In this document: positions 1 through 64,000 of the stretch, piece by piece
Layout of the letters: every line of letters begins with the position of its first letter
Position numbering within the stretch: the first letter of the stretch is position 1
Sequence record: PQ758395
Strand: one strand, 5' to 3'
DNA from: Escherichia phage phita32
Length of the DNA: 64,000 bases
Position numbers and translations under genes: made by a program
The notes under the pieces: model-generated
Databases searched by the model: none
What the model was told of the DNA's origin: nothing
Seen by the model: the letters and a program-made list of their open reading frames with translations, nothing else

Positions 1-701
1 AGGAAGTTTACCAGAAAGTCTTCGACCATATCTCTGTTCAGGAATATGACGAGGCAATTGGTGAAATCCTTGTCTGGTTGGAACGCAAGAATGAGTTCAC
101 TACACTTGCAGACAACCTGATTATGAAAGATGGTAAGCTCTATTACTACGGTGTAGAGATGCAATCTACCATTGCAAAGAAAATTGAGGAAGATTATGTA
201 GATGGAACACTGGACGACCGATATGTTAAATTCCTTGTCCGTCTGCTACGCAACCCGTCTGCAAAATCTGTGAACATGCTCTACGATTTCATGCAGGCTA
301 ATGACATCCAGGTTGCAGAAGATGGTCGAATCATTTGCTATAAGGGGGTTCAGTTTAACGGAAGCAAGTGGGTGGATTGGCACAGCGGTAAAGTTCCACA
401 ATACCAGGGTGCTTTTGTATCCATGCCTCGTAACTTTGTAGAAGATGATCCGGAAGCTGCGTGTTCTTATGGCCTGCACTGCGCCAGCAAAGAGTATGCA
501 GCGGGCTATGGCACCGTAATGATGGTTATGGTTGACCCTGCGGATGTGGTTAGTGTGCCATACCAACACAACAGTGCTAAGTGCCGTGCATGCCGCTACG
601 AAATCGTAGCAGCACCGGAATCACGCAAAGATGGCGATCCGATTGAATACGTAGTTGATCGTGACGGTAACACTATCGACATTCTTTACGAGGAGGCGTA
701 A
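1..701 (+). CDS. hypothetical protein, 5'-partial (ORF open to window edge)
   Basis: Frame of track ORF 78..701 has no stop codon back to position 3, so the gene starts upstream of the window; stop TAA 699-701 overlaps next ATG. Confidence 0.5.
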   Translation, partial: EVYQKVFDHISVQEYDEAIGEILVWLERKNEFTTLADNLIMKDGKLYYYGVEMQSTIAKKIEEDYVDGTLDDRYVKFLVRLLRNPSAKSVNMLYDFMQANDIQVAEDGRIICYKGVQFNGSKWVDWHSGKVPQYQGAFVSMPRNFVEDDPEAACSYGLHCASKEYAAGYGTVMMVMVDPADVVSVPYQHNSAKCRACRYEIVAAPESRKDGDPIEYVVDRDGNTIDILYEEA

Positions 702-2071
702 TGGAAAAGGGGCAGTATGATGTAGGCACAGATGCTGCCCTCGTTGCAATCATGAGCGGTGAGAATGTCTTCGTTTCAGGACCCGCAGGTTGTGGGAAGA
801 CGTACCTCATCAACATGATCCAGTCAATGTATGGAGACTCTTGCATAACGGTTGCCCCGACAGGGGTAGCCGCTTTAAACGTTAATGGAGCAACAGCACA
901 CCGAACCTTCGATCTTGCAGCAGGTGTGAGCATGGAGTCAGACTGGACCGCAATAAGGGCAAAAACAGCAAAGCCTTTGAAGAGCAAGGCATTTACCATC
1001 TTAATTATCGATGAAATCTCTATGATCCGTGCTGATAAGTTTATAGAGATGGATAGGAAACTCCGCTTCCTTCGAAAAAATGACAAACCTTTCGGAGGCA
1101 TACAGGTCATATTGTTTGGCGATTTTTACCAGGCACCTCCTGTTGTCTCTTCTATGGAGAAGGAAGCCTACTTCAACTTCTACCATACGGACTTGTGTTG
1201 CTATACCGAATCTTGGAAAGAGCTTGACCTCCACAACATAGCCCTAATAGATCAGTTCCGACAGGAGTCTATTCGATTTGCCACAATGCTTAACTGTGTT
1301 CGTGAGGGTCGTCGCATAAAAGAGGTTGTAGCAGAGCTTAATGCTCACTGTTACAAAGGTGGTGTACCAACAGACGCTCTCACAATTTGCGCCACCAACA
1401 AACAAGCAGAGGAAGTGAACAGAAGGTTCTATGATGCCATCAACGCCCCAGAGAAGGTATACACTGGTGAAATGAAGGGTAAGTTTCCCTCCACCCTGCC
1501 AGTTGAGCAGGAGATGAAGTTGAAAATTGGCATGAAAGTTATGATAACCGCCAATGATGTTGACCCGACGCACAAAGTACCTTATTATGTTAACGGAACA
1601 CGTGCCACAATTGTTAAATTTAAGAACAAGGCAGTGGTGGTAGAGCTTGAAGATGGAACACAGGTTGACATAGAGCAGAGGTTGTGGGAGAATAACGAGT
1701 ATAAGCCCTCTCAGAGATACAACATTGCAGAAAGGAAGATGGAGAAGTTTATAGAGAGGGTAGTGATTGGGTCATACAAGCAACTTCCTCTGAAATCTGG
1801 GTATGCCGTAACATCTCATAAAAGTCAAGGACTTACGCTAGATTGTTACAACCTAGACCTTGGAAAGAACGGAGCTTTCTCTCCTGGGATGACGTATGTT
1901 GCTTTGAGTCGAGTTAAGACAATACAAGGAATAAACTTGTTGCGTCCACTAAGAGAAGTTGACATTATTGTTGACCCGCGAGTCGTAGAGTTTTACAATA
2001 CAACATTCCCTGACTTAGACAAAATTGTCAGGAAAGATTTTGAAACCAGAGCAGAAGAGGGGGACGTATGA
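701..2071 (+). CDS. Dda/PIF1/RecD-like SF1 DNA helicase
   Basis: Walker A GPAGCGKT, Walker B LIIDEISM, C-terminal VTSHKSQGLT motif typical of Dda/RecD/Pif1 helicases. Confidence 0.8.
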   Translation: MEKGQYDVGTDAALVAIMSGENVFVSGPAGCGKTYLINMIQSMYGDSCITVAPTGVAALNVNGATAHRTFDLAAGVSMESDWTAIRAKTAKPLKSKAFTILIIDEISMIRADKFIEMDRKLRFLRKNDKPFGGIQVILFGDFYQAPPVVSSMEKEAYFNFYHTDLCCYTESWKELDLHNIALIDQFRQESIRFATMLNCVREGRRIKEVVAELNAHCYKGGVPTDALTICATNKQAEEVNRRFYDAINAPEKVYTGEMKGKFPSTLPVEQEMKLKIGMKVMITANDVDPTHKVPYYVNGTRATIVKFKNKAVVVELEDGTQVDIEQRLWENNEYKPSQRYNIAERKMEKFIERVVIGSYKQLPLKSGYAVTSHKSQGLTLDCYNLDLGKNGAFSPGMTYVALSRVKTIQGINLLRPLREVDIIVDPRVVEFYNTTFPDLDKIVRKDFETRAEEGDV

Positions 2072-2409
2072 GTTTGTGGAGAAATATAGTTAACTACGTG
2101 TGCGGCAATCCAACTCCTGAAGAGAAGGATGTTGTGATTCACGATTTTACTAAAAGATCTCGTGAAAAAGATCTACTGCTAACAAAGGTGACTGATAAAG
2201 ATCCTGCAGTAGGGGACTGGGCAGGTTTTGCGTTCACATCGGACAAATACACCTTTAACAAAGGTGACTATCTTGTTGTGGATTTTAACGAAGACATCGA
2301 GGGTGCTGAACCTTACTATCAGACCCTTATCGTTGCAGGGTGTGTTAATCTCTCCGCAGGTATGCACAGTTTGATTCTTTTTGAGCTTGACTCTGAAGAC
2401 CTCCAGTAG
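2068..2409 (+). CDS. hypothetical protein
   Basis: ORF with ATGA start-stop overlap to upstream gene; no recognisable motif. Confidence 0.45.
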   Translation: MSLWRNIVNYVCGNPTPEEKDVVIHDFTKRSREKDLLLTKVTDKDPAVGDWAGFAFTSDKYTFNKGDYLVVDFNEDIEGAEPYYQTLIVAGCVNLSAGMHSLILFELDSEDLQ

Positions 2410-2466
2410 TAAGATGTGAGTCTAAAGGGGAGGCACCCTCCCCAAAAACTAAGGAAGCACTAAACG

Positions 2467-2769
2467 ATGAAACGTTATAAACCATACACTTTTGAAATCG
2501 ATTTCGAACTTGACGATATGTTTACTGTGGAAGCTCAGGCAGTTGTCCAGTTGCCAGACCCGGAGTGCCGTGATTCTGATGTTGACTATTATGGATTTAG
2601 GCAGATCACTGATGTGCATGTTTACCACAACGGCGAAGAGATTGACTTCCACCAACTGCCAAACGCTGTGCGCCACTCAATTTACAAACGTGCAGCCCGT
2701 GAACTAGAGTCCTATCTGGATGCAGCGACGACAGCAGCTGCATTTGCTGAAGAAGTGGGAGGTTTCTGA
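2467..2769 (+). CDS. hypothetical protein
   Basis: ORF preceded by AAGGAAG Shine-Dalgarno; GGGGAGG-cac-CCTCCCC hairpin at 2427-2443 upstream. Confidence 0.45.
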   Translation: MKRYKPYTFEIDFELDDMFTVEAQAVVQLPDPECRDSDVDYYGFRQITDVHVYHNGEEIDFHQLPNAVRHSIYKRAARELESYLDAATTAAAFAEEVGGF

Positions 2770-3164
2770 TGATTACAGGTGTGAAGATTATCCAATACCA
2801 CCTAACCAAATTGGAAGATGCTGAAAAAGAGCTTGCAGAAGTTCTGAATAGTGGATATACTTTGTTATCATGCGCCTGCTCAGACACCTACGTTGTGTGG
2901 ACACTTACTAAGAAGGAAGAGCCAGCATGGATCTTAGTGCCAAACCCTAAGATTATTAATGAGGTGGATGACTACTCTCATGACGGCCTGTCGGAAGACT
3001 GGGAAGTATGGGAAGGTGGTGAAAACCCTGCACCAGGTAAGTGGGTAAAATACAAACTACGTAGCGGTGCACAGCACGCTGGATACTCTGATAACATGGA
3101 CTGGAGTCATTCTTCACCGGAATCATTGGTAAGTGCATATGATATCATAGCTTTTAAGGAATAA
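2769..3164 (+). CDS. hypothetical protein
   Basis: ORF translationally coupled (TGATGA overlap). Confidence 0.45.
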   Translation: MITGVKIIQYHLTKLEDAEKELAEVLNSGYTLLSCACSDTYVVWTLTKKEEPAWILVPNPKIINEVDDYSHDGLSEDWEVWEGGENPAPGKWVKYKLRSGAQHAGYSDNMDWSHSSPESLVSAYDIIAFKE

Positions 3165-3176
3165 GGAGAAGGCGGT

Positions 3177-3659
3177 ATGTCAGATTTTATGTGGAAAGTA
3201 GGTTATGCCTCTCCTGAAATGTGCGAGGCTTGCTTTGTAAAAATAGGCCGCGAGGATATTGACAAAGTAATCTTTAAGTTTCGTGATGTATCTGTGATCG
3301 GCAACCGAGTGCTTAAGCACTTAAAGAATCTGAAGCTCACCAAAAAGAAGTTCTTCGGACTTTTCGAAGAGAAAGTTGATGCTTGGACCCATTGCATTCA
3401 GGAAGCTAAATCTCACTACAGTGCTATCGTTACCCCAGAACGGGTAGCCAAGATGGAAGGATTAATCAACAGTACAGAGTTTGAGTGCCTAAAGGCTGCT
3501 CTTAATAGTTATCCAAAGTGCCTCAAACACCTTGACAAGTATGTAGAAAAGGATGGGGAAATGTATCTCACCCTGGACGCATATTATGAGATGCAAGAAA
3601 TTTTAAATTTAGATTTGACATTGGTATCCACCGAGTATACAATAGGTATCCGGGTTTAA
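3177..3659 (+). CDS. hypothetical protein
   Basis: ORF with GGAGAAGG SD; followed by intrinsic terminator. Confidence 0.45.
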   Translation: MSDFMWKVGYASPEMCEACFVKIGREDIDKVIFKFRDVSVIGNRVLKHLKNLKLTKKKFFGLFEEKVDAWTHCIQEAKSHYSAIVTPERVAKMEGLINSTEFECLKAALNSYPKCLKHLDKYVEKDGEMYLTLDAYYEMQEILNLDLTLVSTEYTIGIRV

Positions 3660-3665
3660 CACTAG

Positions 3666-3692
3666 GCCCTGCCCGAAAGGGTGGGGCTTTTT
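3666..3692 (+). terminator. rho-independent terminator (GAAA tetraloop hairpin + T5)
   Basis: GCCCTGCCC-GAAA-GGGTGGGGC 9-bp stem with two G-U pairs followed by TTTTT; same 22-nt hairpin recurs at 15391. Confidence 0.7.
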
Positions 3693-3710
3693 GCATTAGG
3701 AGACAGCAAA

Positions 3711-4475
3711 TTGAAATTTATCTACAAAGAACACTACCACAAAGGTGTTGTGTGGAGCCTATTTGACGGGTCTGGTGGTGCAGTCATTGACTGGGCAAAA
3801 GCTGGGTACCTGTGCCTGTGCTTTAATGCAGAAGGTGCTGATCACGGCAGTTATGCAGAGGTGATAACCGATCATCACAACATTCACTATGTGGATTATT
3901 GGATTGATCCATGGTTCCCTCAGGAAACTTTTTGCATGTATCCAGCTCCAGACTTTATTCTTGCATTTCCTCCGTGCACGCATTTAGCGGTATCAGGTGC
4001 TGCACATTTTAAGAAAAAACTGGCTAAGGACCCCATGATCCAAATTAATGCTGTAAAGGATGCTCGGGTTGCGGAAGAGCTGGGAGAGATTTACGATTGC
4101 CCGTGGCATGTAGAGAATCCTGTGGGTGTTATGTCCACACTGTGGCGTAAACCTGATTACCGTTTTCATCCTTCTGACTATGGTGGGTATTTACCGGAGG
4201 ATGATGTAAACCCTTGGTTTCCTGAATTTATAGCTCCACGTGATGCCTATCCAAAAATAACTTGCGGCTGGATAGGTAATGGATTTATAATCCCGCCCAC
4301 AAAACCTGTCCCGCAAATAGTTGACGCGGTTAGCGGGTATTCCATGCAACACGCCAAGCTGGGTGGAAAGAGTGCAAGAACGAAGATGATTCGAAGTCTC
4401 ACACCACGTGGCTGGGCAAAAGCCGTATTCTTAGCAAACGAGCCTGTAGTAAGGAGCAGAATTAATGGGAAGTAA
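3711..4475 (+). CDS. putative DNA cytosine-5 methyltransferase-like protein
   Basis: Track ORF starts GTG 3681 inside the terminator; TTG 3711 has AGGAGA SD 7 nt upstream. Motifs resemble C5-MTase I (LFDGSGG), IV (FPPCTHLAVSG) and VI (HVENPVG); short for the family and PCT rather than PCQ. Confidence 0.35.
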   Translation: MKFIYKEHYHKGVVWSLFDGSGGAVIDWAKAGYLCLCFNAEGADHGSYAEVITDHHNIHYVDYWIDPWFPQETFCMYPAPDFILAFPPCTHLAVSGAAHFKKKLAKDPMIQINAVKDARVAEELGEIYDCPWHVENPVGVMSTLWRKPDYRFHPSDYGGYLPEDDVNPWFPEFIAPRDAYPKITCGWIGNGFIIPPTKPVPQIVDAVSGYSMQHAKLGGKSARTKMIRSLTPRGWAKAVFLANEPVVRSRINGK

Positions 4476-6543
4476 ATTTATGGCATCTGCATACAACCGT
4501 TTCGGTGAGCCAAACCCGAAAGCAACTAAGTATAAAAGTGGGGGAAGTGTGAAACGAGACTATCGTGATGAAAAAGAAGTTGAAACTGTAGAGACTGTTT
4601 TAGAAAATACTAAAATTGTCCCTGTCCCACAACAAAATATCGGTCTGATGGCTGCACAATATTTTGGTGTGCGATCAGCATTGTCCCAAGAAGACGGTGT
4701 GACAGTCACTGCAACATATTTCCCATATTACGACCGCTACGGAAATCTGTCTGGTTTCAAAAAGCGTGACTGGACTATTCCTAAAGAGCAAAGGGGCCAT
4801 TTCTCCGTTGTTGGCATCGTAAAGGCCAACTCCCAGATGTTTGGTCAAAAGCTGTGTGCATCTTCCAACAACCGTAAGCAGATTAACGTTTGTGAGGGAG
4901 AAGGTGATGTTATTGCAGCATGGCAGGCTGCATATCAGATACAAGTAAAAGGGATTCTCACCAACGCTAAAGCCCCGGCAAAGGTGAAGCAGTGGGCTAA
5001 AGAGGTCCAGGACGGGATCGACGCAGTTATCAACGGTGGTGATCTGGCAGGAAAACCATGCCTACCTTTTGTTGGAATTAACTGTGGATGTGCAAACGCA
5101 GTAGATACTTTTGCAAACAATGAGAAGTTTATCCGTAGCTATGGAACAGTTGTGCTGGCAATGGATAATGATGCAGCTAACGAGGTAGAGAAGCAAAAAC
5201 ACGTCATTAAAGGTGTTGAGGCCACGCATAATATCGCAGCATTTTTGATGGCTGATAACGTTTACCACGTAGAATACCCTGGTGAAGTAAATGACCCTGA
5301 CGGTGTAAAAGATATCCGAGACATGCTGAAGGCTAAAAAGCTGGAAGATATTGTCAACATGTTCCGGCACCCTGTTAAATATGTGCCTGATGCTGTGTCG
5401 GATTTAGAAGACTTCTCTATCGAGTCTTTGCGGAAAAAGACTTCCAACGGGGTAGATATCAGCGCAGAGTTCCCAAAACTGCAAAAAATGCTAAAAGGCT
5501 TGCACAAAGGGACACTCGTAATGCTTACAGGCCCGTCAGGTGGCGGTAAAACAACTGTAGCTAAAAAACTGGAACACTGTATTGCAAGATACCTAATGGA
5601 CCCGACATGTCCGAAGGCCGATGACTACGAAGAGGATGATCGTCTATGCATGATCCATCTTGAGGAGGACCCAGAGGAAGCAATTAACTCCTTGTATGCA
5701 AACCAGTTAGGGTTTGATGTTAAAGAGTTTGTTGAAGATCCTAGCCAGTTTTTAACTGATCAAGAACACGCAGAGATTCACCAATCATGGGCAAAAGCTG
5801 GAAAAATCAAAGTGTTCAAACATTTCGGATCTATTCCGGTGGACGAGTTGATTACTAAGCTTAAGCAAATGGTTTGCCTGTACCATTGTCGTTATATTGT
5901 ACTGGATCACCTGTCCATGGTAATTTCAGGGCTTAATGTTAAGGATGAGCGAAAAGAACTGGACATGGCTATGACCCAACTGGCTGCGTTTTGTAAGCAG
6001 TTTAACGTGTTTATCTTGGTGATCGCTCACCTCAAGCGTATAGAGATTGTGCCTCCTAAGGACAAGGATGGTAACCCGTTACCTTTCTGGTATCCTGTGC
6101 GAAAAGAGAATTTGCGAGGATCGGCTGGGCTTGAACAGTTGAGTTGGGTAGTCATAGGTGTCGAGGCCGAAGAAATGGTGGATCGTTCTCGTGGACGTGT
6201 CCGTCTGGTAGGTCTTAAAAACCGTCCAGCAAAAACTTTAGGTATTGCTGACACTTTAGTTATGGACCCTCACACAGGCAAGTTCCATGATGCCAGCAAT
6301 TGGTACTGGGACAAAGAAATGCAGATGTTTACAGACGGAGAAGGTGGGGAGGTTGTTTGGAGACCTCAGGCTATGTTTGAGGATCAGGAGCATACAGTTG
6401 TAGAAACACCTATGGGTAAGGTTGTGGCTGATAAGGTTGTAACTCCTACTGTTAAGCCTGTTGACACGCAGGAAGACCTCCAGTACGATGATCCATCCTC
6501 TGACCCTGTCCCTGGTTTTGAGGACGATGAAACGCCTTTTTAA
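4465..6543 (+). CDS. bifunctional DNA primase/helicase (Toprim + DnaB-like RecA-fold ATPase, T7 gp4-like)
   Basis: Toprim-like VCEGEGDVIAAW and LAMDNDAANE acidic motifs; Walker A LTGPSGGGKTT; Walker B YIVLDHLSM; AAGGAG SD. Confidence 0.8.
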   Translation: MGSKFMASAYNRFGEPNPKATKYKSGGSVKRDYRDEKEVETVETVLENTKIVPVPQQNIGLMAAQYFGVRSALSQEDGVTVTATYFPYYDRYGNLSGFKKRDWTIPKEQRGHFSVVGIVKANSQMFGQKLCASSNNRKQINVCEGEGDVIAAWQAAYQIQVKGILTNAKAPAKVKQWAKEVQDGIDAVINGGDLAGKPCLPFVGINCGCANAVDTFANNEKFIRSYGTVVLAMDNDAANEVEKQKHVIKGVEATHNIAAFLMADNVYHVEYPGEVNDPDGVKDIRDMLKAKKLEDIVNMFRHPVKYVPDAVSDLEDFSIESLRKKTSNGVDISAEFPKLQKMLKGLHKGTLVMLTGPSGGGKTTVAKKLEHCIARYLMDPTCPKADDYEEDDRLCMIHLEEDPEEAINSLYANQLGFDVKEFVEDPSQFLTDQEHAEIHQSWAKAGKIKVFKHFGSIPVDELITKLKQMVCLYHCRYIVLDHLSMVISGLNVKDERKELDMAMTQLAAFCKQFNVFILVIAHLKRIEIVPPKDKDGNPLPFWYPVRKENLRGSAGLEQLSWVVIGVEAEEMVDRSRGRVRLVGLKNRPAKTLGIADTLVMDPHTGKFHDASNWYWDKEMQMFTDGEGGEVVWRPQAMFEDQEHTVVETPMGKVVADKVVTPTVKPVDTQEDLQYDDPSSDPVPGFEDDETPF

Positions 6544-6601
6544 TGTTTAACAAAGAGCGGGAGGGGTAGTACAACCGCCTCCCCTTTAAGGAGAACTGTA
6601 T

Positions 6602-9025
6602 ATGAGTATGTGGTCTTTCGATCTGGAGGCCTCCGGGCTTTTGGAAGATCTAGATCTTTATTATCACTGCGGTCTGTTTAAAGAGCTGAATAAGAACCGT
6701 TTTATGCTGTTCCTTCCTCTAAATGACCGCACACACTACTCCAAGGAGGATATAGAGAAGGCCAAGAACTTTATTCTGGCAAAGAAAACTCTTTATAAAG
6801 ATTTTGAAGTCCGCATAGCAGATTTTTCGGAGTTGGAAGGTTGGCTTACAGGCAATTCCGACTGGTCACCAACAGCTTTGAACTGCCATAACTGCTACAG
6901 TTATGACTTTATGCTGATGGAGAGATTATCCGGTATTCATTTTGATATGTTCCGTGATCCTAAATGCATGGGGACTATCAACGACCACCAGGTTAATCTG
7001 TTTGATACGTTGGCGATGAGCCGAATCTTGTGGCCTGATCGCCCTTTACCAAAAGGTTGTCCGGACTCTGTATTCAACCCGGTTACTAAGAAAATGCAGC
7101 CTGTTGGTCCTCACGGCCTTATGGCATGGGGCTACGCCCTTGGTAACCAGAAAGTTCAAATTGATGACTGGCGCGATCTTCCGTTGTGGAAGTATGTGGA
7201 TCGTGTATTCGAGGACGTTATCATCCAGGAGCTGCTCTGGAAAGAGCTGGTAGCGGAATCAAAAGGTGTATTCTACGGCAAATCTGACATGCAGAACTTT
7301 ATGTATGATCCTGCCAAAGAGAAGCCGAAAGGGTTCAAGAAGATCACCTGGAAGAACGCATTACGTCGAGGCATGCTGCAGCACTTCCTGATGGAGCTGC
7401 AGGCCCGTCAGGGTGTATACTTCGACATAGATGGAGCTATTGCTTTACGTGACCGTTGCGATGCGTGGATGAAAGAAATCGCTGATCGTGTTGAACCACA
7501 ACTACCTTTAAAAGAGCTGTCAATGTCTCAGCGGCCCAAGTTCCCTGAAAAGCCGTTTAACCAAGACGGGACAATCTCTAATAATGGTTGGAAATGGTTA
7601 AAAGATAAGCTTGGCTATCCTGTAGACATGAGCGCTTTAGAGTTCAAAGCCCCGCCTAAGCGAGCATTTACCTCTACAGGGGATGTCAGCAAGATGGGGA
7701 TAAAATGGTGTGAAGAGATGGGCTGCAAAGACCCCGATAAGATGGCTGATTTCTTGAGAGGCTATATTAAGGGTACCTCCACACCACAACCTTTACCTAA
7801 AGAGCTAATGGATCAGGCAATAAGTGATCTGCAGCAGAAGCGAATGCCTGACTGCAAGATACCTATGAAAATCGGCAATCAGGACGACATCAAGCGATAC
7901 CTAATCAGTGCTGGTTGGCTCCCAACAATGTGGAGAACTAAAGATGTAACTAAAGACAGCAAGAAGAAAGCTTTACCTGATGCAGATGTTGATGCACGAG
8001 TATATGCATACATGGACGAGCTTTTAGAGTCAGAGTATTGTGACCTGATTATCAACTTCTGGAACAAAACTGATGCTAAGTTTCAGACAACCGTGCACAA
8101 GTTCCGAAGCTTTCCTAACTCCGAAAGGATTAAAAAGGAAGTGTTCGGGAAAATACGTAGAAAAGCCAGGGCACTTATTACTTCTCCGCAACTGAAAGAT
8201 ACGTTTGGACACCTATGCCCAAATCTTGAAAAATTGAACGGAGAGATGGCTAAAGATATCGTCTTGTGGTTATCATTGCGAAACCGCAGATCGGTCCTTG
8301 ATCCAATCAAGGAGGATAAGGTTGATACTGGTCTTCTTAATCACCCACGTTTGAAGATTGACCATAAGCTTCCTGCTAAAAGCTCTGGATTAACAAACAC
8401 TTCCAGACAGAAACACAGTATTTGTGCAAACATGCCTAAACCATCTCCTAAAGTGGTTATGGGTAAAGAGATGCGTAGTCTGTGGGGTGTTCCTCCAGGA
8501 TACTTTGAGATCGGTATTGACGGGTCCAACTTAGAGCAGCTTATCGGGGCTTGGGGTGCCTTTGAGTTCGACAACGGCTTGTATTATGATGTTGTAAGTA
8601 ACGGAGACGCACACCAAAACAATGCTGAGGCATATACAAAAGTAGCAGGCAGAGAGGTGTCCCGTAACGACGGTAAACCTATCACGTATGGGGTTATGTA
8701 CGGGGCACAAAAAGATAAAGTTGCAGATATGCTGGACATCTCTCCAGAGTTGGGACAAAGGGTAATCGATGCACTCTGGGATGCCAACCCAGGTCTTAAG
8801 GGGCGCAAAGAGGATCTGGAGAAATTCTGGGAAGCAACAGGTAAGAAGTTTATCTACTCTTTTGATGGTCATGCTATCTGGACCAGATCTAAACACTCTT
8901 TACTTAATGCATACCAACAAAATGGCGGTGCATCGTTGTGTGACTTAGTTGGAATACTCATGCACCACCAGATGGTGAAGCGTGGGTGGTACGATGAAGG
9001 TGTTCGTCGTATTATTTATTACCAT
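6602..9025 (+). CDS. DNA polymerase, family A, exon 1 (3'-5' exo + palm motifs A and B)
   Basis: N-terminal FDLEASG Exo I-like motif; motif A YFEIGIDGSNLEQL; motif B RNDGKPITYGVMYGAQ; ORF runs 2 codons into intron before stop at 9031. Confidence 0.8.
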
Positions 9026-9301
9026 AAATAACATTGTGGCTTCATAGAGTAATCTATGTCGAATAACCTCTTTAACTGCGGGAAGCCTAAACCTTATGGC
9101 AAGGTAATCCGCAACGAAGCGCTCAAAAGAGCGAACGCTCAGAGGCCATTCCGAAAGGAAGTAGACCAGCAAGTGCGGTCGAAATGGGAGGATTCCTGTG
9201 GTTGCTTATTATAGGAATATGAGATGGTCCGATCCTACGTGAAAACGTATGGCTATGCACGTAATGGTGCGGGGTAGCTTAACGACCTACCTGAACTATT
9301 G
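9026..9301 (+). ncRNA. group I self-splicing intron (no ORF) in DNA polymerase gene
   Basis: Exon 1 ends in U (..UACCAU) pairing with intron GUGG guide at 9037-9040; intron ends in G 9301; P/Q/R/S-like core elements AACTGCGGGAAGC 9074-9086, TAATCCGCAACG 9105-9116, GCTCAGAGGCC 9137-9147, GAGATGGTCCGATCC 9221-9235; splicing restores motif C YHDEYQLQV. Confidence 0.6.
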
Positions 9302-9655
9302 GATGAGTACCAACTTCAAGTGCCTGACACACCGAAGTATAAGACTGTGTACACCTTCGACACAATTGAAGAACTGGAAGCATTTAAGGCAGAGCAGGAA
9401 GCCAAACTTCATGTGTTCGACGGTCATAAGTACAAAAAGGCACGCAAGGATGAGGACGGAAACGAAGTGGTTGACAGAGACGGAAACACGGTGTACGATC
9501 CTATCCTGAACGATGACGGAAAGCTTGAACTTATCTGGAGCCCTGTGGGTGAAATGGTGGTGCATTGCTTCTGGCAAGCTTCTAAAATGATGGGAGTCCC
9601 GTTCCAGATCACAGGTGAATACTTGTGTGGGGCTAATTGGGGTAGTTGCCATTGA
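9302..9655 (+). CDS. DNA polymerase, family A, exon 2 (motif C and C-terminus)
   Basis: Begins DEYQLQV (completes HDE motif C) and ends GANWGSCH, matching T7 pol / Pol I C-terminal signature; no start codon or SD of its own. Confidence 0.7.
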   Translation, partial: DEYQLQVPDTPKYKTVYTFDTIEELEAFKAEQEAKLHVFDGHKYKKARKDEDGNEVVDRDGNTVYDPILNDDGKLELIWSPVGEMVVHCFWQASKMMGVPFQITGEYLCGANWGSCH

Positions 9656-9666
9656 TCTGATAAGAG

Positions 9667-10323
9667 ATGTTTGCTATGGAAGAATGGAGAAAACTGGTTG
9701 GCAAGGAGGCCAACTATGAAGTTAGCAGCAAAGGAAGGATTAAAAGGCTGTCTTACCTGAGGAAGTACAGTAACCAAACAGGTAAAGTTACTTTCAAAGC
9801 TGTCCCTGACAGGATTTTAAAAGGTAGCGTAGACAGTAGCGGTTACATTCAAGTAAATGTGGATGGAAGATCGGAATTGCTTCACAGGTTAATTGCCGAG
9901 ACCTTTCTAGAGCCTCCTTCAAAAGAGCTTGTAGAGGAATGTAAGGCAGCAGGGCTGGACTATGTACCGATTAATCATAAAGACCATAACCGCCTAAACA
10001 ATGCTGCTGACAACCTTGAATGGGCCTCGCCTTCAAAAAATGCACAAGATGTGGACTACGATTACTGTAAAACAAGAGGTGAAAATTCATACTGTGCAAA
10101 ACTTAAAGAGCGAGATGTTGACGAAATATTAAAGCTTTCCAAAACAGGTATGTCGCAGCAAGCTATAGCAGATCTTTTCGGTGTTAATCAGATAACCATT
10201 TCCAATATCTTGACAGGAAGGAGTTGGGCATGGTACACTGGGATACCTAAAACCGCAAGGTGTAAAAACAAAAGGAAGAGATCCCCAAAAAGCATGTCCG
10301 AGCAAAATTTCTCGGTAAGCTGA
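9667..10323 (+). CDS. HNH homing endonuclease (NUMOD4 + HNH_3 + C-terminal HTH), free-standing
   Basis: EEWRKLVG..YEVSSKGRIKRL NUMOD4-like; INHKDHNRLNNAADNLEW HNH motif; C-terminal LSKTGMSQQAIADLFGVNQITISNIL helix-turn-helix. Confidence 0.8.
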   Translation: MFAMEEWRKLVGKEANYEVSSKGRIKRLSYLRKYSNQTGKVTFKAVPDRILKGSVDSSGYIQVNVDGRSELLHRLIAETFLEPPSKELVEECKAAGLDYVPINHKDHNRLNNAADNLEWASPSKNAQDVDYDYCKTRGENSYCAKLKERDVDEILKLSKTGMSQQAIADLFGVNQITISNILTGRSWAWYTGIPKTARCKNKRKRSPKSMSEQNFSVS

Positions 10324-10382
10324 TTGTCACTAATGTAAACTATCAACACATGGAAGTGTTGTTGAGCAAAGAGGAGACTTTT

Positions 10383-10667
10383 ATGGTAGTAGAACCAACA
10401 AAAACATTTACATCTATGACTATCCCTGTTATTATGCAGGTGGAGTGTGTTCAGGTATCTCAAGTGTGGCCTGGCACCAAAATCCCAACAGGGCCTGATT
10501 TCTTTCAGGTTGGGAAAGTGTACAATGTCTGGAAGGCACCAGATTGTTACCCTTTCATTAAAGATGACCGTGGAATGTTGTGGTATCTTGGAAATGATTT
10601 GACACTGCACCTTGGGAATGCTATTATTGCAGTATTCAGACTTAACAAGAAGGAGACCGATCAATGA
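10383..10667 (+). CDS. hypothetical protein
   Basis: Start moved from track 10350 to ATG 10383 with AAGAGGAG SD. Confidence 0.45.
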   Translation: MVVEPTKTFTSMTIPVIMQVECVQVSQVWPGTKIPTGPDFFQVGKVYNVWKAPDCYPFIKDDRGMLWYLGNDLTLHLGNAIIAVFRLNKKETDQ

Positions 10668-10891
10668 CAACTTTGGTTAAAGCTACTTTTGTAGAAGAAA
10701 AGATGACAGACCTGTCCTTCTTTAAAGAAGGAAAGACCTACGAGGTTTATTACGATAAAAATCGTGCAAACAAGATGATTAAAGACGAGGAAGGGATTGC
10801 CTGGTTTATCTCCCATCTGGCAAACGGTGAGTATCATATCTACGGAACCACCCTGCTTGCCAAGTTCGTAGCTGTTGAAGAGGACCTATGA
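10664..10891 (+). CDS. hypothetical protein
   Basis: ORF with AAGGAG SD, ATGA overlap. Confidence 0.45.
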   Translation: MTTLVKATFVEEKMTDLSFFKEGKTYEVYYDKNRANKMIKDEEGIAWFISHLANGEYHIYGTTLLAKFVAVEEDL

Positions 10892-11082
10892 AAGTAAAGT
10901 ATCTGGCTGAGGGTATGAGTAGGTATTTCACCCTTGGTGAAGAATATTGGCCCTTTACAAGCAACGGCGATGTATACGTGAAAGATAATTTCGGCACGCC
11001 GTGGTTTCTGCACTCTAATGGGCTGGGATACTCCATTTACTGTGGTGCAGTGAACAACACAACCCTTGCAGAGTTCGTTTAA
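10888..11082 (+). CDS. hypothetical protein
   Basis: ORF, ATGA overlap with upstream gene. Confidence 0.4.
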   Translation: MKVKYLAEGMSRYFTLGEEYWPFTSNGDVYVKDNFGTPWFLHSNGLGYSIYCGAVNNTTLAEFV

Positions 11083-11092
11083 AGGAGGTAGG

Positions 11093-11464
11093 ATGTTAGT
11101 AAAAGGTACCCACACAGTCAAACAACGTATTGAAGTTGAGATTGATGATTGTGAGCTGAAGCATATTTTACGGTCATGCTCCAACGTTTTGCTCCTTAGC
11201 ATTCTTCAGGAGCGGGCAGAGAACGAGTTCTTAAATGCACTGGCAGGCCGTCCTGGTGACTTCTGTGTGCGTAAGCGTGGTGACAACAAGTCATGGTTGT
11301 GGGAAATCGATGCCGACTGGGATTACCACAAAAATGAGGGTATAGATGAGCCTATTCGTGAATTGACAGACAAAGAGATTCAGATGTACAATGAAGTTTG
11401 TCATTGGGCAACACGCCAACAAATTTACCTCGACCCTGTGTGGCTGATTGAAAATAGCCATTGA
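11093..11464 (+). CDS. hypothetical protein
   Basis: Start moved from track 11066 (TTG) to ATG 11093 with AAGGAGG SD. Confidence 0.45.
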   Translation: MLVKGTHTVKQRIEVEIDDCELKHILRSCSNVLLLSILQERAENEFLNALAGRPGDFCVRKRGDNKSWLWEIDADWDYHKNEGIDEPIRELTDKEIQMYNEVCHWATRQQIYLDPVWLIENSH

Positions 11465-11489
11465 CAAGAAGTAAGATTAGATATAAGAT
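11461..11489 (+). promoter_or_regulatory. sigma70-like promoter (TTGACA-17-TAAGAT)
   Basis: -35 TTGACA 11461-11466, 17-bp spacer, -10 TAAGAT 11484-11489, upstream of gene 11541. Confidence 0.4.
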
Positions 11490-11540
11490 GCTTCACACAA
11501 ACAGAGCGTTGATTTTTAAATAACTAAGGAGACTGCCAAG

Positions 11541-11792
11541 ATGAAAATTACTTTGAAGCCAGAATGCGTTGCAAATGACCGAGCTTTTAAAGATTGCACA
11601 GTCGGTGCAATTTATGAAGCAGAGTTTTGTGAGAGCCCTCTGGTAAAAGCCCTTCTGGAAGAAGGCTCTTTATCACAAGAAGAGATCGATGAGCTGGAAA
11701 ACTCAGCACAGTGCCTTACCTTTAAAGATGATGAAGGAGACTCTGTCTGGTGCACTGTTAACGAAGTCGTTTTTGTAAAACCTGAACATTAA
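11541..11792 (+). CDS. hypothetical protein (tandem paralog A)
   Basis: ORF with AAGGAGA SD; shares AF(K/R)DCT and DD(E/N)GD..(W/F)CT motifs with the next gene. Confidence 0.5.
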   Translation: MKITLKPECVANDRAFKDCTVGAIYEAEFCESPLVKALLEEGSLSQEEIDELENSAQCLTFKDDEGDSVWCTVNEVVFVKPEH

Positions 11793-11795
11793 TAC

Positions 11796-11824
11796 TTGAC
11801 AACAGTGATGGGGCCTAATATAAT
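11796..11824 (+). promoter_or_regulatory. consensus sigma70 promoter (TTGACA-17-TATAAT)
   Basis: Perfect -35 TTGACA 11796-11801 and -10 TATAAT 11819-11824 with 17-bp spacer. Confidence 0.6.
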
Positions 11825-11855
11825 GGCCCTATCAAAACGAAAGGGGACCACAGCA

Positions 11856-12116
11856 ATGACCAAACAATATCAACGAATTAAAGCCAAGGTTAAGCCAGAC
11901 TATCTGGAGAAAGACTCTGCTTTTCGGGACTGCACAGCCGACAAAGTTTACACAGGGGCTGTCCTATTGAACGATAAACTTGAAGTAGATGTGCTGGGTA
12001 AAGAGGCCGTTATCGAGGATGACAACGGTGACTGTGTTTTCTGCACCACACGGGAGCTAGAAGTCTTAGAATACTTCGGTGAAATCTTCAACTCCTTAGA
12101 CGACGAGGAAGCGTGA
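11856..12116 (+). CDS. hypothetical protein (tandem paralog B)
   Basis: Start moved from track 11796 (which overlaps the promoter) to ATG 11856; paralog of 11541..11792. Confidence 0.5.
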   Translation: MTKQYQRIKAKVKPDYLEKDSAFRDCTADKVYTGAVLLNDKLEVDVLGKEAVIEDDNGDCVFCTTRELEVLEYFGEIFNSLDDEEA

Positions 12117-12505
12117 TGAAAAATATTTGGGATATTGATATCTTTGAAGCCTCTAAGCTTGACGGTGCTGATGGAGTGATTATGGTGTCTGATGGCAAGG
12201 CAACACTAACTTCCGGAGATATCATCTATGCCTTGGACGAGCTGGCGCTTCTGAAATCTATCGGTAACACTTTGGAGGAGCGTCTTCAAGGCTTCGCTTT
12301 CAAAGAAGGTACAAATACCGCCATGATGTGCACCACACGGACAGTCCAGGTAGGTAACGGTGTCTATATGATCATTGCTGTGTGTCCTAAATTCAGCAAC
12401 GTCAACAAAGATGATACTGACGCTGTCAACGATGTGGTTGTTCTCTTCGTGGGTGACGCTATGGCAGATCTGATGAATGCAGGAGAAGCAGCAAATGAAG
12501 ACTGA
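12113..12505 (+). CDS. hypothetical protein
   Basis: ORF with GAGGAAG SD. Confidence 0.45.
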   Translation: MMKNIWDIDIFEASKLDGADGVIMVSDGKATLTSGDIIYALDELALLKSIGNTLEERLQGFAFKEGTNTAMMCTTRTVQVGNGVYMIIAVCPKFSNVNKDDTDAVNDVVVLFVGDAMADLMNAGEAANED

Positions 12506-12797
12506 AAACATCACCCCCGCAAGGTTCTTAAAAGTATACCGTGAACTGCTATATACTACAGAGGACAGTGTTCTAGAGTATCCAGAATATCTTTTGCTGT
12601 ATAAGTATCTGCAGGAGGCTGGTGAAAATCTGCCAGTTAGTGCAGAAGGTGGTCCGAACTGGATATACAGCGCATGGAGAAAGGTTGACATTCTCCCCGA
12701 CCCAGGTAAAGATATGGTAGTTTGGCAGCTTATCAACAACATCGGGATTCCAATCTTTGATGAAGCTGTTAAAATCTATTTTGAACTTGACGATTAA
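12495..12797 (+). CDS. hypothetical protein
   Basis: Start moved from 12477 to ATG 12495 (AGGAGA SD at 12481). Confidence 0.4.
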   Translation: MKTENITPARFLKVYRELLYTTEDSVLEYPEYLLLYKYLQEAGENLPVSAEGGPNWIYSAWRKVDILPDPGKDMVVWQLINNIGIPIFDEAVKIYFELDD

Positions 12798-12814
12798 TAT
12801 CAGGAGACCTTAAG

Positions 12815-13060
12815 ATGACTGAAGTAGTTGCTCGCGCAGGACAGAAAGTACGTTGTGTTGAAGTAGGTTTTGGTGGCAAAGGGTGTCAAAACTTGACTCA
12901 AGGTAAGGAATACGCTGTTATTTCTGGTGGTGGCGACGAAAGTATTGTGTTCGAGGGCCACATCCTGGATGCTGAAAACTTTGAAATCTTTGACGACGAT
13001 GGGGATCCGATCACCTGCCTGCTGGACGGGAATTGGGGAACTTTTGAAGTGATTGGCTAA
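12815..13060 (+). CDS. hypothetical protein
   Basis: ORF with AGGAGA SD. Confidence 0.45.
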   Translation: MTEVVARAGQKVRCVEVGFGGKGCQNLTQGKEYAVISGGGDESIVFEGHILDAENFEIFDDDGDPITCLLDGNWGTFEVIG

Positions 13061-13143
13061 CAAATATCTATTGTAATTTGCAGAAGGGGATGCTAAAATA
13101 GTGTCTCCTTCTATGTTGTTCAAATAAAATCGGAGATTCCATA

Positions 13144-13509
13144 ATGGAACAAATGAACGATCAAGCGTCGGTTGCGATGAACGAGCAAGAACAACCTCAA
13201 GAATTTTTCTTAGGGTTAAGTAAAGATCAAGTGTCTCTTTTGCTAGTGCTTTCTTCTTTCATGGGAAGACTTCAAGAGCTCACACAACAACCGGAGGCTG
13301 AACAATTATTTCAGGCTCTGCGTGAAGAAGAAAAATATCGTCGTTTGGACTATGCCTTAGGTTGGGTAGCTCAACAACGGGATATGCTGATGGCCCTCTC
13401 TGGGACCACAAGTTTTGCAATGGGCCTGTTGGCTCAAGTTCAGGACAAATTAATTCAAGCAGGGTTCGCACACACGGCAAGCACTAACGAAGAACAAGGA
13501 GACAAATAA
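13144..13509 (+). CDS. hypothetical protein
   Basis: ORF with SD; Gln/Glu-rich. Confidence 0.45.
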   Translation: MEQMNDQASVAMNEQEQPQEFFLGLSKDQVSLLLVLSSFMGRLQELTQQPEAEQLFQALREEEKYRRLDYALGWVAQQRDMLMALSGTTSFAMGLLAQVQDKLIQAGFAHTASTNEEQGDK

Positions 13510-14780
13510 TGAGCGTTATTCAACAATTCGCTAACCCAATGAATCCGCGTGAAACTGTTTTACTGGCTCACGGCATGATTAAACGTGTTAGCATCAAGCC
13601 TATCAAAGGTGCTGATCCTACAACAGGTATTAAAACCACTGTGTGGCAAGGTAAGAAAATTGAATCCAGCCACACCATCTCTTTACTGATTTCTGAACTG
13701 GATTCCTCTGATAACCTGCTTCAAGGTGGTGAAGAAGTCTGGATCAGCATGGGTGATAAGCTGCTTAAACCAGGTCATCAAGACTCTGTCTCTGTTAAGA
13801 TTGATGACAAGTGGGAAACCGTAACGCCAGGATGGATCGTAAATATCCCTTTGAAGGCAAACGAGCATAACGGTAAGACCTATTACAAGGGCTCACTGGC
13901 TAAGATGGTTAAGCTGGGTGCAGGAGAGGCTCCAGCAGCGACTCAGCAGCAAAAACAGCAACAAGGTGCACAATCACAAGGCCAGAAGCAGAAACCTCAG
14001 CAGAATGCCAATCAGGACGTTTTACGCATCTATGGTGATGTGACTCAGATTGTTGGCAACGTGGTTACTGTTAATGACCACAAGATTGGCGAAGGTGCTA
14101 TGGTTGTCACTGATGAGCAGCTTAAAGATCTGGTGGTAGGTGGTCGTGTTGCAGCCATTGTTGACAAAGACACCGGAAACATTATCAGTGGTTTCAAAGC
14201 CTATCCTCCTAAGGCAGAGAACGGCACTCAAGGCTCCGGTGGCAAGCGTAAATCCTCTTACGACCCTATCGGTGTGGAAACGGGGCATAGCATCAATGCG
14301 TTGCAGATCATCCTGGATCGCGGGTTTAAGGTAGACGACCCACTGGGCGTGGCTAAAACACTGCACGTAGTCACCATTGAGCTTAAGAAAGAGTATGCTC
14401 AAGCCACCAACCGAACTGAAGATGAAGTAGGTGCCAGTGTCGGTAATGCGGTGTTGAACGCTTGTCGCCGTATTGACAAGAAAACGAAAGTTGATGATTT
14501 TGCAGCGGCAATTACTGCAGAAGCAAAAGATGTCTTGACTAATCTGGCTGAGCCGTTGTACGATTGGATCAAGAACGGTGCTGGGTCAACTGACCATCAA
14601 GAACCTCAGGCTGCCAAACAGGAAGCAGCTCCACAGCAAAACACTGTAGACGCTCCTCCTGTAAATGATGAGGAAGATGACCCAATGGATCAGAATCCGG
14701 CGCAGTATGACTTCTGTGATGACATACCTTTCGCTCCGGTAGGTTTGCAATATGGCAAAAGTAGAATCCACGCATTGTAA
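13509..14780 (+). CDS. hypothetical protein with Gln-rich linker and SSB-like acidic DDIPF tip (possible ssDNA-binding/replication accessory protein)
   Basis: [20 protein letters not shown] low-complexity linker; acidic [22 protein letters not shown] near C-terminus resembling the E. coli SSB tip; ORF reads 18 aa past DDIPF into the next gene. Confidence 0.4.
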
Positions 14781-15375
14781 GAGGTGCATCAAGTGCGGGG
14801 AGGTGAAAGACCTCTCCGAGTTCTACAAACACCAAAAGATGTCTGACGGTCATCTTAATAAGTGCAAAGAGTGTTGCAAGAAGGCCAGTAGGGAGGCTGA
14901 CCAATTTTCCTACGACTCTTCAGAAAAAGGTGTAATACGCGTGCTGTACAAGGCTCAAAAGTGCAACAGCAAGCAAAGAGGTCACCCGCCTCCGACTTAC
15001 ACCAAAAAAGAGTTTAAGGAGTGGCTATACCTAAACGGTTACAAAGAGTTGTATGATCAATGGGTAGCCAGCGGATACGACAAAAGGAAAAAGCCTTCTT
15101 GTGACAGGATAGATGATTTCAAAGGGTACTCTTTTGATAATATCCGTTTAACGACTTGGGGAGAAAATAAAGACAAGCAGACAGAGGATATTCTGTTGCA
15201 TAGAAGCACCAGCGGTAGACGGTGTAAAAATGTAAGGAGGCTGGACATGAATGGCAACGTTCTTAAAGAATGGGTATCCCACAATTCTTGTAGAAGAGAA
15301 ACCGGAATATGTGTTGATTACTACATTCATGAAAAAATTCCAGCCCCGGATGGATACCTCTATGAATACTTTTAG
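14752..15375 (+). CDS. putative zinc-finger / HNH-like homing endonuclease
   Basis: N-terminal [26 protein letters not shown] zinc-finger pattern common in phage homing endonucleases; [22 protein letters not shown] resembles a degenerate HNH_3 motif. Confidence 0.4.
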
Positions 15376-15390
15376 CACCTAACTAACATA

Positions 15391-15419
15391 GCCCTGCCCG
15401 AAAGGGTGGGGCATTTTTG
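15391..15419 (+). terminator. rho-independent terminator (duplicate of 3666 element)
   Basis: Identical GCCCTGCCCGAAAGGGTGGGGC hairpin followed by ATTTTTGT. Confidence 0.7.
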
Positions 15420-15437
15420 TATAAGGAGATCTGAAAA

Positions 15438-15653
15438 ATGACATTAGAAGATATCATTGTTAAACCTGAGAACTATGACCAATACAACCTGTCAACTCAA
15501 TCTGTAGGCCTCGGATGCGCCACAGTCAGTGCATGGCTGGTTAACGGAAAAGAGCTTGACGAGTGCCTGGAAGCACACATGTCGGTGAATAAATTTCTTG
15601 ATGAAAATACCCACTGGCTGGAGGGTGCAGGAGTATATGCTTCATGGTTGTAG
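15438..15653 (+). CDS. hypothetical protein
   Basis: ORF with AAGGAGA SD. Confidence 0.4.
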   Translation: MTLEDIIVKPENYDQYNLSTQSVGLGCATVSAWLVNGKELDECLEAHMSVNKFLDENTHWLEGAGVYASWL

Positions 15654-15656
15654 AGT

Positions 15657-15854
15657 ATGGGATTCGACTACCAATCTGAAGAGGGGTGGTGGAGCTATTT
15701 AGCTATCTGCCCAGAGACGCTGCAATGCTTCATGAAATATTCTGAAGATTTGGAGTACCGGGCGGTGGTTGATAGTGCTATTGCCCGTTATAGCCGTAAA
15801 CCTTTTTCCCACGACATTAAAACTGTGGAAGAGTTTGTTGAAGTTTTCTGTTGA
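15657..15854 (+). CDS. hypothetical protein
   Basis: ORF immediately downstream, weak SD. Confidence 0.35.
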   Translation: MGFDYQSEEGWWSYLAICPETLQCFMKYSEDLEYRAVVDSAIARYSRKPFSHDIKTVEEFVEVFC

Positions 15855-15950
15855 CACAGGTTGAAAGGTGTGCAATTATAACTTCATAGAACGGGAGGAC
15901 GTGATGAACGAAGAAAACTGGGATGTATAACTAACAGGAGGCCACTGCCC

Positions 15951-16148
15951 ATGATTTATCGAATCCGTGTAAGAGAAGATGTACCAGGCTGTTACTTTGA
16001 CTGGCGTGGGTGGTGGTTTCTCCACCCGATGGATGGACTCACAGATAGAATGCTGGATGCTGCCCTTTATACAGATACCGACATAGAATATAATCTCTAC
16101 CTGAAGGACGGTATAGATAACGGTCTATTTGAAGCAATTCCTGTGTAA
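15951..16148 (+). CDS. hypothetical protein
   Basis: ORF with AGGAGG SD; TTGACA at 15851 upstream. Confidence 0.4.
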   Translation: MIYRIRVREDVPGCYFDWRGWWFLHPMDGLTDRMLDAALYTDTDIEYNLYLKDGIDNGLFEAIPV

Positions 16149-16216
16149 GAGACTGTGATAGCCATGTTTTATGATCTTCCTGTAGCACCACCACCTGTTG
16201 AACCCGGAGAACTAAG

Positions 16217-16642
16217 ATGATCTATGAAATGCCAAAACTGATTCGTGACGATGCCCAAAACGCTCACACCATTATTATGGGCAAACGCATGGATATTATT
16301 TGTCATAAAGATTTCTGGGAAGGAAGTTACTTCACAGAGTATTTTGGTAAACTGGACAATGGTCTGCTGATCCAGTTCTACACCGATGCGGAAAACAATA
16401 TCTGCTGGGAGTTCGAAACTGAAGATATCCATAAACTTTTCACCTTCCTCGGTATTAAGGTTGAGGCCAAGTTTGAAGAAGGTGAGTGCGACGATTGTGG
16501 ATTCTACGAGGTAACAGATTTCTACCTCCCGAGCGGTGAGAACCTTTACTATGAAAGCCACTTCGGTAACTCCAATATGCCACAGTGCTGGACTGAGTTT
16601 TTTGAAATTGCGGAAGAGGAGCTGGCATACCGTGATTATTGA
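16217..16642 (+). CDS. hypothetical protein
   Basis: ORF with GGAGA SD; acidic, Cys pair CDDC. Confidence 0.45.
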   Translation: MIYEMPKLIRDDAQNAHTIIMGKRMDIICHKDFWEGSYFTEYFGKLDNGLLIQFYTDAENNICWEFETEDIHKLFTFLGIKVEAKFEEGECDDCGFYEVTDFYLPSGENLYYESHFGNSNMPQCWTEFFEIAEEELAYRDY

Positions 16643-17090
16643 TACTGTAGGGGGAGATCTAATCTCTCTTTTCAAGAAAGGGTCGGGCCACATGATCCAC
16701 GGTTGTAACTGCTTTCACACAATGGGTGCAGGCATAGCGAAAGACATTGCCCGTGAGTTCCCTCAAGCACTGGCAGCCGACAAAGAGACTGCTTATGGTA
16801 ATCTAGACAAGCTGGGTATGTTTTCTTGTTGGGAGCATTTTGCCAAGAACAGGGTCGTATATGGAATCAACCTGTATACCCAGTTCTACCCAGGGCCCAA
16901 TGCTGAATACTTCTCAATCATGAAAGGTTTTGAGCGAGTCAACGAGGTATTCAAAGGTGTGTCATTGCCGTTCTACATTCCTAAAATCGGATGCGGTATT
17001 GGCGGTCTAAAGTGGGAACATGTAGAAGATGTAATTAATCTTGCAACCACAGATATTGATGTGGTTGTAGTAGAGTACAAAAAGTGTTGA
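16632..17090 (+). CDS. macro domain protein (ADP-ribose binding/hydrolase fold)
   Basis: VGGDLISL..GSGHMIHGCNCFHTMGAGIAKDI and FYIPKIGCGIGGL match macrodomain signature motifs; GTG 16632 (GAGGAG SD) preferred over track start 16536, which overlaps the upstream gene. Confidence 0.6.
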   Translation: MIIDTVGGDLISLFKKGSGHMIHGCNCFHTMGAGIAKDIAREFPQALAADKETAYGNLDKLGMFSCWEHFAKNRVVYGINLYTQFYPGPNAEYFSIMKGFERVNEVFKGVSLPFYIPKIGCGIGGLKWEHVEDVINLATTDIDVVVVEYKKC

Positions 17091-17111
17091 CGACCATCTT
17101 CTGAGGTGATA

Positions 17112-17154
17112 TAGTCTCCACAACAACTAAGAGAGGAGAGCACTGTGGAGACTA
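17112..17154. repeat. inverted repeat (11-bp arms TAGTCTCCACA / TGTGGAGACTA, 21-nt spacer)
   Basis: Perfect 11-bp inverted repeat just downstream of the macro gene; no U-tract, so operator or RNA hairpin rather than canonical terminator. Confidence 0.35.
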
Positions 17155-17341
17155 AAATCTTAATTCTTGCTGTGGTAGATACAACCGAAGGAGCTATATT
17201 CGAATCTGCAGGAGGGTATTTCTACCTACCATACGGAAAAAGAACTTCCGAGCCAAGTAAAGATTCAATCCTCAAAGTGTTCCCGTGTGCTTTCTGGCTG
17301 GAGATTTTGGTATAAGATTGCAGAGGATTTGGGAGAGAATT

Positions 17342-17536
17342 ATGAGAAACAAGAAAGAGCTTTACTCTGGTGAGTGGATCAACGATCAACAGGTGGGAGA
17401 GGTAACCTGCTTCCGATGTTTTACCAGGTACAATCTTAAAACTGCACCAAAAAGTGTTCCAAAGACTGATGGTTATTACATAAAAGAACCTCATTGCCCA
17501 AAATGTAAATGCCGATTATACTGGAGTAACCTGTAA
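17342..17536 (+). CDS. small zinc-ribbon protein
   Basis: Start moved from track 17285 to ATG 17342 (GGGAGAGA SD); CFRC..CPKCKC motif. Confidence 0.4.
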   Translation: MRNKKELYSGEWINDQQVGEVTCFRCFTRYNLKTAPKSVPKTDGYYIKEPHCPKCKCRLYWSNL

Positions 17537-17540
17537 AAGA

Positions 17541-17568
17541 TTGACATCTGAAAACTGCAGTGTATAAT
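17541..17568 (+). promoter_or_regulatory. sigma70-like promoter (TTGACA-16-TATAAT)
   Basis: -35 TTGACA 17541-17546, -10 TATAAT 17563-17568. Confidence 0.55.
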
Positions 17569-17599
17569 ATATGCATAAACTAACAGAGAGTGATGTATT

Positions 17600-17791
17600 A
17601 TGGTAATTTTTAACCGGGATGGTATCATAGTTAGACAGCACCCGTTCCTTGAATACTATCAAATTGAGCAATGGTGCTACGGGGATTGCAGTCACTCCTA
17701 TGGGCAAAGTTGGGGATATCGTACAGTTTTTGAATCAACAGACCTTGACAAAGTAAGACAGAAAGTTTTAGAACTTATTAACAACAAGTGA
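17600..17791 (+). CDS. hypothetical protein
   Basis: ORF downstream of promoter. Confidence 0.4.
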   Translation: MVIFNRDGIIVRQHPFLEYYQIEQWCYGDCSHSYGQSWGYRTVFESTDLDKVRQKVLELINNK

Positions 17792-17798
17792 GTATGAT

Positions 17799-18131
17799 AT
17801 GGTAACATTAGAAAGACGTAAAGCTATCGCCGCCACACTGGCAGACATCTTTTGGGATTGTAATTTAAAATCTACCCGAAATTGTGGTGCATCTGTAGAT
17901 GTATTATTCCCACGGCCTACTATTGTTGCAATGGGCAACCTGCTCGATGTGGTATACGGAGCATGGGACAAGGAAGGTGGATTCTATATCTGGCAACCTG
18001 ACTACGGGACTTGGAAAGAGGTTAGTGGTTCTACGGACTTCACTCCTGCAGTGGCTAAAATGGATGGCTGGAAAATCTATGTCGGTAACGACATGGAACT
18101 GAAAGGCGAAATTGTTTACTGGTTACCTTAA
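17799..18131 (+). CDS. hypothetical protein
   Basis: ORF in same array. Confidence 0.45.
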   Translation: MVTLERRKAIAATLADIFWDCNLKSTRNCGASVDVLFPRPTIVAMGNLLDVVYGAWDKEGGFYIWQPDYGTWKEVSGSTDFTPAVAKMDGWKIYVGNDMELKGEIVYWLP

Positions 18132-18152
18132 AAAAGTCCAGGAGATAAAGTT

Positions 18153-18398
18153 ATGAACAAAGGGTGGACATTTGTAGACGGCGTTAAAAACATGCCTCTA
18201 GGAAAGTATATTGTAGCCATGGCAGATGAGAATGGCAAGGTGGATTTCGGAGTTTGCGAGGTTGTTCTTGCAGGATCTGGTGACTATGCTCACAAAACTG
18301 GGATAATTAACGATCATTTCTACTTTGATTACAACCCTGTTGTGGCGTATATGGCTATGCCAGAGTTAGAGCTCCCAAAGGAGGGTGCAGATGTTTAA
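18153..18398 (+). CDS. hypothetical protein
   Basis: ORF with CAGGAGA SD. Confidence 0.45.
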   Translation: MNKGWTFVDGVKNMPLGKYIVAMADENGKVDFGVCEVVLAGSGDYAHKTGIINDHFYFDYNPVVAYMAMPELELPKEGADV

Positions 18399-18588
18399 GC
18401 TTAAATCTGCATGGAACATCGCTGTGGGGGACGAGATCCGCATCCCAGGTGGAAAGACCATTATGAAGATATCACGTATCGAGTATGAAGGTGATCGTGT
18501 ATTTCATATCTTTGCAGAAGATGGCCGAGAAATTTATATACAGGCAGGCTCTCACATCTATATCCGTAAGAAAGGGGACGACAAATGA
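18385..18588 (+). CDS. hypothetical protein
   Basis: ORF with AAGGAGGG SD. Confidence 0.4.
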   Translation: MQMFKLKSAWNIAVGDEIRIPGGKTIMKISRIEYEGDRVFHIFAEDGREIYIQAGSHIYIRKKGDDK

Positions 18589-18917
18589 CAGAGATCATCG
18601 TTTCAACTGCAGGGTATGTATTCCTGACAATCATTGCGCTGGCTATTCTGGTGGCGGTGTATGGATTTGTTATCCTGCCTATTCTTGAGACATTTAGTTT
18701 GTGTCGGTGCTGGAGAAAAGCTTACGGACCACAACCGTGGAAAGACTGGTTCCATTTGGTGCGTATAGCGTTCTCTTATGCCTATGACCACTCTAGCAGT
18801 GCATGCGTAACCGGGTACCATGCCTACAACTGGAACTGGGAAGGGCTGGGGAGATGGACTGTTACAAAAACTATACCCTTACGGTTGTATAAAGGAAAGA
18901 ACACACTGGGAGCCTGA
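18585..18917 (+). CDS. putative membrane protein
   Basis: N-terminal hydrophobic helix IVSTAGYVFLTIIALAILVAVYGFVILPIL; AAAGGGGA SD. Confidence 0.45.
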   Translation: MTEIIVSTAGYVFLTIIALAILVAVYGFVILPILETFSLCRCWRKAYGPQPWKDWFHLVRIAFSYAYDHSSSACVTGYHAYNWNWEGLGRWTVTKTIPLRLYKGKNTLGA

Positions 18918-18929
18918 TATTTTAAGTTA

Positions 18930-19500
18930 TCAGGTTGCCAGAGATCAGGAGGATTTCTAAAATGGATTTCCTCCTTTTGATATTTTACCTACCAGGATAT
19001 TTTAAAATCCTTAGAAAATCAGAAAATGGATCGAAAACTAAAATGGATTTTTCAGAGCAGGCACGACGAGATGAACCACTCATCCTATCGTTTGCACCAT
19101 ATTCCAGACCACCATTACAGATTTCCCGCACATGCTCACATCCTTCTCCTAGAACTTCCCCCACTTACCCTTGACCTTTTATGGTAATGATATAACCACT
19201 ATCTTGAAGTTGCGGTGCAGCTTTCCAAGTACTCGATCTGTTTTTCGTTTCAAAGATTGAATTTTCTGAAAATTTTTCTCGATAAATTTCTCAGTACTCG
19301 ATCTGTTTTTCGTTTTCTGAATCGGATTTTCTGGAAATCGTTCCGGCTCTCGACCTGAAATTTTTGGGGACGAAATCGATTTTTCGTTTTCAGAAATGGA
19401 TTTTTAAAATTTCTATATGGGAATATTTTAGTGGATACTATTTTATAGGAAATTGTTACGGAGGGTAATTAGCGTGCTAATTAAATTTATTAAATGCGAG
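18930..19500. repeat. ORF-poor region with short direct-repeat families
   Basis: AAATGGAT(T/C) four times (about 18961, 19024, 19040, 19405); TACTCGATCTGTTTTTCGTTT twice (19221, 19293); TTTTCGTTTTC variants. Confidence 0.4.
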
Positions 19501-19518
19501 GAGTTCTAATTTAGAATT

Positions 19519-19537
19519 TTGAATGATAATCATTCTC
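19519..19537. promoter_or_regulatory. Fur-box-like site 1
   Basis: ttgAATGATAATCATTcTC matches 15 of 19 positions of the Fur consensus GATAATGATAATCATTATC. Confidence 0.3.
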
Positions 19538-19552
19538 GTTTGCAGAATAACG

Positions 19553-19575
19553 GGCAGGCCCGGTGATTGTCTCCC
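19553..19575 (+). repeat. GC-rich 23-bp element GGCAGGCCCGGTGATTGTCTCCC (left copy)
   Basis: Recurs degenerate at 19696-19712 and as an exact inverted copy at 29118-29140. Confidence 0.45.
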
Positions 19576-19655
19576 GGCCCCTGTTGCCCCGGCTTGTTAT
19601 TATAGTATCACGCAGGACAAAGAAAGCAAGGATTTTTTGCATAAATTTTTAGACG

Positions 19656-19674
19656 ATAATGATAACCGTTCTCA
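19656..19674. promoter_or_regulatory. Fur-box-like site 2
   Basis: GATAATGATAAcCgTTcTC matches 16 of 19 positions of the Fur consensus. Confidence 0.3.
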
Positions 19675-20059
19675 TTCTATCTAGCGCCCATCCCCAGTGA
19701 TTGTCTCCCCCGTCACCAGGGCCTGCCGTCCTTTCGATAGGTATATTGTGCCACCTGGCGGGGCCGCTGTCAACACCTTTCAAAAAAAAAAAATTATAAC
19801 CAGGTGCGCCCACTGCCAGGACCTGGCGGGGCCAACCTGGCAGGTCCGCGCTATAAAGTGAACAGCTACAGAAGAGGTACAAAAATGAAAGGTAATGCTA
19901 CTCACCTGGAAAATAGTAATTGATGATACGGAAGCTATCGCCCTGGTCGAGAAGGCTAAAACTGAAGCACCGGAACATAAAGAAGAGTACGAAAAACGGT
20001 GGTGATCTGGCAGGGCGGCGGCAGGTGGATTCTATCATAAAAATAATTTAAAATAATTG

Positions 20060-20088
20060 TTGACAACCGGGGGAGTCCTGCTATTCTT
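20060..20088 (+). promoter_or_regulatory. sigma70-like promoter (TTGACA-17-TATTCT)
   Basis: -35 TTGACA 20060-20065; weaker -10. Confidence 0.4.
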
Positions 20089-20138
20089 ATCCTACAAGGT
20101 GAACAACACCGCACTAACTAGTAAAGAGGATAAAAATC

Positions 20139-20351
20139 ATGAACGCATACGGAATCAAAGTACGTCGCAACACTCGCCAGGTGGTAACCGATCAAGTGGT
20201 TTGCCTGGTGGATGTAACCATCAACAACGGGCAAGGCCTTTATAAATTTCGTCGCGGTCATAGTTATACCCTGCAACAGCTTAACCGTTGCGCCCTGACA
20301 AAAGGTCAGATCAACCACTGGTTTAATAAAAAAATAAATATTGACATGTAG
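20139..20351 (+). CDS. hypothetical small protein
   Basis: ORF with AAGAGGA SD. Confidence 0.5.
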   Translation: MNAYGIKVRRNTRQVVTDQVVCLVDVTINNGQGLYKFRRGHSYTLQQLNRCALTKGQINHWFNKKINIDM

Positions 20352-20369
20352 TCTGAAACAAAATATACT
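20341..20369 (+). promoter_or_regulatory. sigma70-like promoter (TTGACA-17-TATACT)
   Basis: -35 20341-20346 overlaps the upstream stop; -10 TATACT 20364-20369. Confidence 0.55.
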
Positions 20370-20401
20370 AAAAGCACAAAAGACACTAAGAGGATAAAAT
20401 C

Positions 20402-20800
20402 ATGAAAACCACAACCTTTAATTTTGATAATGCTAACTTCTCTTTTTCTGATGTTAAGAACTGCCGCCGTGATCGCGGATTCTACAAGGCCTATAATCTG
20501 GTTGGCCTTGACGATGATAATAATTTGCACGAAGTGGCGGAGATCCGGTACTATGCCGCCGCCAGTGGTAACACTAACTACTGCGTTTTTTGGATACACG
20601 ACAACAAGAACAATAAGTACGGTTATACTGGCGGCAAGGCGAGCGGTCACGGTTATGATAAAGCCAACGCTGCACTTGAAAGCGCATTAAATGCCATGGG
20701 AATCACTGCTAACGGCTGGATCTATGAAGAAGAATTTTTGGCGGCACTTGCTGCCCACCTGGGCTATAAAAAGCACATTGTAACATGCGCCCACGAATAA
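20402..20800 (+). CDS. hypothetical protein
   Basis: ORF with AAGAGGA SD; Gly/Tyr-rich. Confidence 0.5.
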   Translation: MKTTTFNFDNANFSFSDVKNCRRDRGFYKAYNLVGLDDDNNLHEVAEIRYYAAASGNTNYCVFWIHDNKNNKYGYTGGKASGHGYDKANAALESALNAMGITANGWIYEEEFLAALAAHLGYKKHIVTCAHE

Positions 20801-20811
20801 AAAAAAAATAT

Positions 20812-20839
20812 TTGACACGCCACAAAATTTAAGTAGACT
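20812..20839 (+). promoter_or_regulatory. sigma70-like promoter (TTGACA-16-TAGACT) with leader hairpin
   Basis: -35 20812-20817, -10 20834-20839; GGCGGGAAACATCCCGCC hairpin 20849-20866 then CA-rich leader and SD. Confidence 0.5.
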
Positions 20840-20883
20840 ATATACAAAGGCGGGAAACATCCCGCCAACACAGAGGAAAAGCT

Positions 20884-21279
20884 ATGAATAAGAACGTACG
20901 CCGCATCATGAACGAACTGGCAAACGATGAAAAAATTATTGACATGCATTTGGTCAACATTTGCCGCCGTTGTGTAACATACAACAACCGCGCCGCAAAA
21001 GCGCGTGAGATGAACGCAAAAGGCACCTTAAAGCCCTTTCAGGTGGTTGTAAAATCTATAACTAATGCAGCAGGCCAGGCGCATGATCACAACAACGAGA
21101 GCACTAATATTGATCCGTCTTACGTAATGAAACGGATCCGGACTTGCAAGAATAAAGAGCAGGTGTATAACGTCATAGATTGGCTTGATTCCATGGGCGA
21201 CGTGGTTTACAATAGATTTTCTGCAGCTATTGAAATTCAGTTAGACAGGTTGGACGGGAAAGTACTAAAAACTTACTGA
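20884..21279 (+). CDS. hypothetical protein
   Basis: ORF with GAGGAAAAG SD. Confidence 0.5.
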   Translation: MNKNVRRIMNELANDEKIIDMHLVNICRRCVTYNNRAAKAREMNAKGTLKPFQVVVKSITNAAGQAHDHNNESTNIDPSYVMKRIRTCKNKEQVYNVIDWLDSMGDVVYNRFSAAIEIQLDRLDGKVLKTY

Positions 21280-21290
21280 GTTTATTTTTA

Positions 21291-21327
21291 GATGGCCTTG
21301 ACTCCAGGGCCATCAATAAAGTAAACT
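21291..21327 (+). promoter_or_regulatory. palindrome-embedded promoter (GATGGCC-TTGACT..-GGCCATC, -10 TAAACT), copy 1
   Basis: 7-bp inverted arms flank the -35; near-identical copies at 21912 and 25629. Confidence 0.45.
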
Positions 21328-21359
21328 AATCCCAGTTAAGCGAAAAAGGAGGCTTGAAG

Positions 21360-21479
21360 ATGAGCACTACACGCCAGCACACAAAGGTAACTATTATCGT
21401 TTGCATCATTGGTTATATCCTGGCGCAAATGTTGATGGGTAGCGCCAACGGTGTCGCAAAATTTTTCTTAAACTTTTAA
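21360..21479 (+). CDS. small hydrophobic peptide (39 aa, not in ORF track)
   Basis: ATG 21360 with AAAAAGGAGG SD; MSTTRQHTKVTIIVCIIGYILAQMLMGSANGVAKFFLNF. Confidence 0.4.
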   Translation: MSTTRQHTKVTIIVCIIGYILAQMLMGSANGVAKFFLNF

Positions 21480-21507
21480 TTGACAAGCTAACTTAGATCA
21501 GTATACT
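21480..21507 (+). promoter_or_regulatory. sigma70-like promoter (TTGACA-16-TATACT)
   Basis: -35 21480-21485, -10 21502-21507. Confidence 0.55.
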
Positions 21508-21558
21508 AAACACATAAACGGGAAAACTTCCCAGAACACACAAAAGGAGAAAAACACC

Positions 21559-21900
21559 ATGACTACTATGACCGCCGCAGAAAAAGCTATTCAGGTTGCA
21601 GCACTGAAAAAACAGATCGCAGACCTTGAGAACAAGATCGATAACTTTGAAATCGACGAGGACAAGTACGACGAAAACTATGATGAATGGTTAGACGAGA
21701 TCTACGGCGAAATTATGATCGGAAACATTTCTTTTCTTCCGTCGCGTATCCTCAAGGAGCTAGATCCTATCGCTTACCGCTGCGGATTTAGCGACTACAT
21801 CGACAGCCTGGATATTGAGGACGATGAAGAATACCAGGAATTACAGACAGAGTTGGAAGAAGCAAAAGAAGAGCTTGCAGAACTGGAAGAAAACGAGTAA
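21559..21900 (+). CDS. hypothetical acidic coiled-coil protein
   Basis: ORF with AAGGAGA SD; highly acidic C-terminus. Confidence 0.5.
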   Translation: MTTMTAAEKAIQVAALKKQIADLENKIDNFEIDEDKYDENYDEWLDEIYGEIMIGNISFLPSRILKELDPIAYRCGFSDYIDSLDIEDDEEYQELQTELEEAKEELAELEENE

Positions 21901-21911
21901 ATTTATTTTTA

Positions 21912-21948
21912 GATGGCCTTGACGCCAGGGCCATCGATAAAGTAAACT
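21912..21948 (+). promoter_or_regulatory. palindrome-embedded promoter, copy 2
   Basis: GATGGCC TTGACG CCAG GGCCATC .. TAAACT. Confidence 0.45.
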
Positions 21949-21989
21949 TTATACTGTTAACACTGAACTAATACAGAGGAGTTAAAACC

Positions 21990-22235
21990 ATGGCAGCACT
22001 AATCACCAAATACTATGCACCGACCAACACCAAAAGCGCACGCATCTTGGTAAAAGGATTCGGACGTAAAAAGGTTTACACCTGGGATTATGCCTTAGAC
22101 ATGGAAGACAACTACACCAACGCGATGACAGATTTTATTAATGAACTAAATAAACAGATCTTAACCAATTATAAGGTGACCGACATCGCCTATGTTGGGG
22201 AAGGTGGGATCTGTTTTGTCGGTATTGTCAAATAA
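21990..22235 (+). CDS. hypothetical protein
   Basis: ORF with GAGGAG SD. Confidence 0.5.
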   Translation: MAALITKYYAPTNTKSARILVKGFGRKKVYTWDYALDMEDNYTNAMTDFINELNKQILTNYKVTDIAYVGEGGICFVGIVK

Positions 22236-22247
22236 GCTGTTTTTCGG

Positions 22248-22267
22248 TGGCCCTGGTGGCAGGGCCA
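22248..22267. promoter_or_regulatory. variant palindrome TGGCCCTG-gtgg-CAGGGCCA
   Basis: 8-bp arm hairpin/operator followed by TATAAAG; related to the GATGGCC..GGCCATC family. Confidence 0.3.
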
Positions 22268-22309
22268 TCTATAAAGATAGTTTATTAACACCATGAAAGG
22301 AGAAAGTAC

Positions 22310-22663
22310 ATGATCAGTGGGGCTAGTTTTATTATTGGCGCTATTGCTACGGCTTTAATTGTAAACAAGATCCAGGATAAAAAGGAAAGAGGAAGTACCG
22401 ACCTTGCAGAATATCCATTTTGGACATTCAATGATAACGAAGATTATATTGTAAAGTATAAAAATAAAGAAGGTGACCAAGTAACACCGCGACCGATCCC
22501 GGCTTACAAGATGCAGGAAACACTATACCGCTTGGAGGCGGGAGGCGCAAAAATTGTGGACTTTTGGGGATACGATCACACAGATCAGGAAGTTATAAAG
22601 CGCCGTATCCGGGCTATTCAGGCCAATATTGAAGTTAGCAAGGGGGGAATATATGAAGATTAA
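22310..22663 (+). CDS. putative membrane-anchored protein
   Basis: N-terminal helix ISGASFIIGAIATALIVNKI; AAAGGAGAAAG SD. Confidence 0.5.
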   Translation: MISGASFIIGAIATALIVNKIQDKKERGSTDLAEYPFWTFNDNEDYIVKYKNKEGDQVTPRPIPAYKMQETLYRLEAGGAKIVDFWGYDHTDQEVIKRRIRAIQANIEVSKGGIYED

Positions 22664-22850
22664 TTTTGAGAAGATTGTAAAGCGATCTCATGATTCCGAA
22701 GAGCTGCCGGAACGCCGCCAGCGTAACAATAAACTGAATAAGCCAAAAAGATTTGGGAAGATCTGGCGGAATCATTATGATCGTAAATTGCCGGGCCTCC
22801 TTTTGGAACGTGAACGACAGGCGGAACGATACCGCCACAAAGGCAAATAA
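22653..22850 (+). CDS. hypothetical basic protein
   Basis: Start moved from track 22629 to ATG 22653 (AAGGGGGG SD); Arg/Lys-rich. Confidence 0.4.
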   Translation: MKINFEKIVKRSHDSEELPERRQRNNKLNKPKRFGKIWRNHYDRKLPGLLLERERQAERYRHKGK

Positions 22851-22859
22851 CAACCAACG

Positions 22860-22888
22860 CCCCGCTATTGTGCGGGGCTTTTTATTTC
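22860..22888 (+). terminator. rho-independent terminator
   Basis: GCCCCGC-tattgt-GCGGGGC followed by TTTTTATTT. Confidence 0.7.
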
Positions 22889-23008
22889 TATCCCGCCGAT
22901 AGCGCCCCTGGTTGGCCCCACAACGCCCTAAAGGCCCCCTACCTATGCAATCTCCTTTCTTAACCTGAAAACATCGTCAAAGGCCGTTTTAAAGCGTTAA
23001 AAATATTG

Positions 23009-23036
23009 TTGACATCTAAAATATTCTAGATATACT
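23009..23036 (+). promoter_or_regulatory. sigma70-like promoter (TTGACA-16-TATACT)
   Basis: -35 23009-23014, -10 23031-23036. Confidence 0.55.
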
Positions 23037-23071
23037 AATCACATCAAAGCGAGAAGTAAGGAGTAAACGCC

Positions 23072-23341
23072 ATGCGTAAATTGAAAAATTTTGATAAAGT
23101 CGATGTTGTCCTAAATAATTTTTACTACTGCAATAATAAAGCCGTTTGGTGGCGCGATAATTCCACCGATAAGGTTAAGGCGCGCTTTCTCCAAGGGTAC
23201 TGGCAAGGCCGTCCAGTGATTAAAATCCTGGGGCAATTGGTAGCGTTTAAAAATTGCCGCCGTGTTGACGACGTTGAAGAGATTTTAAACATTTTGCGCC
23301 ACAATAATTTAAAAATAGTGTTGACAAGTAAATATCGATAA
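23072..23341 (+). CDS. hypothetical protein
   Basis: ORF with AAGGAG SD. Confidence 0.5.
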   Translation: MRKLKNFDKVDVVLNNFYYCNNKAVWWRDNSTDKVKARFLQGYWQGRPVIKILGQLVAFKNCRRVDDVEEILNILRHNNLKIVLTSKYR

Positions 23342-23348
23342 GTATACT
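23321..23348 (+). promoter_or_regulatory. sigma70-like promoter (TTGACA-16-TATACT) with leader hairpin
   Basis: -35 23321-23326 inside 3' end of upstream gene; GGCGGGAAAACTTCCCGCC hairpin 23359-23377. Confidence 0.55.
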
Positions 23349-23405
23349 TAAACACACAGGCGGGAAAACTTCCCGCCACTAACAAAGAAAATAGGAGAAA
23401 ATATC

Positions 23406-24029
23406 ATGACCACCGTTAACATTACTACAGGTTACAATTTATCTTTCGACGTGCTGACCGACGAACAAAAAGAAAAAGCCGTTGAAATGGTCCGCGAAAG
23501 AGAAGAACACAGCGGGGATAACTTTTTTGCAGAAAGTGTAATTGAATACTATAAAGAGTATGTTTTTCCAGAGTACGGGCTTGAAGATACAGAGGTACAT
23601 TGGTCCGGCTTTTGGTGCCAGGGTGACGGCGCGTCAATCAGTGCTGAAAACGTGGACTTAGAAAAATTCTTGCGTAAAGTCAAGTCTCTGACTAAATTCC
23701 GCTCAATTCGCCACTTGTTCGGCACAATGCATGACGGGGAATTATCAGCCAGTGTTGAACGTGACACATACAGCCGCTATAGTCACGAAAACACTGTAAA
23801 CGGATACATCGATACTACTTGGCTAGACCTAACCGCCAAACAAGAAAACAAAGTGGAAGATTTGGAAGAGCTGATCACCGAGACGGTACGGGAGTTATCC
23901 CGCAAGGTTTACGTAGACTTGGAAGCGGCCTATTTGGAGCAATTCACATCTGAAAACTTGATCGGCCTTATCGAGGCCAATGATTGGCGGTTTGATGTCG
24001 ATGAATATGGTGAGATGACTTTTTCATAA
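23406..24029 (+). CDS. hypothetical acidic protein (207 aa)
   Basis: ORF with AGGAGAAAA SD; no motif assigned. Confidence 0.5.
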   Translation: MTTVNITTGYNLSFDVLTDEQKEKAVEMVREREEHSGDNFFAESVIEYYKEYVFPEYGLEDTEVHWSGFWCQGDGASISAENVDLEKFLRKVKSLTKFRSIRHLFGTMHDGELSASVERDTYSRYSHENTVNGYIDTTWLDLTAKQENKVEDLEELITETVRELSRKVYVDLEAAYLEQFTSENLIGLIEANDWRFDVDEYGEMTFS

Positions 24030-24037
24030 ATAAAGTG

Positions 24038-24065
24038 TTGCAATAACCTAAAAACCTGTTATATT
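24038..24065 (+). promoter_or_regulatory. sigma70-like promoter (TTGCAA-16-TATATT) with leader hairpin
   Basis: GGGGGCAAGACGTTTGCCCC hairpin 24075-24094. Confidence 0.45.
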
Positions 24066-24118
24066 AAAACTCAAGGGGGCAAGACGTTTGCCCCACACAA
24101 AACAAAGAGGAAAACATC

Positions 24119-24499
24119 ATGAAAAACACTACTAAAGCTATTGACACCGTTATGTTTAACCTGGTTACCTTTCGCGAGGATATGAAAGATCTTCCACGTG
24201 AAACAGTGTGCGACCATATCGAAAACTATCGCAAACTAATCAAAGAGTTGCCTTTAAAACGTGACCAGTATGCGGCTAACGCTATGCTTAACGCTATGAT
24301 CAAAAAGATGATCCAGTGTGATTTAACTCTGGCCTATGATTATGCAGGTGGTCGTTTTGCAGTATACAATCGGCCCGTGCCTGGTATGAGCACCACCGAA
24401 GAATTGCACGCGCTCAATCTAAAACAAGACGTGTGGGATAGTATGCCCCGCGTGGTGGTGTGGGCAGAAAGCGGAAAGATTTACGGCGATAATTTTTAA
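24119..24499 (+). CDS. hypothetical protein
   Basis: ORF with AGAGGAAAA SD. Confidence 0.5.
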   Translation: MKNTTKAIDTVMFNLVTFREDMKDLPRETVCDHIENYRKLIKELPLKRDQYAANAMLNAMIKKMIQCDLTLAYDYAGGRFAVYNRPVPGMSTTEELHALNLKQDVWDSMPRVVVWAESGKIYGDNF

Positions 24500-24509
24500 T
24501 CAGGTAACA

Positions 24510-24538
24510 GGCGGCGGCATATTTGCCGCCTTATTGTT
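24510..24538 (+). terminator. probable rho-independent terminator
   Basis: GGCGGC-atattt-GCCGCC then TTATTGTT. Confidence 0.55.
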
Positions 24539-24566
24539 AAACAGAACTGTAAAAGAGGTACATAGA

Positions 24567-24926
24567 ATGGAATTTATTATTCTGACTGTATTAGTTGCCT
24601 TGTTCAACGCCTGGATCGCTGGCAAGGTAGGCAGATCCGCTTTCTTATGGTTTATTATATCTATTTTCCTGGGAGTGGTTGCAACTATCATATTGGTTAT
24701 CCTTGCAATTGTTGACAAAGGTAATAATAGAAAGGGTAAAGTATTTTCCGACCTGTATGACGCACAAACGTTCGTCAACGCCTATTATGGTGATCTCCCG
24801 GTATCCCTACGCTGCAGCCTGGCACAACAGGTTTTTGATGAAGCTAAAACCAGAGATCAAGCCCATGAGATATGTTTAACTGAGGCGGATCGCCTATTTG
24901 AGAGGAATAGAAAATATGTGGGCTAA
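24567..24926 (+). CDS. putative membrane protein (two TM helices)
   Basis: Start moved from track 24534 to ATG 24567 (AAGAGG SD); helices IILTVLVALFNAWIAG and FLWFIISIFLGVVATIILVILAIV. Confidence 0.5.
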   Translation: MEFIILTVLVALFNAWIAGKVGRSAFLWFIISIFLGVVATIILVILAIVDKGNNRKGKVFSDLYDAQTFVNAYYGDLPVSLRCSLAQQVFDEAKTRDQAHEICLTEADRLFERNRKYVG

Positions 24927-25161
24927 CCGTTTAAATAACTCCGCGCTAATTAATCCCTTTAGTGAAGATTTGAAGCCAGCCGCCTGGCGTGATGGATTCA
25001 ATACCGAAGGATTTATTTTCAGGCCTGATCTTGAGGAATTTTATAACAATGGATCGAACAACGACAGAGATAATTTTTCTTGTGATGTGCGTAGCGATGG
25101 TACTCCTGGGGGCCATTGCAAACCACATCACTACTACCAGGGGGAAAGGGGGAGACGATGA
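24916..25161 (+). CDS. hypothetical protein (uncertain)
   Basis: ORF with GAGAGGAA SD; overlapping alternative-frame ORF 24989..25174 makes the assignment ambiguous. Confidence 0.25.
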   Translation: MWANRLNNSALINPFSEDLKPAAWRDGFNTEGFIFRPDLEEFYNNGSNNDRDNFSCDVRSDGTPGGHCKPHHYYQGERGRR

Positions 25162-25277
25162 CAACCAAGGATAAGCCCCGCACCGATAAGGCGCGCCGGG
25201 TTATGGTATGGCTTGAGATCATCGCCCTTGAAATATTGCTAGGCGTAGGGATGTACTTTATCGCTGTAAGTAACTAA
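25158..25277 (+). CDS. small membrane peptide (39 aa, not in ORF track)
   Basis: ATG 25158 with AGGGGGAAAGGGGGAG SD; MTTKDKPRTDKARRVMVWLEIIALEILLGVGMYFIAVSN; terminator follows. Confidence 0.4.
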   Translation: MTTKDKPRTDKARRVMVWLEIIALEILLGVGMYFIAVSN

Positions 25278-25282
25278 GAACG

Positions 25283-25310
25283 GCCCCCGATCATGGGGGC
25301 TTATCTTTTT
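25283..25310 (+). terminator. rho-independent terminator
   Basis: GCCCCC-gatcat-GGGGGC then TTATCTTTTT. Confidence 0.7.
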
Positions 25311-25332
25311 AAAAAATTTCCCTTCCAGGGTG

Positions 25333-25361
25333 TTGCAATCCGGTCCGCAATATGGATAATA
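25333..25361 (+). promoter_or_regulatory. sigma70-like promoter (TTGCAA .. GATAAT) with leader hairpin
   Basis: GGGGAGCTAATCCCC hairpin downstream; same architecture at 26149. Confidence 0.45.
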
Positions 25362-25416
25362 ACAATCAACGGGGAGCTAATCCCCACCAACACAAAAACC
25401 AGAAAGGAGAAACAAA

Positions 25417-25617
25417 ATGAGCAACAATATCCGCGTTATTAACTTCAAAAAAGAAGAAAAAATTGCCGTGCTGATTGACGGTCAAGAAATCTTCAAGGGC
25501 TATTATGAAGATCATCAAACGGCGATTAGTATCACTCGCGTGATCGGTTACCATAATTTCTACCCCCAAGGCGCTGAGGCAGCGGTTAAACGAATCAAAG
25601 AGATTGTAGGCCTGTAA
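25417..25617 (+). CDS. hypothetical small protein
   Basis: ORF with AAAGGAGAAA SD. Confidence 0.5.
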   Translation: MSNNIRVINFKKEEKIAVLIDGQEIFKGYYEDHQTAISITRVIGYHNFYPQGAEAAVKRIKEIVGL

Positions 25618-25628
25618 ATTTATTTTTA

Positions 25629-25665
25629 GATGGCCTTGACTCCAGGGCCATCAATAAAGTAAATT
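25629..25665 (+). promoter_or_regulatory. palindrome-embedded promoter, copy 3
   Basis: GATGGCC TTGACT CCAG GGCCATC .. TAAATT; near-identical to 21291 copy. Confidence 0.45.
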
Positions 25666-25707
25666 TTAATCGTGATAAAATAATCAGTGCAAAAAGGAGT
25701 AATGATC

Positions 25708-26007
25708 ATGTTCATACCCGCCAATAATCTTTATTTCTTTGATGGTCAAATCGTAGACGGTGTGGAGGTGGAGATCACCGGGTGCCCTGGTGGTCAGGTT
25801 ATGACTTTCCGGAATAATGCCTTTGATGATTCTCATATCGTTATGAGAATGGAAGTTAGTAAGCTAGATGATAAGAAAACATTGATTGACTATTCCGTCA
25901 AAGATCATCCAGACTACCACATGATCTATGGTGATTTGTGCATTGTTGACCGTGACAAGGTGGGCGGCATTGTGATCGCTATTGTGAACGATGTTTTCTC
26001 TGTATAG
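25708..26007 (+). CDS. hypothetical protein
   Basis: Start moved from track 25687 to ATG 25708 (AAGGAG SD 8 nt upstream). Confidence 0.5.
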   Translation: MFIPANNLYFFDGQIVDGVEVEITGCPGGQVMTFRNNAFDDSHIVMRMEVSKLDDKKTLIDYSVKDHPDYHMIYGDLCIVDRDKVGGIVIAIVNDVFSV

Positions 26008-26065
26008 TTCCGGTAAATGATGCAAAATAAGGCCCCTAGCAGGGCCTGCAGCGATATAATCACAT

Positions 26066-26100
26066 AAAGGCCATGCAACCGCATGGCCTTTATTATTTTG
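26066..26100 (+). terminator. rho-independent terminator
   Basis: AAAGGCCATGC-aacc-GCATGGCCTTT then ATTATTTTG. Confidence 0.6.
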
Positions 26101-26148
26101 GCGTTACAGCGGCCCCCAAGGTGCTTAAAAAATTTTTTAAAGAAGTAC

Positions 26149-26177
26149 TTGCATCAAGCCCTACAATATGGATAATA
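26149..26177 (+). promoter_or_regulatory. sigma70-like promoter (TTGCAT .. GATAAT) with leader hairpin
   Basis: GGGGGCGGCCCCC hairpin downstream. Confidence 0.45.
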
Positions 26178-26232
26178 GGACGTGTCGGGGGGCGGCCCCC
26201 AATCATTAACCGGATAGATAGGAGTTAAAATC

Positions 26233-26517
26233 ATGGCTATTGTTACCGTTGGCGATGTAGTAGAAATGGAAGCAAAATACTTAAAAGCGGGTATGCATAT
26301 CCTACGGAATGATCAAGAGTTACTATTAACGATGGTCGACTATAATCCCGGCCAGGATTATCCAAGCATCGACTACTTTTTTGAGTATGTTGATGAAGAG
26401 TTGAAAGAGGATGAGGCCTATTGCGGTGAGTTCTGCAACTTCTTTTGTCCTGATGAGGTTGTAAAGGTTATTTATCAACCTGGCGTAGCTTTCCCGCTGC
26501 ACGCTATCAATAAATAA
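26233..26517 (+). CDS. hypothetical protein
   Basis: ORF with AGGAG SD. Confidence 0.5.
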   Translation: MAIVTVGDVVEMEAKYLKAGMHILRNDQELLLTMVDYNPGQDYPSIDYFFEYVDEELKEDEAYCGEFCNFFCPDEVVKVIYQPGVAFPLHAINK

Positions 26518-26582
26518 ACCTGGCGGGGCCGAAAAGGCCCCTACAGCATAAAATCATAAAAAATAAAGAGAGGCAAATCATC

Positions 26583-26816
26583 ATGATGGAACAAATTAAA
26601 CGCGCCGAGGCTATTAATGGCAATGTGATCTATTTTGTTAGCAATAACGAAAAAGGCGTACCATATGCAGCGGTAATAGTGCAGCCTGACGGCGATTATT
26701 GGTTTACTGTATACGGATCTTATTCTTTCGGGCGTCCGGTGCATGATAGAATTTTAAAAGTAGCTAATCCAACCGGGAAGAATATCACAGCAGAAAAATT
26801 TTTTGAAAATAGTTGA
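26583..26816 (+). CDS. hypothetical protein
   Basis: ORF with AGAGAGG SD; GGGGCCGAAAAGGCCCC hairpin upstream. Confidence 0.5.
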   Translation: MMEQIKRAEAINGNVIYFVSNNEKGVPYAAVIVQPDGDYWFTVYGSYSFGRPVHDRILKVANPTGKNITAEKFFENS

Positions 26817-26840
26817 CATGACCGTATAAGACTGTAGTAT
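26813..26840 (+). promoter_or_regulatory. sigma70-like promoter (TTGACA-16-TAGTAT) with leader hairpin
   Basis: -35 overlaps stop of upstream gene; GGGGGCAAGCCCC hairpin 26851-26863. Confidence 0.55.
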
Positions 26841-26889
26841 ATAAATCAAAGGGGGCAAGCCCCACCAACCACAAAGAGGATAAAAAATC

Positions 26890-27069
26890 ATGGCTATTAT
26901 TGCAAAGACCGAGATTTTAGGTTTAGATTCTATTCTCCTGGCATACGAGGAAGCTATAGAAATGTATGTGGTTTCCTATGGTGAGTATATCCGTGAATAT
27001 GAATCTATTGATCTAGCTTTTGAATGTTATATTCACCAGGTAAATAAGGCATATGATGATTATCGTTAA
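26890..27069 (+). CDS. hypothetical small protein (59 aa, not in ORF track)
   Basis: ATG 26890 with AAGAGGATAAAAAA SD. Confidence 0.4.
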   Translation: MAIIAKTEILGLDSILLAYEEAIEMYVVSYGEYIREYESIDLAFECYIHQVNKAYDDYR

Positions 27070-27151
27070 AATAGTTTGACAACAGTCAACAATCTGGTAA
27101 AGTGTACTACATAGCGCGGGAATACTTCCCGCCATTAATGAGGGTAATTTA

Positions 27152-27298
27152 ATGAAAACTTTCAACGCAACGGCCTCGACAATTGGTTATATTATTACAG
27201 TACAAGCCGTGGATCTGGTAGCAGCAGCAAACAAGATTAAAAAGATGATTCCGCCAGGCAGTGAATTTTCCGTTTGGGAAGTAAAAAATAAATCTTGA
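27152..27298 (+). CDS. hypothetical small protein (48 aa, not in ORF track)
   Basis: ATG 27152 downstream of GCGCGGGAATACTTCCCGCC leader hairpin and GAGGGTAA SD. Confidence 0.35.
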   Translation: MKTFNATASTIGYIITVQAVDLVAAANKIKKMIPPGSEFSVWEVKNKS

Positions 27299-27322
27299 CG
27301 ATAATTTGTTATCTGATAGAAT
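27295..27322 (+). promoter_or_regulatory. sigma70-like promoter (TTGACG-16-TAGAAT) with leader hairpin
   Basis: GGGCG..CGCCC hairpin 27335-27358. Confidence 0.5.
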
Positions 27323-27382
27323 GTATTTCGTAGGGCGGGGAAATAAGGCAACGCCCCACATCAACCGGAAGAGGAAAACAAG

Positions 27383-27619
27383 ATGAGTATTGCGACAATA
27401 TTAACCGCTGTTAAAACCGCTGAACGTTCCGGCCTGCAAGTTGAGATTATAGATCAACCAGGTGGCGATCTCCTTGTCCAAGTTTACCCGCCGAAAGTAG
27501 GGGATGATTATTATTGGTGTTATTCTGATACGTTCGAACAAGTAGACACGAAAGCAATAACCGCCTTTATTTTAAAAGCCGTTGAAGAAAATAACTTGCA
27601 CAATAACGTCAATCAATAA
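27383..27619 (+). CDS. hypothetical protein
   Basis: ORF with AAGAGGAAAA SD. Confidence 0.5.
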   Translation: MSIATILTAVKTAERSGLQVEIIDQPGGDLLVQVYPPKVGDDYYWCYSDTFEQVDTKAITAFILKAVEENNLHNNVNQ

Positions 27620-27673
27620 ACCATAAGCGAAGTGGTAACGCCCCATTAAACGCAATAGAAAGAGGATAACTAC

Positions 27674-27778
27674 ATGAAACAGAAATTAATTGATGCGGTG
27701 ATCCTGGTTATTGCCCTAGGTATTGGCCTGATTGCAACCATGGCTAATATGATCTTGTCTTCCAACGGTATCGGATAA
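27674..27778 (+). CDS. small membrane peptide (34 aa, not in ORF track)
   Basis: ATG 27674 with AAGAGGATAA SD; MKQKLIDAVILVIALGIGLIATMANMILSSNGIG. Confidence 0.35.
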   Translation: MKQKLIDAVILVIALGIGLIATMANMILSSNGIG

Positions 27779-27787
27779 GGTGGGCAA

Positions 27788-28003
27788 ATGATCACCAACA
27801 AAACAGGCAAAACAGAATTTTTACGCAACTTGCAGATCGGCAAGCCTGAGATCTGGTATTGCACTAAAACACCACGTGACGAAATGAAAGACTTCACCGC
27901 CACGCTGCAACGGGTGAAGATATCTATCACACAGAAAAAGGCCTTACTAGTGGTGGAAGGTGAGATCCCCCAAACCGTTGTTATAGTTGAGCGTACAGCA
28001 TAG
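27788..28003 (+). CDS. hypothetical protein
   Basis: ORF with AAGGTGGG SD. Confidence 0.45.
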   Translation: MITNKTGKTEFLRNLQIGKPEIWYCTKTPRDEMKDFTATLQRVKISITQKKALLVVEGEIPQTVVIVERTA

Positions 28004-28094
28004 TTTAATTTATACAGATACCTGAAAATTAACCAACAAAGCATAAACAGGCGGTTACCGCCGCCTTAAACGTAGCAGAAAGAGGATAGACACA

Positions 28095-28379
28095 ATGAAA
28101 AAGATGATCGCAGTGGTTTCCCTGGTTGTTGGACTTAATGCGCCTGTAATGGCTAAAGAGCTGGCAAAAGAGGTTGATCTAACGGATATCCATGCCGTCA
28201 ATCAAATCGGGGTTACTTATCGCTTATGCCTTGCCGCTAAAACTTTTAATGACGGCACAACAGAGTACTACGGATTCGAGGGTATCCGGTGCGGTGAGCT
28301 TGCTCGCGACCTTAAGGAAGATCCAGACCTGGAAGATCTGCCCATCACCGTAAACGGTAAAGCTTACGTAGACCGTTAA
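28095..28379 (+). CDS. putative secreted/periplasmic protein
   Basis: N-terminal signal-peptide-like MKKMIAVVSLVVGLNAPVMA; AAGAGGATAG SD. Confidence 0.5.
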   Translation: MKKMIAVVSLVVGLNAPVMAKELAKEVDLTDIHAVNQIGVTYRLCLAAKTFNDGTTEYYGFEGIRCGELARDLKEDPDLEDLPITVNGKAYVDR

Positions 28380-28381
28380 CC

Positions 28382-28522
28382 ATGAGAAAGATAATCATCA
28401 CCTTGGGGATTGTGGTAGCAATATTGGCGCTCTTTCCCCTTATGGTTAGATATGTGCTGATACGTGCTGTTCTAGTGGTCAGCGATCTGGTGTTATATAT
28501 ATATATTAACTTACTGTTTTAG
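28382..28522 (+). CDS. small hydrophobic peptide (46 aa, not in ORF track)
   Basis: ATG 28382 directly after upstream stop; MRKIIITLGIVVAILALFPLMVRYVLIRAVLVVSDLVLYIYINLLF. Confidence 0.3.
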   Translation: MRKIIITLGIVVAILALFPLMVRYVLIRAVLVVSDLVLYIYINLLF

Positions 28523-28718
28523 GTGCGATAATGACCACTGATGAAGCTGTAAAAGTGTTGGCGGTATTGAGATAACATAATCAGACAAAAGTTATAAACG
28601 ATCCTGATTATGTTGACTCAAAGCGTGAAGATGAGACATTGACCGCAATAGGGATTATTCAAGAATTGCTAAAGCGCATGACAGAGAAAAACCGACCTGA
28701 CTACATAGGGGGTAAAAT

Positions 28719-29030
28719 ATGATCGCTATTACGCCAACCGTTTTAGATTGGTATCGGCAACGCATAGCGCTTCCGCTGGCTATCTTCAAAGATGCGGAAG
28801 CAAAACAACGCCGGATCTCAATACATGAGATCATCAACCTTAACGCTGGAGGCACACCATACCGTCCAGGACCTGGCCGTGAGATGGACAATACGTTAGC
28901 GATCCTGAAGATACGCCGTAAACGGTCCTCCCTTACGCTGGACTCATTACACACAATGCAGTCTCCGTTCCAGGTGACCGGGAAACGGATCGCCAGGTCC
29001 TGGACAAAGGCCAATGATCGGACCGTATAA
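28719..29030 (+). CDS. hypothetical protein (uncertain; lies in GC-rich repeat-containing segment)
   Basis: ORF with AGGGGGTAAAAT SD on the array strand; region carries CCAGGACCTGG / CCAGGTCCTGG inverted motifs and could be non-coding. Confidence 0.3.
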   Translation: MIAITPTVLDWYRQRIALPLAIFKDAEAKQRRISIHEIINLNAGGTPYRPGPGREMDNTLAILKIRRKRSSLTLDSLHTMQSPFQVTGKRIARSWTKANDRTV

Positions 29031-29117
29031 ATAAAAAGTGTTTTGGTACTGATTTTGGGGTTGACTTGTTCGGCCCCTTTTGCTATTCTTATTAAACGGG
29101 CGGCACTTGGGAACAGG

Positions 29118-29140
29118 GGGAGACAATCACCGGGCCTGCC
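29118..29140 (-). repeat. GC-rich 23-bp element (inverted right copy)
   Basis: Plus strand GGGAGACAATCACCGGGCCTGCC is the reverse complement of 19553-19575. Confidence 0.45.
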
Positions 29141-29165
29141 TGTCATATAAGAACTATAAAAACCT

Positions 29166-29194
29166 TTGACATCTGCCATGGGGTGAGGTAACAT
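29166..29194 (+). promoter_or_regulatory. sigma70-like promoter (TTGACA-17-TAACAT) with leader hairpin
   Basis: GGGGGCAAAAGTGCCC hairpin downstream. Confidence 0.5.
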
Positions 29195-29249
29195 TTATCT
29201 TGAAGGGGGCAAAAGTGCCCACACAACAACCAGGAGAGAGGAAAACACT

Positions 29250-29522
29250 ATGTCAAGCTGGATTAATCAAGAAGTCGAATCACGTTTTAATGCTATTTGG
29301 GATCTCATCGAAAAAGAGGACGGAACATCAAGCCCCTACCTCAACAATTTGGAATTCCATTTTGTGGAAGCGATGAACGCAGAACATGATCACGAAGGTG
29401 GCGCGGATGAGTTCGCTAAAGGTTATGGCTTTAACAATGCCAACGAAATGATCGAGGCGGTAGTACTCCAGGCTGAGGAAGATTATCAATTAAAAACTCT
29501 TGAATTCTGCCGCCGCAAGTAA
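29250..29522 (+). CDS. hypothetical protein
   Basis: ORF with AGGAGAGAGGAAAA SD. Confidence 0.5.
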   Translation: MSSWINQEVESRFNAIWDLIEKEDGTSSPYLNNLEFHFVEAMNAEHDHEGGADEFAKGYGFNNANEMIEAVVLQAEEDYQLKTLEFCRRK

Positions 29523-29582
29523 TAAGATAATGACACGGGCCGAAAGGCCCACTAATCAAGATCACATAGAGAGGAAAACATC

Positions 29583-29846
29583 ATGAAACGCATCGATCAG
29601 CTTAAAGTAGTTCAACATATGGCTTACCGTATCCTTGAAGTTCAAAAAGGCAGCAAAAAAGAAGTTTGTGAAAAAGCCTATAAAATTTTCACCCGCAAAA
29701 AGGACGACTGGATGTTACGCCAGACTAAAAAGGACGATATCTTGGGATACTTGGAAGAAGAGATCCGCCTTGCCGAGCAAGAAGAGATCCGCCGTGATGA
29801 AGCAGAATATCAGGCAAGTTGGGAATACTGGATGAATAACAAGTAA
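29583..29846 (+). CDS. hypothetical protein
   Basis: ORF with AGAGAGGAAAA SD; GGGCC-GAAA-GGCCC hairpin upstream. Confidence 0.5.
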   Translation: MKRIDQLKVVQHMAYRILEVQKGSKKEVCEKAYKIFTRKKDDWMLRQTKKDDILGYLEEEIRLAEQEEIRRDEAEYQASWEYWMNNK

Positions 29847-29907
29847 TACAGCAAGCCATGCAACCAGGGCGAAAGCCCCTTGATTCTGAAAAATAATGCT
29901 ATCCTTA

Positions 29908-29936
29908 TTGACAAGGATCGGCAGTTTTGCTATATT
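29908..29936 (+). promoter_or_regulatory. sigma70-like promoter (TTGACA-17-TATATT)
   Basis: -35 29908-29913, -10 29931-29936. Confidence 0.55.
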
Positions 29937-29983
29937 CTTTTTCAGAAGGAAGTTGTAAGAAAATTATCTAAGAGGTAAACACC

Positions 29984-30403
29984 ATGAATATTAAATCTAA
30001 CAATCCCGCATACAGCTTTGATAACGCTTTTTGTCACGGCCCAGCCGCAAAAGGTTTTGAAATTGATGGTAAACTGGTTATTGTGAATGTTGACGGGGAA
30101 GAGGTTGCAGTATATCCGGTGGCAGACGTTAAAAGCCGTTTACAATGCCGCATTGATGTTACCGCATATCAGCTTGATCCGGTCCGCGTAGTTGCCCTGG
30201 TCCTGGAGGAAGAAATCAAAGCGATGCACCATAGTAACAGGTTTATTGGTGACGCGCAGGATAATATGAAGGTGTGCCGTTATAAAGTTAATGAAGTGCT
30301 TAAAGAATATGGATTTAAGGATCTGATGATCAAACGTGATGAAAAATTTCGTTATCGTAACGACCTGGCAAATCGAATCTATGAAATATACGAATCATTA
30401 TAA
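29984..30403 (+). CDS. hypothetical protein
   Basis: ORF with AAGAGGTAAA SD; last gene of the rightward array. Confidence 0.5.
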   Translation: MNIKSNNPAYSFDNAFCHGPAAKGFEIDGKLVIVNVDGEEVAVYPVADVKSRLQCRIDVTAYQLDPVRVVALVLEEEIKAMHHSNRFIGDAQDNMKVCRYKVNEVLKEYGFKDLMIKRDEKFRYRNDLANRIYEIYESL

Positions 30404-30421
30404 TTTTTTAACTGAATTATC

Positions 30422-30448
30422 AAGGGGCTTAAAGCCCCTTTCTTTTTG
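30422..30448 (+). terminator. rho-independent terminator
   Basis: AAGGGGCTT-t-AAGCCCCTT hairpin then TCTTTTTG. Confidence 0.7.
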
Positions 30449-30449
30449 T

Positions 30450-33020
30450 CTCCTCTTTTCCTACCACAAACGGCCAAGCCTGGCAAGTGGAATAATTGAC
30501 TAGCCAGCAATTACCAACACTGTACAAACATACATGTAAAATAGCTATTGCATAATATTTCATTGTGTGGTAGCAGGGCCATTTTTACCCGCTTTTCCTT
30601 CCAAAACTGCATGTAATTCCACTATTGCACAAAATTTAACCTGATGCACAATATCTCTTTCTTGTCAACAACTAAAAATCTTTATAAGTCATACACTTAC
30701 ATAACCACAAAAGCGTGTTCTACGTGAAAAATCGGGTATAACTATAGCCACTAAATTCCAGAATTCACGTAGCGTCACCATTCTATAGCCCGCTAAGTAT
30801 TTATTCCGACCATAGAATAACGGAATAGTCAATACCTGCATAAAATAATTATTCGTGTAAACTGCATAACATAAATCAGCTAGGGTGTCAACATTTTTCG
30901 TAAACAGCTTGAAATTATCACGGTGAGTTATCATAAGCAGATAAATCTTTAGTCGTCTAATGTTTACTGTACGTTACTATACTAACTGAAATCATTAGAT
31001 GACTAAGAGAAAGATAAGAAATCATTAACAATGCAATTGTTTTATTCGTAACAATAAGGCAACTATGCAAACGAATGGCATGGCGCGACGGAGTCGCGAC
31101 ATAATATAAAAGCAGTAACCATCACCCCCGTGATAGTTTGTCTGCAAACTATTAATCAGATCATAGTTGCCTTGTATTTAGTTAATCATGACATAAACTC
31201 AGGCATAGCCTTCGTCTCGAGGATGTTAACAAGCAAGGCAACTATAGATCTGCTAATAGTTGCCCTGCTTTTATATTATGTCATAGAAACACCCGAAGGG
31301 GTGACCAAAGGTCACCTGGCATAGCCAGTGAAAGATTATTAACTTGCTAATTGTCAACTTGTTGGCTGTTAGCTTGTCAATTGTAAACTAGTTAATTGTT
31401 ATCATGCAAACGAATGGCATGGCTTATCATCTATGCGTGAACTATCCAGGCGTAAACAGTCTATGTGGGAACAATCTATACGTGAACAGTGAAACATGAA
31501 ATAATAACAGTCGTTATTGTGGCGTATTGTGCTGCAGTATGTCATATTGTGTCAGACAAGTTTTTCTCCTCTTTGTCAAGTGCTGCATGAAAAATTTACA
31601 ATCTTGTATGGTAGCATTTTGCGGCCCTGTTTACATTCAGGAATGTATGTATAATCCTTGTTGTGTGGGCGTTTAGACGTCTGGACGGTCAGAAGTCTGC
31701 AGGTTAATATCTAATCTATTGGCTGCTAACTATATCCCCCACAAATAATAAGAAATATAATTGTTATATGTGTAAACCGTAACTCATGTTATCAATCCCT
31801 GTATGTATCGCCAGTGGTGCGCATAATGGGTATTATGTTAAATTGCCCGTAATGATAACTATTCTCACAATGATAGGTATTCTCATTCACCCCACAAGAT
31901 AGGTTGCAAATGTTGTGCCACTGTGTGAACGGCCTCACCTATTAATTTGCCTCACTGCCTCGATATTTGAGAATTATTATAAGAATGAAAAGTATTCCCA
32001 TTTCGTCCGCCTGGCAGCACTCCAGTCGCTACCGGCTCCTGACAGGGAAGCACTCCTGTAGGACAAGCACAAAATCGTGGTATAACTGGACCTGTTCAGA
32101 TATTTCTGGCTGGCTCTTCAGGTCTGTGTGGGAAAAGTCAACCTCTCTGGCGGGGCAGGGGATCATGACGGGAAAATTGCAGGTCAATTAAAAAATTTAC
32201 GTGGTGTATGAAGCGCTCTTCAGGTAAGGCATGTATTATGGGATGAAACCCTCTTCAGGCAATGATATTTGTGGGTGTGATATTTGCTGGAAAGCCAGAT
32301 ATGACGGGACTCCCGTCGGGGCAGGGGTAGTACAGACAGGGAAAATATGGGGATGTAGTTGGGGAAATTGATCAGACAGGTAGAGTATGGAATATGTTAC
32401 AAGTATGTTAACTATGGAGGGTGAATATCTGTAGGATTTGTGTGTAAAATCAAAGACTTAAGTGGTGTTGTGGTATTTTCTATAAATAATTCAAGTTTAA
32501 TAGGTAATATTTGTCTCTATCCGCTTTGTGTGGTAAACAGATTCAGATGAGATTGGTTTACAAGTGTATACATAATATACAAATTAAAGATACAAGAAAC
32601 CCCCCTCCCCCTTCAGCTACCATTCACCTTTTCCTCTGACTGGTACTTAAACACTTATTCAGACTCTTCAGGTTATCACCCATATATCATATGGCAGTGA
32701 CTGGTGTCCTCCGGCCCCTCTTTCGTCACCCGTCCGCTTCGCCATGCTAATGCCATAGCCAAATGTTCGGTTGTTCACCCTGTTCACTCAGGTGTATCTC
32801 CATACCCCTTCAAACCGAAGAGAACAGAAAACCCGAATTACTCGGTAAAAGAAAAGAGAAGAACTTAATTTTATCAGGATAGGCAAGAATGTCAAGGCAT
32901 GACTGCTCACTAAACAAGCAAACAGTCATGTGTGGTAGGTAAGTGATTGTGGTGGTAGGAAATTTAGTTGAAAGATGTGTTATAGGTGCTTCCAGCACTT
33001 TAGCCGGGCAACTAATTGTG
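30450..33020. other. 2.6-kb ORF-free, repeat-dense region between convergent gene blocks (candidate origin/regulatory or ncRNA locus)
   Basis: No ORF of 60 aa or more except one weak hit; repeat families GGCAACTAT/ATAGTTGCC (x4, 31050-31280), CTATRYGTGRAAC direct repeats (31431-31490), CAAACGAATGGCATGGC (x2), CTCTTCAGG (x4-5), GGGGCAGGGG (x2). Confidence 0.5.
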
Positions 33021-33022
33021 TG

Positions 33023-33238
33023 TCAGTCCAGTGGTTCATCACCTACTTCACTGAAATCGATGTTCATGGTCTCCTCCCAACCATCAATCTCAGCACCAGA
33101 GTAGAGATCTTTAGGACTCACTCCCAAAGCCTCAGCAACAGAATCCATGTTTAACACTTCTGGCAGGTACGATTCATCGAATTCGAGGTAAATCAGGCCA
33201 CGAGTGTTGTCAGCTCCACCAAATATTTCTATCTTCAT
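33023..33238 (-). CDS. hypothetical acidic protein
   Basis: ORF with AGGAGA SD; first/most distal gene of leftward block. Confidence 0.45.
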   Translation of the reverse strand: MKIEIFGGADNTRGLIYLEFDESYLPEVLNMDSVAEALGVSPKDLYSGAEIDGWEETMNIDFSEVGDEPLD

Positions 33239-33359
33239 GAAATCTCCTCTAGAAATGAGAGTGTGAACAGGGTTTTATACGTTCCAATGCACAGGAATTA
33301 TGCACGTTTGCCTCTTCAGGCCATGCTTTAGCATGAGGAACCTGTGTGGGCTCGGTGCT

Positions 33360-33572
33360 TCATAGTCTACCACCCCTGAACTCTTCGTGCTCAGGCATAA
33401 TAGAGAACCAGATATCTACGATGTCCTCCCACGTCAGGTCATCAGCCTCAGGATCCACCTGGAGCAAAGATGGAGAGTCTTCAGAATCGAAGTTTTCCTC
33501 TTTAACTGGCTCAGCCAAGGGACATATGGTCACTCCTTTGGATGTTTCTTCAGATGCATGTGTGTTGATCAT
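33360..33572 (-). CDS. hypothetical acidic protein
   Basis: ORF; ATGA overlap with upstream small peptide gene. Confidence 0.45.
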   Translation of the reverse strand: MINTHASEETSKGVTICPLAEPVKEENFDSEDSPSLLQVDPEADDLTWEDIVDIWFSIMPEHEEFRGGRL

Positions 33573-33670
33573 GTTCCACCCGTGAGTATTCCGGCAACAG
33601 CCGCTATGGACGTAATGATCATCAGGATCACCACTAAAACCTCGGATAATGTTCTCATTGTGTATCCCAT
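33569..33670 (-). CDS. small membrane peptide (33 aa, not in ORF track)
   Basis: ATG at 33670 downstream of minus-strand promoter; MGYTMRTLSEVLVVILMIITSIAAVAGILTGGT. Confidence 0.35.
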   Translation of the reverse strand: MGYTMRTLSEVLVVILMIITSIAAVAGILTGGT

Positions 33671-33690
33671 ATTCTACAAATTATGTGTGG

Positions 33691-33719
33691 ATACTATCAC
33701 TGGAGCGGTAATGTGTCAA
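33691..33719 (-). promoter_or_regulatory. sigma70-like promoter, minus strand (TTGACA-17-TAGTAT)
   Basis: Minus-strand -35 is the complement of 33714-33719, -10 the complement of 33691-33696. Confidence 0.55.
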
Positions 33720-33879
33720 CAGAAACGCCGCGAGGGTTTGGTTAAAATCCGAGCGTATGGTGATTTGGGTCAAAACGGACGTGCGTTCTCGCTACGCTCG
33801 AAAGAGGGATTTGTTTGTAGACCGTCCTTAAACGCTCTGTAACGAGACTATCTGTCCAAGGTATGCAATCGTGCACCAG

Positions 33880-33908
33880 ATAAAGAAAAGGACGCCACAG
33901 AGCGTCCT
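33880..33908 (-). terminator. probable rho-independent terminator, minus strand
   Basis: Minus-strand AGGACGC-tctgtg-GCGTCCT then TTTCTTTAT. Confidence 0.55.
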
Positions 33909-33932
33909 AGGTGTCTTAAATTTGATATTTTG

Positions 33933-34235
33933 CTATACCCATGAGGGTTTATCAAGGTTGGAGTAGCTAAAAGGTGTCAAAAGGTGATTGTCAAAATCTC
34001 TCAAACTATCCAGATCTTTTTCCTCGTCCTGACACCATCTGTGTCTACATTTATTGTTGTAGTGCATAGAATGCATAGCGTTCTGCAACTTAACAGGCAC
34101 AAGTGATTCAAGTATTGTTGGGTATGCCAGAACCACCTCAAACAGTGGAAACACATCGAAACTAAAGTCTACCTCTGCAAAGGTTGATGGCATGTAGGAG
34201 TATTTAGCCGCCTTTGTAGACATAATCCACCTCAC
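33933..34235 (-). CDS. hypothetical protein
   Basis: ORF in leftward operon. Confidence 0.45.
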   Translation of the reverse strand: MRWIMSTKAAKYSYMPSTFAEVDFSFDVFPLFEVVLAYPTILESLVPVKLQNAMHSMHYNNKCRHRWCQDEEKDLDSLRDFDNHLLTPFSYSNLDKPSWV

Positions 34236-34564
34236 ACAGGTTTGATAATACCTTTACCGAATAACTCTTCGTATCTAATCCTATCCGGATCCCACCCCTG
34301 GATAATTTCGAAGACAATATCCAACCCTGGGATGATCACTTCTCCAGTGTCAAGCTTAGCAAGAACAAAACCGGAAGGTTGAATGGTTTCCCAGTTACAG
34401 CGATCAGAGTAAAGTACTTCGAAAATATTACCAACCTCAATCCGTTTCTGTTGCTCAAGATGCTCCAGGTTCTCTTTCATGCGGATGCAGCGGATTTTTC
34501 GTGCAGGCCATAGACCGCCTGCATCACGTTCATTTAGCTCTTTTACAGTAATCGGTATACCCAT
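34232..34564 (-). CDS. hypothetical protein
   Basis: ORF, ATGA overlap. Confidence 0.45.
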   Translation of the reverse strand: MGIPITVKELNERDAGGLWPARKIRCIRMKENLEHLEQQKRIEVGNIFEVLYSDRCNWETIQPSGFVLAKLDTGEVIIPGLDIVFEIIQGWDPDRIRYEELFGKGIIKPV

Positions 34565-34620
34565 CTCAAATCTCCTTCATAGATAGTAAAAAAGAGGGGC
34601 CCAAGCTCCCCTCTTTGTCA

Positions 34621-34926
34621 TTATTCTACAGAGCGTTTGAACAGAATGTCTGCCTCAGACATGTGCTCAACCTCTTCTTCGATTTTAGCTCGACGTTTTT
34701 CAGCCTCATAGCGAATATCGAACTCAGTAGCCACCAGAGATTTGATGAATTTAGGAGAATACAGATGATCCTGCTTCTCAACGAGAATGATATCCTTAAT
34801 GGCATCTTTCAGATCTTTAATCTGAAGTTGGAGTTCCACCAGTTCTTCGATTGTTTTGCGAAGGCGATCACGCTCTGCAGTGTCAGAAGGAAGAGAGGTG
34901 AACAGTTCAACTTTAGATTTAGCCAT
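34621..34926 (-). CDS. hypothetical coiled-coil protein
   Basis: ORF with SD. Confidence 0.45.
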   Translation of the reverse strand: MAKSKVELFTSLPSDTAERDRLRKTIEELVELQLQIKDLKDAIKDIILVEKQDHLYSPKFIKSLVATEFDIRYEAEKRRAKIEEEVEHMSEADILFKRSVE

Positions 34927-34954
34927 AGTAAGAGTCTCCTTATGTTGTTTTAAA

Positions 34955-35206
34955 TTAACGTTCTACAAAAATACCGTTCAGTTCAATAACCAGGAATTTC
35001 TGGTCTTCACTATCGTCTCGTGCCAGCACCTCACAGACGTATCGGTCATCCCCATCATCATCGCAGTCAAATACAAGACTGAGGACTTTATCATGATAAA
35101 CCTTCGCCACTACCGCCTCGTAAGTATTGCCGATTGTGAATCCAAGATAATCTCCAATGCATTTGACAACAACATGATCACCAGCATTCAAGTCAATCTT
35201 CGTCAT
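34955..35206 (-). CDS. hypothetical protein
   Basis: Start moved from track 35272 to ATG 35206 with AAGGAG SD. Confidence 0.45.
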   Translation of the reverse strand: MTKIDLNAGDHVVVKCIGDYLGFTIGNTYEAVVAKVYHDKVLSLVFDCDDDGDDRYVCEVLARDDSEDQKFLVIELNGIFVER

Positions 35207-35361
35207 TACTGCGCTCCTTGGGTAATAATACTGTATGTAAAACTTTAACCAGAGATGTGAACAACGCCCCAAAACACACCGATAGCGCTAAAACAGACAA
35301 GGCCATCATTAAAGCTTCAGTAAAATCAGTCATTCCTCACCTCTTGTTAGTCACTATACTA

Positions 35362-35625
35362 TCATTTATCCTTGCCGTCAAGAACTTTTTTAAATCTTTC
35401 AGGTATATCACCCGTTCTTAGATAGCTCATGACCTCACAAGGTTCCCACTTGAATTTCTTACAGAGCAGGGCGGCTGAGATTGTTTCATTGCGAAAAGAA
35501 AGGATATTAATATCCCACTCTGAGAACCCCAATTTACGAAGAGTAGCTACAGAAATCCTCACCGCAACCCAGCAGCAAAAACATGCAACAAACGCCACTG
35601 CTACAACCCACATCAGGATGTTCAT
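35362..35625 (-). CDS. putative membrane protein
   Basis: N-terminal helix NILMWVVAVAFVACFCCWVAV. Confidence 0.45.
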   Translation of the reverse strand: MNILMWVVAVAFVACFCCWVAVRISVATLRKLGFSEWDINILSFRNETISAALLCKKFKWEPCEVMSYLRTGDIPERFKKVLDGKDK

Positions 35626-35714
35626 ATAAGCACCTTACTGAAATACAAGACACAGGGTTAAGGTTACTGACCAGCAAATAATTAACAGTGCCGTTGCAAC
35701 CTTGGCAAGATTTA

Positions 35715-36002
35715 TCATAGTGCCTCTAAGATTTCATACCCTTCGGGTCGGAATACAAGCCACTCCGTGGCTCCGTTTGGTCGATATGCTTTATACAAAA
35801 CAACCTGATCTCGGCACATACACATGGCTACATAGTTTTCATCCACACCTGCAGCCTGCATTGCATCTTCTTCTCCGGCAACTGCTTTGCTTACAACTTC
35901 CTTGGTAGGCAGGTGTGCGATCAGCTCGTCACCATCATTAATTCCAAAATGGCTGAGTTCTCCATTGGTATCTTTAATCTTAATCTTAACCAGATCTTTC
36001 AT
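35715..36002 (-). CDS. hypothetical protein
   Basis: ORF in operon. Confidence 0.45.
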   Translation of the reverse strand: MKDLVKIKIKDTNGELSHFGINDGDELIAHLPTKEVVSKAVAGEEDAMQAAGVDENYVAMCMCRDQVVLYKAYRPNGATEWLVFRPEGYEILEAL

Positions 36003-36331
36003 TGGTCTTTCTCCAGGTTCAAAGGCCCTAAGATTTCATATGCCAGATTAGAAGTTACCAGAGGGTCTTCTACATCTTTAGTATTATACCACCCGTGAAT
36101 AACCAGAGTCCCACTCTGTTTCATATCTAACTGGAACTGTTCTGCAGTTTCTTCATCCATCTCTAAGATCTCCATAAGGTATTTGATGTTAGGAAGGTAT
36201 GCAGCTGTTACAGTTCCCTCCACCAAACCTTCTGGCCAACCTACATCTGGATGACAAGTAGGAACCAGGTTGGTCAGCTTAATGGTGTACGCTTTTTCTG
36301 CACGAGCCTTCAGTAGCTGGTCAATCTTCAT
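35999..36331 (-). CDS. hypothetical protein
   Basis: ORF, overlapping stop/start. Confidence 0.45.
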   Translation of the reverse strand: MKIDQLLKARAEKAYTIKLTNLVPTCHPDVGWPEGLVEGTVTAAYLPNIKYLMEILEMDEETAEQFQLDMKQSGTLVIHGWYNTKDVEDPLVTSNLAYEILGPLNLEKDQ

Positions 36332-36681
36332 TATTCGTCCTCCTCTTCGGTGCCTGCTTCCAGTAATAAGTTAAGAATATCTTCTGCACAAGGCTCATAG
36401 AACTCTTGGCCTTCATTATCGATGATTTTGTAGTCATCTCCGCGAATAATCAGAGGATCACTCTCAAAATTATCGAGACCTTTAACAACGACAACACGAT
36501 CGATTGCCATCATTGTAAGAACTTTATCGACATCTTCCTCTGCTACACCATACTGCAGCAGAATGTCTTTGGTAGGAGGGACAGCATCCACCACAACACC
36601 GTTACCAAAACCTTCCGGCAAGTTAGCTAAAATATCTTCCGGAACCACATTCACATCAAAACCGGTAATTTCTACTTTCAT
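36331..36681 (-). CDS. hypothetical acidic protein (MK-V/I family)
   Basis: Starts MKVEITG, acidic tail EEEDE. Confidence 0.45.
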   Translation of the reverse strand: MKVEITGFDVNVVPEDILANLPEGFGNGVVVDAVPPTKDILLQYGVAEEDVDKVLTMMAIDRVVVVKGLDNFESDPLIIRGDDYKIIDNEGQEFYEPCAEDILNLLLEAGTEEEDE

Positions 36682-36942
36682 TTACAGCACCTCTTCGTCA
36701 ACTACTTCATAAAAATGGCCTGGGATTGCAATAGCGTTCTCACCTTCACCTACAAACACAGTTCCGTCAAGAATCAACATCATAAGAATTTCTGGAATAT
36801 CCTCTTCCGGAACGTTGCCAAAACCTTTAATCAGTGTGTAGGTTGGAAGATTTACCTCTAAGATGTCACCATCTTTAGAGCGGAAATCAACACCATCCTG
36901 AATCTCTGCCATTTCAAGGTTTTTCAGTTTAATCTTCATCAA
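36682..36942 (-). CDS. hypothetical acidic protein (MK-V/I family)
   Basis: Starts MMKIKLKN, ends EVVDEEVL. Confidence 0.45.
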   Translation of the reverse strand: MMKIKLKNLEMAEIQDGVDFRSKDGDILEVNLPTYTLIKGFGNVPEEDIPEILMMLILDGTVFVGEGENAIAIPGHFYEVVDEEVL

Positions 36943-37018
36943 TCAGTCTCCCGTCTTGTTAAGATGAAGGTATTATTTCACACAGAGTTGGTGTTGTCAA
37001 CACCTGTGTGCAAGAAAA

Positions 37019-37414
37019 TTACTGAAACAGTGCAGATAAATTACCTTCTGGTGGGAACTTATCTGCCAAAAACGGTGTTAGCACAGTAGCCTTCTGAAGA
37101 TCTGGGGTCCACTCGTTGTTCAGAACATCCCAGTAGTACGCAATGTTGCTGTGTGGGTGCCGCATTACGAACTTTTTCCCTTCGTAGTCATCTGAAACCT
37201 CTACAGAAGAAATAACAACAGAATCTTCAAGGGTTTCTTCATAGAAAGATCCGCCTTCAAATTTCCAACGAGATGCAAGAGCCCCTGCCTTGAACGCTGC
37301 AGATAACGGACTGTCGGCAAGAACATACATTTCTTGCACTCTGTCGCTGCGATCTTTGCTTCTTACGTTGTACACAGTATCTGAGCTATACTCAACACGG
37401 TATAGGCTTACCAT
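37019..37414 (-). CDS. hypothetical protein (paralog of 39222..39620)
   Basis: Shares HP(H/D)S..(Y/H)YW...WTP motif with 39222..39620. Confidence 0.45.
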   Translation of the reverse strand: MVSLYRVEYSSDTVYNVRSKDRSDRVQEMYVLADSPLSAAFKAGALASRWKFEGGSFYEETLEDSVVISSVEVSDDYEGKKFVMRHPHSNIAYYWDVLNNEWTPDLQKATVLTPFLADKFPPEGNLSALFQ

Positions 37415-37746
37415 TACCGCACCTCCTCAATAACTTCCACATCTGAACCCACCACAAATGCAAAAGGACAGGTTTCATGAAAGACATCCGGATCGCCGCC
37501 AAGCTTGCTAACAATTTCTCCACCACTAATAAACACAAGCTCACCGATATTAATCAGATTGCTGAAATAGTATCCATAATGATTAAAGAATGCAGCAGGG
37601 TCAGGTAGACTAGTGGCCTCAAGTTCTACATCGGTTGAGATTACTTTCTTATCATAACCTCTCGCCTTCTGAGATGCAAGATCTGCAGAATCTTCAGGCG
37701 ACCGGAGATGCACAGGAATTGTTTCACCAATAAAGCGTACTTTCAT
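37414..37746 (-). CDS. hypothetical protein (MKV family)
   Basis: Start moved from track 37773 (TTG) to ATG 37746 (MKVRFIGE); ends VEVIEEVR. Confidence 0.45.
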   Translation of the reverse strand: MKVRFIGETIPVHLRSPEDSADLASQKARGYDKKVISTDVELEATSLPDPAAFFNHYGYYFSNLINIGELVFISGGEIVSKLGGDPDVFHETCPFAFVVGSDVEVIEEVR

Positions 37747-37750
37747 ATTA

Positions 37751-38015
37751 TCACCCAACAACCATAGCTTCAAAAGGGGTCATGAACGAATAAACGGCAT
37801 CATCATCTGCTTCAGGGAATGCTCCCAAAGACTTCATGTCTGAGCCCTTGACAAATACAAGGTTTTGATCAAAAGCTTCTTGGGGGGTCAATCCGATACA
37901 TATTTCGTAGAATATCACCTACCTCTTCATCAAGAGGTGAGTATGCTGTGCACGTTTTTCCGATCAAGCTTTGAGAATCAGGGTATCCACCTGAAGTTTT
38001 AAAATAAACAATCAT
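37751..38015 (-). pseudogene. frameshifted member of the MKV small-protein family
   Basis: ATG 38015 with GAGGTGA SD opens a 46-codon ORF that stops; a second frame continues ..LVFVKGSDMKSLGAFPEADDDAVY resembling NVVFILGSDLITAGAPE of 39633..39887. Confidence 0.4.
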
Positions 38016-38106
38016 ATAGTATCACCTCTGGTAAGAGATTGGGATTCCTTTCCCACAAATAATTACAAATCTTCCTTATCGAGGAAGTATGCTAATCCAA
38101 GCAGGA

Positions 38107-38376
38107 TTATTCCTCTACAATCTCATACACATCAGGAGTTACAATCAACTCTTCTCCGTTACCCGGTGCAACAAACACCACCAAACCTTCAGGTGTGTGC
38201 TTTTTAGCCATTTCGATAACATCTTCTCGCAGAGCTGGCTCCATCAGATCAAAACCTTCACCCAGGGCATCACGAACCACCTTCATATAGTCAACTGGTT
38301 GTGCTTCGACAATCATGCCTTCAACCAGTCCACAGTTTTTGTCTGCCAGCTCAGTTTTGAATAATTTAATTTTCAT
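38107..38376 (-). CDS. hypothetical acidic protein (MK-V/I family)
   Basis: Starts MKIKLFK, ends VYEIVEE. Confidence 0.45.
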   Translation of the reverse strand: MKIKLFKTELADKNCGLVEGMIVEAQPVDYMKVVRDALGEGFDLMEPALREDVIEMAKKHTPEGLVVFVAPGNGEELIVTPDVYEIVEE

Positions 38377-38402
38377 TTAGAGGTCTCCTCAATTATTTGA
38401 TA

Positions 38403-38504
38403 TTAATAGCCGTAACCTAACACATTAACTACAACTGCGATTGCAAACATAATTTCAAAGCATGCAATCTCTACATTTGGGACTAATTTCTTAATCACGC
38501 CCAT
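38403..38504 (-). CDS. small hydrophobic peptide (33 aa, not in ORF track)
   Basis: ATG 38504 with GAGGTG SD 10 nt after the HPF stop; MGVIKKLVPNVEIACFEIMFAIAVVVNVLGYGY. Confidence 0.3.
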   Translation of the reverse strand: MGVIKKLVPNVEIACFEIMFAIAVVVNVLGYGY

Positions 38505-38513
38505 TGTAGCACC

Positions 38514-38831
38514 TCATTCTCCAAAGTCAATCTTTACTTTGCCTTTCCCCTTACCTTTCTTTCCACCGCATTTAGCCAGCTGACGTGCTGCAACATCTAC
38601 CATACGGTCAGTTGCCTCGTAAGCATCACTACCTTTAGCCTTGGCAATAACTTCTTTTCCAGAATTGTCAAAAATGAGCGCCATAACTCCCTGGTGATCA
38701 TTTTCAACTTTTACACTCACACGTGCATAGTTGGCAGAGGGGTGCAAACGCTCCAGCTTAGACATTTTGTGGGAAATGAAAGACACCATACCTTCAGTGA
38801 TTTCTACGTTGCCAGTGATTTCAATTTGCAT
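38514..38831 (-). CDS. ribosome hibernation promoting factor / RaiA (YfiA) family protein
   Basis: MQIEITGNVEITEGM..KLERL..VSVKVEN..AKGSDAYEATDRMVDVAARQLAK aligns along its length with E. coli HPF/RaiA (MQLNITGNNVEITEAL..KLEQY..VVLKVEK..AEGQDMYAAIDGLIDKLARQLTK). Confidence 0.75.
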   Translation of the reverse strand: MQIEITGNVEITEGMVSFISHKMSKLERLHPSANYARVSVKVENDHQGVMALIFDNSGKEVIAKAKGSDAYEATDRMVDVAARQLAKCGGKKGKGKGKVKIDFGE

Positions 38832-38878
38832 AACGTGTTCCTTTTAAAGAAGAGGGAACCAAACCCTCTTTGAAAACA

Positions 38879-38907
38879 ATGATACTAAATCTGAAGCGTT
38901 GTGTCAA
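38879..38907 (-). promoter_or_regulatory. sigma70-like promoter, minus strand (TTGACA-17-TATCAT) for the HPF gene
   Basis: Minus-strand -35 is the complement of 38902-38907, -10 of 38879-38884; AGAGGG..CCCTCT leader hairpin 38850-38869. Confidence 0.55.
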
Positions 38908-38913
38908 CAGTTT

Positions 38914-39204
38914 TTACAGCTTGTTGTCGATAGTTTTTAAAATATCCACAGCGAGATCTGCCATTTTTCGAACATACTCTGCAAACTCAACAGGATCCTT
39001 GATCAAAGAATTCACAGGGTCGTACCCTAGAGCGTTTAAAATGGCTGCAGCATCTACAACCTTCTCATCATTTGCGAAGATCTCTCCGTCAAACTTGTAG
39101 GTCCATTTTGAGTCAACCTTAGCAGAGCAGGGTTTGTCCATGCTTGTTACACCATCGTCTTTAAACTCTCCTGCGTTATCAATATTTAGAATTAAATCCA
39201 TCAT
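38914..39204 (-). CDS. hypothetical protein
   Basis: ORF in operon. Confidence 0.45.
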   Translation of the reverse strand: MMDLILNIDNAGEFKDDGVTSMDKPCSAKVDSKWTYKFDGEIFANDEKVVDAAAILNALGYDPVNSLIKDPVEFAEYVRKMADLAVDILKTIDNKL

Positions 39205-39221
39205 GGTGACACCTCACTGTT

Positions 39222-39620
39222 TCAGTTTAGCTTTTCTTCAACAACCCCATAACTTGGGGCAGAGTCAAGAGCTTTCTGGTTTAAAAGTGGCGTAGCAGAA
39301 TCTGCAAACGGTGTCCAAGTTTTTGTTCTGGCATTCCAGTAATGCTTCACTCTGGAATCTGGATGCACTATAACAAAAACTTTTTCACTTGTCAACACAT
39401 TAATTTCTTCTACACCCTTGCTGATAATTTCTCCGTCATAGCCCCCAGTCTGGTATCCTTCGTACCAGGTTCTTGCATAGGCATAGCCAGCCTGCCAGCA
39501 TGCAGCCTCCTCCGAGGTGGAGACTACGTAGAAGTCTTTCTCAAATTCTGGAATACGCCCTTGCTTTACGCTCCAAGCCCCGCGAATTTTCATTGTAACT
39601 TTAAACAGTTTATTTTTCAC
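39222..39620 (-). CDS. hypothetical protein (paralog of 37019..37414)
   Basis: Shared HPDS..HYW..WTP motif. Confidence 0.45.
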   Translation of the reverse strand: MKNKLFKVTMKIRGAWSVKQGRIPEFEKDFYVVSTSEEAACWQAGYAYARTWYEGYQTGGYDGEIISKGVEEINVLTSEKVFVIVHPDSRVKHYWNARTKTWTPFADSATPLLNQKALDSAPSYGVVEEKLN

Positions 39621-39632
39621 AACGGTTACCCA

Positions 39633-39887
39633 TCACAGCTCTACAATATCTGCATCTGACCCTACCCCAAAGGCATAGTAGGACTCTTCCCCGAAATAAT
39701 ATTCAGGTGCACCAGCGGTGATCAGGTCTGATCCCAAGATAAACACCACGTTGTGGCCTACATAACTGTGATGTTGCCGCACAGGATCATCCCACGGCAA
39801 CCCTTCAAAGTATACCGCAGGAGCGACCTTTCCCTTCAGGAAGGATTGTCCCAAGTAGACGTTAGAATCAAGAATTTTAACCTTCAT
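39633..39887 (-). CDS. hypothetical protein (MKVK family)
   Basis: MKVKILDSNVYLGQ..GKV..DLITAGA shared with 39877 and 43531 genes. Confidence 0.45.
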   Translation of the reverse strand: MKVKILDSNVYLGQSFLKGKVAPAVYFEGLPWDDPVRQHHSYVGHNVVFILGSDLITAGAPEYYFGEESYYAFGVGSDADIVEL

Positions 39888-40104
39888 GATCGTCCTCCAC
39901 TACCTCTACATCCTCGCCTAGGGCAAAGTTGTAGGTCCACTGACTGTCAAAGCAGTCCTGAGATGCACCAGCGGCAATAAGATCTGCTCCTTTTATTTTT
40001 AAAAGGTCAGGGTAATCTTCGTTAGGGACAGCAGTAAACACTTTTCCTACTAAAGGCTCCTGACCAATATAGAAGCTTGAATCTAAAACTTTAACTTTCA
40101 TCAA
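39877..40104 (-). CDS. hypothetical protein (MKVK family)
   Basis: MMKVKVLDSSFYIGQ..GKV..DLIAAGA, acidic tail VEVVEDD. Confidence 0.45.
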   Translation of the reverse strand: MMKVKVLDSSFYIGQEPLVGKVFTAVPNEDYPDLLKIKGADLIAAGASQDCFDSQWTYNFALGEDVEVVEDDHEG

Positions 40105-40388
40105 CGGTCTCCATCAGGTGGTTGTGGGACGTAAACACTGTTACGAATATCGTCCGCAGTATAGTAATAAGTGTCTCCAACCCTATCTCTGGCTGCAATG
40201 TACTCTGCTATACCAATAAGTGCCATTGATTTGGTGGCGTATCTTCCCAACTCGTTAGCTCCCCAGTAGAATTTAGACCAATAGGGAATAAGACCGAACA
40301 AATATACCTTTTGACGAACTTCCCAGTAAGTGCCTTTCCCGACAAGTTTAAACTCAACTTCACCACTGTTAATCTTTTTCATTATCAA
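40101..40388 (-). CDS. hypothetical protein
   Basis: ORF, overlapping stop/start. Confidence 0.45.
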   Translation of the reverse strand: MIMKKINSGEVEFKLVGKGTYWEVRQKVYLFGLIPYWSKFYWGANELGRYATKSMALIGIAEYIAARDRVGDTYYYTADDIRNSVYVPQPPDGDR

Positions 40389-40681
40389 TCTCCCTCCACC
40401 GTGGTTGGATTGTCAGTAAGAAATTGAGCATTAGCTGGAGGCACGCCTGACATTTTCCACACAACCATAAGTTTGTAACCAGGCACTCTATTAAGTGCAG
40501 ATCGAGTAGAGTTTGTGCACGTATATTTTCGCTTTCCAAACCCGTTCTCAAGCATGATCCAGTATCCCGTGTCTTTATCACCTGGAATTGGTAATCCCTC
40601 ATCGTCCACCCATTGAATGGACCATGGCACGATGGCTACAGCTTTATATTTAAACTTTTTAAACCACTCAAAAAGTTTCAT
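40385..40681 (-). CDS. hypothetical protein
   Basis: ORF, overlapping stop/start. Confidence 0.4.
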   Translation of the reverse strand: MKLFEWFKKFKYKAVAIVPWSIQWVDDEGLPIPGDKDTGYWIMLENGFGKRKYTCTNSTRSALNRVPGYKLMVVWKMSGVPPANAQFLTDNPTTVEGD

Positions 40682-40776
40682 AATTCAGCCTCGCATAGAC
40701 ATAATCACTATAAACAGGCAAACAATGAATCCGAATGCCACGCCACTCATAAACGTTAATATTGATGCAATCATAG

Positions 40777-40962
40777 TCAATCAGCCTCGCTTGGCAACTC
40801 TTCCACCTTAACATGCCGAAAAGTGTTACCGTAATGGTTGATCCATGACATCAGCTCACTTTCTTGCTCTTCCTCTGAGATGGACTCTCGAATGCTGACA
40901 AGTTTTAAGAAAACCCAATCACAATCTGAACCCATTCTACCAGACAGACAATAGTGCTTCAT
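40777..40962 (-). CDS. hypothetical protein
   Basis: short ORF. Confidence 0.35.
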   Translation of the reverse strand: MKHYCLSGRMGSDCDWVFLKLVSIRESISEEEQESELMSWINHYGNTFRHVKVEELPSEAD

Positions 40963-40981
40963 AAAAACCCTCCACCCTGGT

Positions 40982-41182
40982 TTAGAATACTGCCTCTTTT
41001 AATGATCCAAGGAGCAGCAGGTGTGAAATCTGATCCACATTCATGGTAGATTCAATCTCCTCTCTTTTGAAAGGTTCTCGGCAAAACAGTACTACATTCG
41101 GGTTTTCGCTACGCACTATATAATACAGATCGTTCAAATCATTCTCATAGTAGGTATTAAATTTAAGAATTTTGTCACTCAT
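40982..41182 (-). CDS. hypothetical protein
   Basis: short ORF. Confidence 0.4.
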   Translation of the reverse strand: MSDKILKFNTYYENDLNDLYYIVRSENPNVVLFCREPFKREEIESTMNVDQISHLLLLGSLKEAVF

Positions 41183-41241
41183 TTTCTAATCCTCTTCTTA
41201 GATTTTTGGGGAGAAACGCTTTCTGCAATACGGGACAAACG

Positions 41242-41466
41242 TTATTCTGAAGCCTTGCCTATTCCAGGTTTTTTGAGTGGATTATCTTTATGACCACAAT
41301 CCAATTGGATATTGGATACCTCTCCAACCTTGTAAGTCAATTCTAGCAAAAGGTTGTCGTCCTTGTCAAATGTTCTTACGATAAATTTTTTATCGTTCTC
41401 CTGAACTTCATATCTGGTACCTGCAGTATACAGCATGGTGCCATCAGCATAAGATATCCAGATCAT
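41242..41466 (-). CDS. hypothetical protein
   Basis: short ORF. Confidence 0.4.
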   Translation of the reverse strand: MIWISYADGTMLYTAGTRYEVQENDKKFIVRTFDKDDNLLLELTYKVGEVSNIQLDCGHKDNPLKKPGIGKASE

Positions 41467-41810
41467 TGAGCCTCCTTCTGCTGCAACAGCATTAACTCTT
41501 TGTTAGAGATCTTTACTGCTGTTTTTATTGTTCCATCTTTACGGAACCACGACCAGAACTCTACAGTGTCCCCACTATCAAGCAAAGCATGCCCATGGTA
41601 GAAGTCTTTGTCCTTGGACAGTTTCTCATCTATGTCTGCATCGACACATTCGTGATCCATAGCATTTTGCCTGAATGCATCGGTTATGCCAATGCACGCC
41701 TTGCTCTCAAGACTGGCATATCCGATATCTTTTAATTCAGTTTCCCAAACCCATGACCCTATAAAAGCCACAACAGCTACCCACATTAATATCGATTTAA
41801 TCTTTGACAT
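41463..41810 (-). CDS. putative secreted/membrane-anchored protein
   Basis: N-terminal hydrophobic MSKIKSILMWVAVVAFIGSWVW. Confidence 0.45.
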   Translation of the reverse strand: MSKIKSILMWVAVVAFIGSWVWETELKDIGYASLESKACIGITDAFRQNAMDHECVDADIDEKLSKDKDFYHGHALLDSGDTVEFWSWFRKDGTIKTAVKISNKELMLLQQKEAQ

Positions 41811-41870
41811 TCTCTCTACCTCTTTCTTAGTTTATTTAGTTATGGCACATCCTTTGTGCCTTATTGCACG

Positions 41871-42332
41871 CTACTTAAACAACAGTTCAAGATAGTGCAA
41901 AATTAACAGAAGTTGAATTACGCCTAGCACAACGGCAAGTATGTTAATCTTAGAATCAAAAAACTTCTTAACTTTTACCCTAAAAGGCTCCTTGATGTCC
42001 TTTACGATCCTATTTATAGATGATTTCATATCCCTGATTACCATCCTAAACATTAGGGACGGATCTTCCTTCTCTGTAACAGAATCGAAAACATACTCTC
42101 TTCGGTCATAAGGACCTCCAGATCTGCGTATTAACCTCTCCACAGAGACCTCGTACGACACACCTGTAACGTAATCATCTATGATAAGTAGTGACGGGTC
42201 TTTATCGTCCAAGGGTATCAAAGTTATCTTTCCAGATTTTGTTAAAATTTCTCCTTTTTCAAGCAAGGTGTACCAATGCTCTCTACCAAGATTGTTGAGG
42301 CACGTTTTTACATATTTAACAAACATCGTCAC
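41871..42332 (-). CDS. hypothetical protein with C-terminal membrane anchor
   Basis: C-terminal ILAVVLGVIQLLLILHYLELLF helix. Confidence 0.45.
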   Translation of the reverse strand: MTMFVKYVKTCLNNLGREHWYTLLEKGEILTKSGKITLIPLDDKDPSLLIIDDYVTGVSYEVSVERLIRRSGGPYDRREYVFDSVTEKEDPSLMFRMVIRDMKSSINRIVKDIKEPFRVKVKKFFDSKINILAVVLGVIQLLLILHYLELLFK

Positions 42333-42532
42333 CCCTCATCGCACGTCTGATATAACCACTCTATAAAATCTTGATACCATTCGCCCTCTGAGCGCTCCGT
42401 AGGCCAATAATCTTCACCCTCTCGTGCATTAAAATCTGAGTATTCAACTTTCCACTCCTTTACCAGCTCGTGGAGAAGGTTTTCAGCCTGCTCTAAAGAT
42501 TTATTTTTTGCCATTGCTGTCTCCTTTTTCAA
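42329..42532 (-). CDS. hypothetical protein
   Basis: short ORF. Confidence 0.4.
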   Translation of the reverse strand: MKKETAMAKNKSLEQAENLLHELVKEWKVEYSDFNAREGEDYWPTERSEGEWYQDFIEWLYQTCDEG

Positions 42533-42733
42533 GATAGTTATACATCAGAACTGCACCACCTAAGATGGCTACCAGTAACAATACCCCAGATAGCATCTCA
42601 ATAAACATGGCTTGAAACACTGGAAGGTCTCCCTAAATTAACGCACCATTTTAAATACATGCTCTTTTCCCATAAAGGTGCTTGGCTAAGATCTGCGTAG
42701 AACGCAATCTCTTTAAGAACAGTATAAACAGTT

Positions 42734-42970
42734 TTAGGTGCGGTATCCATCCCTACTCTCCTTTTTCTCCTTACGGATATTCTTGTAGTAATCAACTAGG
42801 CACATTATTACGATGAAGATAACAATAGGCCAAAAAGGTGCAGCAGTGATGATGGTGATAAAATCATCAAACTTCACCTTTCGTCTAGCCACGATGCATA
42901 CACCTGTCAAGAATACCGCTGTTATAACGGCTATCACCAGGTAACCTATTAGCACAACATTTATACTCAT
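42734..42970 (-). CDS. putative small membrane protein (two TM helices)
   Basis: VVLIGYLVIAVITAVFLTGVCIV and AAPFWPIVIFIVIMCLV helices. Confidence 0.4.
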   Translation of the reverse strand: MSINVVLIGYLVIAVITAVFLTGVCIVARRKVKFDDFITIITAAPFWPIVIFIVIMCLVDYYKNIRKEKKESRDGYRT

Positions 42971-43000
42971 TAGTCCTCACTTTGTAGGTTAAATTGTATA

Positions 43001-43534
43001 CTACAGATGGTTGCTGATGGTGTCAAGAAAATTATCCCGTTCTTTCTCAGAGTTTTCACGGGTGTATCTGAAAAACATATCGAGAATAACCTTATTGATA
43101 TATTCCAGCTCCTCTGTGTTCAGGTACTTAGCAGGATCTACAATGACATCCCAAATATCATACAGACCACACTCATGATATCCATAACGCCACTCAATTG
43201 TCAAGCTGAGCGGCAAATCTTTACCGTCACAAACAACCTTCCATCTACATATGTTGGTATCTGGGCGTATCTGTGCACGGTATACCTGTACAAAATCCAA
43301 TTTGAATTTGAGGTATTCGTCATGCAATTTAAGCACAAAGCTCTCGATTTGTGGAGACACTTTTGCAGCAAACTGTGCGTATTTGTATTTGCACTGGATG
43401 ATCTTTCTGCGTTTTGCAGTTAAATTTTTTGCCGCCAGTTGTTCTTCAGTGTATCTCCACCTACGATCAACAAACGCAACAGGGTCTTTGTCCCCATAGA
43501 GGTCTTCCCAGTTAATCAGAAGCATACCTGTCAC
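43001..43534 (-). CDS. hypothetical protein
   Basis: 177-aa ORF. Confidence 0.45.
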   Translation of the reverse strand: MTGMLLINWEDLYGDKDPVAFVDRRWRYTEEQLAAKNLTAKRRKIIQCKYKYAQFAAKVSPQIESFVLKLHDEYLKFKLDFVQVYRAQIRPDTNICRWKVVCDGKDLPLSLTIEWRYGYHECGLYDIWDVIVDPAKYLNTEELEYINKVILDMFFRYTRENSEKERDNFLDTISNHL

Positions 43535-43764
43535 TCCTCCACAACTTCAAGTCCTTTACCGCCTCGCTCTGGCAGATTACTTAAAGATAGGTAATACATA
43601 TAATCAGGAGAGATCCTGCCAGACTCTGCACCTGCAGATAGTAAATCTTTTCCCTTAACCATGACAACATTATCGTTTGCAGATAGCCGTTTTGCTTCCA
43701 CAATTTTACCAACGCAGTCAACCAAGGAAGGGTACCCTAAATCTGTAAGAAATTTAACTTTCAT
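43531..43764 (-). CDS. hypothetical protein (MKVK family)
   Basis: MKVKFLTDLGY..GKIVEA..DLLSAGA, ends LEVVEE. Confidence 0.45.
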   Translation of the reverse strand: MKVKFLTDLGYPSLVDCVGKIVEAKRLSANDNVVMVKGKDLLSAGAESGRISPDYMYYLSLSNLPERGGKGLEVVEE

Positions 43765-43803
43765 GCTACCTCCTACTTCTACCGTCCCTGGTAAGATGAA
43801 TTA

Positions 43804-44202
43804 TTACTGAACAGAGCGCGGGGCTGGGAAGGATAACTCTTCTAAAGAGAAGATTTCATTTCCCACAATCCATGTTGCCGGATCATCTGGGTTGACCGGA
43901 TAGATAATCATCACCTCGTCAGTGTTACATACCCGCTTTTTACCTGTGGAGTCATCAGCAACCAGCATGCGCGGTTCTTCAGAAATGCACAGGTAGCCTC
44001 CTCGGCCCACTGTTCCTTCCACAGGGTCTTGTCCTTTGATCACGATGATTATCTTCTCTCCTGAGGCGATATTACCTTGCACACTCACCGTTTGACCAAC
44101 CTTGGATGTGCCAATCTTAGTGACTTCGAACATTACATCCCGAATTACTGTTGCATAATCGCCAGACACTTTCTTACCTTCTTTAGTGATCTCAATCTTC
44201 AT
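43804..44202 (-). CDS. hypothetical protein
   Basis: Starts MKIEITKEG. Confidence 0.45.
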   Translation of the reverse strand: MKIEITKEGKKVSGDYATVIRDVMFEVTKIGTSKVGQTVSVQGNIASGEKIIIVIKGQDPVEGTVGRGGYLCISEEPRMLVADDSTGKKRVCNTDEVMIIYPVNPDDPATWIVGNEIFSLEELSFPAPRSVQ

Positions 44203-44471
44203 ACACTGGGCCTCTTAAATGAATCTATGTAATCAATTAAATCCCAAGCATCCCTATGACCTGTCAGAGGGTATACTTCTCCAAGAGGGATCATAGCAAT
44301 AAGTCTATCAAAAACCCAATCTGGACGCAACATTTTATGGTGATACTCCCACTCACCTTCTACAGACTTTTTCTGAGTGATCAGGATCTCTGTGTAGTGT
44401 TTCGCCTGTCTTGAGTAGATTGAGAATGACTTGTACATAAATGGCTCCCTCTTGTTGAAAACAAAATACAC
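44199..44471 (-). CDS. hypothetical protein
   Basis: ORF, overlapping stop/start. Confidence 0.4.
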   Translation of the reverse strand: MYFVFNKREPFMYKSFSIYSRQAKHYTEILITQKKSVEGEWEYHHKMLRPDWVFDRLIAMIPLGEVYPLTGHRDAWDLIDYIDSFKRPSV

Positions 44472-44473
44472 TA

Positions 44474-44758
44474 CTACCAGGTCACTGTCAAGTAGGCAAC
44501 TGTGTTATTTTTCTCCGGAGAGATGCCAACAACATCCACCTGCAGACCTCCTTCCCTCAAATCCCCAACAATGTGTGGGAAGTAGTCTGAGAGGTGTGAT
44601 GGGAGATTTATCGAAAATCCACATCCCAGAAAGCCTGCTAACGCTTTATTTTGTATCTCCCCTACAATCGCATCATAAATAGAGTTAAGCTCGTCAGGAA
44701 GCGTTACAGGGCGTTTTAGCGCTAACTGGTGCAACTTGTCCTTAGCACTCATTTTCAT
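44474..44758 (-). CDS. hypothetical protein
   Basis: Start moved from track 44827 to internal ATG 44758 to remove overlap with the MTase gene. Confidence 0.4.
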   Translation of the reverse strand: MKMSAKDKLHQLALKRPVTLPDELNSIYDAIVGEIQNKALAGFLGCGFSINLPSHLSDYFPHIVGDLREGGLQVDVVGISPEKNNTVAYLTVTW

Positions 44759-45288
44759 TTCAAGTCTGCCTCTGGAGGTGCCAACCACATAAATGGCGGC
44801 AGGTCTAAACGGTTCTTCTTGTCCCACACAAAATATGCATATGCTTGCCCGTCAGTTCTGCCATTCGATTGGAATGATGGACGCTTAGATATTGTGATCA
44901 CAGTGGTAGGTGCATTATCAAGCCACCATTCAAATCTGGCTTTGCTTTCCAGAAAATTAAGACGCAAAAGCATAATAACTACGTCAGCATCTTTCAACGC
45001 CTTGTCTACAAACTCACGAGCCAAGCTGTACGGTGGGTTGGTGATAATACAGTCAACATGGTTGTATTCTGTATTCAGATAGTCAACACCTTCTTGGATT
45101 TCTCCCCATGCAGATCCTAACGGCATACGGGAGTAGAACACGCCTGAGGCGCTATTTCTGCAAGGCTCCAAATAGGTCCAATCTTCTGGGAACGGAATGA
45201 GGTCATACAGCCCTTCTGCACACCACTCCGGTGTCACATACTCATCGTAGGCGTTACGTTGTTCATCAGGTTTTCTAGCACAAGTCAT
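44755..45288 (-). CDS. small DNA methyltransferase (N6-adenine / N4-cytosine type)
   Basis: Motif IV DCIITNPPYS (NPPY). Confidence 0.6.
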   Translation of the reverse strand: MTCARKPDEQRNAYDEYVTPEWCAEGLYDLIPFPEDWTYLEPCRNSASGVFYSRMPLGSAWGEIQEGVDYLNTEYNHVDCIITNPPYSLAREFVDKALKDADVVIMLLRLNFLESKARFEWWLDNAPTTVITISKRPSFQSNGRTDGQAYAYFVWDKKNRLDLPPFMWLAPPEADLK

Positions 45289-45339
45289 GCAAATCTCCAG
45301 ATCATAAAAGCCCTCCGAAGAGGGCTTTAGAATTAATGT

Positions 45340-46389
45340 TTAAGCTTCTTCGACAATTCCTGCGCCCAGGATTTTTTCATTGAGCTCTTTTGCTGTTTTA
45401 ATAATATTGTCCACCAGACGCTTACGGGTCTTATCTTTCACCTGAACTTCTTCGCCGCCGTTCAGGGTGGTTTTCAATTGGGACAAAATGTCCTGAAGCT
45501 CTACCACAGAGAATCGCTGCAGATCTTCCGAGGTAATCTCACCCAGTGCAATCTTAACGGTCTCACCACTCTCCATCTGCAGATTCAGGAACACAGTGTG
45601 AACATCACCTTTCGAACCACCCGCTTTTGCAGATTCAACAGCATGAACTAACTCATCTAAAGATGTGCACTGGTGAATCTCCGGAAGACCTGCTTCACCT
45701 AACACGCCTTCTTCATCACCTTTTGCCAGAAGCTTTTTCGGTTTTTGTCCGTTCTGGATGCGTTGTATGTTGCCTTCATCCAGAATAATAGCTCCAGTGC
45801 GTGCTGCCAGCTCTTCTCCGTCCAACCACACTTCGCCACCAGCTGTGATGGATGCGATCTCATCTTCTGTCAGCACCCCACCGTAGTATTTTTCGATCAG
45901 GCGTTCAAAACGTTTTTTCCAGTAGCTGACCTGAGTATTCATGTTCACACCGTTACCATAAGTGCCACCTTGATAGTAGTGGAACATAAATTCTGTGTCC
46001 GGAGCCACAGTACGTTCTTTACAACCAAGCCATAAGATTGTTCCAGCAGAGCAGCACATCCCTTCAGCATGTGCAACAACGCTTGCCTGAGACTCGCGGA
46101 ATGCCTGCAGATAAGCCATTGCAATGTGCACGCAACCCCCAGGGCTATTGATGATCACCCGAATGCTTTCTTCCGGCTGAGCCATACGGATCGTCTGCAG
46201 ACGAGACATATGATCTTGTAAGTCTTCCAAATCGTCGATATAAAGAACGTGGTCAACAACAGGTGTTGGGTAGCTGTATGTTTCCATAATACCACCCGGC
46301 ATACCAAACATTTTATTACTCATAGGTTCGAAACCGTTCTGTTTTTCTTTCATGCCGTGTACTATGGTGCTGCGAGGTGTTAAATTCAT
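45340..46389 (-). CDS. ClpP-like (S14 fold) serine protease domain protein with C-terminal extension
   Basis: RVIINSPGGCVHIAMAY and AHAEGMCCSAGTIL resemble ClpP INSPGG and catalytic Ser region; about 150-aa charged C-terminal extension. Confidence 0.6.
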   Translation of the reverse strand: MNLTPRSTIVHGMKEKQNGFEPMSNKMFGMPGGIMETYSYPTPVVDHVLYIDDLEDLQDHMSRLQTIRMAQPEESIRVIINSPGGCVHIAMAYLQAFRESQASVVAHAEGMCCSAGTILWLGCKERTVAPDTEFMFHYYQGGTYGNGVNMNTQVSYWKKRFERLIEKYYGGVLTEDEIASITAGGEVWLDGEELAARTGAIILDEGNIQRIQNGQKPKKLLAKGDEEGVLGEAGLPEIHQCTSLDELVHAVESAKAGGSKGDVHTVFLNLQMESGETVKIALGEITSEDLQRFSVVELQDILSQLKTTLNGGEEVQVKDKTRKRLVDNIIKTAKELNEKILGAGIVEEA

Positions 46390-46449
46390 GAGAAATCCTT
46401 AATATTGGAAGTTGAAAGCTATTTATTTAAACCTGATTCACATTTACCT

Positions 46450-46761
46450 TTATTTAGCAATCACTAAGGAATACTTACGATTGTCAGAAGCATCACAGCT
46501 CAATGATTGCCAGTCTACCACATACCACGTATCATTGTCAACAATTACTTTATCGCCTGTTCTGTAGCAGGTGCTGCTTTCAATAATCCGAGACTCGATA
46601 AAGAATCTGTGTCGGCACTCACGTAGCAACGCTAAGTTGATTATATTACCACCACTGTCCTTGATCCACACATTCTTGTATCCTTTATTTGCCAAAATTG
46701 TCTCGCCTTTATAGACAAACAGGCAGTATATTTTATTCAGTCTCTCTTGTATTGTAGCCAT
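46450..46761 (-). CDS. hypothetical protein
   Basis: ORF with AGGAGA SD downstream of its own promoter. Confidence 0.45.
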   Translation of the reverse strand: MATIQERLNKIYCLFVYKGETILANKGYKNVWIKDSGGNIINLALLRECRHRFFIESRIIESSTCYRTGDKVIVDNDTWYVVDWQSLSCDASDNRKYSLVIAK

Positions 46762-46791
46762 ACTATCTCCTTCTACTTGTCTTGTCCGATA

Positions 46792-46820
46792 ATAATATCT
46801 AAAGCTTACCTGTTTGTCAA
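46792..46820 (-). promoter_or_regulatory. sigma70-like promoter, minus strand (TTGACA-17-TATTAT)
   Basis: Minus-strand -35 is the complement of 46815-46820, -10 of 46792-46797. Confidence 0.55.
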
Positions 46821-46864
46821 CAACTGTTTTAGATATTTAAGGGTGGAATAACCACCCTTCTGTA

Positions 46865-47653
46865 TTACTCGGAAACAGGGGTCCAAATATGATTTGCACG
46901 ATCCTCTATAAGATTGAGAGCAATCTGACGACCCAACCCGGAACGAACGACATCGTCTGGACTATCAAAGCTGATCATTCCAACCTCGGGATCTGGATGA
47001 CGAGTAAAGAAATCCGTCACCCATGCAAGGCCAGATTTACCAGGGATGTCACGTTGACTATTATCGCCCATAATTACAAGGGTGGCCTGATCAGAGATCC
47101 TTGTAATAATTGACAACATTTCTTCAGGGTTAGTTTGCTGTGCCTCGTCAATCAGGACAAAGCATCGCTCATCGAAACTACGACCACGAATGCTTTCAAC
47201 TTCACAAATCTCGATACGGCTGTTCTGACCATCTCCCAGCATTGCGGCAAAAGCACCTTTGCCAACACGACGACAAATCGTGTCCATCATGCTTCGAAGA
47301 TAGGGCCACAGTTTTTGCATTGCATTCCCTGGTTTAAATCCTGAAGTCTTTCCTGTCTGAACGTAAGGACGTGCAACAATGATCTTATCAATCTCGTTCT
47401 TACGCAGAAGATCACCTGCATATGCAGATGCCATGAATGTCTTACCGGATCCAAACACACCGTTTACAATAATAATCTTACGTGACCCTAGATAATCAAG
47501 ATACTTTTGCTGCTTCTTATTCATTGGTCGGAGAGCTGGAGCAGTGTGCTCTCTTTCGTCAGCAAATTTCTCAGCAGCCTTACGCAGGCGATCAGATTTG
47601 CGAGCCTCTCTAGCTTCATCACGCATGCGTTTTGTTTCTTTAGCTCGACCCAT
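46865..47653 (-). CDS. phoH: PhoH-like ATPase
   Basis: Walker A GVFGSGKTF, Walker B FVLIDEAQ and overall PhoH-family pattern. Confidence 0.8.
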   Translation of the reverse strand: MGRAKETKRMRDEAREARKSDRLRKAAEKFADEREHTAPALRPMNKKQQKYLDYLGSRKIIIVNGVFGSGKTFMASAYAGDLLRKNEIDKIIVARPYVQTGKTSGFKPGNAMQKLWPYLRSMMDTICRRVGKGAFAAMLGDGQNSRIEICEVESIRGRSFDERCFVLIDEAQQTNPEEMLSIITRISDQATLVIMGDNSQRDIPGKSGLAWVTDFFTRHPDPEVGMISFDSPDDVVRSGLGRQIALNLIEDRANHIWTPVSE

Positions 47654-47691
47654 GTTGGGACTCCTTTCAGATTGAGATGTGCCAAGTACTT

Positions 47692-48042
47692 TTACTGCAA
47701 CAGTTTTTCAATAGCCGCTTCCATGCTGCTTGCAACAGCCTGAACTCGGATATTCATCTCTTCTTGGTGGATCAGCTCCTTAAGCTCTTTAACGGTAAAT
47801 TCTTTAGAGAAACCTTCCACCATGATCTTGTGCAAGGCTTCTTGCGTGTCCACTTGCAAGAACTTTTCCAGTTTGTTGGCAGAGGCTTCTAAATCAGCCC
47901 GAATACGAGGGTCATCTGTGCGATTCAGCATTAGGCGTAAGCCATCAAGATTAGTAGAAATAGCGTCTGCATGTTGAGTAACTAACCGTGGCAAAATGAG
48001 ATCTACAAACTTATTAGCCAAATCGATACGTTCTTGTGTCAC
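47692..48042 (-). CDS. hypothetical protein
   Basis: ORF (GTG start). Confidence 0.45.
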   Translation of the reverse strand: MTQERIDLANKFVDLILPRLVTQHADAISTNLDGLRLMLNRTDDPRIRADLEASANKLEKFLQVDTQEALHKIMVEGFSKEFTVKELKELIHQEEMNIRVQAVASSMEAAIEKLLQ

Positions 48043-48152
48043 TGTTGCACCCCCTCTTCATCCTCATGATATTTCTTTTCACGCTTGTGTTTTTTCTTAA
48101 GCTCAAGCGCAATCTCTTTTTTGTACGCCTTCTTCAAGGCTTTTTTAGCCAT
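48039..48152 (-). CDS. small basic protein (37 aa, not in ORF track)
   Basis: ATG 48152 with AGGAGG SD; MAKKALKKAYKKEIALELKKKHKREKKYHEDEEGVQQ. Confidence 0.3.
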   Translation of the reverse strand: MAKKALKKAYKKEIALELKKKHKREKKYHEDEEGVQQ

Positions 48153-48214
48153 TTGGCACCTCCTCTGCTCTCATTACGCTAATTATAACCAACTTAACAA
48201 AGCTTTGTCAACGA

Positions 48215-48688
48215 TTAGTCAACCTGAACCCAACCATCTGCTACCTTTTTAAACATTCTTTGGTTATCACTACCTCTGAATGGTTTTTTGGTGGGGTTAT
48301 CTTTTTCGTACTTACCATCCATAATGTAATCGACACTATCTTTAATGTAATCTGGGACTTCTTCAAACAAATACCCTGTGTACACCCAGATAGTTTTTGT
48401 GTTGCCGAAGCGTTCACGGATAGCGAGAATGATCGAGTACATACCATCGATATTGTAAGGCGCTAAAGGTTCGCCACCACACAATGTAACTCCGGTAATA
48501 TGTTTCGGCTCTATAGAGTGGAGTATACTCTCAATTGTGTCATTTGTTAACGGTTCCCCTTTAGCGGGTGACCAAACACTTTTGTTTTGGCAACCAACGC
48601 AGTGATGTGGACAACCAGAACAGAACACCGTTGTCCTAATGCCTGGGCCGTCAACCATGCTACACTCTAGAATATTAACAACATTCAT
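48215..48688 (-). CDS. nrdG: anaerobic ribonucleotide reductase activating protein (radical SAM)
   Basis: N-terminal CPHHCVGC (CxxxCxxC) radical-SAM cluster motif, NrdG size, adjacent to nrdD. Confidence 0.8.
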   Translation of the reverse strand: MNVVNILECSMVDGPGIRTTVFCSGCPHHCVGCQNKSVWSPAKGEPLTNDTIESILHSIEPKHITGVTLCGGEPLAPYNIDGMYSIILAIRERFGNTKTIWVYTGYLFEEVPDYIKDSVDYIMDGKYEKDNPTKKPFRGSDNQRMFKKVADGWVQVD

Positions 48689-48921
48689 TCCTTATCCTCT
48701 TTGAGGTAGGGAGATTCAGGCCCACAATAAGCCCTATCTAAGAAAACAGCTTCTTCCCCTCTGGAATCAGTAGATTTATAATACCCATCACCCTGGTAAC
48801 TAACGAACCAGTAGCACCCATCATCGCTTTCTACTGTTGTGGCTCTGTCCGAATGAAAGATAATTTCATAATCCTTATCGAATGTAAACCATCTGTTGGC
48901 TTTTATGCAGGCACCTATCAT
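48685..48921 (-). CDS. hypothetical protein
   Basis: ORF, overlapping stop/start with nrdG. Confidence 0.4.
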   Translation of the reverse strand: MIGACIKANRWFTFDKDYEIIFHSDRATTVESDDGCYWFVSYQGDGYYKSTDSRGEEAVFLDRAYCGPESPYLKEDKE

Positions 48922-49072
48922 AAGGGACCTCTCTTCTGTGGTGTGCTTCTATTCAAGATAGACCTATAAAAGTCCATTTGATGAATCCGTATACCTTTCT
49001 ATACTTACACTTCAGTGCTAACAATTTTATCTTGATTTTCTTGATAAATTTCTGCATTTCAACCCCTTATGC

Positions 49073-49189
49073 TTATAAGTACTCCGCATCGCATTCAGGG
49101 CAATGCCAAATAAAATCATCAAGTGCCTTGCACCAACGAAGATTGCAACGACAACCACACTTGCAAATTTTATAAATACCTTTAGACAT
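49073..49189 (-). CDS. small Cys-rich zinc-ribbon peptide (38 aa, not in ORF track)
   Basis: ATG 49189 with AGGAGG SD; MSKGIYKICKCGCRCNLRWCKALDDFIWHCPECDAEYL. Confidence 0.3.
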   Translation of the reverse strand: MSKGIYKICKCGCRCNLRWCKALDDFIWHCPECDAEYL

Positions 49190-49250
49190 ACTGTACCTCC
49201 TAGTTCACTGTGCCAACAATATGCCACATCCTTGTGGCTTTTGTCAAGTA

Positions 49251-50222
49251 TCAGCAACCACAACTTCCGTAGTGCTTAACCCGTTCTATAACTTCCGCTT
49301 GCTTACCCTTATTGTAAGGACGGGAGTTAGGACTGGAAAGGTATCCAGACACACGTCGAATTACGCTGATCGTTCCCTCTTCATGGTTTCCACACTCTGG
49401 GCATACAAAGCCTTTAGCTGTTGCACTGAACTCACCAGAGAAACCACACTTGAGACATTTATCCACAGGCTGGTTGATACCAAAATACATAATGTGTTTA
49501 TATCCGAAATCAACAAGAGCTTCCAAAGCATCTAAGTTGTTTTTCAGATTTGGTGTCTCTACGTATCCGATGTTGCCACCAGAGGAGATCATAGCAAAAC
49601 CTTCCTCATACTCCCACTTATCAAAAGGAGAGCTATTGATCCATACTGGCTGATGGAAACTGTTGGTGAGATATTCATGCTCGTGCTTCAACACTTCAGG
49701 ATATTCACGATCCAGACAGGTTGCAGCTTTATAGCATAGACTCTCAGAAGGGGTGCCGTACAAGCTAAACGCTAGTCTACTTTCCTTCTTGTATCGCTCA
49801 CAAGCATCTCTCATGTGCTGAAGTATTCCAAGAGCTAAAGCCTTGTCACCCTCCCTGCCCAAAATCTGACAGGTTTCATACACACCAATATACCCAATAC
49901 TGATGGAAGCGTACCCGTCATAGAAGAGTTTATCAATACTCTCTTCAGGATCCAGGCGAGCAAGAGCGCCTTCACACCACATGATAGGGTTCTGCCCTGC
50001 CTTTGTTCCTTTTAGACGGTTAACCCTTACAAGGTGAGCCTCGTATGCAAGATCCAGGTATTCGTCAAGAACTGCAAAGAAATCAACACCTTCCGTTTTA
50101 GCTTTTGCCGCAATCATTGGCAGGTTAAGGCTAACAACGCCTAAGTTAAATCTGCCAAGGTATTTCTCCTCGCCTGTTACAGGGTCGCTATATTTCGATA
50201 AGAAACTTCTACACATTATGTT
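49251..50222 (-). CDS. nrdD: anaerobic ribonucleoside-triphosphate reductase NrdD, exon 3
   Basis: CRSFL..NLGVVSLNLP .. glycyl-radical RVSGYL and C-terminal Cys cluster, colinear with E. coli NrdD residues about 390-712. Confidence 0.8.
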   Translation of the reverse strand, partial: NIMCRSFLSKYSDPVTGEEKYLGRFNLGVVSLNLPMIAAKAKTEGVDFFAVLDEYLDLAYEAHLVRVNRLKGTKAGQNPIMWCEGALARLDPEESIDKLFYDGYASISIGYIGVYETCQILGREGDKALALGILQHMRDACERYKKESRLAFSLYGTPSESLCYKAATCLDREYPEVLKHEHEYLTNSFHQPVWINSSPFDKWEYEEGFAMISSGGNIGYVETPNLKNNLDALEALVDFGYKHIMYFGINQPVDKCLKCGFSGEFSATAKGFVCPECGNHEEGTISVIRRVSGYLSSPNSRPYNKGKQAEVIERVKHYGSCGC

Positions 50223-50993
50223 CAGGGTGGTTCGCAAGTCCACCCCCGCACCTTTACGTGCTGCTGCATGTTCCCATGCAGATCAGACTATATCTTCACA
50301 CTTAGTGTGTCTACCATTTCGAGTGTCATCGGCTTACACCCTACACCGCTACATTCATCACGGTTAGTCGTTAGGCATTTCGTAACAGAACTCGTAATCA
50401 TAGTTATTAGGCGCACCACGTTTCAGGATAGCAGATATTCTTTTTCTATCTACTCCTAAAACATCAGCACAACATCTCAGACTTTTAAAGTGGAAAACCT
50501 CACCAGTTAATTTGTTGGTGGCTTTCACACCGTGGCATCTTGTGTAAAAAGCATAACAGTTGTTGTTGTATCCTTCTTGCGTATTGTCTGGGCAAGCTCC
50601 CCACTCAAGGTTGTATACACTGTTATCTTTCCTGTTGTCCCCTTTGTGCTTAACATAGGGTAAATTGTCTGGATTTGGTAAGAACGCTTCAGCAACAAGT
50701 CTGTGAACCCTTAGGCAAACAGTCTTTTTGTTCTTGCGTATCCTAACAAGACGGTAACCTGTGTTTATCTCTTCCCACGAATGAATAATTCTTTCATTTT
50801 CGTAGCGGGTGCAATAAACATTGCCCATCTCGTCAATTTCATAACCTTCAAAATCACGAATTTGTTTTCTCATTTCAGGACTCCTCTTGGTCAGGAGTTC
50901 TGTTACGTTTAGCACGGGATTGTCCGTTCTGGAGTTTCCCCGTTTAGATAGATTTTACATGAGCAGTTATAGTTTACCCATGCTCGTTACTTT
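50223..50993 (-). mobile_element. group I intron 2 in nrdD carrying an HNH homing endonuclease gene
   Basis: NrdD frame breaks after KVTGSTDG and resumes at NIMCRSF with no start codon; upstream exon ends in U, intron ends in G (complement of 50223); junction uncertain by about 3 nt. Confidence 0.55.
50364..50915 (-). CDS. HNH homing endonuclease (intron-encoded)
   Basis: HNH_3 motif VKHKGDNRKDNSVYNLEW; C-terminal HTH SLRCCADVLGVDRKRISAIL. Confidence 0.8.
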   Translation of the reverse strand: MLNVTELLTKRSPEMRKQIRDFEGYEIDEMGNVYCTRYENERIIHSWEEINTGYRLVRIRKNKKTVCLRVHRLVAEAFLPNPDNLPYVKHKGDNRKDNSVYNLEWGACPDNTQEGYNNNCYAFYTRCHGVKATNKLTGEVFHFKSLRCCADVLGVDRKRISAILKRGAPNNYDYEFCYEMPND

Positions 50994-51275
50994 ACCATCT
51001 GTCGAGCCTGTCACTTTACGATTTAGTGGAACAGAAACAAAGTCAGGATAAATCCGCTCTGCAGAGCATTCCAGAGCTAATCGTTTCAAATCATAGTTAG
51101 GATCTCCAGGGTTCATGTTGACACCCTCTTCTAGGAAGAACAGCACTTTAGGGAACACAGGTGTGATACGTTCTTCACCAAGACCCATTTTGTGGACTTT
51201 CAAGTAATTTTTGGTAATCATTCTACCAAAGACCGAGGTATCCAGTCCTAAACTTAATGTGATGAATGGAGTCTG
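50994..51275 (-). CDS. nrdD: anaerobic ribonucleotide reductase NrdD, exon 2
   Basis: QTPFITLSLGLDTS..ITPVFPKVLFF..GDPNYDLKRLALECS colinear with E. coli NrdD residues about 296-390; no start codon. Confidence 0.7.
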
Positions 51276-52072
51276 CTGTCTCCTCCCTGTGTTTCCACAG
51301 GGCCAGACTATCTCTTACTCTACTTCAATAAGATAATAACCCTTTATTGTGAGATGCTTACCTTCGGCATTTCCTTCGATAGCCCTGTGAACGTTACCTA
51401 CGTTCAAATTTAAGGCTTTTGCACAGGCGTAGAGTGAAGGATATTCACCCACCAAGATTTTCCCTTTGTATGCCTGCACTTTCCTATAGCACTTACCTGG
51501 ACAAAGTCCTGTTCGGAAAGCATGTCTCTTATTATCTTCCGGCAAAACCCACTCTAGGTTAGACGGATGATCATTCAATGTATTGCCATCTTTATGATTC
51601 ACTTCCCAATTTTCAGGGTCTTCTGGGACATCTGGCAAACAATACAAGGCAACAACCCTTGAGGTTTGGATTCGAATCTTTTTACCTTTGTGGTTGAAAG
51701 AGTACATATAACGGCGTTTAACATGCTTATTACCTTTTCCATAACCTCCCCACAATATTGGGTGTAGCATTCCACGTTTTCCGTATACGTTTCCAACTTC
51801 ATCAATCACATAGTTTGATTCTTCACCATTAAGAATGATCTTTTTCATAGAGCCTCTCCATTTCGAAGTTAGTATTTCAACTAACCCCTACACTACTTGG
51901 TTCAGAAATGTTTGTCAAGCATCTCTGCCTTTCGTTAGTCGTTACAACCGTTCCAACTCCTGTAAGAACTAGTCACGGGATTGGCATAGCTTTCGCCTTA
52001 GCGTTCCCCGTTAGCCGGATTTACCGACCCCTCTTATGAGGTTAGGAGAGTTTTACAACGGCCAGTTTGTTA
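51276..52072 (-). mobile_element. group I intron 1 in nrdD carrying an HNH homing endonuclease gene
   Basis: Exon 1 ends ..AACGGU; intron starts UAAACAAACUGGCCGUUG, whose GCCGUU can pair with the exon end including the U-G wobble (P1); intron ends in G (complement of 51276); exon 2 resumes QTPF. Confidence 0.65.
51315..51848 (-). CDS. HNH homing endonuclease (intron-encoded)
   Basis: HNH_3 motif VNHKDGNTLNDHPSNLEW; C-terminal HTH; in same frame as exon 2, separated by a stop. Confidence 0.8.
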   Translation of the reverse strand: MKKIILNGEESNYVIDEVGNVYGKRGMLHPILWGGYGKGNKHVKRRYMYSFNHKGKKIRIQTSRVVALYCLPDVPEDPENWEVNHKDGNTLNDHPSNLEWVLPEDNKRHAFRTGLCPGKCYRKVQAYKGKILVGEYPSLYACAKALNLNVGNVHRAIEGNAEGKHLTIKGYYLIEVE

Positions 52073-52933
52073 ACCGTTGACAGAAGTTAACGTATTGATT
52101 TGATAGAGCAAAGTCTGCATGCTGTCAAATACGTCTTTATCTGTCATTTGCATTGCAACAGTCTCAGCATCTGGCAACCAATGTTCCTGGCAAAATTTAA
52201 GGTTCTTCTCATAGGTCGCTTCAGCATACTGTGCCAGATAATGATCAATATGGCTCATAGTCTGACCCCCATATTGAGCACTAGCTACTGCACTAGAGAT
52301 TTGGCTAAGGATTGTTGTTGCAACCCCTATTGACTTCGGCTTACTGACATGTGCGTTACCAATGTTGAATCCGTTTTCCAACATATCTGGATAATTTACC
52401 AAACAACAGTTTGTTAACGGACTGATCAAGTAGTCAAGATCATGCACATGGATGAAGCCTTTATTGTGCTCTTCTGAGACACGGTCTGGCAGGATCTGTG
52501 TTGATGCAAGGTGTTTGCTAAGGATGCCTGCAAGCAGGTCACGATGAGTGTGTACATGATTGGTAGGCTTATTTGCGTTTTCTTTTGTAAATTCATCACA
52601 AGTTCGATCCAAGAAGCCACTAATATCTGCAAGCAGTTTTCCACCTGCCTCTCTGTTATTATCTCTTGTCTGTCTATACTGGATGTATTCTCTGGCTGCA
52701 CATTTTAAACCCATATCCATAAGAGCATCTTCAACAAGGATATGGATATTTTTTACAGAGATCGTGTACTGGTCGGTTGGCAGATTGTTAGCAACAACTT
52801 CATTAACCGCACAAGCGATCCGGTAAGCTTCTTCTTCAGTATGTCCAGACTCAAGTAAGGCGGACTCTGCCGCCTTGATCACCTTAATTCCGTTATAGAA
52901 CTCTTCTCTACCGTCCCGTTTTACAACTTTCAC
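52073..52933 (-). CDS. nrdD: anaerobic ribonucleotide reductase NrdD, exon 1 (ATP-cone N-terminus)
   Basis: MKVVKRDGREEF ATP-cone start; ENANKPT..HRDLLAGI..HVHDLDY..NAHVSKPKSIG..YQINTLTSVNG colinear with E. coli NrdD residues 1-295. Confidence 0.8.
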
Positions 52934-53205
52934 TTTTTCTCTCCAAAACCATTCTTAACAAAAGAGATGAAATCGTCGGCACCGCCTATATGGATACTGT
53001 CAAGATCGCTTTCTAAGAAGATCTGCGGCAACGTTCGGGGGACGATTGGACTACACTTCTCAATAAGCTCTTCTTTTGTGTATCCCTCGCCAAGTGTCTT
53101 ATATACAAAAGGCAGACCTTTGCTGATTGCAAATTCTTTTGCTCTGACACAATGTGGGCAGTTATCCTTACCGTAAATGATGAAAAAAGATTTTTCGCAG
53201 CTCAT
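52930..53205 (-). CDS. glutaredoxin-like redoxin
   Basis: CPHC active-site dithiol near N-terminus, TLPQIF and GGADDF motifs typical of the glutaredoxin fold. Confidence 0.65.
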   Translation of the reverse strand: MSCEKSFFIIYGKDNCPHCVRAKEFAISKGLPFVYKTLGEGYTKEELIEKCSPIVPRTLPQIFLESDLDSIHIGGADDFISFVKNGFGEKK

Positions 53206-53208
53206 ATA

Positions 53209-54297
53209 TTAAAACTCCCAAATTTCTTCTTCAGCGTCGTTAACAGTTGTGTTGACGCGGTAGTCAGTGTTCGACATTTCTTGGTTCGCCGTCTGTTGCA
53301 ATGAAGGTTTCATCCACACCTGCATAAACGGTAGCGGGTCCTTTGTTGGCGGCACAAAGTCTTTGTCGATGTCGTAGTAATCATAAATCGGTGAACAGTT
53401 ATAGTCAACCCATTCTTTAAGCAACGGTGAGTTAAGACCTATAATCGCTCTTCCTTCGCTGAAAATATAGTCACTCCAACCGTACTCTTTGGTTCGTACT
53501 TCATCAAGAATCTCTTTTAACTCCCCTTTTATCTCCAGGAAGCTTTTCTCCCATGCGGGATCGTTAAGCAAGATATCAATGATGGCAAAATCACCTTTCG
53601 AATGTAGCATTTCGTCAAGCATGATTTTTTGAACAAGCTGCGCCACCTGAACAAAAATACCCTGTTCAGCTACTGCGAAAGTGCATGCAAAACTTGCAAT
53701 AAACTCAATACTTTCTAGAGCTAAAAGTGCAAAAAGCGCTCTAAGAATGCATTTCCGCACAATATCTTCTTCAACACTAGAAGGATCCAGGCGGTATTTT
53801 GCACCAATAACCTCAAGCTCTTGCATGTATTTGACAATAACGCCGGATCTGCTCAGAACGTTTTGGTTTTCCTGAATCTCTTCTATAATCTCACGGGCAT
53901 TGGGGAGGCATTGTCTAACAATCTCTGAGTAAGTTAGTGCGTGAAGAACTTCAATCTCTGACTGTTTCATCAATAGAGTGAAAAGCTCACTATTAGTGAT
54001 GAATGGTGAAAAGAGGCAGATGATCGATCTTGCCGCAACGCTATCAGCCTCCCATTGCCACATCAAGGTCTGCACCATCACGTCATAAGTTGACTTTGAG
54101 CATGTTACAAAATCTGAAATAGATTGCGACAAATCCACTTCATCCTCTGCCCAATCTTGCTCTTTTTGTTTTTTGTATAGTTCAAACAGTTGTGGATATT
54201 TTTTGTTGATAGAGTCGTACATACCCATTTGCTGTCCCAGAAACAGCGGATAGTCACCAGTTTTATGAGCGGTGTTCTCAGCATTAAATACAGCCAT
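53209..54297 (-). CDS. nrdB: ribonucleotide reductase class Ia beta subunit
   Basis: Colinear with E. coli NrdB (PLFLGQ..; EF..SFACSFA-like ESIEFIASFACTFA); start moved from track 54357 to ATG 54297 (AGAGGTAG SD). Confidence 0.8.
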   Translation of the reverse strand: MAVFNAENTAHKTGDYPLFLGQQMGMYDSINKKYPQLFELYKKQKEQDWAEDEVDLSQSISDFVTCSKSTYDVMVQTLMWQWEADSVAARSIICLFSPFITNSELFTLLMKQSEIEVLHALTYSEIVRQCLPNAREIIEEIQENQNVLSRSGVIVKYMQELEVIGAKYRLDPSSVEEDIVRKCILRALFALLALESIEFIASFACTFAVAEQGIFVQVAQLVQKIMLDEMLHSKGDFAIIDILLNDPAWEKSFLEIKGELKEILDEVRTKEYGWSDYIFSEGRAIIGLNSPLLKEWVDYNCSPIYDYYDIDKDFVPPTKDPLPFMQVWMKPSLQQTANQEMSNTDYRVNTTVNDAEEEIWEF

Positions 54298-54335
54298 TAT
54301 TCTACCTCTAAAATGGGGCCGAAGCCCCTTTAAAA

Positions 54336-56651
54336 TTATAGTGCACAGCTTTCGCAATACGGATCTTCAACTGAACTATCTGCAATCAAAGGATAGTTCT
54401 TTCTGGTTTCATCTTCAGCCTGTTTCTTGGCATGAAGTTCCTCTGCCAAGGAGTCACCAGCACCAACCCTAGAGTTTAAATAATACCATGTCTTCATCCC
54501 GAATTTAGTGGCACGGATAAGGTACCCTAACTGCTCCTTCATTGAAATTTTACCATCTTTCAACTTGGTGTAGTCTATGTATAAATCCGCGCTGATTGCC
54601 TGACCTGTGAATTTTTGAATCACAGCATACATATCGATCATGTCGTTAGTATCAACGTCCCAAGCCGAGGTGTAATACTCTTTCAACTCATCATAGTCAG
54701 GAACGATAAACAGCACCTGCCCTTGTGGCGATTTTTTAAAGATAATGTGCTCACGGACAGGATAAACCCCATTAGTGGTGTTTGTTGCCAGCGAAGAGCT
54801 TTCATTAGGCATATATGCTTCAAGAACGCTATTACGTAGCCCACCATTTTCAATGATTTCTTTACGTAACCCTTCCCAATCCTGTTTAAGAGAAGGATCT
54901 TTCACCACGCTATCGACCTCTTTGTTATAGGTGTCGATTGGTAACCAACCTTCTGGATATTTTGTTTTATGCATCCACTCGCAGACACCCCGCTCTTTTG
55001 CCAACCGTAAACTTGCCTTATGCAAGCTGTAGCTGTGAAGTTCTGCAAGATCGTGAACAAGCTGTTTACTTTCAGGAGATCCGTAAGTAACCTTGTGGCT
55101 GGCAATAAAATGTGCAACATTGGTAAGGCCAACCCCGATGGATCTGCGTTTTTTAACAGTACTCTCCATATTTTCATACGGATATGTCATGATTTCCATA
55201 ACATTGTCAATCATAAGCACCGTGTAGTATGCAACATCCTCATACTCCTCTGGGGTAACCCTTCCAGCTACAAGAGATGACAGGAAGCACAATGCAACCT
55301 CACCATCATCAACATCGTACTTGAAGATATTACGCATATCTGAATAGCCTTTTGTCGGGAGGGCTATTTCTGCACACAGGTTACTTGAATAGATCACATC
55401 TTTAAAAGGTGTATGTCTATTCATCTCATCTGTCCAGTATACGTACAGCCTTCCCACCTCAGTACGCTGCGTGATCAGCTCAACAGCAAGATCTCTAGCC
55501 CGGATCCATGTCTTAGGAATACTGTCATCTTTAGCAATACGCTCAACCTCTGCATCGAACTCCTCCATAGACATGGTGAAGATACCCTCATGCAGTTGAG
55601 GAGCGTGCTTATAAGAAACAAGCATCCAATCTAAATTCTTAGCCACACGGTTGATAAACGACCTATTAATACCGATGGAGTAGTCCATGGTGTTGATTCT
55701 TTTTGAAGCAACAGTCATAGGGTTTCTCAAACGGATTAGCTCATCAATCTGCGGGTCCAGTGCAAGGAATGATACTGTTGCAGAACCGCCACGTGATTGT
55801 TGTCTGTTCTCCTTAACACCAGCATCAATACCTCGATAATATGGAATCTTACCCATGTGTTTAATAGTGTTACCGCGAACACCATCACCTGCAGATCTTG
55901 ATGATAAATAGTAGCCGATACCTGCTTGGTTAACCGTCATTGTGTACGCAACTTCACGTGCCACACCAATAGATTTTGCTGTATCGTCAGCTTTTATTAC
56001 ACAACAAGATGCATACCCTGTCTTACCTGTGCGCAGCCCGTTTAAGTACGGTGTCGGGGCATTGATCTTTAAGTCGGACAGATAAGTGTATAATTTTACA
56101 ACATCGTTGATACGACGTTCTTTCGGCATATTCTTCATGACAGCCATTGCTATCCCCATAAACATCATCTGGGGAGATTCAAACAAGGTGTCTTTAAGAG
56201 TATCCTTGATCCCGTATTTGTCGCGAAACTGTTTAAGGACTGCATAGCCATAACCGAGATCTTTACTGTGGTCAATAACAGCGTCTAAAGTGTTTAGCTC
56301 GGTAAAGCTATATCCCATATCCTCCCAATACCCTTTCTCAACCATGTCGTTGTAAAATGATGGTAAGGAAGGGATCTTTGTAAACCCTCCAAAAGCCTCT
56401 TTATAAATCTGACCAATAAGAACACGACCAGCCATACGGGAATGTGCTTCGTCTTTACGGCTAACACAGGAGTCTATGATAGCTTGGTTAACTTCTTTGG
56501 TTGTACATCCATCATACAGTCGTTTGTATGCATCCAGTGCAATATGTGACCAATTGCCGTTACCGTCGTCACCGAAAATAGCTGCCTTATTTAAACGTTC
56601 TGGATCGAATGCCACTCCACATCCGTTGCTTTTAATTACCTTGGTGATCAA
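54336..56651 (-). CDS. nrdA: ribonucleotide reductase class Ia alpha subunit
   Basis: 771 aa; ATP-cone VIKSNGCGVAFDPERL; large RNR catalytic body; adjacent to nrdB. Confidence 0.85.
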   Translation of the reverse strand: MITKVIKSNGCGVAFDPERLNKAAIFGDDGNGNWSHIALDAYKRLYDGCTTKEVNQAIIDSCVSRKDEAHSRMAGRVLIGQIYKEAFGGFTKIPSLPSFYNDMVEKGYWEDMGYSFTELNTLDAVIDHSKDLGYGYAVLKQFRDKYGIKDTLKDTLFESPQMMFMGIAMAVMKNMPKERRINDVVKLYTYLSDLKINAPTPYLNGLRTGKTGYASCCVIKADDTAKSIGVAREVAYTMTVNQAGIGYYLSSRSAGDGVRGNTIKHMGKIPYYRGIDAGVKENRQQSRGGSATVSFLALDPQIDELIRLRNPMTVASKRINTMDYSIGINRSFINRVAKNLDWMLVSYKHAPQLHEGIFTMSMEEFDAEVERIAKDDSIPKTWIRARDLAVELITQRTEVGRLYVYWTDEMNRHTPFKDVIYSSNLCAEIALPTKGYSDMRNIFKYDVDDGEVALCFLSSLVAGRVTPEEYEDVAYYTVLMIDNVMEIMTYPYENMESTVKKRRSIGVGLTNVAHFIASHKVTYGSPESKQLVHDLAELHSYSLHKASLRLAKERGVCEWMHKTKYPEGWLPIDTYNKEVDSVVKDPSLKQDWEGLRKEIIENGGLRNSVLEAYMPNESSSLATNTTNGVYPVREHIIFKKSPQGQVLFIVPDYDELKEYYTSAWDVDTNDMIDMYAVIQKFTGQAISADLYIDYTKLKDGKISMKEQLGYLIRATKFGMKTWYYLNSRVGAGDSLAEELHAKKQAEDETRKNYPLIADSSVEDPYCESCAL

Positions 56652-56899
56652 TTTGCTTCCTCCACTTCATCAACGTATTTATCAAGGCAGGTATCAGTAT
56701 CTTGCTGGATAAAGTTATCCTCTTCTACAGAGATATTTATAATTTTACCTGTATACTCGTCATAATAAACATCATCATACATTTTAATATCGTTTGTCAG
56801 GCCGTTGAACCAAAGCCAACCAACATATTCTGCCCGACTTGCAAAACCAAGATCCTTCCACTTGGAGTTATGACTCATCTTCACCACCTTAGCTTTCAA
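56648..56899 (-). CDS. hypothetical protein
   Basis: ORF, overlapping stop/start. Confidence 0.4.
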   Translation of the reverse strand: MKAKVVKMSHNSKWKDLGFASRAEYVGWLWFNGLTNDIKMYDDVYYDEYTGKIINISVEEDNFIQQDTDTCLDKYVDEVEEAN

Positions 56900-57389
56900 T
56901 ACCGAATAATTTTTCTAGGCGATGCAGATCTTCAAAATTGAAAGGTTCATCAACAATATGAATATCTTCAGCCTTTTCAGATTGTTTTGTATACTTTCTT
57001 ACATTAACACGATCCTCTACAGGGATATCATACGGAAGATCTTGAACAAGCATTGCCTCACCGGGTGCTTTATCTACATCTAAAATATCTACACCGTTAT
57101 ACATTTGCGGGTATCTAAAGTCTGCACGCATGACACCAGCAAATACATCTGCCTTTCGATAATGTGTTGGCTTATTTTTGCATCGAACGTTTTTTCCACG
57201 AAGAACATCAATACTTTTTAAATCAAACCCTACGGCAAAGAGTGCAGCTCGGAGACCGTTTCGTGTGCGAACGTTAAACCCTGGAACGGTAGATAGGAAA
57301 TCCAAAGTAACTGAAATAAATGTCTTTTTAGGAATCATAACATTACTCATATCTGTCTCCATTTCTGGCTCACCAACAAAGTGAGCCAT
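56889..57389 (-). CDS. hypothetical protein
   Basis: 166-aa ORF in nucleotide-metabolism operon; no motif assigned. Confidence 0.4.
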   Translation of the reverse strand: MAHFVGEPEMETDMSNVMIPKKTFISVTLDFLSTVPGFNVRTRNGLRAALFAVGFDLKSIDVLRGKNVRCKNKPTHYRKADVFAGVMRADFRYPQMYNGVDILDVDKAPGEAMLVQDLPYDIPVEDRVNVRKYTKQSEKAEDIHIVDEPFNFEDLHRLEKLFGIES

Positions 57390-57448
57390 TATTATAGATT
57401 ATCTGATAATATTAGTCAACACAGAAGTTACCTATCGCTGTGATAGGA

Positions 57449-58432
57449 TTAACCTTTCACGAAGTGGTTATTAAGCAGTTGTCTGTGCTGAACCCACCCA
57501 CAAAAGTTGGCAGACCAGAATTTACCATCACGGTCTTGATGGGTTACACCTTCCTGCCAAACACAGCTGTCTTGTGTGATTTCACATGAAGATAGATAGT
57601 AGTTTAAACGTTCCATTGCGTTATCGTGATCCATAGGTGTTGCCTGGTGCTCGTAAGGGCTTGCATGAATACGATCCCCACCAATCAATTTTTTAGCCAC
57701 ACTGTCTGCCTTTTCAAAAGTGCTGTCAATATTTCGATAAGATACTTGTGCACAGCAACTAGCACTAATAGACAGAGCTTCTCCAGTATCGAGAATGCAA
57801 AGCTTTCCTTCTGTGTCACGTACAGCATAGTTAAACTCGCCGTCCAAATAAACGTGCTCTACATATGGTGTGTGCCATTGACCAGGTTTAAGGATTTCAG
57901 GAGTGCTATTCATAAGAGCCTCCCACATGCAATTAGCCAACATCTGAATAGTAGGGTCAGCATCGTGCCAGCAACGGAGATGGAAGAAATTATTCCACTC
58001 TGTGCTTGTTACAACTGTTTTCATGCGCTGAAACGGCTCCACTAAACGGTTACATACTTGCTTATGGTAACCAGCAAGGGCGAACTTCTCTGCATGCCAA
58101 GCGGCGTTTTTTGCAGCTTCTTTCCAAAACTCTTCAGGAGTTAACTCCATGTCAGTGTACTCTACACGGATCTTTTGATCGTGTTCCCCACCATCTTCCA
58201 TCCCCCGCTTATTTACACCGAAGCGAACTGGCATTGCCGGATTCTCCACAATCTGTTGTAGCATCTTGCCGACAGGCACTGCACGGGAAGACATGGCGTT
58301 TCGGCTGAACACTCGATGTGTCATAAGCTCTGAGTGAATAATTCGAGGATACTCTAGCTCAAAAGTGGTGATACGCTTACCTTTCTCGGAAATACTGTCA
58401 GCAATGATCTTTGCAGTGCACAGTTTTAGCAT
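57449..58432 (-). CDS. thyX: flavin-dependent thymidylate synthase
   Basis: ThyX signature HSELMTHRVFSRNAMSSRA (RHR-x7-S variant) and downstream R..DADPTIQ region, comparable to Thermotoga ThyX. Confidence 0.65.
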   Translation of the reverse strand: MLKLCTAKIIADSISEKGKRITTFELEYPRIIHSELMTHRVFSRNAMSSRAVPVGKMLQQIVENPAMPVRFGVNKRGMEDGGEHDQKIRVEYTDMELTPEEFWKEAAKNAAWHAEKFALAGYHKQVCNRLVEPFQRMKTVVTSTEWNNFFHLRCWHDADPTIQMLANCMWEALMNSTPEILKPGQWHTPYVEHVYLDGEFNYAVRDTEGKLCILDTGEALSISASCCAQVSYRNIDSTFEKADSVAKKLIGGDRIHASPYEHQATPMDHDNAMERLNYYLSSCEITQDSCVWQEGVTHQDRDGKFWSANFCGWVQHRQLLNNHFVKG

Positions 58433-58632
58433 TATTTAGCTCTCCTTGTTTTAATTTTGGAAATTTCGTCTGGGTTTATGTTAGCCTTAAATGCAAGATA
58501 TCTGTTAAACATATCAGAGCACATGTCTTGGGTGATCCTGGAGGCATACACTAGCTTACCACCCAGATCATATACCTCCAGCCAGTCACCGTATCTGACT
58601 ACAGGATCGCCACCTTTAGAACATCTGCCCAT
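58432..58632 (-). CDS. hypothetical protein
   Basis: short ORF, overlapping stop/start. Confidence 0.4.
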   Translation of the reverse strand: MGRCSKGGDPVVRYGDWLEVYDLGGKLVYASRITQDMCSDMFNRYLAFKANINPDEISKIKTRRAK

Positions 58633-58633
58633 T

Positions 58634-59227
58634 TCAAATACCTTCTAAAAACTTTCCTATTTTATACCAGCTATTAGTGGTATAGTCAACACTGACCTTT
58701 AACTCCTCGAATTGCTCATAAGGTGTGTCTTTTAGGATTTTAATAACTTCAGGTCGTGAAGCGAATTGGTTCAGGTATTCATGCCTGTCGTCAATTATAA
58801 CATCTACAGCCACATTACCTTTGAAATGTGTGGCGTAGAAGCCGTGACCCTGGGTGTGATCATCCAGATCCATAAAATCACTGGTCCAACGCTTTAAGAA
58901 CCTTGATTTAGATGCAAGGTGACCTTTCTTGCATACCGAGATAAATGCGAGCTTGTGACCGCGAGCCACCAAATCTTTCATAACCTCAATAGCCCCCTCT
59001 TCAGGCTTAAGAAAGTCGTAGAGGAACGGATCACTCCAGAAATCAAAAGGTCCTATGATGTTTTCTTTGGGGCGATCAGGCCAATACTTTGACAGATCGT
59101 AATACATCAGCCCATTAGAAGGTTTAACGACTGTCTTACTGGCTGGACCATACAAACGCTCCAACCACTCCCACCATGCTGTTCCTGAATCTACCAGTGT
59201 CAAATCTACATCAATTCCGATTAACAT
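58634..59227 (-). CDS. HAD-superfamily phosphatase, 5'(3')-deoxyribonucleotidase-like
   Basis: N-terminal IGIDVDLTLVDSG resembles HAD motif I (DxDxT). Confidence 0.45.
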   Translation of the reverse strand: MLIGIDVDLTLVDSGTAWWEWLERLYGPASKTVVKPSNGLMYYDLSKYWPDRPKENIIGPFDFWSDPFLYDFLKPEEGAIEVMKDLVARGHKLAFISVCKKGHLASKSRFLKRWTSDFMDLDDHTQGHGFYATHFKGNVAVDVIIDDRHEYLNQFASRPEVIKILKDTPYEQFEELKVSVDYTTNSWYKIGKFLEGI

Positions 59228-59838
59228 TCTTCTTGTGCCTCTTTAGCATCAATATACTTGCACACAATCTCCGATGCACATTCCCAAGGTGCACCTTCAG
59301 GATTTACAACATCGAACTCAATCCCTTTTATTCCGTTCTTTTCCAGACTTAGATAGGTTCTGGAATCATTTCCCCAGTCATATCCGACACGGTGAATACG
59401 GAACAACAACAGATCTCCACCTGTGCTGTATGCGTACTCGCTAAGGCATGCCAGCTCCTCTTTGAAGCCACCATCGGAGTAAACAACAACCCCTTTACCT
59501 TTAGGGAAATCTTTCTTCAAAGATTCGACTGCGGCTTTACCGAAAGCATCTTCACCAAAAATAGGTTTAATCAGATTTTCACTACAATGGATCATCCATT
59601 CTCGCGGAGAAACATGCTTGCCGTCTATCATTAAGAAAGGGCAAGGCTCTTCTTTGTAGTGGCGGTCATAAAGTGCATTCCAGAGCTGAGGAGTTACACC
59701 AGCTGCCTTAATTGCCACACTGAATAGCATCTCCTTAACCTCACGGTGGTGTGAGTTAGGAATAGCTTCCAACAAGAGATCTGCAATGTGATCCTTACCA
59801 CTGCTAGGTGGGGCGTTAAGAACAATAATATCCATCAA
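59221..59838 (-). CDS. deoxynucleoside monophosphate kinase-like P-loop kinase
   Basis: N-terminal IIVLNAPPSSGKDHIADLL resembles T4 gp1 dNMP kinase LIFLSGVKRSGKDTTADFI. Confidence 0.55.
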   Translation of the reverse strand: MMDIIVLNAPPSSGKDHIADLLLEAIPNSHHREVKEMLFSVAIKAAGVTPQLWNALYDRHYKEEPCPFLMIDGKHVSPREWMIHCSENLIKPIFGEDAFGKAAVESLKKDFPKGKGVVVYSDGGFKEELACLSEYAYSTGGDLLLFRIHRVGYDWGNDSRTYLSLEKNGIKGIEFDVVNPEGAPWECASEIVCKYIDAKEAQEEC

Positions 59839-60038
59839 AAACCTCCGTGGTATTCTTCAACTGCATCAATAATACTTTTACACTTATCTACCAGCTCGTT
59901 AGCCACTACAGCATCGTCTTCCCAAACAGCTTCCTCGATCTGATCAAGCAATGATCGCATCTTACCCATCATTTCTGGGATAAAGTTTTCTGAAAAGCTG
60001 TCTGGAATTGTTAACTTTAGTGTCATTGCGGTCCCCAA
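59835..60038 (-). CDS. hypothetical protein
   Basis: short ORF, overlapping stop/start. Confidence 0.4.
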   Translation of the reverse strand: MGTAMTLKLTIPDSFSENFIPEMMGKMRSLLDQIEEAVWEDDAVVANELVDKCKSIIDAVEEYHGGF

Positions 60039-60053
60039 TCATACTATACGTTA

Positions 60054-60512
60054 TTAGAAGTTTGTTTTTACACGTCCCTTTTCATCGACCTCGTTATTAG
60101 CTAAAAGCGTTACAAAGTCTGTGAAACGGACATGAAGAACTCTTTTCTTATCAAGGTATCCTAAAGCCACCCCTGAGAAATTTAGCATCAAAGGGGCTAA
60201 AGAAGCTCTGGCACTGAAATGCTGTTGTTCTACCCTTCCAACACCCTTAGTGTAGGATGGGTTAAGATTGTAAGTTCTGAATCCTAGTTTTGTTGGAGCT
60301 TTAGAATTAAAAACAACTTTATAGCGTTTCTTACTCAACTTATGCTCCAGGATAAGCATTCCCTTATCACCCTTGATAAGTTGAAAATCTGTAAAGTGCT
60401 CTTTTAAGACGAAAGGTAGTGCCAGCCCCATCGCCTGCCCCCTTTGTACCGCTGTCTCACCAAAAGCTTTTGCATCAGTAAGTTCTTTGGTCAAGTCTAT
60501 GCTTTTGATCAT
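60054..60512 (-). CDS. hypothetical protein
   Basis: ORF; overlaps 3' end of the MTase ORF by 38 nt, so one boundary is uncertain. Confidence 0.4.
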   Translation of the reverse strand: MIKSIDLTKELTDAKAFGETAVQRGQAMGLALPFVLKEHFTDFQLIKGDKGMLILEHKLSKKRYKVVFNSKAPTKLGFRTYNLNPSYTKGVGRVEQQHFSARASLAPLMLNFSGVALGYLDKKRVLHVRFTDFVTLLANNEVDEKGRVKTNF

Positions 60513-61323
60513 ACCTAGTCTCCAAAATGTATTGTAGTTCTTTCTTACCTATACTCTTCATTCCGGCAGTCTTACCTGCTTCTTCTTGAAAAGAAGAATA
60601 GCATTCAGCAAACACTCTGTCAACACCGTCAACTAAAGATTTTATGAAATATGTTGATTCTTCAGATTTTGGGTCATCATCCCCCAATACTTTTCCAGCA
60701 TTATACCCAACACGTCTTACACAGAAGTCGTAGTCATCTGGTGTGCTAAAAGAAAATAACTTATTCTCTCCAATCTTTACAGGATCCCTATTGCACTCCT
60801 TTTTCTCCCAAATTTGGAAAACACATGGCACGTCATAAGGTTTGCCATTAAGTAAAAACGAGTTCTTAGGGCACCTTTCGCTGTAGACAAGGTGCATCGA
60901 CATGTCCAGTTTGTTTGCAAAAAATATTTTTTCAAATGTCCGTGGCAAGATGAAGGCTATAGCCCCTCCAGGCTCTAGCAATGATGCACAATGGTTAAAG
61001 AATTTGCAAGCTAAAGATGAATTCTTGCCAAAGGGTGGGTTACCTATGAAGACATCTGCCTTGGGATGCACCTCCAAGAAGTTTGCCTGAATGCACGGTG
61101 TTGGTCCTTCAAATTCAGGATCTGGTACTAAATCGTACGACAGTATCTCTGAAAATAGTTTTGAAAAAGAACCCCTTCCAGCAGAAGGCTCAACGTATGC
61201 ACAATTCCCATACTTATCTTTTACTTTACCAACAAGGTATTCTGCATACTCAGGGTTTGTGTAATATTTGTCGTTGGACTCTTTCTTACTCAAAGTGCCT
61301 CCAAAAGGAAAAGGGAGGCGCAA
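60475..61323 (-). CDS. DNA N6-adenine methyltransferase
   Basis: Motif I-like YVEPSAGRGSF and motif IV FIGNPPFG (NPPF). Confidence 0.7.
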   Translation of the reverse strand: MRLPFPFGGTLSKKESNDKYYTNPEYAEYLVGKVKDKYGNCAYVEPSAGRGSFSKLFSEILSYDLVPDPEFEGPTPCIQANFLEVHPKADVFIGNPPFGKNSSLACKFFNHCASLLEPGGAIAFILPRTFEKIFFANKLDMSMHLVYSERCPKNSFLLNGKPYDVPCVFQIWEKKECNRDPVKIGENKLFSFSTPDDYDFCVRRVGYNAGKVLGDDDPKSEESTYFIKSLVDGVDRVFAECYSSFQEEAGKTAGMKSIGKKELQYILETRYDQKHRLDQRTY

Positions 61324-61338
61324 GCCTCCCTATACTTG

Positions 61339-62322
61339 TTAGATTATCTGAATCAGGGTGTTTTTCATTTCTTCTCTGGTACGGATGTTGTTACGGTCAC
61401 GAACAACAGATCCACAACCTTCGCAGCGGTATGTTTTAAATGCACTCAGCTGAGTATACGCCAAAGCTTCTTCCTCGTGAAGGTGTTCTCCACCACAGCG
61501 TGGGCAACGAACTTTTGGCTCCTCATCCTGGTAGTACAATGACATGTTGGGGTGCTGCTTAGCAAACGGGCGCGCCAGCAAATACAGGCCTTCCAGAGAT
61601 AGGATATCACCAACATTGTACTCCCGCATCTGTTTAAACGCCTCAAGATCACCGTGAACACACTTGATCCACATTTCAAATGTGTGGTCAATCAGTTTCT
61701 GTCGGGCAAGTTGGAAGTATTTGCATGCATACTCCAAAGTGTTTGCATTCAAACGGAATGCCTTCTTGATCATTTTAAGGGTGTCAACCTCTTTGTATGG
61801 GCTTGTTGGCGGAAACCCGTGAAATGCAAATCGTTGGTTGGCCCACCCACAGTCAAAACCTGAATTGTGGGCTACTGCGACATCACATTTATCCAGATAA
61901 TACCACAAGTCCTGAATCAATTCGAGATCATTGTGAATATCCTCATCCCACATTTTGTAATCAGGAAGAGCGCAGTCAACCACACTAGGACTGTCTAACC
62001 ACTTACCTGCGAAAGTTAGCATATAGGGCATAATTTCAATACCGCAGGTTTGAATGTTGGTCTTATAGTGCCCAAAGAACCAGCCGTTTGTTGGGGATGT
62101 CTCTGTATCATACACCCAAACTTTAGCGCCTTTGTGTTCTTCAAGGAAGCGCTCCGTTGCCTCTCCTACAATCTCTGACATATTCTCTTGTGCACGTTTA
62201 AGCTGTAGTCGGATCCAGCTCTCACGTGACTCACGGCCTAAAAATTCACGGGCAATTTGTCTATTAGTGTATCCCTGTTGCTTTAGTGTTAAAATTTGCT
62301 CAAGAGTTAACTTTGTCATCAT
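61339..62322 (-). CDS. DEDD-type 3'-5' exonuclease with N-terminal HTH and C-terminal zinc ribbon
   Basis: Exo I VWVYDTET, Exo II VAVAHNSGFD; N-terminal LKQQGYTNRQIAREF HTH-like; C-terminal CPRCGG..CEGCG. Confidence 0.55.
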   Translation of the reverse strand: MMTKLTLEQILTLKQQGYTNRQIAREFLGRESRESWIRLQLKRAQENMSEIVGEATERFLEEHKGAKVWVYDTETSPTNGWFFGHYKTNIQTCGIEIMPYMLTFAGKWLDSPSVVDCALPDYKMWDEDIHNDLELIQDLWYYLDKCDVAVAHNSGFDCGWANQRFAFHGFPPTSPYKEVDTLKMIKKAFRLNANTLEYACKYFQLARQKLIDHTFEMWIKCVHGDLEAFKQMREYNVGDILSLEGLYLLARPFAKQHPNMSLYYQDEEPKVRCPRCGGEHLHEEEALAYTQLSAFKTYRCEGCGSVVRDRNNIRTREEMKNTLIQII

Positions 62323-62334
62323 CGTTAAGATTCC

Positions 62335-62556
62335 TTAGTAAAACTGAAGAATGTCTTTTAAAGCGAAGTCACGATATTCGCCCTTGTCTACATCAAAGGC
62401 ACGCATCAACCACTGCTCTTCTTTATGATACTCTGTAGAGCCAAACCATAAATTAGGCTCAGTAACGCAGCGATCTGCAACAACACCTTTCCAGTTACGG
62501 TATTTCATCCTGATCAGGACTGAGTCGCAAGGATTGAATACCTTTTTCATCCCCAT
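62335..62556 (-). CDS. hypothetical protein
   Basis: short ORF. Confidence 0.4.
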   Translation of the reverse strand: MGMKKVFNPCDSVLIRMKYRNWKGVVADRCVTEPNLWFGSTEYHKEEQWLMRAFDVDKGEYRDFALKDILQFY

Positions 62557-63100
62557 AGAAATCTCTCTCCTCAGTTTTCTTTATAAACTCCTGCATGTAG
62601 GACTCAATAGCCTCATGCTTGGTGCACTCTGGATTAATGACAAGATTGAGATCTGATTCTGCTCGTGCAATAATCGTAGCTTTAGAGCATCTCCTCAAGA
62701 ACTTTGTCATATCATCTCTGTAGTTTTTGTGGAGCGGGAAGTCGCTGTAGTCTTTCTCCAGATAGTCAGCCATCCGGCGCAACGCCTCTGATAAACTGCA
62801 ATCTGTATACTCGTTACAGTATTTCATCCAGTATTTAAGCACATACCCCTCAAAGGTATTAGTGCACTGAGACAAAACACCCCTGCAACGACCAGTCAGA
62901 TGATCATGATCTAAACAAGGCTTACGAAGTGGCTCGCACAAGATCGGATCAAGACCATCCTGCTCCTCTGACAATTCTTTTCGAAAGTTGGCTATGTCCT
63001 TAGAATCTTTTAGCCACCCGCTATGAACGGGGGCTTTGACAGCTTTCTTTCTTATTTTACGCTTTGCGATAACCCCTCCAGATGCGCCCTGCCTATCCAA
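62495..63100 (-). CDS. endonuclease VII-like (HNH-type) junction-resolving nuclease
   Basis: PCLDHDHLTGRCRGVLSQCTN matches the T4 endonuclease VII signature HLDHDH..G.VRGLLC..CN. Confidence 0.65.
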   Translation of the reverse strand: MDRQGASGGVIAKRKIRKKAVKAPVHSGWLKDSKDIANFRKELSEEQDGLDPILCEPLRKPCLDHDHLTGRCRGVLSQCTNTFEGYVLKYWMKYCNEYTDCSLSEALRRMADYLEKDYSDFPLHKNYRDDMTKFLRRCSKATIIARAESDLNLVINPECTKHEAIESYMQEFIKKTEERDFYGDEKGIQSLRLSPDQDEIP

Positions 63101-63681
63101 TAAGCATCTGCGAGATCGGCCTTACCTTGTACCAAATTGATCCCATCTAGGAACCCTGGTTCAGATACTTCGCAGGCCTTAACCATCAACTTTTTATCCA
63201 TCGTAACAGGTTTCTTCACAGTATGCTCTTTACCTGTCTTTTTGTCAAGCTTTTTCTTCTCCTCAAAAGCAAGTTCTTCAGGAAGATGACTACGAGCAAA
63301 CTTTTTGGCAGTTGTTGGTGTCACTGTGTGAACCTTAAACAGGCCGTCATTTTCACAATCAGCTAAAGCATCCCAAAGCATAACTTCGAGACCGTAAAAC
63401 AACCCAGCCAGTTCACGTGTGGCATCCCCGCGAGATCCGAAGGAAAGTCCTTCCATAACCACGGTGTCAACTCCGTGCGTGTGGATATAATATCTGACCT
63501 GTTTGCAGATCCAGTCAATACGCTCAGCAGCTGTTGCAAAAGAAACCGTCCCTGGTTTCTTCTCTTTTGCAGATGAGCTTTGAGTTCGTAACACAACCTT
63601 ATGAACAGGCTTTCCATCGTCCCATACAACGCAAGCTGTGTGTGTCAACGACTGGTCTATGGATAATAGACGCTCTCTCAT
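63052..63681 (-). CDS. hypothetical protein, possibly RuvC/RNase H-fold nuclease
   Basis: Weak resemblance only: LSIDQSLTHTACVVW and DTVVMEGLSFGS loosely recall RuvC-like resolvase motifs. Confidence 0.3.
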   Translation of the reverse strand: MRERLLSIDQSLTHTACVVWDDGKPVHKVVLRTQSSSAKEKKPGTVSFATAAERIDWICKQVRYYIHTHGVDTVVMEGLSFGSRGDATRELAGLFYGLEVMLWDALADCENDGLFKVHTVTPTTAKKFARSHLPEELAFEEKKKLDKKTGKEHTVKKPVTMDKKLMVKACEVSEPGFLDGINLVQGKADLADAYWIGRAHLEGLSQSVK

Positions 63682-63980
63682 ACTTCCTCATCCTCCTCTC
63701 CTTCATCAGGAGCATAAGCCTTATCTTTGAACAAGACGAGAGAGCAAAGCTTAACATCTGTTTCCACACTGGTGAACATGCATAACCGCTCGCCCTCAAT
63801 CAGTTCACAATCCTCTTTTAAAACAGCAGACCATACACGGTCATCTGCGTAATCATCAGTGTACAGGATGTATGAAATGGTGTCATCTTCATACAACCGC
63901 CACATACCTGTGGCAACAACGAATGTATTTTTTGTTTTAAGTGTCCCTGTTGTATGATCATCCTCAAAAACAGCTTCCAT
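63678..63980 (-). CDS. hypothetical protein
   Basis: ORF, overlapping stop/start; start codon 63978-63980 lies inside the window. Confidence 0.4.
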   Translation of the reverse strand: MEAVFEDDHTTGTLKTKNTFVVATGMWRLYEDDTISYILYTDDYADDRVWSAVLKEDCELIEGERLCMFTSVETDVKLCSLVLFKDKAYAPDEGEEDEEV

Positions 63981-64000
63981 AATTGCACTATCTACAGAAT

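Follow-up and report, generated by a model that had tools for sequence, protein, structure and literature searches.

The run of small genes at positions 20060 to 30448 of the window, i.e. the whole 64-kb stretch of DNA analysed, raises the question of what kind of block it forms and how it is expressed and diversified. The array is a variable small-gene block of an rV5-like E. coli phage, and it probably represents the distal hyperplastic part of a long leftward rV5-like transcription unit, with 29 non-core genes, a battery of putatively strong sigma-70 promoters and exchange cassettes resembling the promoter-early stem-loop (PeSL) units of other phages.

Setting and gene content of the array

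The window derives from an rV5-like coliphage (Vequintavirus), and the array shares 91-93% identity with many Vequintavirus genomes, in synteny with rV5 ORF196-164.

20060..30448, +, whole array: 29 small genes, arranged as short transcription units; counterpart of rV5 ORF196-ORF164

The array had previously been described, in a sequence-only reading, as about 30 small genes, and these are recovered as ORFs on the + strand: 29 of the 30 ORFs tested match a PHROG family, the exception being ORF 25293-25442, which is also unannotated in most relatives. The codon-position identity of the array genes (0.953/0.976/0.830 against six relatives) indicates that the ORFs are real genes. The product profile given in that reading, mostly under 130 aa with membrane peptides, a signal-peptide protein and acidic proteins, also holds, in that 26 of the 29 products are at most 131 aa long (median 87 aa), four of 34-46 aa are hydrophobic, a signal-peptide-like N-terminus is present in one, and the pI of seven lies at 4.1-4.5. 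The median intergenic gap is approximately 74-80 nt, as against a median of 23 nt for the upstream block.

20139..20351, +, gene: 70 aa, basic; phrog_7119
20402..20800, +, gene: 132 aa, ORFan; no more than 3 protein clusters, each from contigs of rV5-like size (132-139 kb)
20884..21279, +, gene: 131 aa, basic
21360..21479, +, gene: 39-aa hydrophobic peptide
21559..21900, +, gene: 113 aa, pI 4.1; conserved core SRILKELDPIAYRCGFSDY
21990..22235, +, gene: 81 aa
22310..22663, +, gene: 117 aa, hydrophobic N-terminal segment
22653..22850, +, gene: 65 aa, basic; Pfam Phage_1_1 (T7 gp1.1-like); overlaps the preceding gene, translationally coupled
23072..23341, +, gene: 89 aa, basic
23406..24029, +, gene: 207 aa, acidic
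24119..24499, +, gene: 126 aa
24567..24926, +, gene: 119 aa, membrane protein
24916..25161, +, gene: 81 aa, translationally coupled
25158..25277, +, gene: 39-aa membrane peptide, translationally coupled
25417..25617, +, gene: 66 aa
25708..26007, +, gene: 99 aa, acidic; start codon inferred
26233..26517, +, gene: 94 aa, acidic
26583..26816, +, gene: 77 aa
26890..27069, +, gene: 59 aa, acidic
27152..27298, +, gene: 48 aa
27383..27619, +, gene: 78 aa, acidic
27674..27778, +, gene: 34-aa membrane peptide
27788..28003, +, gene: 71 aa
28095..28379, +, gene: 94 aa, signal-peptide-like N-terminus
28382..28522, +, gene: 46-aa membrane peptide
28719..29030, +, gene: 103 aa, pI 11.2
29250..29522, +, gene: 90 aa, acidic; 36% identity to RB49 ORF266
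29583..29846, +, gene: 87 aa
29984..30403, +, gene: 139 aa

Promoters, hairpins and terminators

Near-consensus sigma-70 sites, defined by at least 10 of 12 hexamer matches, were compared with dinucleotide-preserving shuffles. The array contains 13 such sites on the + strand and none on the - strand, against 2.04 +/- 1.36 in the shuffles. Two of the 13 are intragenic; the other 11, together with a 9/12 site at 24038 that shares the cassette described below, constitute the class-A set (n = 12). A 2013 prediction for rV5 (Table S4, PMC3606486) had independently listed nine of the array promoters.

20060..20087, +, predicted promoter: TTGACA-16-TATTCT with TGn; rV5 P195A
20341..20369, +, predicted promoter: TTGACA-17-TATACT; rV5 P195; spacer holds the upstream stop codon
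20812..20839, +, predicted promoter: TTGACA-16-TAGACT; rV5 P194
21480..21507, +, predicted promoter: TTGACA-16-TATACT; rV5 P192
23009..23036, +, predicted promoter: TTGACA-16-TATACT; rV5 P186
23321..23348, +, predicted promoter: TTGACA-16-TATACT; rV5 P185
24038..24065, +, predicted promoter: TTGCAA-16-TATATT with TGn
26813..26840, +, predicted promoter: TTGACA-16-TAGTAT; rV5 P174
27076..27103, +, predicted promoter: TTGACA-16-TAAAGT with TGn
27295..27322, +, predicted promoter: TTGACG-16-TAGAAT with TGn; -35 contains the upstream stop codon TGA
29166..29194, +, predicted promoter: TTGACA-17-TAACAT; rV5 P168
29908..29936, +, predicted promoter: TTGACA-17-TATATT with TGn; rV5 P164

Across relatives, the -35 and -10 hexamers of the 12 class-A sites are 99.5% and 91.9% identical, respectively, whereas the spacers are 79.1% identical and drift like third codon positions; the conservation of the -35 hexamers relative to the spacers indicates that the promoters are under selection. 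One composite terminator/promoter and three class-B elements with weaker 9/12 hexamers complete the promoter-type elements. Roughly 15-16 of the 29 genes are served, and the earlier statement that nearly every gene has its own promoter is therefore too strong. The genes lacking one are translationally coupled or lie behind a hairpin only: five junctions are coupled or nearly coupled (gaps of at most 9 nt), and four gaps contain a hairpin but no promoter. The array had also been regarded as unlike the rest of the window, which is correct for the type of promoter but not for the presence of strong ones. Strong co-oriented promoters are also found in 1-19000 (17, with 2.6 expected) and on the - strand of 32800-64000 (21, with 4.6 expected); however, a 16-nt spacer is present in 8 of 13 array promoters versus 4 of 38 elsewhere in the window (p = 6e-4), and the upstream A/T content is 0.82 versus 0.60-0.64.

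The distinguishing trait of the array is a promoter-hairpin-Shine-Dalgarno cassette, which precedes about half of the genes. An upstream stop codon within an A/T-rich, UP-element-like tract is followed by TTGACA, a spacer of 16 or 17 nt, a TATACT-like hexamer, and a GC-rich stem-loop approximately 10-13 nt past the -10; an unstructured leader rich in A and C then leads to a strong Shine-Dalgarno sequence and the ATG. The reported overlap of promoters with upstream stop codons is found in several cases, with the codon within or directly before the promoter (20341, 21480, 23321, 26813 and 27295). A leader hairpin at a fixed offset (-5.5 to -14.6 kcal/mol), followed by a CA-rich leader and the Shine-Dalgarno sequence, is present at 8 of the 12 class-A promoters, and no convincing leader hairpin is seen at the other four; compared with promoters in the remainder of the window, the excess of leader hairpins is marginal (p = 0.053).

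20849..20866, +, 5'-leader hairpin: GGCGGGAAACATCCCGCC, -14.3 kcal/mol
21519..21533, +, 5'-leader hairpin: CGGGAAAACTTCCCG
23359..23377, +, 5'-leader hairpin: GGCGGGAAAACTTCCCGCC, -14.6 kcal/mol
24076..24094, +, 5'-leader hairpin: GGGGCAAGACGTTTGCCCC
26525..26541, +, hairpin-only intergenic element, promoter absent: GGGGCCGAAAAGGCCCC
26851..26863, +, 5'-leader hairpin: GGGGGCAAGCCCC
27116..27132, +, 5'-leader hairpin: GCGGGAATACTTCCCGC
27334..27356, +, 5'-leader hairpin: GGGCGGGGAAATAAGGCAACGCCC
28050..28062, +, hairpin-only element: GGCGGTTACCGCC
29207..29220, +, 5'-leader hairpin: GGGCAAAAGTGCCC
29537..29550, +, hairpin-only element, GNRA loop: GGGCCGAAAGGCCC

Cassette variants comprise these hairpin-only units, a hairpin with a T run that is both terminator and promoter, and four 55-nt extended hairpins (class B) in which the stem-loop overlaps the -35. 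Folding energies of the class-B hairpins range from -21 to -30 kcal/mol, with z between -5.9 and -7.4. In copy 1, TTGACT occupies the upper stem and loop and TAAACT follows 18 nt later; copy 3 shows compensatory changes in orthologues. Six canonical terminators are predicted within the array.

21276..21330, +, class-B 55-nt element, copy 1: extended hairpin of ~20 bp
21897..21951, +, class-B element, copy 2
22231..22285, +, class-B element, copy 3: -35/-10 hexamers lost, entire hairpin kept, -30.5 kcal/mol
25614..25668, +, class-B element, copy 4
22859..22878, +, intrinsic terminator: GC stem then T run; 3' of the gp1.1-like gene
24509..24531, +, terminator-like hairpin: rV5 t184
25282..25301, +, terminator-like hairpin: rV5 t181
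26064..26093, +, intrinsic terminator: rV5 t177
29057..29089, +, composite terminator/promoter: hairpin + TTTTG includes the -35 TTGACT; then TATTCT
30422..30440, +, intrinsic terminator, array end: rV5 t164

At several sites, hairpin loops or whole hairpins are inverted between relatives. The hairpin at 28050..28062 is inverted entirely in EduardKellenberger and FV3, the AACC loop of the terminator at 26064..26093 reads GGTT in relatives, and the loop of the hairpin at 20849..20866 is probably inverted as well.

The intergenic DNA is rich in A/T, which could by itself yield hexamers and over-called small ORFs, and the ORF at 25293-25442 is of the kind expected from over-calling. Such an annotation artefact is exceedingly improbable and is ruled out by the shuffle counts, with their strict strand bias, and by the sharp difference between hexamer and spacer conservation together with the codon-position pattern of coding sequence; the 29 ORFs also match phage protein families. 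A more substantial, though still unlikely, alternative is that the promoter-like sites are not used independently and that one long operon is read from upstream promoters, with the hairpins acting as signals for RNA processing or transcript stability and the class-B elements as RNase III-type cleavage sites, for which those between the T7 early genes provide a model. The class-B stems, with ~20 bp, an internal loop and no U tract, fit this description, as do the copy that keeps its structure without promoter hexamers, the G-U pairs appropriate to a + strand RNA, the four promoterless hairpin gaps and the promoterless gene group 24567-25277, located 3' of a terminator-like hairpin. However, near-invariant -35 hexamers beside drifting spacers are difficult to explain unless the hexamers serve as promoters, all 13 sites lie on the coding strand, and the six canonical terminators are located within the block. 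Independent promoters and RNA processing are, moreover, not mutually exclusive.

Mosaicism and likeness to PeSL cassettes

The array is more mosaic than its neighbours. Records covering at least 80% number 55 for the array, compared with 108 and 109 for the two flanking 10.4-kb control segments, and the best identity is 93% rather than 97%; with half as many full-length matches at lower identity, the proposal of an accessory block is borne out. Thirteen of 15 breakpoints fall outside gene interiors, at cassettes or gene ends (p = 8e-6), and several coincide with the -35, with the interval separating the -10 from the hairpin, or with the Shine-Dalgarno sequence or ATG. Breakpoints at gene boundaries are also expected from selection against disrupted genes, which leaves cassette-catalysed exchange unproven.

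Individual junctions illustrate the pattern. MiataMamis carries a 566-bp three-gene insertion exactly at the promoter 23009..23036, FV3 has a breakpoint at 26813..26840, a gene-replacement hot spot has its left junction at 27113-27123, near the promoter 27076..27103, and rV5 and EduardKellenberger have an additional gene at the hairpin-only element 29537..29550. The gene 27152..27298 is missing in rV5, replaced in JLBYU08 and naam, and ~90% identical to an ESCO13 gene; 27383..27619 has the same presence/absence pattern. Other sequence replaces 28382..28522 in JLBYU08 and MiataMamis, 28719..29030 is an insertion/deletion cassette missing in rV5, EduardKellenberger, MiataMamis and FV3, and 29984..30403 is missing in FV3 and has an ESCO13 copy at 84%. 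Single ORFs are shared with Stephanstirmvirinae phages at 88-92% nucleotide identity in shuffled order, among them 26583..26816 and 26890..27069, each found singly in the Justusliebigvirus phage cardinal (92% nucleotide identity); for the latter, the one case aligned in detail, homology extends from near the start codon to just past the stop codon. Two Stephanstirmvirinae phages, ESCO13 and cardinal, also carry the gene 24119..24499, with a nucleotide identity of 70-75%.

The cassette layout is that of the PeSL cassettes in the hyperplastic regions of T4-type phages, which are known to shuffle genes, and the published description fits, including its subclasses by stem-loop position (PMC2839356). 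The same layout can be read directly in the RB49 PeSLs, and the Phapecoctavirus ESCO13 shows a still more stereotyped version of it. The likeness to RB49 is one of layout, since sequence homology is not demonstrable and the present phage is not T4-type. In RB49, a terminator/attenuator role has been demonstrated for one stem-loop, whereas the leader hairpins of the array have no U tracts, so that such a role lacks sequence support here. The repeated PeSL-type units of promoter, stem-loop and Shine-Dalgarno sequence, and their coincidence with mosaic breakpoints, were absent from the sequence-only reading. The array is a tidy instance of an already known design rather than a novel type of system.

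Products and proposed working of the array

The earlier statement that no product could be assigned a function stands for nearly all of them; the exception is the only family assignment, T7 gp1.1-like, and gp1.1 is itself without known function. T7 gene 1.1 is an early gene, and a second link to known early genes is the 29250..29522 product, through RB49 ORF266, which lies behind a PeSL cassette. As far as the sequence tells, the outcomes named beforehand as speaking against the sequence-only reading, structural or housekeeping products or else inactive promoters with read-through from one upstream promoter, find no support: profile searches gave no match to such families, and the promoters are evolutionarily constrained.

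It is possible, although doubtful, that the array is chiefly an anti-defence or host-takeover island, whose products would mainly inhibit restriction-modification, CRISPR and similar systems and be made from strong promoters before the defences act. This reading is in keeping with a variable accessory block whose small products are acidic, basic or membrane proteins, whose promoters are strong and of the host type, and in which no structural or housekeeping family is matched. However, the profile and structure searches proposed for it returned no match to known anti-restriction, anti-CRISPR or defence-related profiles or solved structures, and the locus contains no known anti-defence gene as an anchor. 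Two confident structure models were not informative: the 21559..21900 product (pLDDT 89) matches generic helical folds only, and no convincing PDB fold match was found for the 23406..24029 product (pLDDT 87). Additionally, BASEL phenotyping found the Vequintavirinae "exceptionally susceptible" to restriction-modification, seemingly without effective protection (PMC8594841), which argues against effective anti-restriction genes. An anti-defence role concerns the cargo and leaves the architecture unaffected, and is therefore compatible with the preferred reading of a hyperplastic, promoter-rich exchange region.

Because no transcript data for the Vequintavirus-type phage group were found in the literature searched, we infer promoter activity and early timing. 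Under the preferred reading, unmodified host sigma-70 RNA polymerase would fire the array promoters soon after DNA entry, yielding many short mono- to tri-cistronic mRNAs. The 5'-proximal hairpin would stabilise each mRNA, translation would be efficient, and the stem-loops and six terminators may insulate neighbouring units; the result would be a burst of small host-directed proteins of membrane, acidic and basic types. Since the cassettes resemble one another, they may have a second role as homology patches, at which single ORFs would be gained, lost and swapped within Vequintavirus and with Stephanstirmvirinae phages, as the PeSLs of T4-type phages behave.

Position, gene content and products of the array

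The 10.4-kb array of small genes (20060-30448, + strand) matches 256 phage records, and the top full-length hits, at 91-93% identity, belong to rV5-like myoviruses of E. coli (Vequintavirus). Its counterpart in the type phage rV5 runs from ORF196 to ORF164 on the reverse strand. A DNA polymerase gene with a group I intron is part of the + strand arm of the window (1-31 kb), and genes of nucleotide metabolism are located in the - strand arm (about 33-64 kb). The intron (9016-9251, + strand; Rfam RF00028, 63 bits) is located at the 3' end of the ORF 6602-9031 and upstream of the ORF 9667-10323. In related records, the stretch is annotated as two pieces of a DNA polymerase and an HNH endonuclease, and the polymerase gene therefore appears to be interrupted by the intron. 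No tRNA genes were found in the window.

Immediately 5' of the array is approximately 1.2 kb of apparently non-coding DNA (18880-20060), which contains three imperfect tandem copies of a unit of roughly 65 nt (19219-19404) and a promoter-like site on the - strand (19773-19745). The two convergent gene arms are separated by roughly 2.3 kb of low GC content (30450-32800; 0.38) without convincing genes, where an 18-nt perfect inverted repeat (31098-31115 / 31265-31282) lies near a peak of the cumulative GC skew; this region may be the 'non-coding' box of the rV5 genome map. Additionally, 23 GenBank records that match the array are named 'Campylobacter phage', 21 of them with Campylobacter jejuni as host, and the two of these among the matches listed are ~91.6% identical to the array. 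These host labels on rV5-like coliphage genomes look doubtful.

The sequence-only reading had described about 30 small genes in this region, and the ORF list bears this out with about 30 ORFs on the + strand, 29 of which match PHROG families. A comparison of the array genes with six related genomes gives identities of 0.953, 0.976 and 0.830 at codon positions 1, 2 and 3, respectively, which indicates that purifying selection acts on the proteins. The product profile is also as described: the median length is 87 aa, four products are hydrophobic peptides of 34-46 aa, one is signal-peptide-like and seven have a pI of 4.1-4.5. That no product could be assigned a function holds for nearly all of them; the exception is a T7 gp1.1-like protein (Pfam, E = 1e-10), the sole Pfam match among all 30 ORFs. 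The 29 PHROG families found for the same 30 ORFs are all of 'unknown function', the ten largest products have no match above noise in NCBIfam and PADLOC, and a PDB sequence search with four proteins and two family profiles returned no match. The largest product, a 207-aa protein, has homologues to as low as 27% identity and a confident structure model, for which no convincing match was found among PDB folds. An acidic 113-aa protein with the core SRILKELDPIAYRCGFSDY belongs to a family located mainly on metagenome contigs, and its model (pLDDT 89) retrieves only generic helical-hairpin matches from PDB folds. A further 132-aa protein is an ORFan found only on rV5-like-sized contigs. The labels 'YeeU-like antitoxin', 'acetyltransferase' and 'phosphonoacetaldehyde hydrolase' in the relative JLBYU08 are without support in Pfam or NCBIfam.

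The array had also been read as a host-takeover or anti-defence island. It resembles the anti-defence islands and accessory regions of phages in that its genes are clustered, variable, small, of unknown function and presumed early. It differs from them in the absence of a known anti-defence gene as an anchor and of any homology or fold match to a known defence inhibitor in Pfam, PHROGs, NCBIfam, PADLOC, PDB sequences or PDB folds (the last for the 2 of 29 proteins modelled). Additionally, the Vequintavirinae are exceptionally sensitive to restriction-modification systems in published phenotyping (PMC8594841), which argues against effective anti-restriction. No relevant transcriptomics or anti-defence work was found in the literature on rV5-like phages. 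Because no product is assignable beyond the T7 gp1.1-like protein, the sequence speaks neither for nor against an anti-defence role of the products.

Promoters and the anatomy of the cassettes

Promoters were defined by at least 10 of 12 matches to TTGACA-N16-18-TATAAT, with dinucleotide-preserving shuffles as the null. By this criterion, the array has 13 sites, every one of them on the + strand, compared with 2.04 +/- 1.36 in the shuffles. Eleven of these sites (the two intragenic ones being left out), together with a 9/12 site at 24038 that has a cassette, form a set of 12 cassette-associated promoters, referred to here as class A. Across relatives, the identity of class A is 99.5% in the -35 hexamers and 91.9% in the -10 hexamers, whereas the spacers, at 79.1%, are approximately as variable as third codon positions. 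The hexamers are conserved while the spacers drift, which is direct comparative evidence of selection on the hexamers and thus of their function. Five further elements bear on the promoter count:

21276: 55-nt repeat, intergenic, class B (extended hairpin)
21897: 55-nt repeat, intergenic, class B
22231: 55-nt repeat, intergenic, class B
25614: 55-nt repeat, intergenic, class B
29057-29089, + strand: composite terminator/promoter; hairpin and T run containing the -35, then the -10

The claim that nearly every gene has its own promoter stands for about 15-16 of the 29 genes, since only the 12 class-A promoters, the composite element and three class-B copies (with weaker 9/12 hexamers) can be counted; the remaining genes are coupled or are preceded by a hairpin only. 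Five junctions in the array are coupled or nearly so, and four gaps contain a hairpin without a promoter. An upstream stop codon inside or just 5' of the promoter, as originally noticed, was found in several cases. The supposed contrast with the rest of the window is retained in the gene spacing, with a median gap of 74-80 nt in the array and 23 nt upstream, but not in the promoters, as strong ones are also present elsewhere: the 1-19 kb stretch has 17 co-oriented sites, where about 2.6 would be expected, and the - strand of 32.8-64 kb has 21, where about 4.6 would be. These non-array sites are of a different class, mostly with 17-18-nt spacers, a TAYNAT -10 and no leader hairpin; they are without the A/T-rich upstream tract, and their orientation follows the genes.

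The cassettes share a template. They begin with a stop codon within an A/T-rich tract (upstream A/T of 0.82, compared with 0.60-0.64 at promoters elsewhere), which is followed by TTGACA, usually a 16-nt spacer, and a TATACT-like hexamer; the 16-nt spacer is found in 8 of 13 sites but in only 4 of 38 elsewhere (Fisher p = 6e-4). In 8 of the 12 class-A cassettes, a GC-rich hairpin (-5.5 to -14.6 kcal/mol, often with a GNRA-type loop) is located about 10-13 nt past the -10. An A/C-rich unstructured stretch, a strong Shine-Dalgarno sequence (AAGAGGA or AGGAG) and the ATG complete the cassette. The leader hairpins have no U tract and are distinct from the six canonical terminators of the array. Cassettes were compared by rules, variable stem lengths aligning poorly, and in this comparison the cassette type is restricted to 20-30 kb of the window.

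Relative to seven related phage loci, hairpins are flipped at 20849-20866, 26064-26093 and 28050-28062 with their stems unchanged. The flip concerns either the loop (AACC versus GGTT) or a whole asymmetric hairpin (GGCGGTTACCGCCGCC versus GGCGGCGGTAACCGCC, the reverse complement in relatives). Two clear inversions and one probable inversion of these kinds separate the relatives, which indicates that the inverted repeats do rearrange as DNA.

Most of the promoters are not new. For the same locus in the type phage, Table S4 of the rV5 genome paper already gives nine promoters (P164, P168, P174, P185, P186, P192, P194, P195 and P195A) and four terminators (t164, t177, t181 and t184), and the paper proposes a transcription unit 10-1-238-164 and predicts 33 sigma-70-type promoters genome-wide (Kropinski et al. 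2013, PMC3606486). In its main text and Table S4, promoters are treated genome-wide, without a description of the composite cassette, the 55-nt hairpin repeat or a link to mosaic breakpoints.

From this anatomy, host sigma-70 RNA polymerase would be expected to read the UP-element-like, near-consensus promoters without phage factors, and many short transcripts would be made early in infection. Protection of E. coli mRNA by a 5' stem-loop is established, and the 5'-proximal hairpins probably stabilise the mRNAs; they may also attenuate read-through. Translation from the CA-rich leaders with strong Shine-Dalgarno sites would be efficient, and the terminators would divide the array. Additionally, the similarity among cassettes could provide homology for the gain, loss and exchange of genes.

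Extended hairpins, conserved motifs and breakpoints

The four class-B copies fold into an extended hairpin of ~20 bp (-21 to -30 kcal/mol, z = -5.9 to -7.4), in which upper and lower stems of ~10 bp each are separated by a 2/3-nt internal loop. The upper stem and the loop contain TTGAC(T/G), which is followed after 18 nt by a TAAACT-like hexamer. Copy 3 has lost both hexamers and kept the full hairpin, with a compensatory C-G to U-A change in orthologues, and the variation of copies 1, 2 and 4 across seven genomes is confined to the loop, which indicates that the structure itself is under selection. An intrinsic terminator was ruled out, as the U-rich 5' flank pairs with the A-rich 3' flank. 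In phage T7, RNase III sites consisting of an upper stem, an internal loop and a lower stem lie between early genes, and class B is alike in form (~20 bp in total), with a stem of about two helical turns, an internal loop and an intercistronic position. An RNase III-type processing site, a protein-binding palindrome and a PeSL-style attenuator (PeSL, promoter-early stem-loop) are all possible roles of the element. A search of the array against Rfam yielded nothing at gathering thresholds and two sub-threshold matches at E up to 1.

The non-coding DNA also contains a conserved motif, GGGAGACAATCACC(G/A)G, at three positions:

29118-29146, + strand: motif copy, immediately 3' of the composite terminator/promoter
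19547-19575, - strand: motif copy
19693-19711, - strand: motif copy

The copies form a 29-nt, 93% inverted repeat around most of the array, and the motif is common to ESCO13 (a Phapecoctavirus) and all Vequintavirus loci examined. Support from RNAalifold for a structured RNA in the three copies is weak, covariation is absent and Rfam gives no match; the motif may bind a protein or represent a small RNA.

Divergence and mosaicism are higher in the array than in two equally long flanking control segments. Coverage of at least 80% is reached by 55 records for the array and by 108 and 109 for the controls; the best identity is 93% versus 97%, and the number of matching places per record is 1.8 versus about 1.0. 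Pairwise comparison with eight phages yielded 15 distinct breakpoints, of which 13 fall outside gene interiors (binomial p = 8e-6). O157 typing phage 4, a partial genome whose left flank differs, was left out. In the relative MiataMamis, an insertion of three genes is located precisely at the -35 of the 23009 promoter. A hot spot extends from a left junction in the 27076 cassette, 3' of the -10 and 5' of the hairpin, to a right junction at the next Shine-Dalgarno/ATG, and the segment between the junctions has two genes in the window, one unrelated gene in JLBYU08 and naam, and none in rV5. Single genes are inserted or deleted at 26000-26020, 28723-29078, 29551-29577 and 29853-30416. A basic 103-aa gene (28719-29030, + strand) and its downstream terminator form a presence/absence cassette among Vequintavirus genomes; the gene has nucleotide matches of 76-84% in Pectobacterium and Enterobacter phages and thus appears mobile across host genera.

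Single ORFs are also common to the array and to Stephanstirmvirinae phages (88-92% nucleotide identity), in a different order. In the one shared ORF that was aligned in detail, homology extends from the start codon to just past the stop codon, and the flanking cassettes differ. One reading of such patterns is that the cassettes of the Vequintavirinae (rV5-like) and Stephanstirmvirinae (phAPEC8-like) constitute a shared active exchange system, in which single ORFs move between subfamilies by hairpin-targeted recombination, possibly as mini-circles, and in which the invariant class-B palindromes are recognition sites for a phage protein or RNase III that add further regulation. The system would then be loosely comparable to an integron, and the hairpins would be recombinogenic, since loop and whole-hairpin inversions do occur. 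We regard this joint proposal as unlikely. Selection that removes disrupted genes would likewise leave the surviving breakpoints clustered at gene ends; the cassettes may be permissive for exchange instead of causal.

Relation to PeSL cassettes and other early regions

PeSLs, as described in RB49 and phi1, combine strong sigma-70 promoters, preceded by an A/T-rich tract, with a stem-loop of G/C runs, which is located in the spacer, overlaps the -35 or the -10, or lies up- or downstream; the unit is bounded by an upstream stop codon and by a downstream Shine-Dalgarno sequence and start codon (PMC2839356). They are concentrated in ORFan hyperplastic regions and mediate modular shuffling, with examples in RB49/phi1, T4/PST and KVP40/nt-1 (Arbiol et al. 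2010, PMC2839356; Comeau et al. 2014, PMC4122927). The RB49 cassettes, when read directly, consist of TAA-AAAGTTG-TTGACA-stem-loop-TATAAT or TATACT, a CA-rich leader, GGAGAA and ATG, and their gap sizes are similar to those of the array.

The array shares this layout. Its intergenic units of about 65-90 bp repeat a composite motif from stop codon to ATG, with the upstream stop in an A/T tract, sigma-70 consensus hexamers (13 versus 2.0 expected), a G/C-run stem-loop 3' of the -10 or overlapping the -35/-10, a CA-rich leader and a strong Shine-Dalgarno sequence. The position of the stem-loop varies: it is 3' of the -10 in 8 of 12 cassettes, overlaps the -35 in class B and in the composite element at 29057-29089, and overlaps the -10 in one ESCO13 cassette. 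The units lie among small ORFans in a variable region with half the full-length matches and lower identity than the controls. Indel and replacement junctions fall inside cassettes, be it at the -35, in the stretch from the -10 to the hairpin, or at the Shine-Dalgarno/ATG; selection against broken genes would produce a similar distribution. Additionally, one cargo gene of the array (29250-29522) has 36% identity to RB49 ORF266, which is itself downstream of a terminator-plus-promoter PeSL.

The differences concern the usual stem-loop site, which is the transcribed leader in the array and the spacer in the RB49 cassettes that were read, and the host genome, as the window is a Vequintavirus (Vequintavirinae) and not a T4-type phage (Straboviridae), so that the array is called PeSL-like in a different lineage rather than PeSL sensu stricto. 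The likeness is one of layout, with no demonstrable sequence homology between the cassettes; promoter activity, terminator activity and mini-circles were demonstrated for the PeSLs of RB49/phi1 and are putative in the array.

The early regions of T7 and T4 offer a further likeness in that host-polymerase promoters precede small non-essential genes, and one array product belongs to the T7 gp1.1 family. In T7, a small cluster of promoters drives the early genes as one long transcript, which is then cut, whereas the array has many predicted internal promoters. The array is best classified as a PeSL-like hyperplastic region of predicted early genes in an rV5-like phage. The feature noticed in the sequence-only reading is real and its position correct, its description was overdone, and it reveals no new mechanism.

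In ESCO13, about 20 of the 30 gaps of the early region (440-8360) carry TTGACA-N16-TAnnnT-GTATYACRTAGGGCGG-hairpin. This cassette, also written TTGACA-N16-TAnnnT-GTATYACRTAGGGCGGCAATGGTGCCGC, is more stereotyped than that of the window, and ESCO13 is a clearer case of one promoter per small gene. When viral contigs were scanned for the ESCO13-type hairpin, only 10 stretches were identified, half of them on ~150-kb contigs.

These results provide a map of 12-16 candidate early promoters and transcription units as a guide for transcript mapping, mark natural 'landing pads' for phage engineering, and define 29 conserved small proteins for host-takeover and anti-defence screening. The PeSL-type 'mobile regulatory cassette' reaches beyond the T4-type phages to two further large coliphage groups that are widely isolated for therapy and biocontrol, which suggests a general solution in which host-type promoters, leader hairpins and standard ribosome sites insulate accessory genes and allow them to be swapped without disturbing their neighbours.

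Follow-up and report, generated by a model that had tools for sequence, protein, structure and literature searches.

The window analyzed here, 64,000 nt of Escherichia phage phita32 (PQ758395), comes from an rV5-like E. coli phage (Vequintavirus), and its plus strand carries an array of small orphan genes at 20.0–30.4 kb. Ten genes of the array are preceded by a cassette that makes up the entire intergenic gap: an AT-rich tract, a near-consensus sigma-70 promoter, 9 to 12 nt, a GC-rich stem-loop of 5 to 9 bp, an A/C-rich, G/U-poor spacer of 5 to 19 nt, a strong Shine–Dalgarno (SD) sequence, and an ATG. The promoter upstream of each hairpin is sigma-70-like and scores 9 to 11 of 12. A sequence-only reading of this DNA had described a family of leaders with nine hairpins; the family is real and all nine hairpins are present, but some details (gap length, CA tract, and the layout at an HPF gene) were wrong and the exact stems have been remapped. 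A tenth, weaker hairpin lies at 21520–21533.

The first cassette (20812–20886) contains the −35 element TTGACA (20812–20817) and the −10 element TAGACT (20834–20839), followed after 9 nt by a hairpin at 20849–20866 (GGCGGGAaacaTCCCGCC; ΔG −14.3, z −5.1), the spacer AACAC, the SD AGAGG, and an ATG at 20884; its orthologs retain the stem with another loop. The weak hairpin belongs to the second cassette (21480–21561; TTGACA-16-TATACT, −10 end 21507, ATG 21559), where GGGAAaacTTCCC lies 12 nt from the −10 element and precedes the spacer AGAACACACAA and the SD AAGGAG; it folds at ΔG −5.5 and matches model R1 weakly, and it is invariant across orthologs. Cassette 3 (23321–23408; TTGACA-16-TATACT, −10 end 23348, ATG 23406) has its hairpin at 23359–23377 (GGCGGGAAaacTTCCCGCC; gap 10, ΔG −14.6, z −6.4), then ACTAACAAAGAAAAT and AGGAG. 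Cassette 4 (24038–24121; TTGCAA-16-TATATT, −10 end 24065, ATG 24119) folds at 24076–24094 (GGGGCAAgacgtTTGCCCC; gap 10, ΔG −12.5; spacer ACACAAAACAA, SD AGAGG), and its orthologs in HMD-6 and SYGMH1 read GGCGGGCGAgacgtTTGCCCGCC, a longer stem in which pairing is retained. Cassette 5 spans 25333–25419 (TTGCAA-16-GATAAT, ATG 25417). The position first given for its hairpin, 25360, is the final base of the −10 element; the stem itself occupies 25371–25385 (GGGGAgctaaTCCCC; gap 10, ΔG −9.3, z −5.3), with ACCAACACAAAAACCAGA and AAGGAG after it and the ortholog versions GGGGAGacaCTCCCC and GGGGAaacaTCCCC.

The stem of cassette 6 (26149–26235; TTGCAT-16-GATAAT, −10 end 26176, ATG 26233) lies at 26187–26200 (GGGGGgcggCCCCC; gap 10) ahead of AATCATTAACCGGATAGAT, which is not CA-rich, and AGGAG; across orthologs it runs through the series GGGGG/CCCCC, GGGGG/CCTCC, and GGAGG/CCTCC, a compensatory change. 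Cassette 7 (26813–26892; TTGACA-16-TAGTAT, −10 end 26840, ATG 26890) has a hairpin at 26851–26863 (GGGGgcaagCCCC; gap 10–11, ΔG −7.9; spacer ACCAACCACAA, SD AGAGG) whose loop varies in length among orthologs and which is lost in phage Gotham. In cassette 8 (27076–27154; TTGACA-16-TAAAGT, TG-extended, −10 end 27103, ATG 27152), GCGGGAAtacTTCCCGC at 27116–27132 (gap 12; 34.8 bits) is followed by CATTAAT and GAGGG. The hairpin of cassette 9 (27295–27385; TTGACG-16-TAGAAT, −10 end 27322, ATG 27383) is irregular: at 27333–27356, GGGCG and CGCCC enclose a 14-nt loop (gap 10, ΔG −12.3; spacer CACATCAACCGGA, SD AGAGG), and a homologous phi92 module (L008 20012) is 81% identical. The promoter of cassette 10 (29166–29252; TTGACA-17-TAACAT, −10 end 29194, ATG 29250) is annotated as P168 in the rV5 record, and its hairpin (29207–29220; GGGCAaaagTGCCC, gap 12, ΔG −8.2) leads through ACACAACAACC to the SD AGGAGAGAGG.

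Counting stems with at least four G:C pairs that start 9 to 12 nt after the −10 element, we found a hairpin after 9 of the 14 sigma-70-type promoters of the array, or 10 with the weaker one included (binomial P 1e-15 at the per-position rate of 0.0093 in the window and 1.4e-12 at the array rate of 0.021). Among the other promoter-like leaders in the window, 2 of 27 qualify (Fisher P 2.3e-4). The gap is 9 to 12 nt from the last base of the −10 element in all 10 cassettes, not the 20 to 30 nt described before; it is the far end of the hairpin that lies 22 to 35 nt away. Other distances vary, from 6 to 20 nt between hairpin and SD and from 17 to 179 nt between the upstream stop codon and the hairpin. 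Pooled, the hairpin-to-SD spacers contain 55% A, 28% C, 7% G, and 10% T. The CA tract said to follow each hairpin is explicit (ACAC or CAAC) after about six of the nine and absent at 26187 and 27116.

Four array promoters, at 20060, 20341, 23009, and 29908, have no GC hairpin or a trivial one and serve as internal negatives; in the plus-strand interval 20060–20404, the promoter at 20060 has only GGTGaacaaCACC (ΔG −4.4) and that at 20341 has none. Because the hairpin is missing at these 4 of 14 and at nearly all other sigma-70-like promoters, early expression does not generally require it. On the minus strand, a look-alike (38829–38907; TTGACA-17-TATCAT, ATG 38831) precedes the gene at 38514–38831, an HPF homolog (PF02482, E 2.7e-12). 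This leader had been assigned the same layout; it does have a promoter and a hairpin (38870–38850, AAGAGGGtttggttCCCTCTT, gap 8–9), but what comes after the hairpin is CTTTAAAAGGAAC rather than a CA tract. On the plus strand, a hairpin at 26525–26541 (GGGGCCgaaaaGGCCCC) has no promoter and begins 7 nt past a stop codon, with an A-rich spacer and then an SD after it; those at 28049–28066 and 29537–29550, also promoter-less and before an SD, resemble it. These three cases show that hairpin, spacer, and SD can occur within a polycistronic unit.

The same module precedes early genes in other phages: 8 of 11 early leaders in phi92, 17 of 20 in ESCO13, and leaders of Pectobacterium phage phiTE. Of the 44 early leaders taken from the window, phi92, and ESCO13, 34 have a folding energy of −7 kcal/mol or lower, and their GC core starts 8 to 13 nt after the −10 element. 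Within the window, the stems fall into at least four unrelated sequences with the structure retained. In orthologs from 14 Vequintavirus loci, the hairpin survives loop replacement, indels, paired insertions, and the passage of a pair from G-C through G-U to A-U. Comparison with related phages, which had been proposed as a covariation check, thus yielded a few compensatory changes, but formal covariation is thin: MAFFT-based RNAalifold finds only one compensatory pair among orthologs that are about 90% identical, and a structure-aware alignment has one pair that is G-C in 32 sequences, C-G in 11, and U-A in 1, with a C·A mismatch within the stem in 8 unique sequences. The antisense strand folds as well as the sense strand in the window, so that a role at the RNA level stays putative here. 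Termination of the hairpins' own transcripts was rejected, since the sense tails contain 0 to 3 T in 9 nt and no T run. In silico removal of the hairpin leaves the predicted accessibility of the SD and AUG the same; the hairpin is thus a self-contained 5′ element, and of the earlier suggestion of a translational enhancer there is left the A/C-rich spacer, which may be one.

Of the three functions that the sequence-only reading had offered, which are partly borne out, protection of the 5′ end fits the anatomy best, because spacing to the −10 element is tight, spacing to the SD and stop codon is loose, the predicted overhang is 2 to 5 nt, and the structure is kept. We give a probability of about 0.5 to the reading that a 5′-terminal stem-loop protects early mRNAs from 5′-end-dependent decay and sits in a portable promoter–hairpin–RBS cassette. 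A C-A or T-G step occurs at positions 7–8 past the −10 element in most cassettes, and the predicted start site for host RNA polymerase is this conserved pyrimidine–purine step, 6 to 8 nt past the −10 element. Transcription from there would begin with the hairpin and place it 2 to 5 nt from the triphosphate end. If it folds in vivo, the single-stranded 5′ end that is left would be too short for RppH and for the 5′-monophosphate sensor of RNase E, so that short early mRNAs would live longer while the unstructured spacer would hold the ribosome site open. The predicted overhang is 3 nt in 6 of 10 cassettes and 2 to 5 nt in all. As Emory et al. are said to have found for ompA in 1992, a stem-loop is needed within 2 to 4 nt of the 5′ end, a requirement that the predicted overhangs appear to match; the 5-nt overhang that three or four cassettes may have would weaken protection. 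The general 5′-end dependence of RppH and RNase E is treated in the review PMC3997798, which also gives references on stabilizing 5′ stem-loops. We count as favorable context that a homolog of Srd, gp11, is reported in the rV5 paper; T4 Srd stimulates RNase E to attack host mRNA, and the phage's own mRNA is stabilized. On this reading, the cassette is also the unit of gene gain, loss, and exchange among related phages. Its confinement to the array and its behavior as a portable cassette had been overlooked.

It is possible, if doubtful, that the stem-loop acts mainly on the DNA or on read-through transcripts, either as a hot spot at which recombination shuffles orphan genes or as an attenuator or 3′-end barrier for transcripts from the upstream gene, its 5′ position being incidental. 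The module is restricted to the orphan-gene array and missing at other promoters, and synteny breaks within modules: at 27113–27123, within the 5′ arm of the hairpin at 27116 (in comparison with most relatives), at 23009–23014 in a −35 element, and at 29551–29586 in a repeated leader. Entire promoter–hairpin–gene units recur in phi92-like phages with 81 to 88% identity, hairpin types are swapped between orthologous leaders (V18 and YP-6 at 23359), the promoter-less hairpins directly follow stop codons, and promoter-early stem-loop (PeSL) cassettes of T4-type phages, with the same parts, have recombination mapped to the stem-loop. However, homologous recombination requires sequence identity rather than pairing, yet pairing is retained as sequences change; a T tract is absent after all sense hairpins; a hairpin that lies past the start site of its transcript could not halt upstream transcripts without halting that one too; and it is the distance to the −10 element, not to the upstream stop codon, that is fixed. 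A PeSL-type role is also compatible with a protective 5′ stem-loop rather than exclusive of it.

We regard as improbable that leader and hairpin form a recognition tag bound by a phage or host protein, whether an N/boxB-like modifier of RNA polymerase, a self-marker during host shut-off, or a late repressor of early messages. A location just past the start site would suit a factor acting on nascent RNA, and the leaders of phi92, ESCO13, and phiTE hardly vary within genomes or across hosts (GTATCACATAG-GGCGGCAATGGTGCCGC, in up to 17 hairpin-bearing leaders per genome), less than a stem would allow; GTATCACATAGGGCGGCAATG is near-identical between the E. coli and Pectobacterium phages, which exceeds what structure alone requires and counts against the protection reading. 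For the phi92-like phages, recent duplication of cassettes, or gene conversion, would explain such uniformity just as well. In the window, the use of four or more unrelated stem sequences, with loop lengths from 3 to 14 nt, makes the single common regulator proposed earlier unlikely, at least a sequence-specific one; no boxA-like sequence was found near any hairpin, the loops are not boxB-like, and the hairpins match no Rfam family. With one promoter per gene, a need for antitermination is not obvious. A regulator may still act on the far more uniform version in phi92, ESCO13, and phiTE.

There is little to recommend a role in transcription, in which the nascent hairpin would help RNA polymerase clear very strong promoters or prevent backtracking or promoter-proximal pausing. 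The fixed position relative to the −10 element favors it, the promoters are near consensus (10–11 of 12), where escape is typically limiting, and the hairpin would leave the exit channel at about +30; but equally strong promoters at 20341, 23009, 29908, 17541, and 48211 lack a hairpin, and we can cite no direct precedent. That the hairpins terminate antisense transcription, the minus-strand complement of the −10 element and discriminator supplying a T-rich tail, is very improbable, for although a simple terminator scan gives several minus-strand hits and 5 of 10 antisense tails have 5 to 6 T of 9 and TTT runs, the other five are not T-rich (the phi92-type tail is TATGTGATAC), no minus-strand gene or promoter lies within 1–30 kb, and a strong bidirectional terminator at 30422–30440 already ends the convergent unit.

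Among known systems, the ompA hp1, papA, and T7 gene 10 transcripts carry 5′-terminal stem-loops, those of ompA and papA being stabilizers of E. coli mRNA. They share with the cassettes described here a stable hairpin a few nucleotides from the RNA 5′ end, free in sequence and retained in structure, with an open ribosome-binding region after it, as fits 5′-end-dependent decay by RppH and RNase E (PMC3997798). They are single, experimentally proven cases, whereas here some 10 to 17 copies per genome are predicted, and T7 gene 10 uses promoters of the phage polymerase, in contrast to the sigma-70-type promoters here. Lambda-type nut sites likewise have a short GC hairpin near an early promoter, in the nascent RNA of early genes, but here boxA is absent nearby, the loops are not the purine-rich boxB pentaloop, there is one copy per gene rather than per operon, and an N-like protein was not identified. 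In the promoter-coupled terminators of bacteria (Fletcher et al., preprint, 10.64898/2026.08.19.745784), hairpin and promoter are also packed into the same few tens of bases between tandem genes; there, however, the stem-loop DNA doubles as the −35 element, its T tract forms the spacer, and the next start site lies about 10 bp beyond the end of the upstream RNA. A second repeat family in the window (21285, 21906, and 25623) resembles that geometry, unlike the cassette hairpins. PeSL cassettes, known from the T4-type phages RB49/phi1, PST/T4, and nt-1/KVP40 (Arbiol et al. 2010, PMC2839356; Comeau et al. 2014, PMC4122927), have in common with the present module an AT-rich tract, a near-consensus sigma-70 early promoter, a GC stem-loop (Gn-loop-Cn in RB49), and a 3′ SD and ATG, present in many copies where small orphan genes cluster and linked to gene gain, loss, and replacement among close relatives. 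Their stem-loop lies upstream of the promoter, between the −35 and −10 elements, or over the −10 element, and has been interpreted as terminating or attenuating transcription from upstream; here it lies 9 to 12 nt downstream of the −10 element, predicted within its own transcript and with no T tail, in Vequintavirinae and Stephanstirmvirinae rather than T4-like phages. By this analogy, the module resembles a PeSL cassette with the stem-loop moved into the transcript, and its leader most likely accompanies the genes as phages exchange them.

We tabulated all intergenic leaders of the array, the run of small plus-strand orphan genes between 20.0 and 30.4 kb, and found 14 with a sigma-70-type promoter. 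Nine of these carry a clear GC hairpin on the plus strand, with stems starting at 20849, 23359, 24076, 25371, 26187, 26851, 27116, 27333 and 29207; the leader at 21520 has a weaker hairpin, that at 20098 a trivial 4-bp stem in the same place, and those at 20341, 23009 and 29908 have none. All nine hairpins picked out by an earlier sequence-only reading are present, two of its positions (25360 and 29201) being off by about 5 to 10 nt. Ten of the 14 cassettes have hairpins with folding energies between -5.5 and -14.6 kcal/mol, and the cassette promoters follow TTGACA/TTGCAA-16/17-TAnnnT with AAAATAGT-like AT-rich tracts upstream. In every hairpin cassette the stem starts 9 to 12 nt past the last -10 base, closer than the 20 to 30 nt proposed from the sequence. 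The hairpin is tied to the promoter: this gap is narrow, and the distances from hairpin to Shine–Dalgarno (SD) sequence (6–20 nt) and from upstream stop codon to hairpin (17–179 nt) are looser.

A qualifying rule of at least four G:C pairs and a stem start 9 to 12 nt after the -10 hexamer is satisfied at 9/14 array promoters. With the per-position null rate of the window, 0.93%, the binomial P is 1e-15; with that of the array, 2.1%, it is 1.4e-12. Only 2/27 of the other promoter-like leaders of the window satisfy it (Fisher P 2.3e-4). One of these two belongs to a homologue of the ribosome hibernation factor family encoded on the minus strand at 38514-38831 (PF02482, Ribosomal_S30AE, E 2.7e-12). 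That gene has its own promoter and 5′ hairpin, as had been claimed for it, but downstream of the hairpin comes CTTTAAAAGG and no CA tract. The spacer between hairpin and SD in the array is 55% A, 28% C, 7% G and 10% T, compared with 33/20/23/25 for the region; the CA tract said to follow every hairpin is an explicit ACAC/CAAC run in about six of the nine cassettes. Three further GC hairpins on the plus strand, at 26525-26541, 28049-28066 and 29537-29550, lack both a promoter and a T tail. Each comes 7 to 45 nt past a stop codon, with an A-rich spacer and then an SD downstream; these hairpins may serve internally in processing or stability, or may be half-cassettes in decay.

About 250 phage records in GenBank match the 20500-29500 segment, most closely (92–94% identity) Escherichia phages nimi, rV5 and Murica and their relatives (Vequintavirus, Vequintavirinae). 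Gene calling placed genes on the plus strand from 1 to 30.4 kb of the window and on the minus strand from 33 to 64 kb, separated by a gene-poor gap; the hairpin cassettes occupy the final 10 kb of the plus-strand unit. A Pfam scan of nine array genes, eight of them hairpin-led, placed none above the cut-off. The gap between the convergent units (30400-33000) contains short ORFs only and no tRNA genes, with a strong bidirectional terminator at 30422-30440; the genome map in the rV5 paper also has a 'non-coding' box.

The arrangement is real, highly non-random and conserved in at least four genera of two subfamilies. It recurs, more uniformly, in Stephanstirmvirinae, at 8/11 early leaders of phi92 and 17/20 of ESCO13, typically as TTGACA-16-TAAnAT-GTATCACATAG-GGCGGCAATGGTGCCGCTC with an A-rich spacer and SD downstream. 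With the window and these two phages combined, 34/44 leaders fold at -7 kcal/mol or below, with a GC core from 8 to 13 nt past the -10. A 48-nt query of the phi92 type matched 1087 places in 224 phage records (10–14 per Stephanstirmvirinae genome), mostly outside any annotated feature. A sequence search with one window cassette returned orthologues only, so the window cassettes are not a high-identity repeat. An IMG/VR pattern scan (TTGACA...GGCGGGAA...TTCCCGCC) gave seven useful loci and a protein-anchored search two; these were too few, and GenBank phage records were used instead. In Pectobacterium phage phiTE (Certrevirus), about 4/17 promoter-like sites carry the module, GTATCACATAGGGCGGCAATGACGCCGCC among them. 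Early leaders of phiTE without a hairpin, at 10300-16100, are still strongly C/A-rich (e.g., ACCGCCATACCAAACAAACAAGCAAACGAGG), so the A/C-rich leader is a lineage-wide trait of early genes and the hairpin an add-on.

Among orthologous leaders at 14 Vequintavirus loci, the hairpin is retained nearly everywhere while its sequence varies. Loops are replaced (aaca by tgt at 20849, gctaa by aca at 25371), both arms are lengthened at 24076 (GGGGCAA/TTGCCCC to GGCGGGCGA/TTGCCCGCC), and one position at 26187 appears as G-C, G-U or A-U; a few hairpins are weakened, and that at 26851 is lost in Gotham. Structure is thus kept over sequence: the window has at least four unrelated stems, and orthologues and paralogues pair despite changed sequence. 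In the 26187 and 26851 orthologues (L005, L028, L004 and other relatives), the number of consecutive G in the 5′ arm ranges from 4 to about 17, a variation between close relatives that could be true slippage or homopolymer sequencing error in the deposited records.

MAFFT alignments of paralogues and orthologues, analyzed with RNAalifold, yielded almost no formal covariation. Because these alignments were not structure-consistent, we adopted a covariance model (A6/R1) built on ten real sequences; its matches in the window are four promoter hairpins and one terminator-like hairpin, with no others. Aligned by structure, the model's 49 unique sense hits show one pair as G-C 32, C-G 11 and U-A 1 times and the outer pair as G-C 26, G-U 10 and A-U 3 times; another pair has eight C.A mismatches. 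Formal covariation is therefore real but modest in these alignments, and MAFFT-based tests are nearly blind to it. Sense and antisense stabilities differed when the three phages were pooled (Wilcoxon P 0.0036), owing to G.U pairs in phi92-type stems; the window alone gave no difference, and the eight C.A mismatches point the opposite way. Selection on the hairpins at the RNA level is likely rather than proven in the window.

Several familiar roles do not fit. The 9 nt following each stem contain 0 to 3 T in the sense strand, with no run of three or more, so the hairpins are not intrinsic terminators of their own transcripts; the U tract is missing. In silico deletion of the hairpin left the predicted unpaired probability of the SD and AUG unchanged in primary and read-through transcripts alike. 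The hairpin is thus self-contained rather than part of a ribosome-binding-site switch, and a role as insulator or riboswitch-like element is rejected. An Rfam 15 gathering scan of the whole window returned only a group I intron, elsewhere than in the array (RF00028, 9016-9251 on the plus strand, 63 bits, E 1.2e-13), between or within the plus-strand ORFs 6602-9031 and 9056-9214; a permissive scan of 19900-30500 gave three chance-level matches, none centered on a hairpin, so none of the Rfam families fits. A lambda nut site (boxA plus boxB) is rejected given the absence of a boxA-like match from the array sense strand and loops (AAC, TAC, AACA, GCTAA, GCGG and similar) unlike the purine-rich pentaloop of boxB. 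A dimeric DNA operator is likewise rejected, with half-site spacings of 8 to at least 11 nt and GGCGG missing from several stems. Elsewhere in the window, identical terminator hairpins (GCCCTGCCCGAAAGGGTGGGGC then TTTTT) occur on the plus strand at 3666-3687 and 15391-15412. The first begins just 21 nt past a strong promoter-like TTGACA-17-TACAAT at 3615, a pairing that could specify a very short transcript or an attenuator.

Most likely, the arrangement is a portable early-gene expression cassette with a stem-loop just inside the transcript. A pyrimidine-purine step lies 7 to 8 nt past the -10 in most cassettes, and a start predicted at position 8 would leave a 5′ overhang of 3 nt in six cassettes and of 2 to 5 nt in all. 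Placed downstream of the promoter, the hairpin would become the 5′ end of the message made from its own cassette and could there shield early mRNAs from RppH and RNase E, with a putative effect on half-life; the ribosome site would stay unpaired thanks to the A/C-rich spacer. The ompA and papA mRNAs are stabilized by 5′ stem-loops within 2 to 4 nt of the end. RNase E cleaves much faster once it has bound an accessible 5′-monophosphate, and RppH requires unpaired 5′ nucleotides (PMC3997798). The rV5 paper reports a homologue of Srd, which in T4 activates RNase E against host mRNA at a time when phage mRNA is stabilized, and by analogy this homologue offers a plausible setting for protection of phage messages. 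Protection from 5′-end-dependent decay, at predicted start sites, is the best-supported function, and we give it a probability of about 0.5: the starts and the effect on half-life are predictions, numerous strong promoters of this phage are hairpin-less, and similar hairpins lie within operons. A literature search on Vequintavirus and Phapecoctavirus found no transcript-start data.

Among other roles, a strictly recombinational or read-through-barrier function, like that of the promoter-early stem-loop (PeSL) cassettes of T4-type phages, would be partly compatible with 5′ protection. When the array was aligned with those of seven related phages, one break fell in the 5′ arm of the 27116 hairpin (27113-27123), one at a -35 hexamer (23009-23014) and one in a leader repeated on either side of an inserted gene (29551-29586); two others (26000/26020 and 28390/28530) fall outside promoter cassettes. 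The segment 26580-27683, which holds three cassettes, is 85–88% identical to phi92 and ESCO13 and the remaining array is unshared, which suggests exchange of whole cassettes across subfamilies; in V18 and YP-6, the 23359 leader is swapped for the 21520 type. PeSLs have been described as behaving in this way. No sense hairpin has a T tract behind it, which speaks against efficient intrinsic termination, unlike the PeSL reading, and we consider a strictly PeSL-like role unlikely. A tag recognized by a protein would suit the near-invariant leader of the phi92 type, and is less probable still. The same low standing goes to a self-mark formed by leader and hairpin. A conserved factor of the phage or the host would recognize this mark and spare or boost early phage mRNA during the destruction of host mRNA, for which RNase E under stimulation by the Srd homologue is one candidate agent; alternatively, the factor would equip RNA polymerase with an elongation or antitermination activity at each early promoter. 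The leader reads AUAG-GGCGGCAAUGGUGCCGC in phi92, ESCO13 and phiTE and is more varied in rV5-like phages. A role in promoter escape or against backtracking is very unlikely. That the stems act as antisense terminators is the least probable reading.

Annotations of related genomes mark predicted promoters in the array (Gotham, rV5) and terminators elsewhere (Murica) and leave the post-promoter hairpins unmarked in all three. Such hairpins go unmentioned in the rV5 genome paper, which counts 33 promoters and 20 terminators, and our literature search found no description of them; the cassette is undescribed in the literature and records searchable here. The rV5 and phi92 groups include phages that are isolated widely and used as therapy candidates, with early regions of hypothetical proteins whose regulation is undescribed. 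A shared promoter-hairpin-ribosome-binding-site cassette offers a handle on how early messages are expressed and protected, marks exchange units of orphan, possibly anti-defense, genes even across subfamilies, and supplies a ready-made family of compact, strong, insulated expression cassettes. If the predicted starts are correct, this would be among the clearest natural cases of a virus with 5′ stem-loops on most of its early genes.

A second repeated intergenic cassette, on the plus strand at 21285-21325, 21906-21946 and 25623-25663 with a variant at 22246-22269, reads TTTTTA-GATGGCC-TTGAC(T/G)CCAG-GGCCATC-(A/G)ATAAAGTAAA. It carries a -35-like TTGAC inside the hairpin loop and TAAACT/TAAATT 18 nt on, is annotated as a terminator in Murica and as a promoter in Gotham, and resembles PeSLs and promoter-coupled terminators (10.64898/2026.08.19.745784). 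The post-promoter cassette shares with PeSLs a sigma-70-like early promoter with an AT-rich upstream tract, a stable GC stem-loop within the same intergenic element of about 100 bp, a 3′ SD and start codon, and a setting in a plastic orphan-gene region where indels and replacements between close relatives are bounded by cassettes. In PeSLs the stem-loop precedes the promoter, sits inside it or overlaps it, and is interpreted as terminating transcription that arrives from upstream (PMC2839356; PMC4122927), whereas the stem described here always starts 9 to 12 nt past the -10. Given the predicted starts, the PeSL idea would no longer be limited to T4-like phages and would include a stem-loop position of different function, and the cassette combines two known ideas, the PeSL cassette and the 5′ stem-loop stabilizer.

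Follow-up and report, generated by a model that had tools for sequence, protein, structure and literature searches.

A putative promoter embedded in a repeated hairpin in the early region of an rV5-like coliphage, and its likeness to PeSL elements

INTRODUCTION

Promoter-early stem-loop elements (PeSLs) have been described in T4-like phages (Arbiol et al., 2010 [PMC2839356]; Comeau et al., 2014 [PMC4122927]). Their layout comprises a stop codon in an AT-rich tract, sigma-70 boxes, a G-T-paired stem-loop, a Shine-Dalgarno sequence (SD), and an ATG; in one subclass the stem-loop overlaps the -35 box. PeSLs are located in ORFan-rich regions, and indels at these motifs between close relatives leave a chimeric motif (PMC2839356; PMC4122927). 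A second related arrangement is that of promoter-coupled terminators, which have a T-tract between the hairpin and the -10 box and a transcript end about 10 bp before the next start (Fletcher et al., bioRxiv 2026, doi 10.64898/2026.08.19.745784).

Here, we analyse a repeat from a coliphage of another lineage. The window, i.e., the complete stretch of 64,000 nucleotides that was analysed, represents an rV5-like coliphage (Vequintavirus) with 92–94% nt identity to rV5-like phages. Such phages are widely isolated for biocontrol. We consider it probable that the repeat is a composite intergenic cassette of the PeSL type.

RESULTS AND DISCUSSION

The repeat family and its genomic setting

The repeat units are found in the early, ORFan-rich region, between small genes. 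All flanking ORFs belong to PHROGs of unknown function, except for one T7 gp1.1-like protein. A pattern search of the window retrieved the core GATGGCCTTGAC[T/G]CCAGGGCCATC at 21291–21314, 21912–21935, and 25629–25652, and a variant core, GGTGGCCCTGGTGGCAGGGCCATC, at 22246–22269. The core pattern has five matches in the window, compared to 0.08 expected from shuffles. The fifth match, which has 2 mismatches and lies at 33420, does not belong to the repeat family. By repeat search, the four units constitute one 55-nt family with 85–95% sequence identity (65% for the variant), and a covariance model of the family detects only four loci in the 64 kb: unit 1 (21279–21327, 82 bits), unit 2 (21902–21948), the variant unit V (22232–22285), and unit 3 (25616–25666). 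The units, with their stems, putative promoters, flanking ORFs, and cassettes, are all on the plus strand. An earlier note on this DNA had reported three near-identical units and a variant palindrome, which we confirm, its coordinates and consensus being correct to 1–2 nt. It had also proposed a genome-wide search for copies; within the 64 kb, the search returned the four loci, all between small ORFs. Its description of a perfect palindrome with 7-bp arms holds only in part: the inverted arms are real but are 10 bp long (GATGGCCTTG/CAGGGCCATC), and the extended palindrome is imperfect because one position is a T·G pair.

At all four units, the stop codon of a small upstream ORF abuts or overlaps the 5' base of the hairpin. 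The ORF upstream of unit 1 (20884–21279) ends with a TGA (21277–21279) at the unit start, a TAA (21898–21900) precedes unit 2, and the TAA (22233–22235) of ORF 21990–22235 sits within the lower stem of unit V. The distance from the 3' end of the unit to the next ribosome-binding site is 17–30 nt, with SD/ATG 17–45 nt downstream at the four sites. Unit V is a true member of the family; it recombined with unit 2 in phage 241Ecol014PP (see below).

A conserved two-tier hairpin

Every unit folds as a two-tier hairpin of 20–23 bp, with an RNA dG of -21 to -30 kcal/mol and z-scores of -5.9 to -7.4 (unit 1: -25.1, z -6.2; unit 2: -21.4; unit V: -30.5, z -7.4; unit 3: -23.1, z -7.0). The upper stem is G·C-rich and has 10 bp, including one G·U pair, and a 4-nt loop; in each unit the upper stem-loop occupies the core positions given above. 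The lower stem is formed between the T-tract 5' of the upper stem and the A-rich tract 3' of it. As the flanking tracts TTTATTTTT and AATAAAGTAAA pair mutually, the whole unit is a single two-tier hairpin. The lower stem of unit 1 is formed by 21279–21288 and 21318–21327; the complete hairpin of unit 2 covers 21902–21946. The helix consists of 10 bp, a 2x3 internal loop, and another 10 bp, immediately after the stop codon. A search of Rfam with the units gave no match.

Conservation of the structure was analysed with 44 distinct unit sequences from 20 genomes. In this set, 97.6% of the pair cells are paired, compared to 37–55% in slid controls. Four pairs of the lower helix are altered on both sides, i.e., are compensatory. 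The covariation score is 0.191 versus 0.122 for shuffled data and was exceeded by none of 500 shuffles, the covariation arising from few independent events, some of which are between paralogous sites. The lower stem of unit V shows an orthologous covariation from C-G to U-A. Variation in the upper stem is almost solely restricted to G·U wobbles on the plus strand. The minus strand pairs at only 85.2% of the cells in the 44 sequences, and the mean RNA MFE is -23.9 for the plus strand versus -14.6 for the minus strand, the plus strand being better in 43 of 44 cases; under DNA parameters this asymmetry nearly vanishes. The stem is broken in three variants, namely by a 5-bp deletion at site 1 of phage Gotham, by a U·U apposition at site 2 of phiWec193, and by a bulge at site V of Alma. 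The units have a pi of 0.040, compared to 0.031–0.049 for codon positions 1+2, 0.167–0.180 for third positions, and 0.132 for leaders; for unit V, pi is 0.062 versus about 0.20 at nearby third positions. The units have a conserved structure with covariation and a plus-strand wobble bias, and are under purifying selection.

These data bear on the idea that the units are functionless remnants of a duplicated intergenic segment, a neutral or selfish repeat kept similar by gene conversion. There are just four copies, the family is confined to one genus, unit 2 looks mosaic, its left half resembling unit 3 and its right half unit 1, and Gotham tolerates its deletion in unit 1. However, unit V retains its low diversity without an identical conversion partner, compensatory and wobble-only changes are present, and all four sites are kept at fixed positions in about 120 genomes. 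We attach very little probability to this idea.

A putative promoter in units 1–3

Units 1–3 carry the boxes TTGACN-18-TAAAYT, which match sigma-70-like boxes at 9 of 12 positions with a suboptimal 18-nt spacer; such matches are common by chance (77 versus 45.5 expected in 19 kb). The putative promoter of unit 1 (21298–21327) consists of TTGACT (21298–21303) and TAAACT (21322–21327), with a predicted start at about 21334 and a downstream ORF at 21360–21479. The boxes of unit 2 are TTGACG (21919–21924) and TAAACT (21943–21948), with a predicted start at about 21955. Those of unit 3 are TTGACT (25636–25641) and TAAATT (25660–25665), with a predicted start at about 25672 and a downstream ORF at 25708–26007. 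Of the -35 box, TTG belongs to the stem and AC is part of the 4-nt loop. TTGAC is essentially invariant across genomes, while loop positions 3–4 of units 1–3 take up to 4 states. In unit V, the hairpin is kept but the TTGAC -35 box is absent, and the loop varies at positions 2–4.

The U-run upstream of the hairpin is best read as a candidate UP element. At sites 2 and 3, its sequence, AAATTTATTTT (21899–21909 in unit 2), matches the distal UP consensus AAAWWTWTTTT at 11 of 11 positions, with its centre near -51. PhagePromoter calls the orthologous sites 2 and 3 in phage Gotham. The units are omitted from the stringent promoter and terminator lists of the rV5 authors, and our literature search found no experimental mapping of 5' or 3' ends for any Vequintavirus. 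A promoter with its -35 box in a palindrome, as claimed in the earlier note, is plausible at units 1–3, given the boxes, the Gotham calls, and the UP-like tract, but the claim does not extend to unit V. From these features we infer that units 1–3 would have promoter activity.

Retention of the hairpin without a -35 box in unit V means that the promoter could be incidental. The repeat would then be an RNA-only element: a conserved intercistronic hairpin, either an RNase III site of the T7 early type or a barrier to 3' exonucleases. This would suit the covariation in unit V, the plus-strand wobble bias with its large RNA-specific energy asymmetry, the interrupted helix straight after the stop codon, and the limited match of the promoter boxes. 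It leaves unexplained why TTGAC is invariant at units 1–3 while neighbouring loop positions vary freely, why the UP-like tract fits its consensus completely and in the correct register, why the spacing to the downstream SD/ATG fits a promoter, and why PhagePromoter calls two of the sites. We consider an RNA-only element unlikely.

The earlier note also saw in the palindrome the geometry of an operator; in this reading, the 10-bp inverted arms would bind a dimeric phage or host regulator of the overlapping promoter. The overlap with the -35 box would permit this, and a terminator palindrome doubling as a LexA site is a precedent (yobI/ruvA). The pattern of substitutions argues against it: variants in the arms are transitions in one arm, which break the half-site symmetry and preserve pairing on the plus strand, being G·U-compatible there and giving A·C mismatches on the minus strand. 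Covariation extends to the lower stem, beyond the palindrome, and in unit V the palindrome is conserved where there is no -35 box to regulate. Moreover, a palindrome surrounds the -35 box in just 3 of about 20 early promoters, and no candidate regulator was identified. We regard an operator as very unlikely.

Transcript start and termination

The alternative offered in the earlier note, a hairpin at the start of the transcript, is not supported, as the predicted starts all lie 3' of the complete hairpin. The hairpin would be contained solely in RNA that reads through from the gene before it. That the units are not standard terminators, as had also been noted, agrees with our results. On neither strand is a U-rich run found within 0–2 nt of the G·C-rich hairpin, which is followed by AAUAAAGUAAA on the plus strand and UAAAAAUAAA on the minus strand. 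The units are called neither by a consensus terminator scan nor in the ARNold-type terminator annotations of the related records EdH4 and Alma; canonical terminators are called nearby at 22859, 24509, 25282, and 26064. The missing 3' U-run excludes a canonical intrinsic terminator and makes a terminator role doubtful.

Gene cassettes between the units

Cassette A (21328–21901), between units 1 and 2, contains ORFs 21360–21479 (39 aa) and 21559–21900 (113 aa) and a strong promoter of its own (21480–21507). Phages ECP26, ime, and phiWec189 and one IMG/VR contig lack this cassette and retain a single chimeric unit 1/2. Cassette B (21949–22231), between units 2 and V, contains ORF 21990–22235 (81 aa). 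It is absent from 241Ecol014PP, where a unit 2/V chimera is left, with the crossover in the shared 6-bp ATAAAG. These are two independent cassette deletions in relatives with breakpoints inside units: the units mark points of gene-cassette gain or loss. In YP-6, a third indel of an ORF was found, for which the crossover maps to the -35 boxes of two further early promoters, with 7-bp microhomology.

Such deletions might suggest a dedicated recombination site, folded as a single strand like an integron attC site, at which a site-specific recombinase excises and inserts ORFan cassettes as circles. The units bound cassettes, one chimeric unit remains after loss, the imperfect and strand-asymmetric hairpin fits, and T4-like phages have been reported to form PeSL mini-circles. 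If this were so, early ORFan cassettes could be excised as circles and exchanged between co-infecting phages; the phage would have a cassette array without a recognisable integrase, and the embedded promoter would secure expression wherever a cassette lands. However, the YP-6 indel used just 7 bp of microhomology at unrelated promoter boxes and the unit 2/V crossover lies within 6 bp, both of which fit generic homologous or microhomology recombination. In addition, the rV5-like phages have a strictly lytic life cycle, the early-region stretches of about 11 kb examined in related records carry no annotated recombinase, and the strand asymmetry is negligible under DNA parameters. We regard a dedicated recombination site as very unlikely.

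A composite cassette of the PeSL type

The PeSL-type cassette, which we favour, would act at three levels. At the DNA level, units 1–3 would provide a host sigma-70 promoter, composed of the UP-like T-tract, TTGAC in the apex of the palindrome, N18, and TAAAYT, and the transcript would begin about 26–35 nt 5' of the next ORF, past the hairpin. At the RNA level, read-through from the upstream gene would form the plus-strand hairpin right after the stop codon at all four units. This hairpin might form a barrier or a processing structure at the 3' end of the upstream cistron, and/or work as an attenuator or insulator. At the genome level, the near-identical direct repeats would be substrates for homologous or microhomology recombination or for replication slippage; recombination between units would presumably remove or add the intervening ORFs and leave one chimeric unit.

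This assignment would carry the PeSL concept, that of promoter/stem-loop cassettes which serve at once as signals for expression and as breakpoints at which accessory genes recombine, beyond T4-like phages into a subfamily of large lytic coliphages unrelated to them. It accounts for specific differences in gene content among rV5-like genomes, and points to three probable early promoters and four RNA structures which are overlooked in current annotations, the one of the type phage included. The units are a compact natural case of a putative promoter wholly within a conserved RNA hairpin, which bears on work on promoter-terminator coupling.

Comparison with known systems

T7 early RNase III sites such as R1.1 are intercistronic and have a helix of about 20 bp with a small asymmetric internal loop. 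The units resemble R1.1 in being intercistronic in early phage RNA and in their interrupted helix of about 20 bp, but share no sequence similarity with it. With intrinsic (including bidirectional) terminators they share a stable G·C-rich hairpin after a stop codon and flanking A/T tracts which pair. The polarity, however, is reversed on both strands, the T-tract being 5' and the A-tract 3'. As in the promoter-coupled terminators of Fletcher et al. (2026), stem-loop DNA coincides with the -35 box of the next gene between tandem genes. In contrast to that system, the spacer between the hairpin and the -10 box is (A/G)ATAAAG and the T-tract is 5' of the hairpin, so that canonical termination is not expected at the units.

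The standard early promoter of Vequintavirinae is AAAA(N4)TGTTGAC(N17)TATAAT (Certrevirus paper, PMC7344957). The putative promoters of the units share with it the TTGAC -35 box, the A/T-rich upstream region, and the location among short early ORFs. Other early promoters in the window match at 11–12 of 12 positions and have no hairpin; the standard class (21480, 23009, 23321) matches at 11 of 12 positions, with N16–17 and no palindrome at the -35 box. Judged by their boxes, the putative promoters of the units are a separate class with weaker consensus, embedded in a hairpin.

The correspondence to PeSLs is closer. All four units extend from an AT-rich stop tract to SD/ATG among small ORFans, and three of them have sigma-70-like boxes with an AT-rich upstream region, which we take as putative promoters. 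Unit V, without a -35 box, has its counterpart in the "degraded" or half PeSLs described by Comeau et al. (2014; PMC4122927). A stable stem-loop is found at the promoter boxes, with the -35 box in the upper stem-loop and the UP-like tract and -10 box in the lower stem. ORF indels with breakpoints in the motif and a resulting chimera were found for units 1x2 (three GenBank phages and one IMG/VR contig) and units 2xV (241Ecol014PP). There are also differences. PeSLs are heterogeneous and number about 50 per T4-like genome, versus four copies of one sequence family here. With 9/12 and N18, the promoter boxes match less well than those of the RB49/phi1 PeSLs. The hairpin is two-tiered, with the UP-like tract folded against the -10 region, which places the whole putative promoter inside the hairpin. 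The PeSL class is also characterised by promoter activity and stem-loop attenuator/terminator activity in reporters and by cassette mini-circles detectable by inverse PCR; the units are likened to it in sequence and predicted structure. The T4-type stem-loop that has been tested may differ from the hairpin of the units. The units belong to Vequintavirinae rather than to the T4-like lineage, which is a difference of lineage and not of mechanism. The units are probably of the same kind as the PeSLs of T4-like phages: they are real and largely familiar, and do not represent a new kind of system.

Distribution and genomic setting of the repeat units

A scan of the window for the motif GATGGCC-N10-GGCCATC returned five matches against 0.08 expected: copies at 21291, 21912, and 25629, a variant at 22246, and an unrelated match at 33420. 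A repeat search merged the four copies into a single 55-nt family, which confirms the repeated promoter/palindrome motif described in the earlier note. A covariance model of the family matched just these four loci in 64 kb and revealed no further member in the window; its minus-strand matches fall on the four palindromes again, with scores about half as high. The copies are referred to as units 1 (21279-21327), 2 (21902-21948), V (22232-22285), and 3 (25616-25666), all on the plus strand. Units 1-3 carry a putative promoter; unit V is a variant with a full hairpin and no -35 box.

BLAST with a single unit matched only Vequintavirus (346 places in 120 records, typically three to a genome); the type phage V5/rV5 is among the matches. 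The papers on rV5, the O177 phage, and Certrevirus do not describe the units, and an Rfam scan of 15-34 kb in E-value mode gave no relevant match. A pattern scan of IMG/VR, combined with a protein-based locus search, yielded two vequintavirus contigs only; matches to a 15-base pattern in the metagenome scan were almost all due to chance. By tblastn, the ORF between units 2 and V has homologues in unrelated, non-syntenic phages, which are of no use for covariation analysis.

Matches to the region 20500-26500 come from 123 phage records, with nucleotide identities of about 90-95%. The named ones are rV5-like coliphages (genus Vequintavirus), except for a few whose names say little ("Phage 203/206") and 17 records labeled "Campylobacter phage". 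The latter (GenBank MG0656xx, host Campylobacter jejuni) share ~92% identity with E. coli rV5-like phages and have the units; their Campylobacter host looks doubtful, and they may be contaminants or mislabeled. In this stretch, the annotated genes of related records are small plus-strand ORFs, with rare exceptions, and all eight ORFs adjoining the units belong to PHROGs of unknown function. One of the eight, at 22653-22847 (65 aa), also matches Pfam PF08200 (bacteriophage T7 protein 1.1, E = 1e-10), a T7-type early gene placed within a myovirus early region.

The stretch contains many near-consensus sigma-70 promoters, e.g. TTGACA-16/17-TATACT at 20341, 21480, 23009, and 23321. They agree with the early-promoter consensus of the sister genus Certrevirus, AAAA(N4)TGTTGAC(N17)TATAAT (PMC7344957). 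From its promoters and gene content, we treat the stretch as a probable early, accessory-gene region. In the upstream portion of this region, several ORFs of rV5 (DQ832317, locus 1-1326) are annotated as RB49-ORFan-like. RB49 is the coliphage in which promoter-early stem-loops (PeSLs) were discovered, which hints that the rV5 and RB49 lineages have exchanged early ORFan cassettes.

A second type of repeated cassette occurs at 21480-21544 and 23321-23386 (also 20042-20066/23303-23327; families D6 and D13). Its early promoter is close to consensus (GTGTTGACA-16-TATACT), with a small leader hairpin, CGGGAAAACTTCCCG, at about +5 and an upstream AATAATTTAAAA common to the copies. The cassette resembles the PeSL subclass that has its stem-loop downstream of the -10 box. 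A ~47-nt direct repeat is present three times at 19219-19404 (spacing 65-74 nt, no convincing ORF; families D2 and D4), where Tandem Repeats Finder called no array. Very stable G·C-rich folds (-29.6 kcal/mol) lie nearby at 19801-19856. The genome-map legend of the rV5 paper marks an ORF-free "non-coding" box, a possible counterpart of the stretch at 19219-19404.

Architecture of the units

The inverted arms extend over 10 bp (GAUGGCCUUG/CAGGGCCAUC), one of the pairs being U·G, and enclose a 4-nt loop. Beyond a 2x3 internal loop, an upstream UUUAUUUUU tract pairs with a downstream AAAGUAAA(C/U)U tract, so that each unit forms a two-tier hairpin of 20-23 bp (RNA dG -21.4 to -30.5 kcal/mol, z -5.9 to -7.4). 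These hairpins rank among the most stable plus-strand folds of the window. At each of the four sites, the upstream ORF ends in a stop codon that touches or overlaps the first paired base, and the next Shine-Dalgarno sequence lies 17-30 nt past the last paired base.

In units 1-3, the putative -35 and -10 boxes are TTGAC(T/G) and TAAA(C/T)T, separated by an 18-nt spacer. TTG is located at the top of the 5' arm and AC in the loop, and the -10 box lies within the 3' strand of the lower stem. Upstream of the boxes, sites 2 and 3 carry the tract AAATTTATTTT, which agrees with the distal half of the UP-element consensus AAAWWTWTTTTNNNAAA at 11/11 positions; it is centered near -51, the expectation for the distal subsite being about -52. 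TTGAC is invariant at units 1-3, the sole exception being TTGATA in a metagenomic contig, and at loop positions 3 and 4 of these units there are as many as four states. Unit V, where the -35 box is missing, varies at each of loop positions 2-4. The same -35/-10 pair was called by PhagePromoter at sites 2 and 3 by the annotators of Gotham. The promoter match of the units is 9/12 only, with an 18-nt spacer, a grade at which chance matches are frequent, and the units are absent from the stringent lists of the rV5 paper and from the rV5 GenBank record. A search of the literature found no mapping of transcript starts or ends for Vequintavirus. We infer from these sequence features that units 1-3 probably have promoter activity.

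Starts are predicted at about 21334, 21955, and 25672, downstream of the entire hairpin. The proposal of an RNA hairpin at the transcript start is thus not upheld: a transcript initiated at a unit would lack the hairpin, which would be present only in read-through RNA from the upstream gene.

Unit 3 of SYGMH1 (about 7948 in the extracted locus) has an additional A 3' of the stem, resulting in a 19-nt spacer. The related HMD-6 (about 7946) has the same A and a loop shorter by 1 nt, which brings the spacer to 18 nt. This may be a compensatory indel that keeps promoter spacing, or slippage in a C-run.

The hairpins were considered as canonical terminators and rejected on both strands, in agreement with the earlier view that they are not standard terminators. 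The sequence directly 3' of the hairpin is AAUAAAG on the plus strand and UAAAAAUAAA on the minus strand. A consensus scan called canonical terminators at 22859, 24509, 25282, and 26064 and left the units uncalled; the terminator annotations of phages EdH4 and Alma likewise skip them. No upstream hairpin that would take the T-tract as its U-run was found, the best fold at each site being the unit itself. The terminator at 26064-26093 is of a canonical bidirectional type (ATAAAGGCCATGC-AACC-GCATGGCCTTTAT, then TATTTTGG); it has the words ATAAAG and GGCCAT in common with the units but shows normal A-stem-T polarity. Two further canonical terminators, at 3666-3692 and 15391-15417 (GCCCTGCCCGAAAGGGTGGGGC followed by a T-run; family D9), are near-identical despite lying 11.7 kb apart.

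Conservation of the structure

The four sites were retrieved from 19 further genomes via flanking homology, and 44 distinct sequences were aligned. Among 872 pair cells of the two-tier structure, 97.6% are standard pairs, compared to 37-55% with the 3' partners displaced by 1-3 columns. In the lower helix, four pairs show changes on both sides; one of them, in unit V, switched from C-G to U-A between orthologs, with no intermediates. The covariation score of 0.191 (shuffled: 0.122) was exceeded in 0/500 shuffles, though the independent events are few and some of the covariation involves paralogous sites.

In the upper helix, changes are one-sided and always lead to G·U. Stem position 6 changes from C to U in unit V of most genomes and in unit 1 of FFH2; the loop-closing pair also shows C to U, in unit 3 of EdH4, phiWec189, and Alma and in unit 1 of SYGMH1; and unit V of phiWec193 has A to G. 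Read on the minus strand, these wobble changes are A·C mismatches. Pairing is 97.6% on the plus strand versus 85.2% on the minus strand, with a mean RNA MFE of -23.9 versus -14.6 kcal/mol, and the plus-strand fold is better in 43 of the 44 sequences. The fact that this asymmetry nearly vanishes with DNA parameters (-12.3 vs. -10.7) favors a structure at the RNA level. Disruptive variants do occur: a 5-bp deletion in unit 1 of Gotham, a U·U mismatch in unit 2 of phiWec193, and a 1-nt bulge in unit V of Alma.

The inverted arms had also been interpreted as an operator for a dimeric regulator. This reading is kept formally alive by the finding that a terminator palindrome can also serve as a LexA site (preprint of Fletcher et al., 2026). 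Against it stand the strand-asymmetric substitutions, the covariation in the lower stem, and unit V, which has no promoter.

Nucleotide diversity of the units (0.040) equals that of the flanking ORFs at codon positions 1+2 (0.031-0.049) and is 3-4 times below that of third positions (0.167-0.180) and adjacent leaders (0.132). Diversity is also low in unit V (0.062 vs. about 0.20 at neighboring third positions), although it has no identical partner for gene conversion. We consider the unit a real, conserved, and selected composite element. As to the hairpin RNA, we infer a function as attenuator, 3' barrier, or processing site.

Loss of cassettes

The interval between units 1 and 2 (21328-21901, two ORFs, repeat spacing 621 bp) is missing in ECP26, ime, phiWec189, and one IMG/VR contig and is retained in most of ~120 records. 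The alleles without it have a single unit, flanked on the left as unit 1 is and on the right as unit 2 is, and the four carriers differ in flanking haplotype and country of origin. Phage 241Ecol014PP lacks the ORF between units 2 and V (interval 21949-22231); the unit left is a 2/V chimera with the crossover in the common ATAAAG. YP-6 (about 5900-6020 in the extracted locus) lacks the 624-nt ORF found at 23406-24029 in the window. Its junction is a hybrid promoter: the crossover falls within AGTGTTG, where the promoters at 23321 and 24038 have their -35 boxes. Because this crossover involves two other early promoters, promoter cassettes generally serve as breakpoints, with no specific site required. 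For isim and FFH2, replacement of the ORF at site 3 was considered and rejected: the protein is 95% identical, and the leader alone differs.

Comparison with known systems

Promoter-coupled terminators (Fletcher et al., 2026) have the -35-in-stem-loop geometry in common with the units but carry a T-tract between hairpin and -10 box, which the units lack.

PeSLs were defined in T4-like phages (Arbiol et al., 2010, PMC2839356; Comeau et al., 2014, PMC4122927). They are repeated intergenic cassettes that run from the stop codon of the upstream gene, set in an AT-rich tract, to the SD/ATG. Within them are -35/-10 boxes of sigma-70-like type and a stem-loop that includes G-T pairs and may overlap the -35 box. 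They cluster among ORFans, and recombination between them removes or adds ORFs (PMC2839356, PMC4122927). All sequence-level criteria of PeSLs apply to the units, whose structure, selection, and role as cassette breakpoints are evident from comparison among genomes. The units differ in lineage (Vequintavirus rather than T4-like phages); they are probably best filed as PeSLs, here in Vequintavirus.
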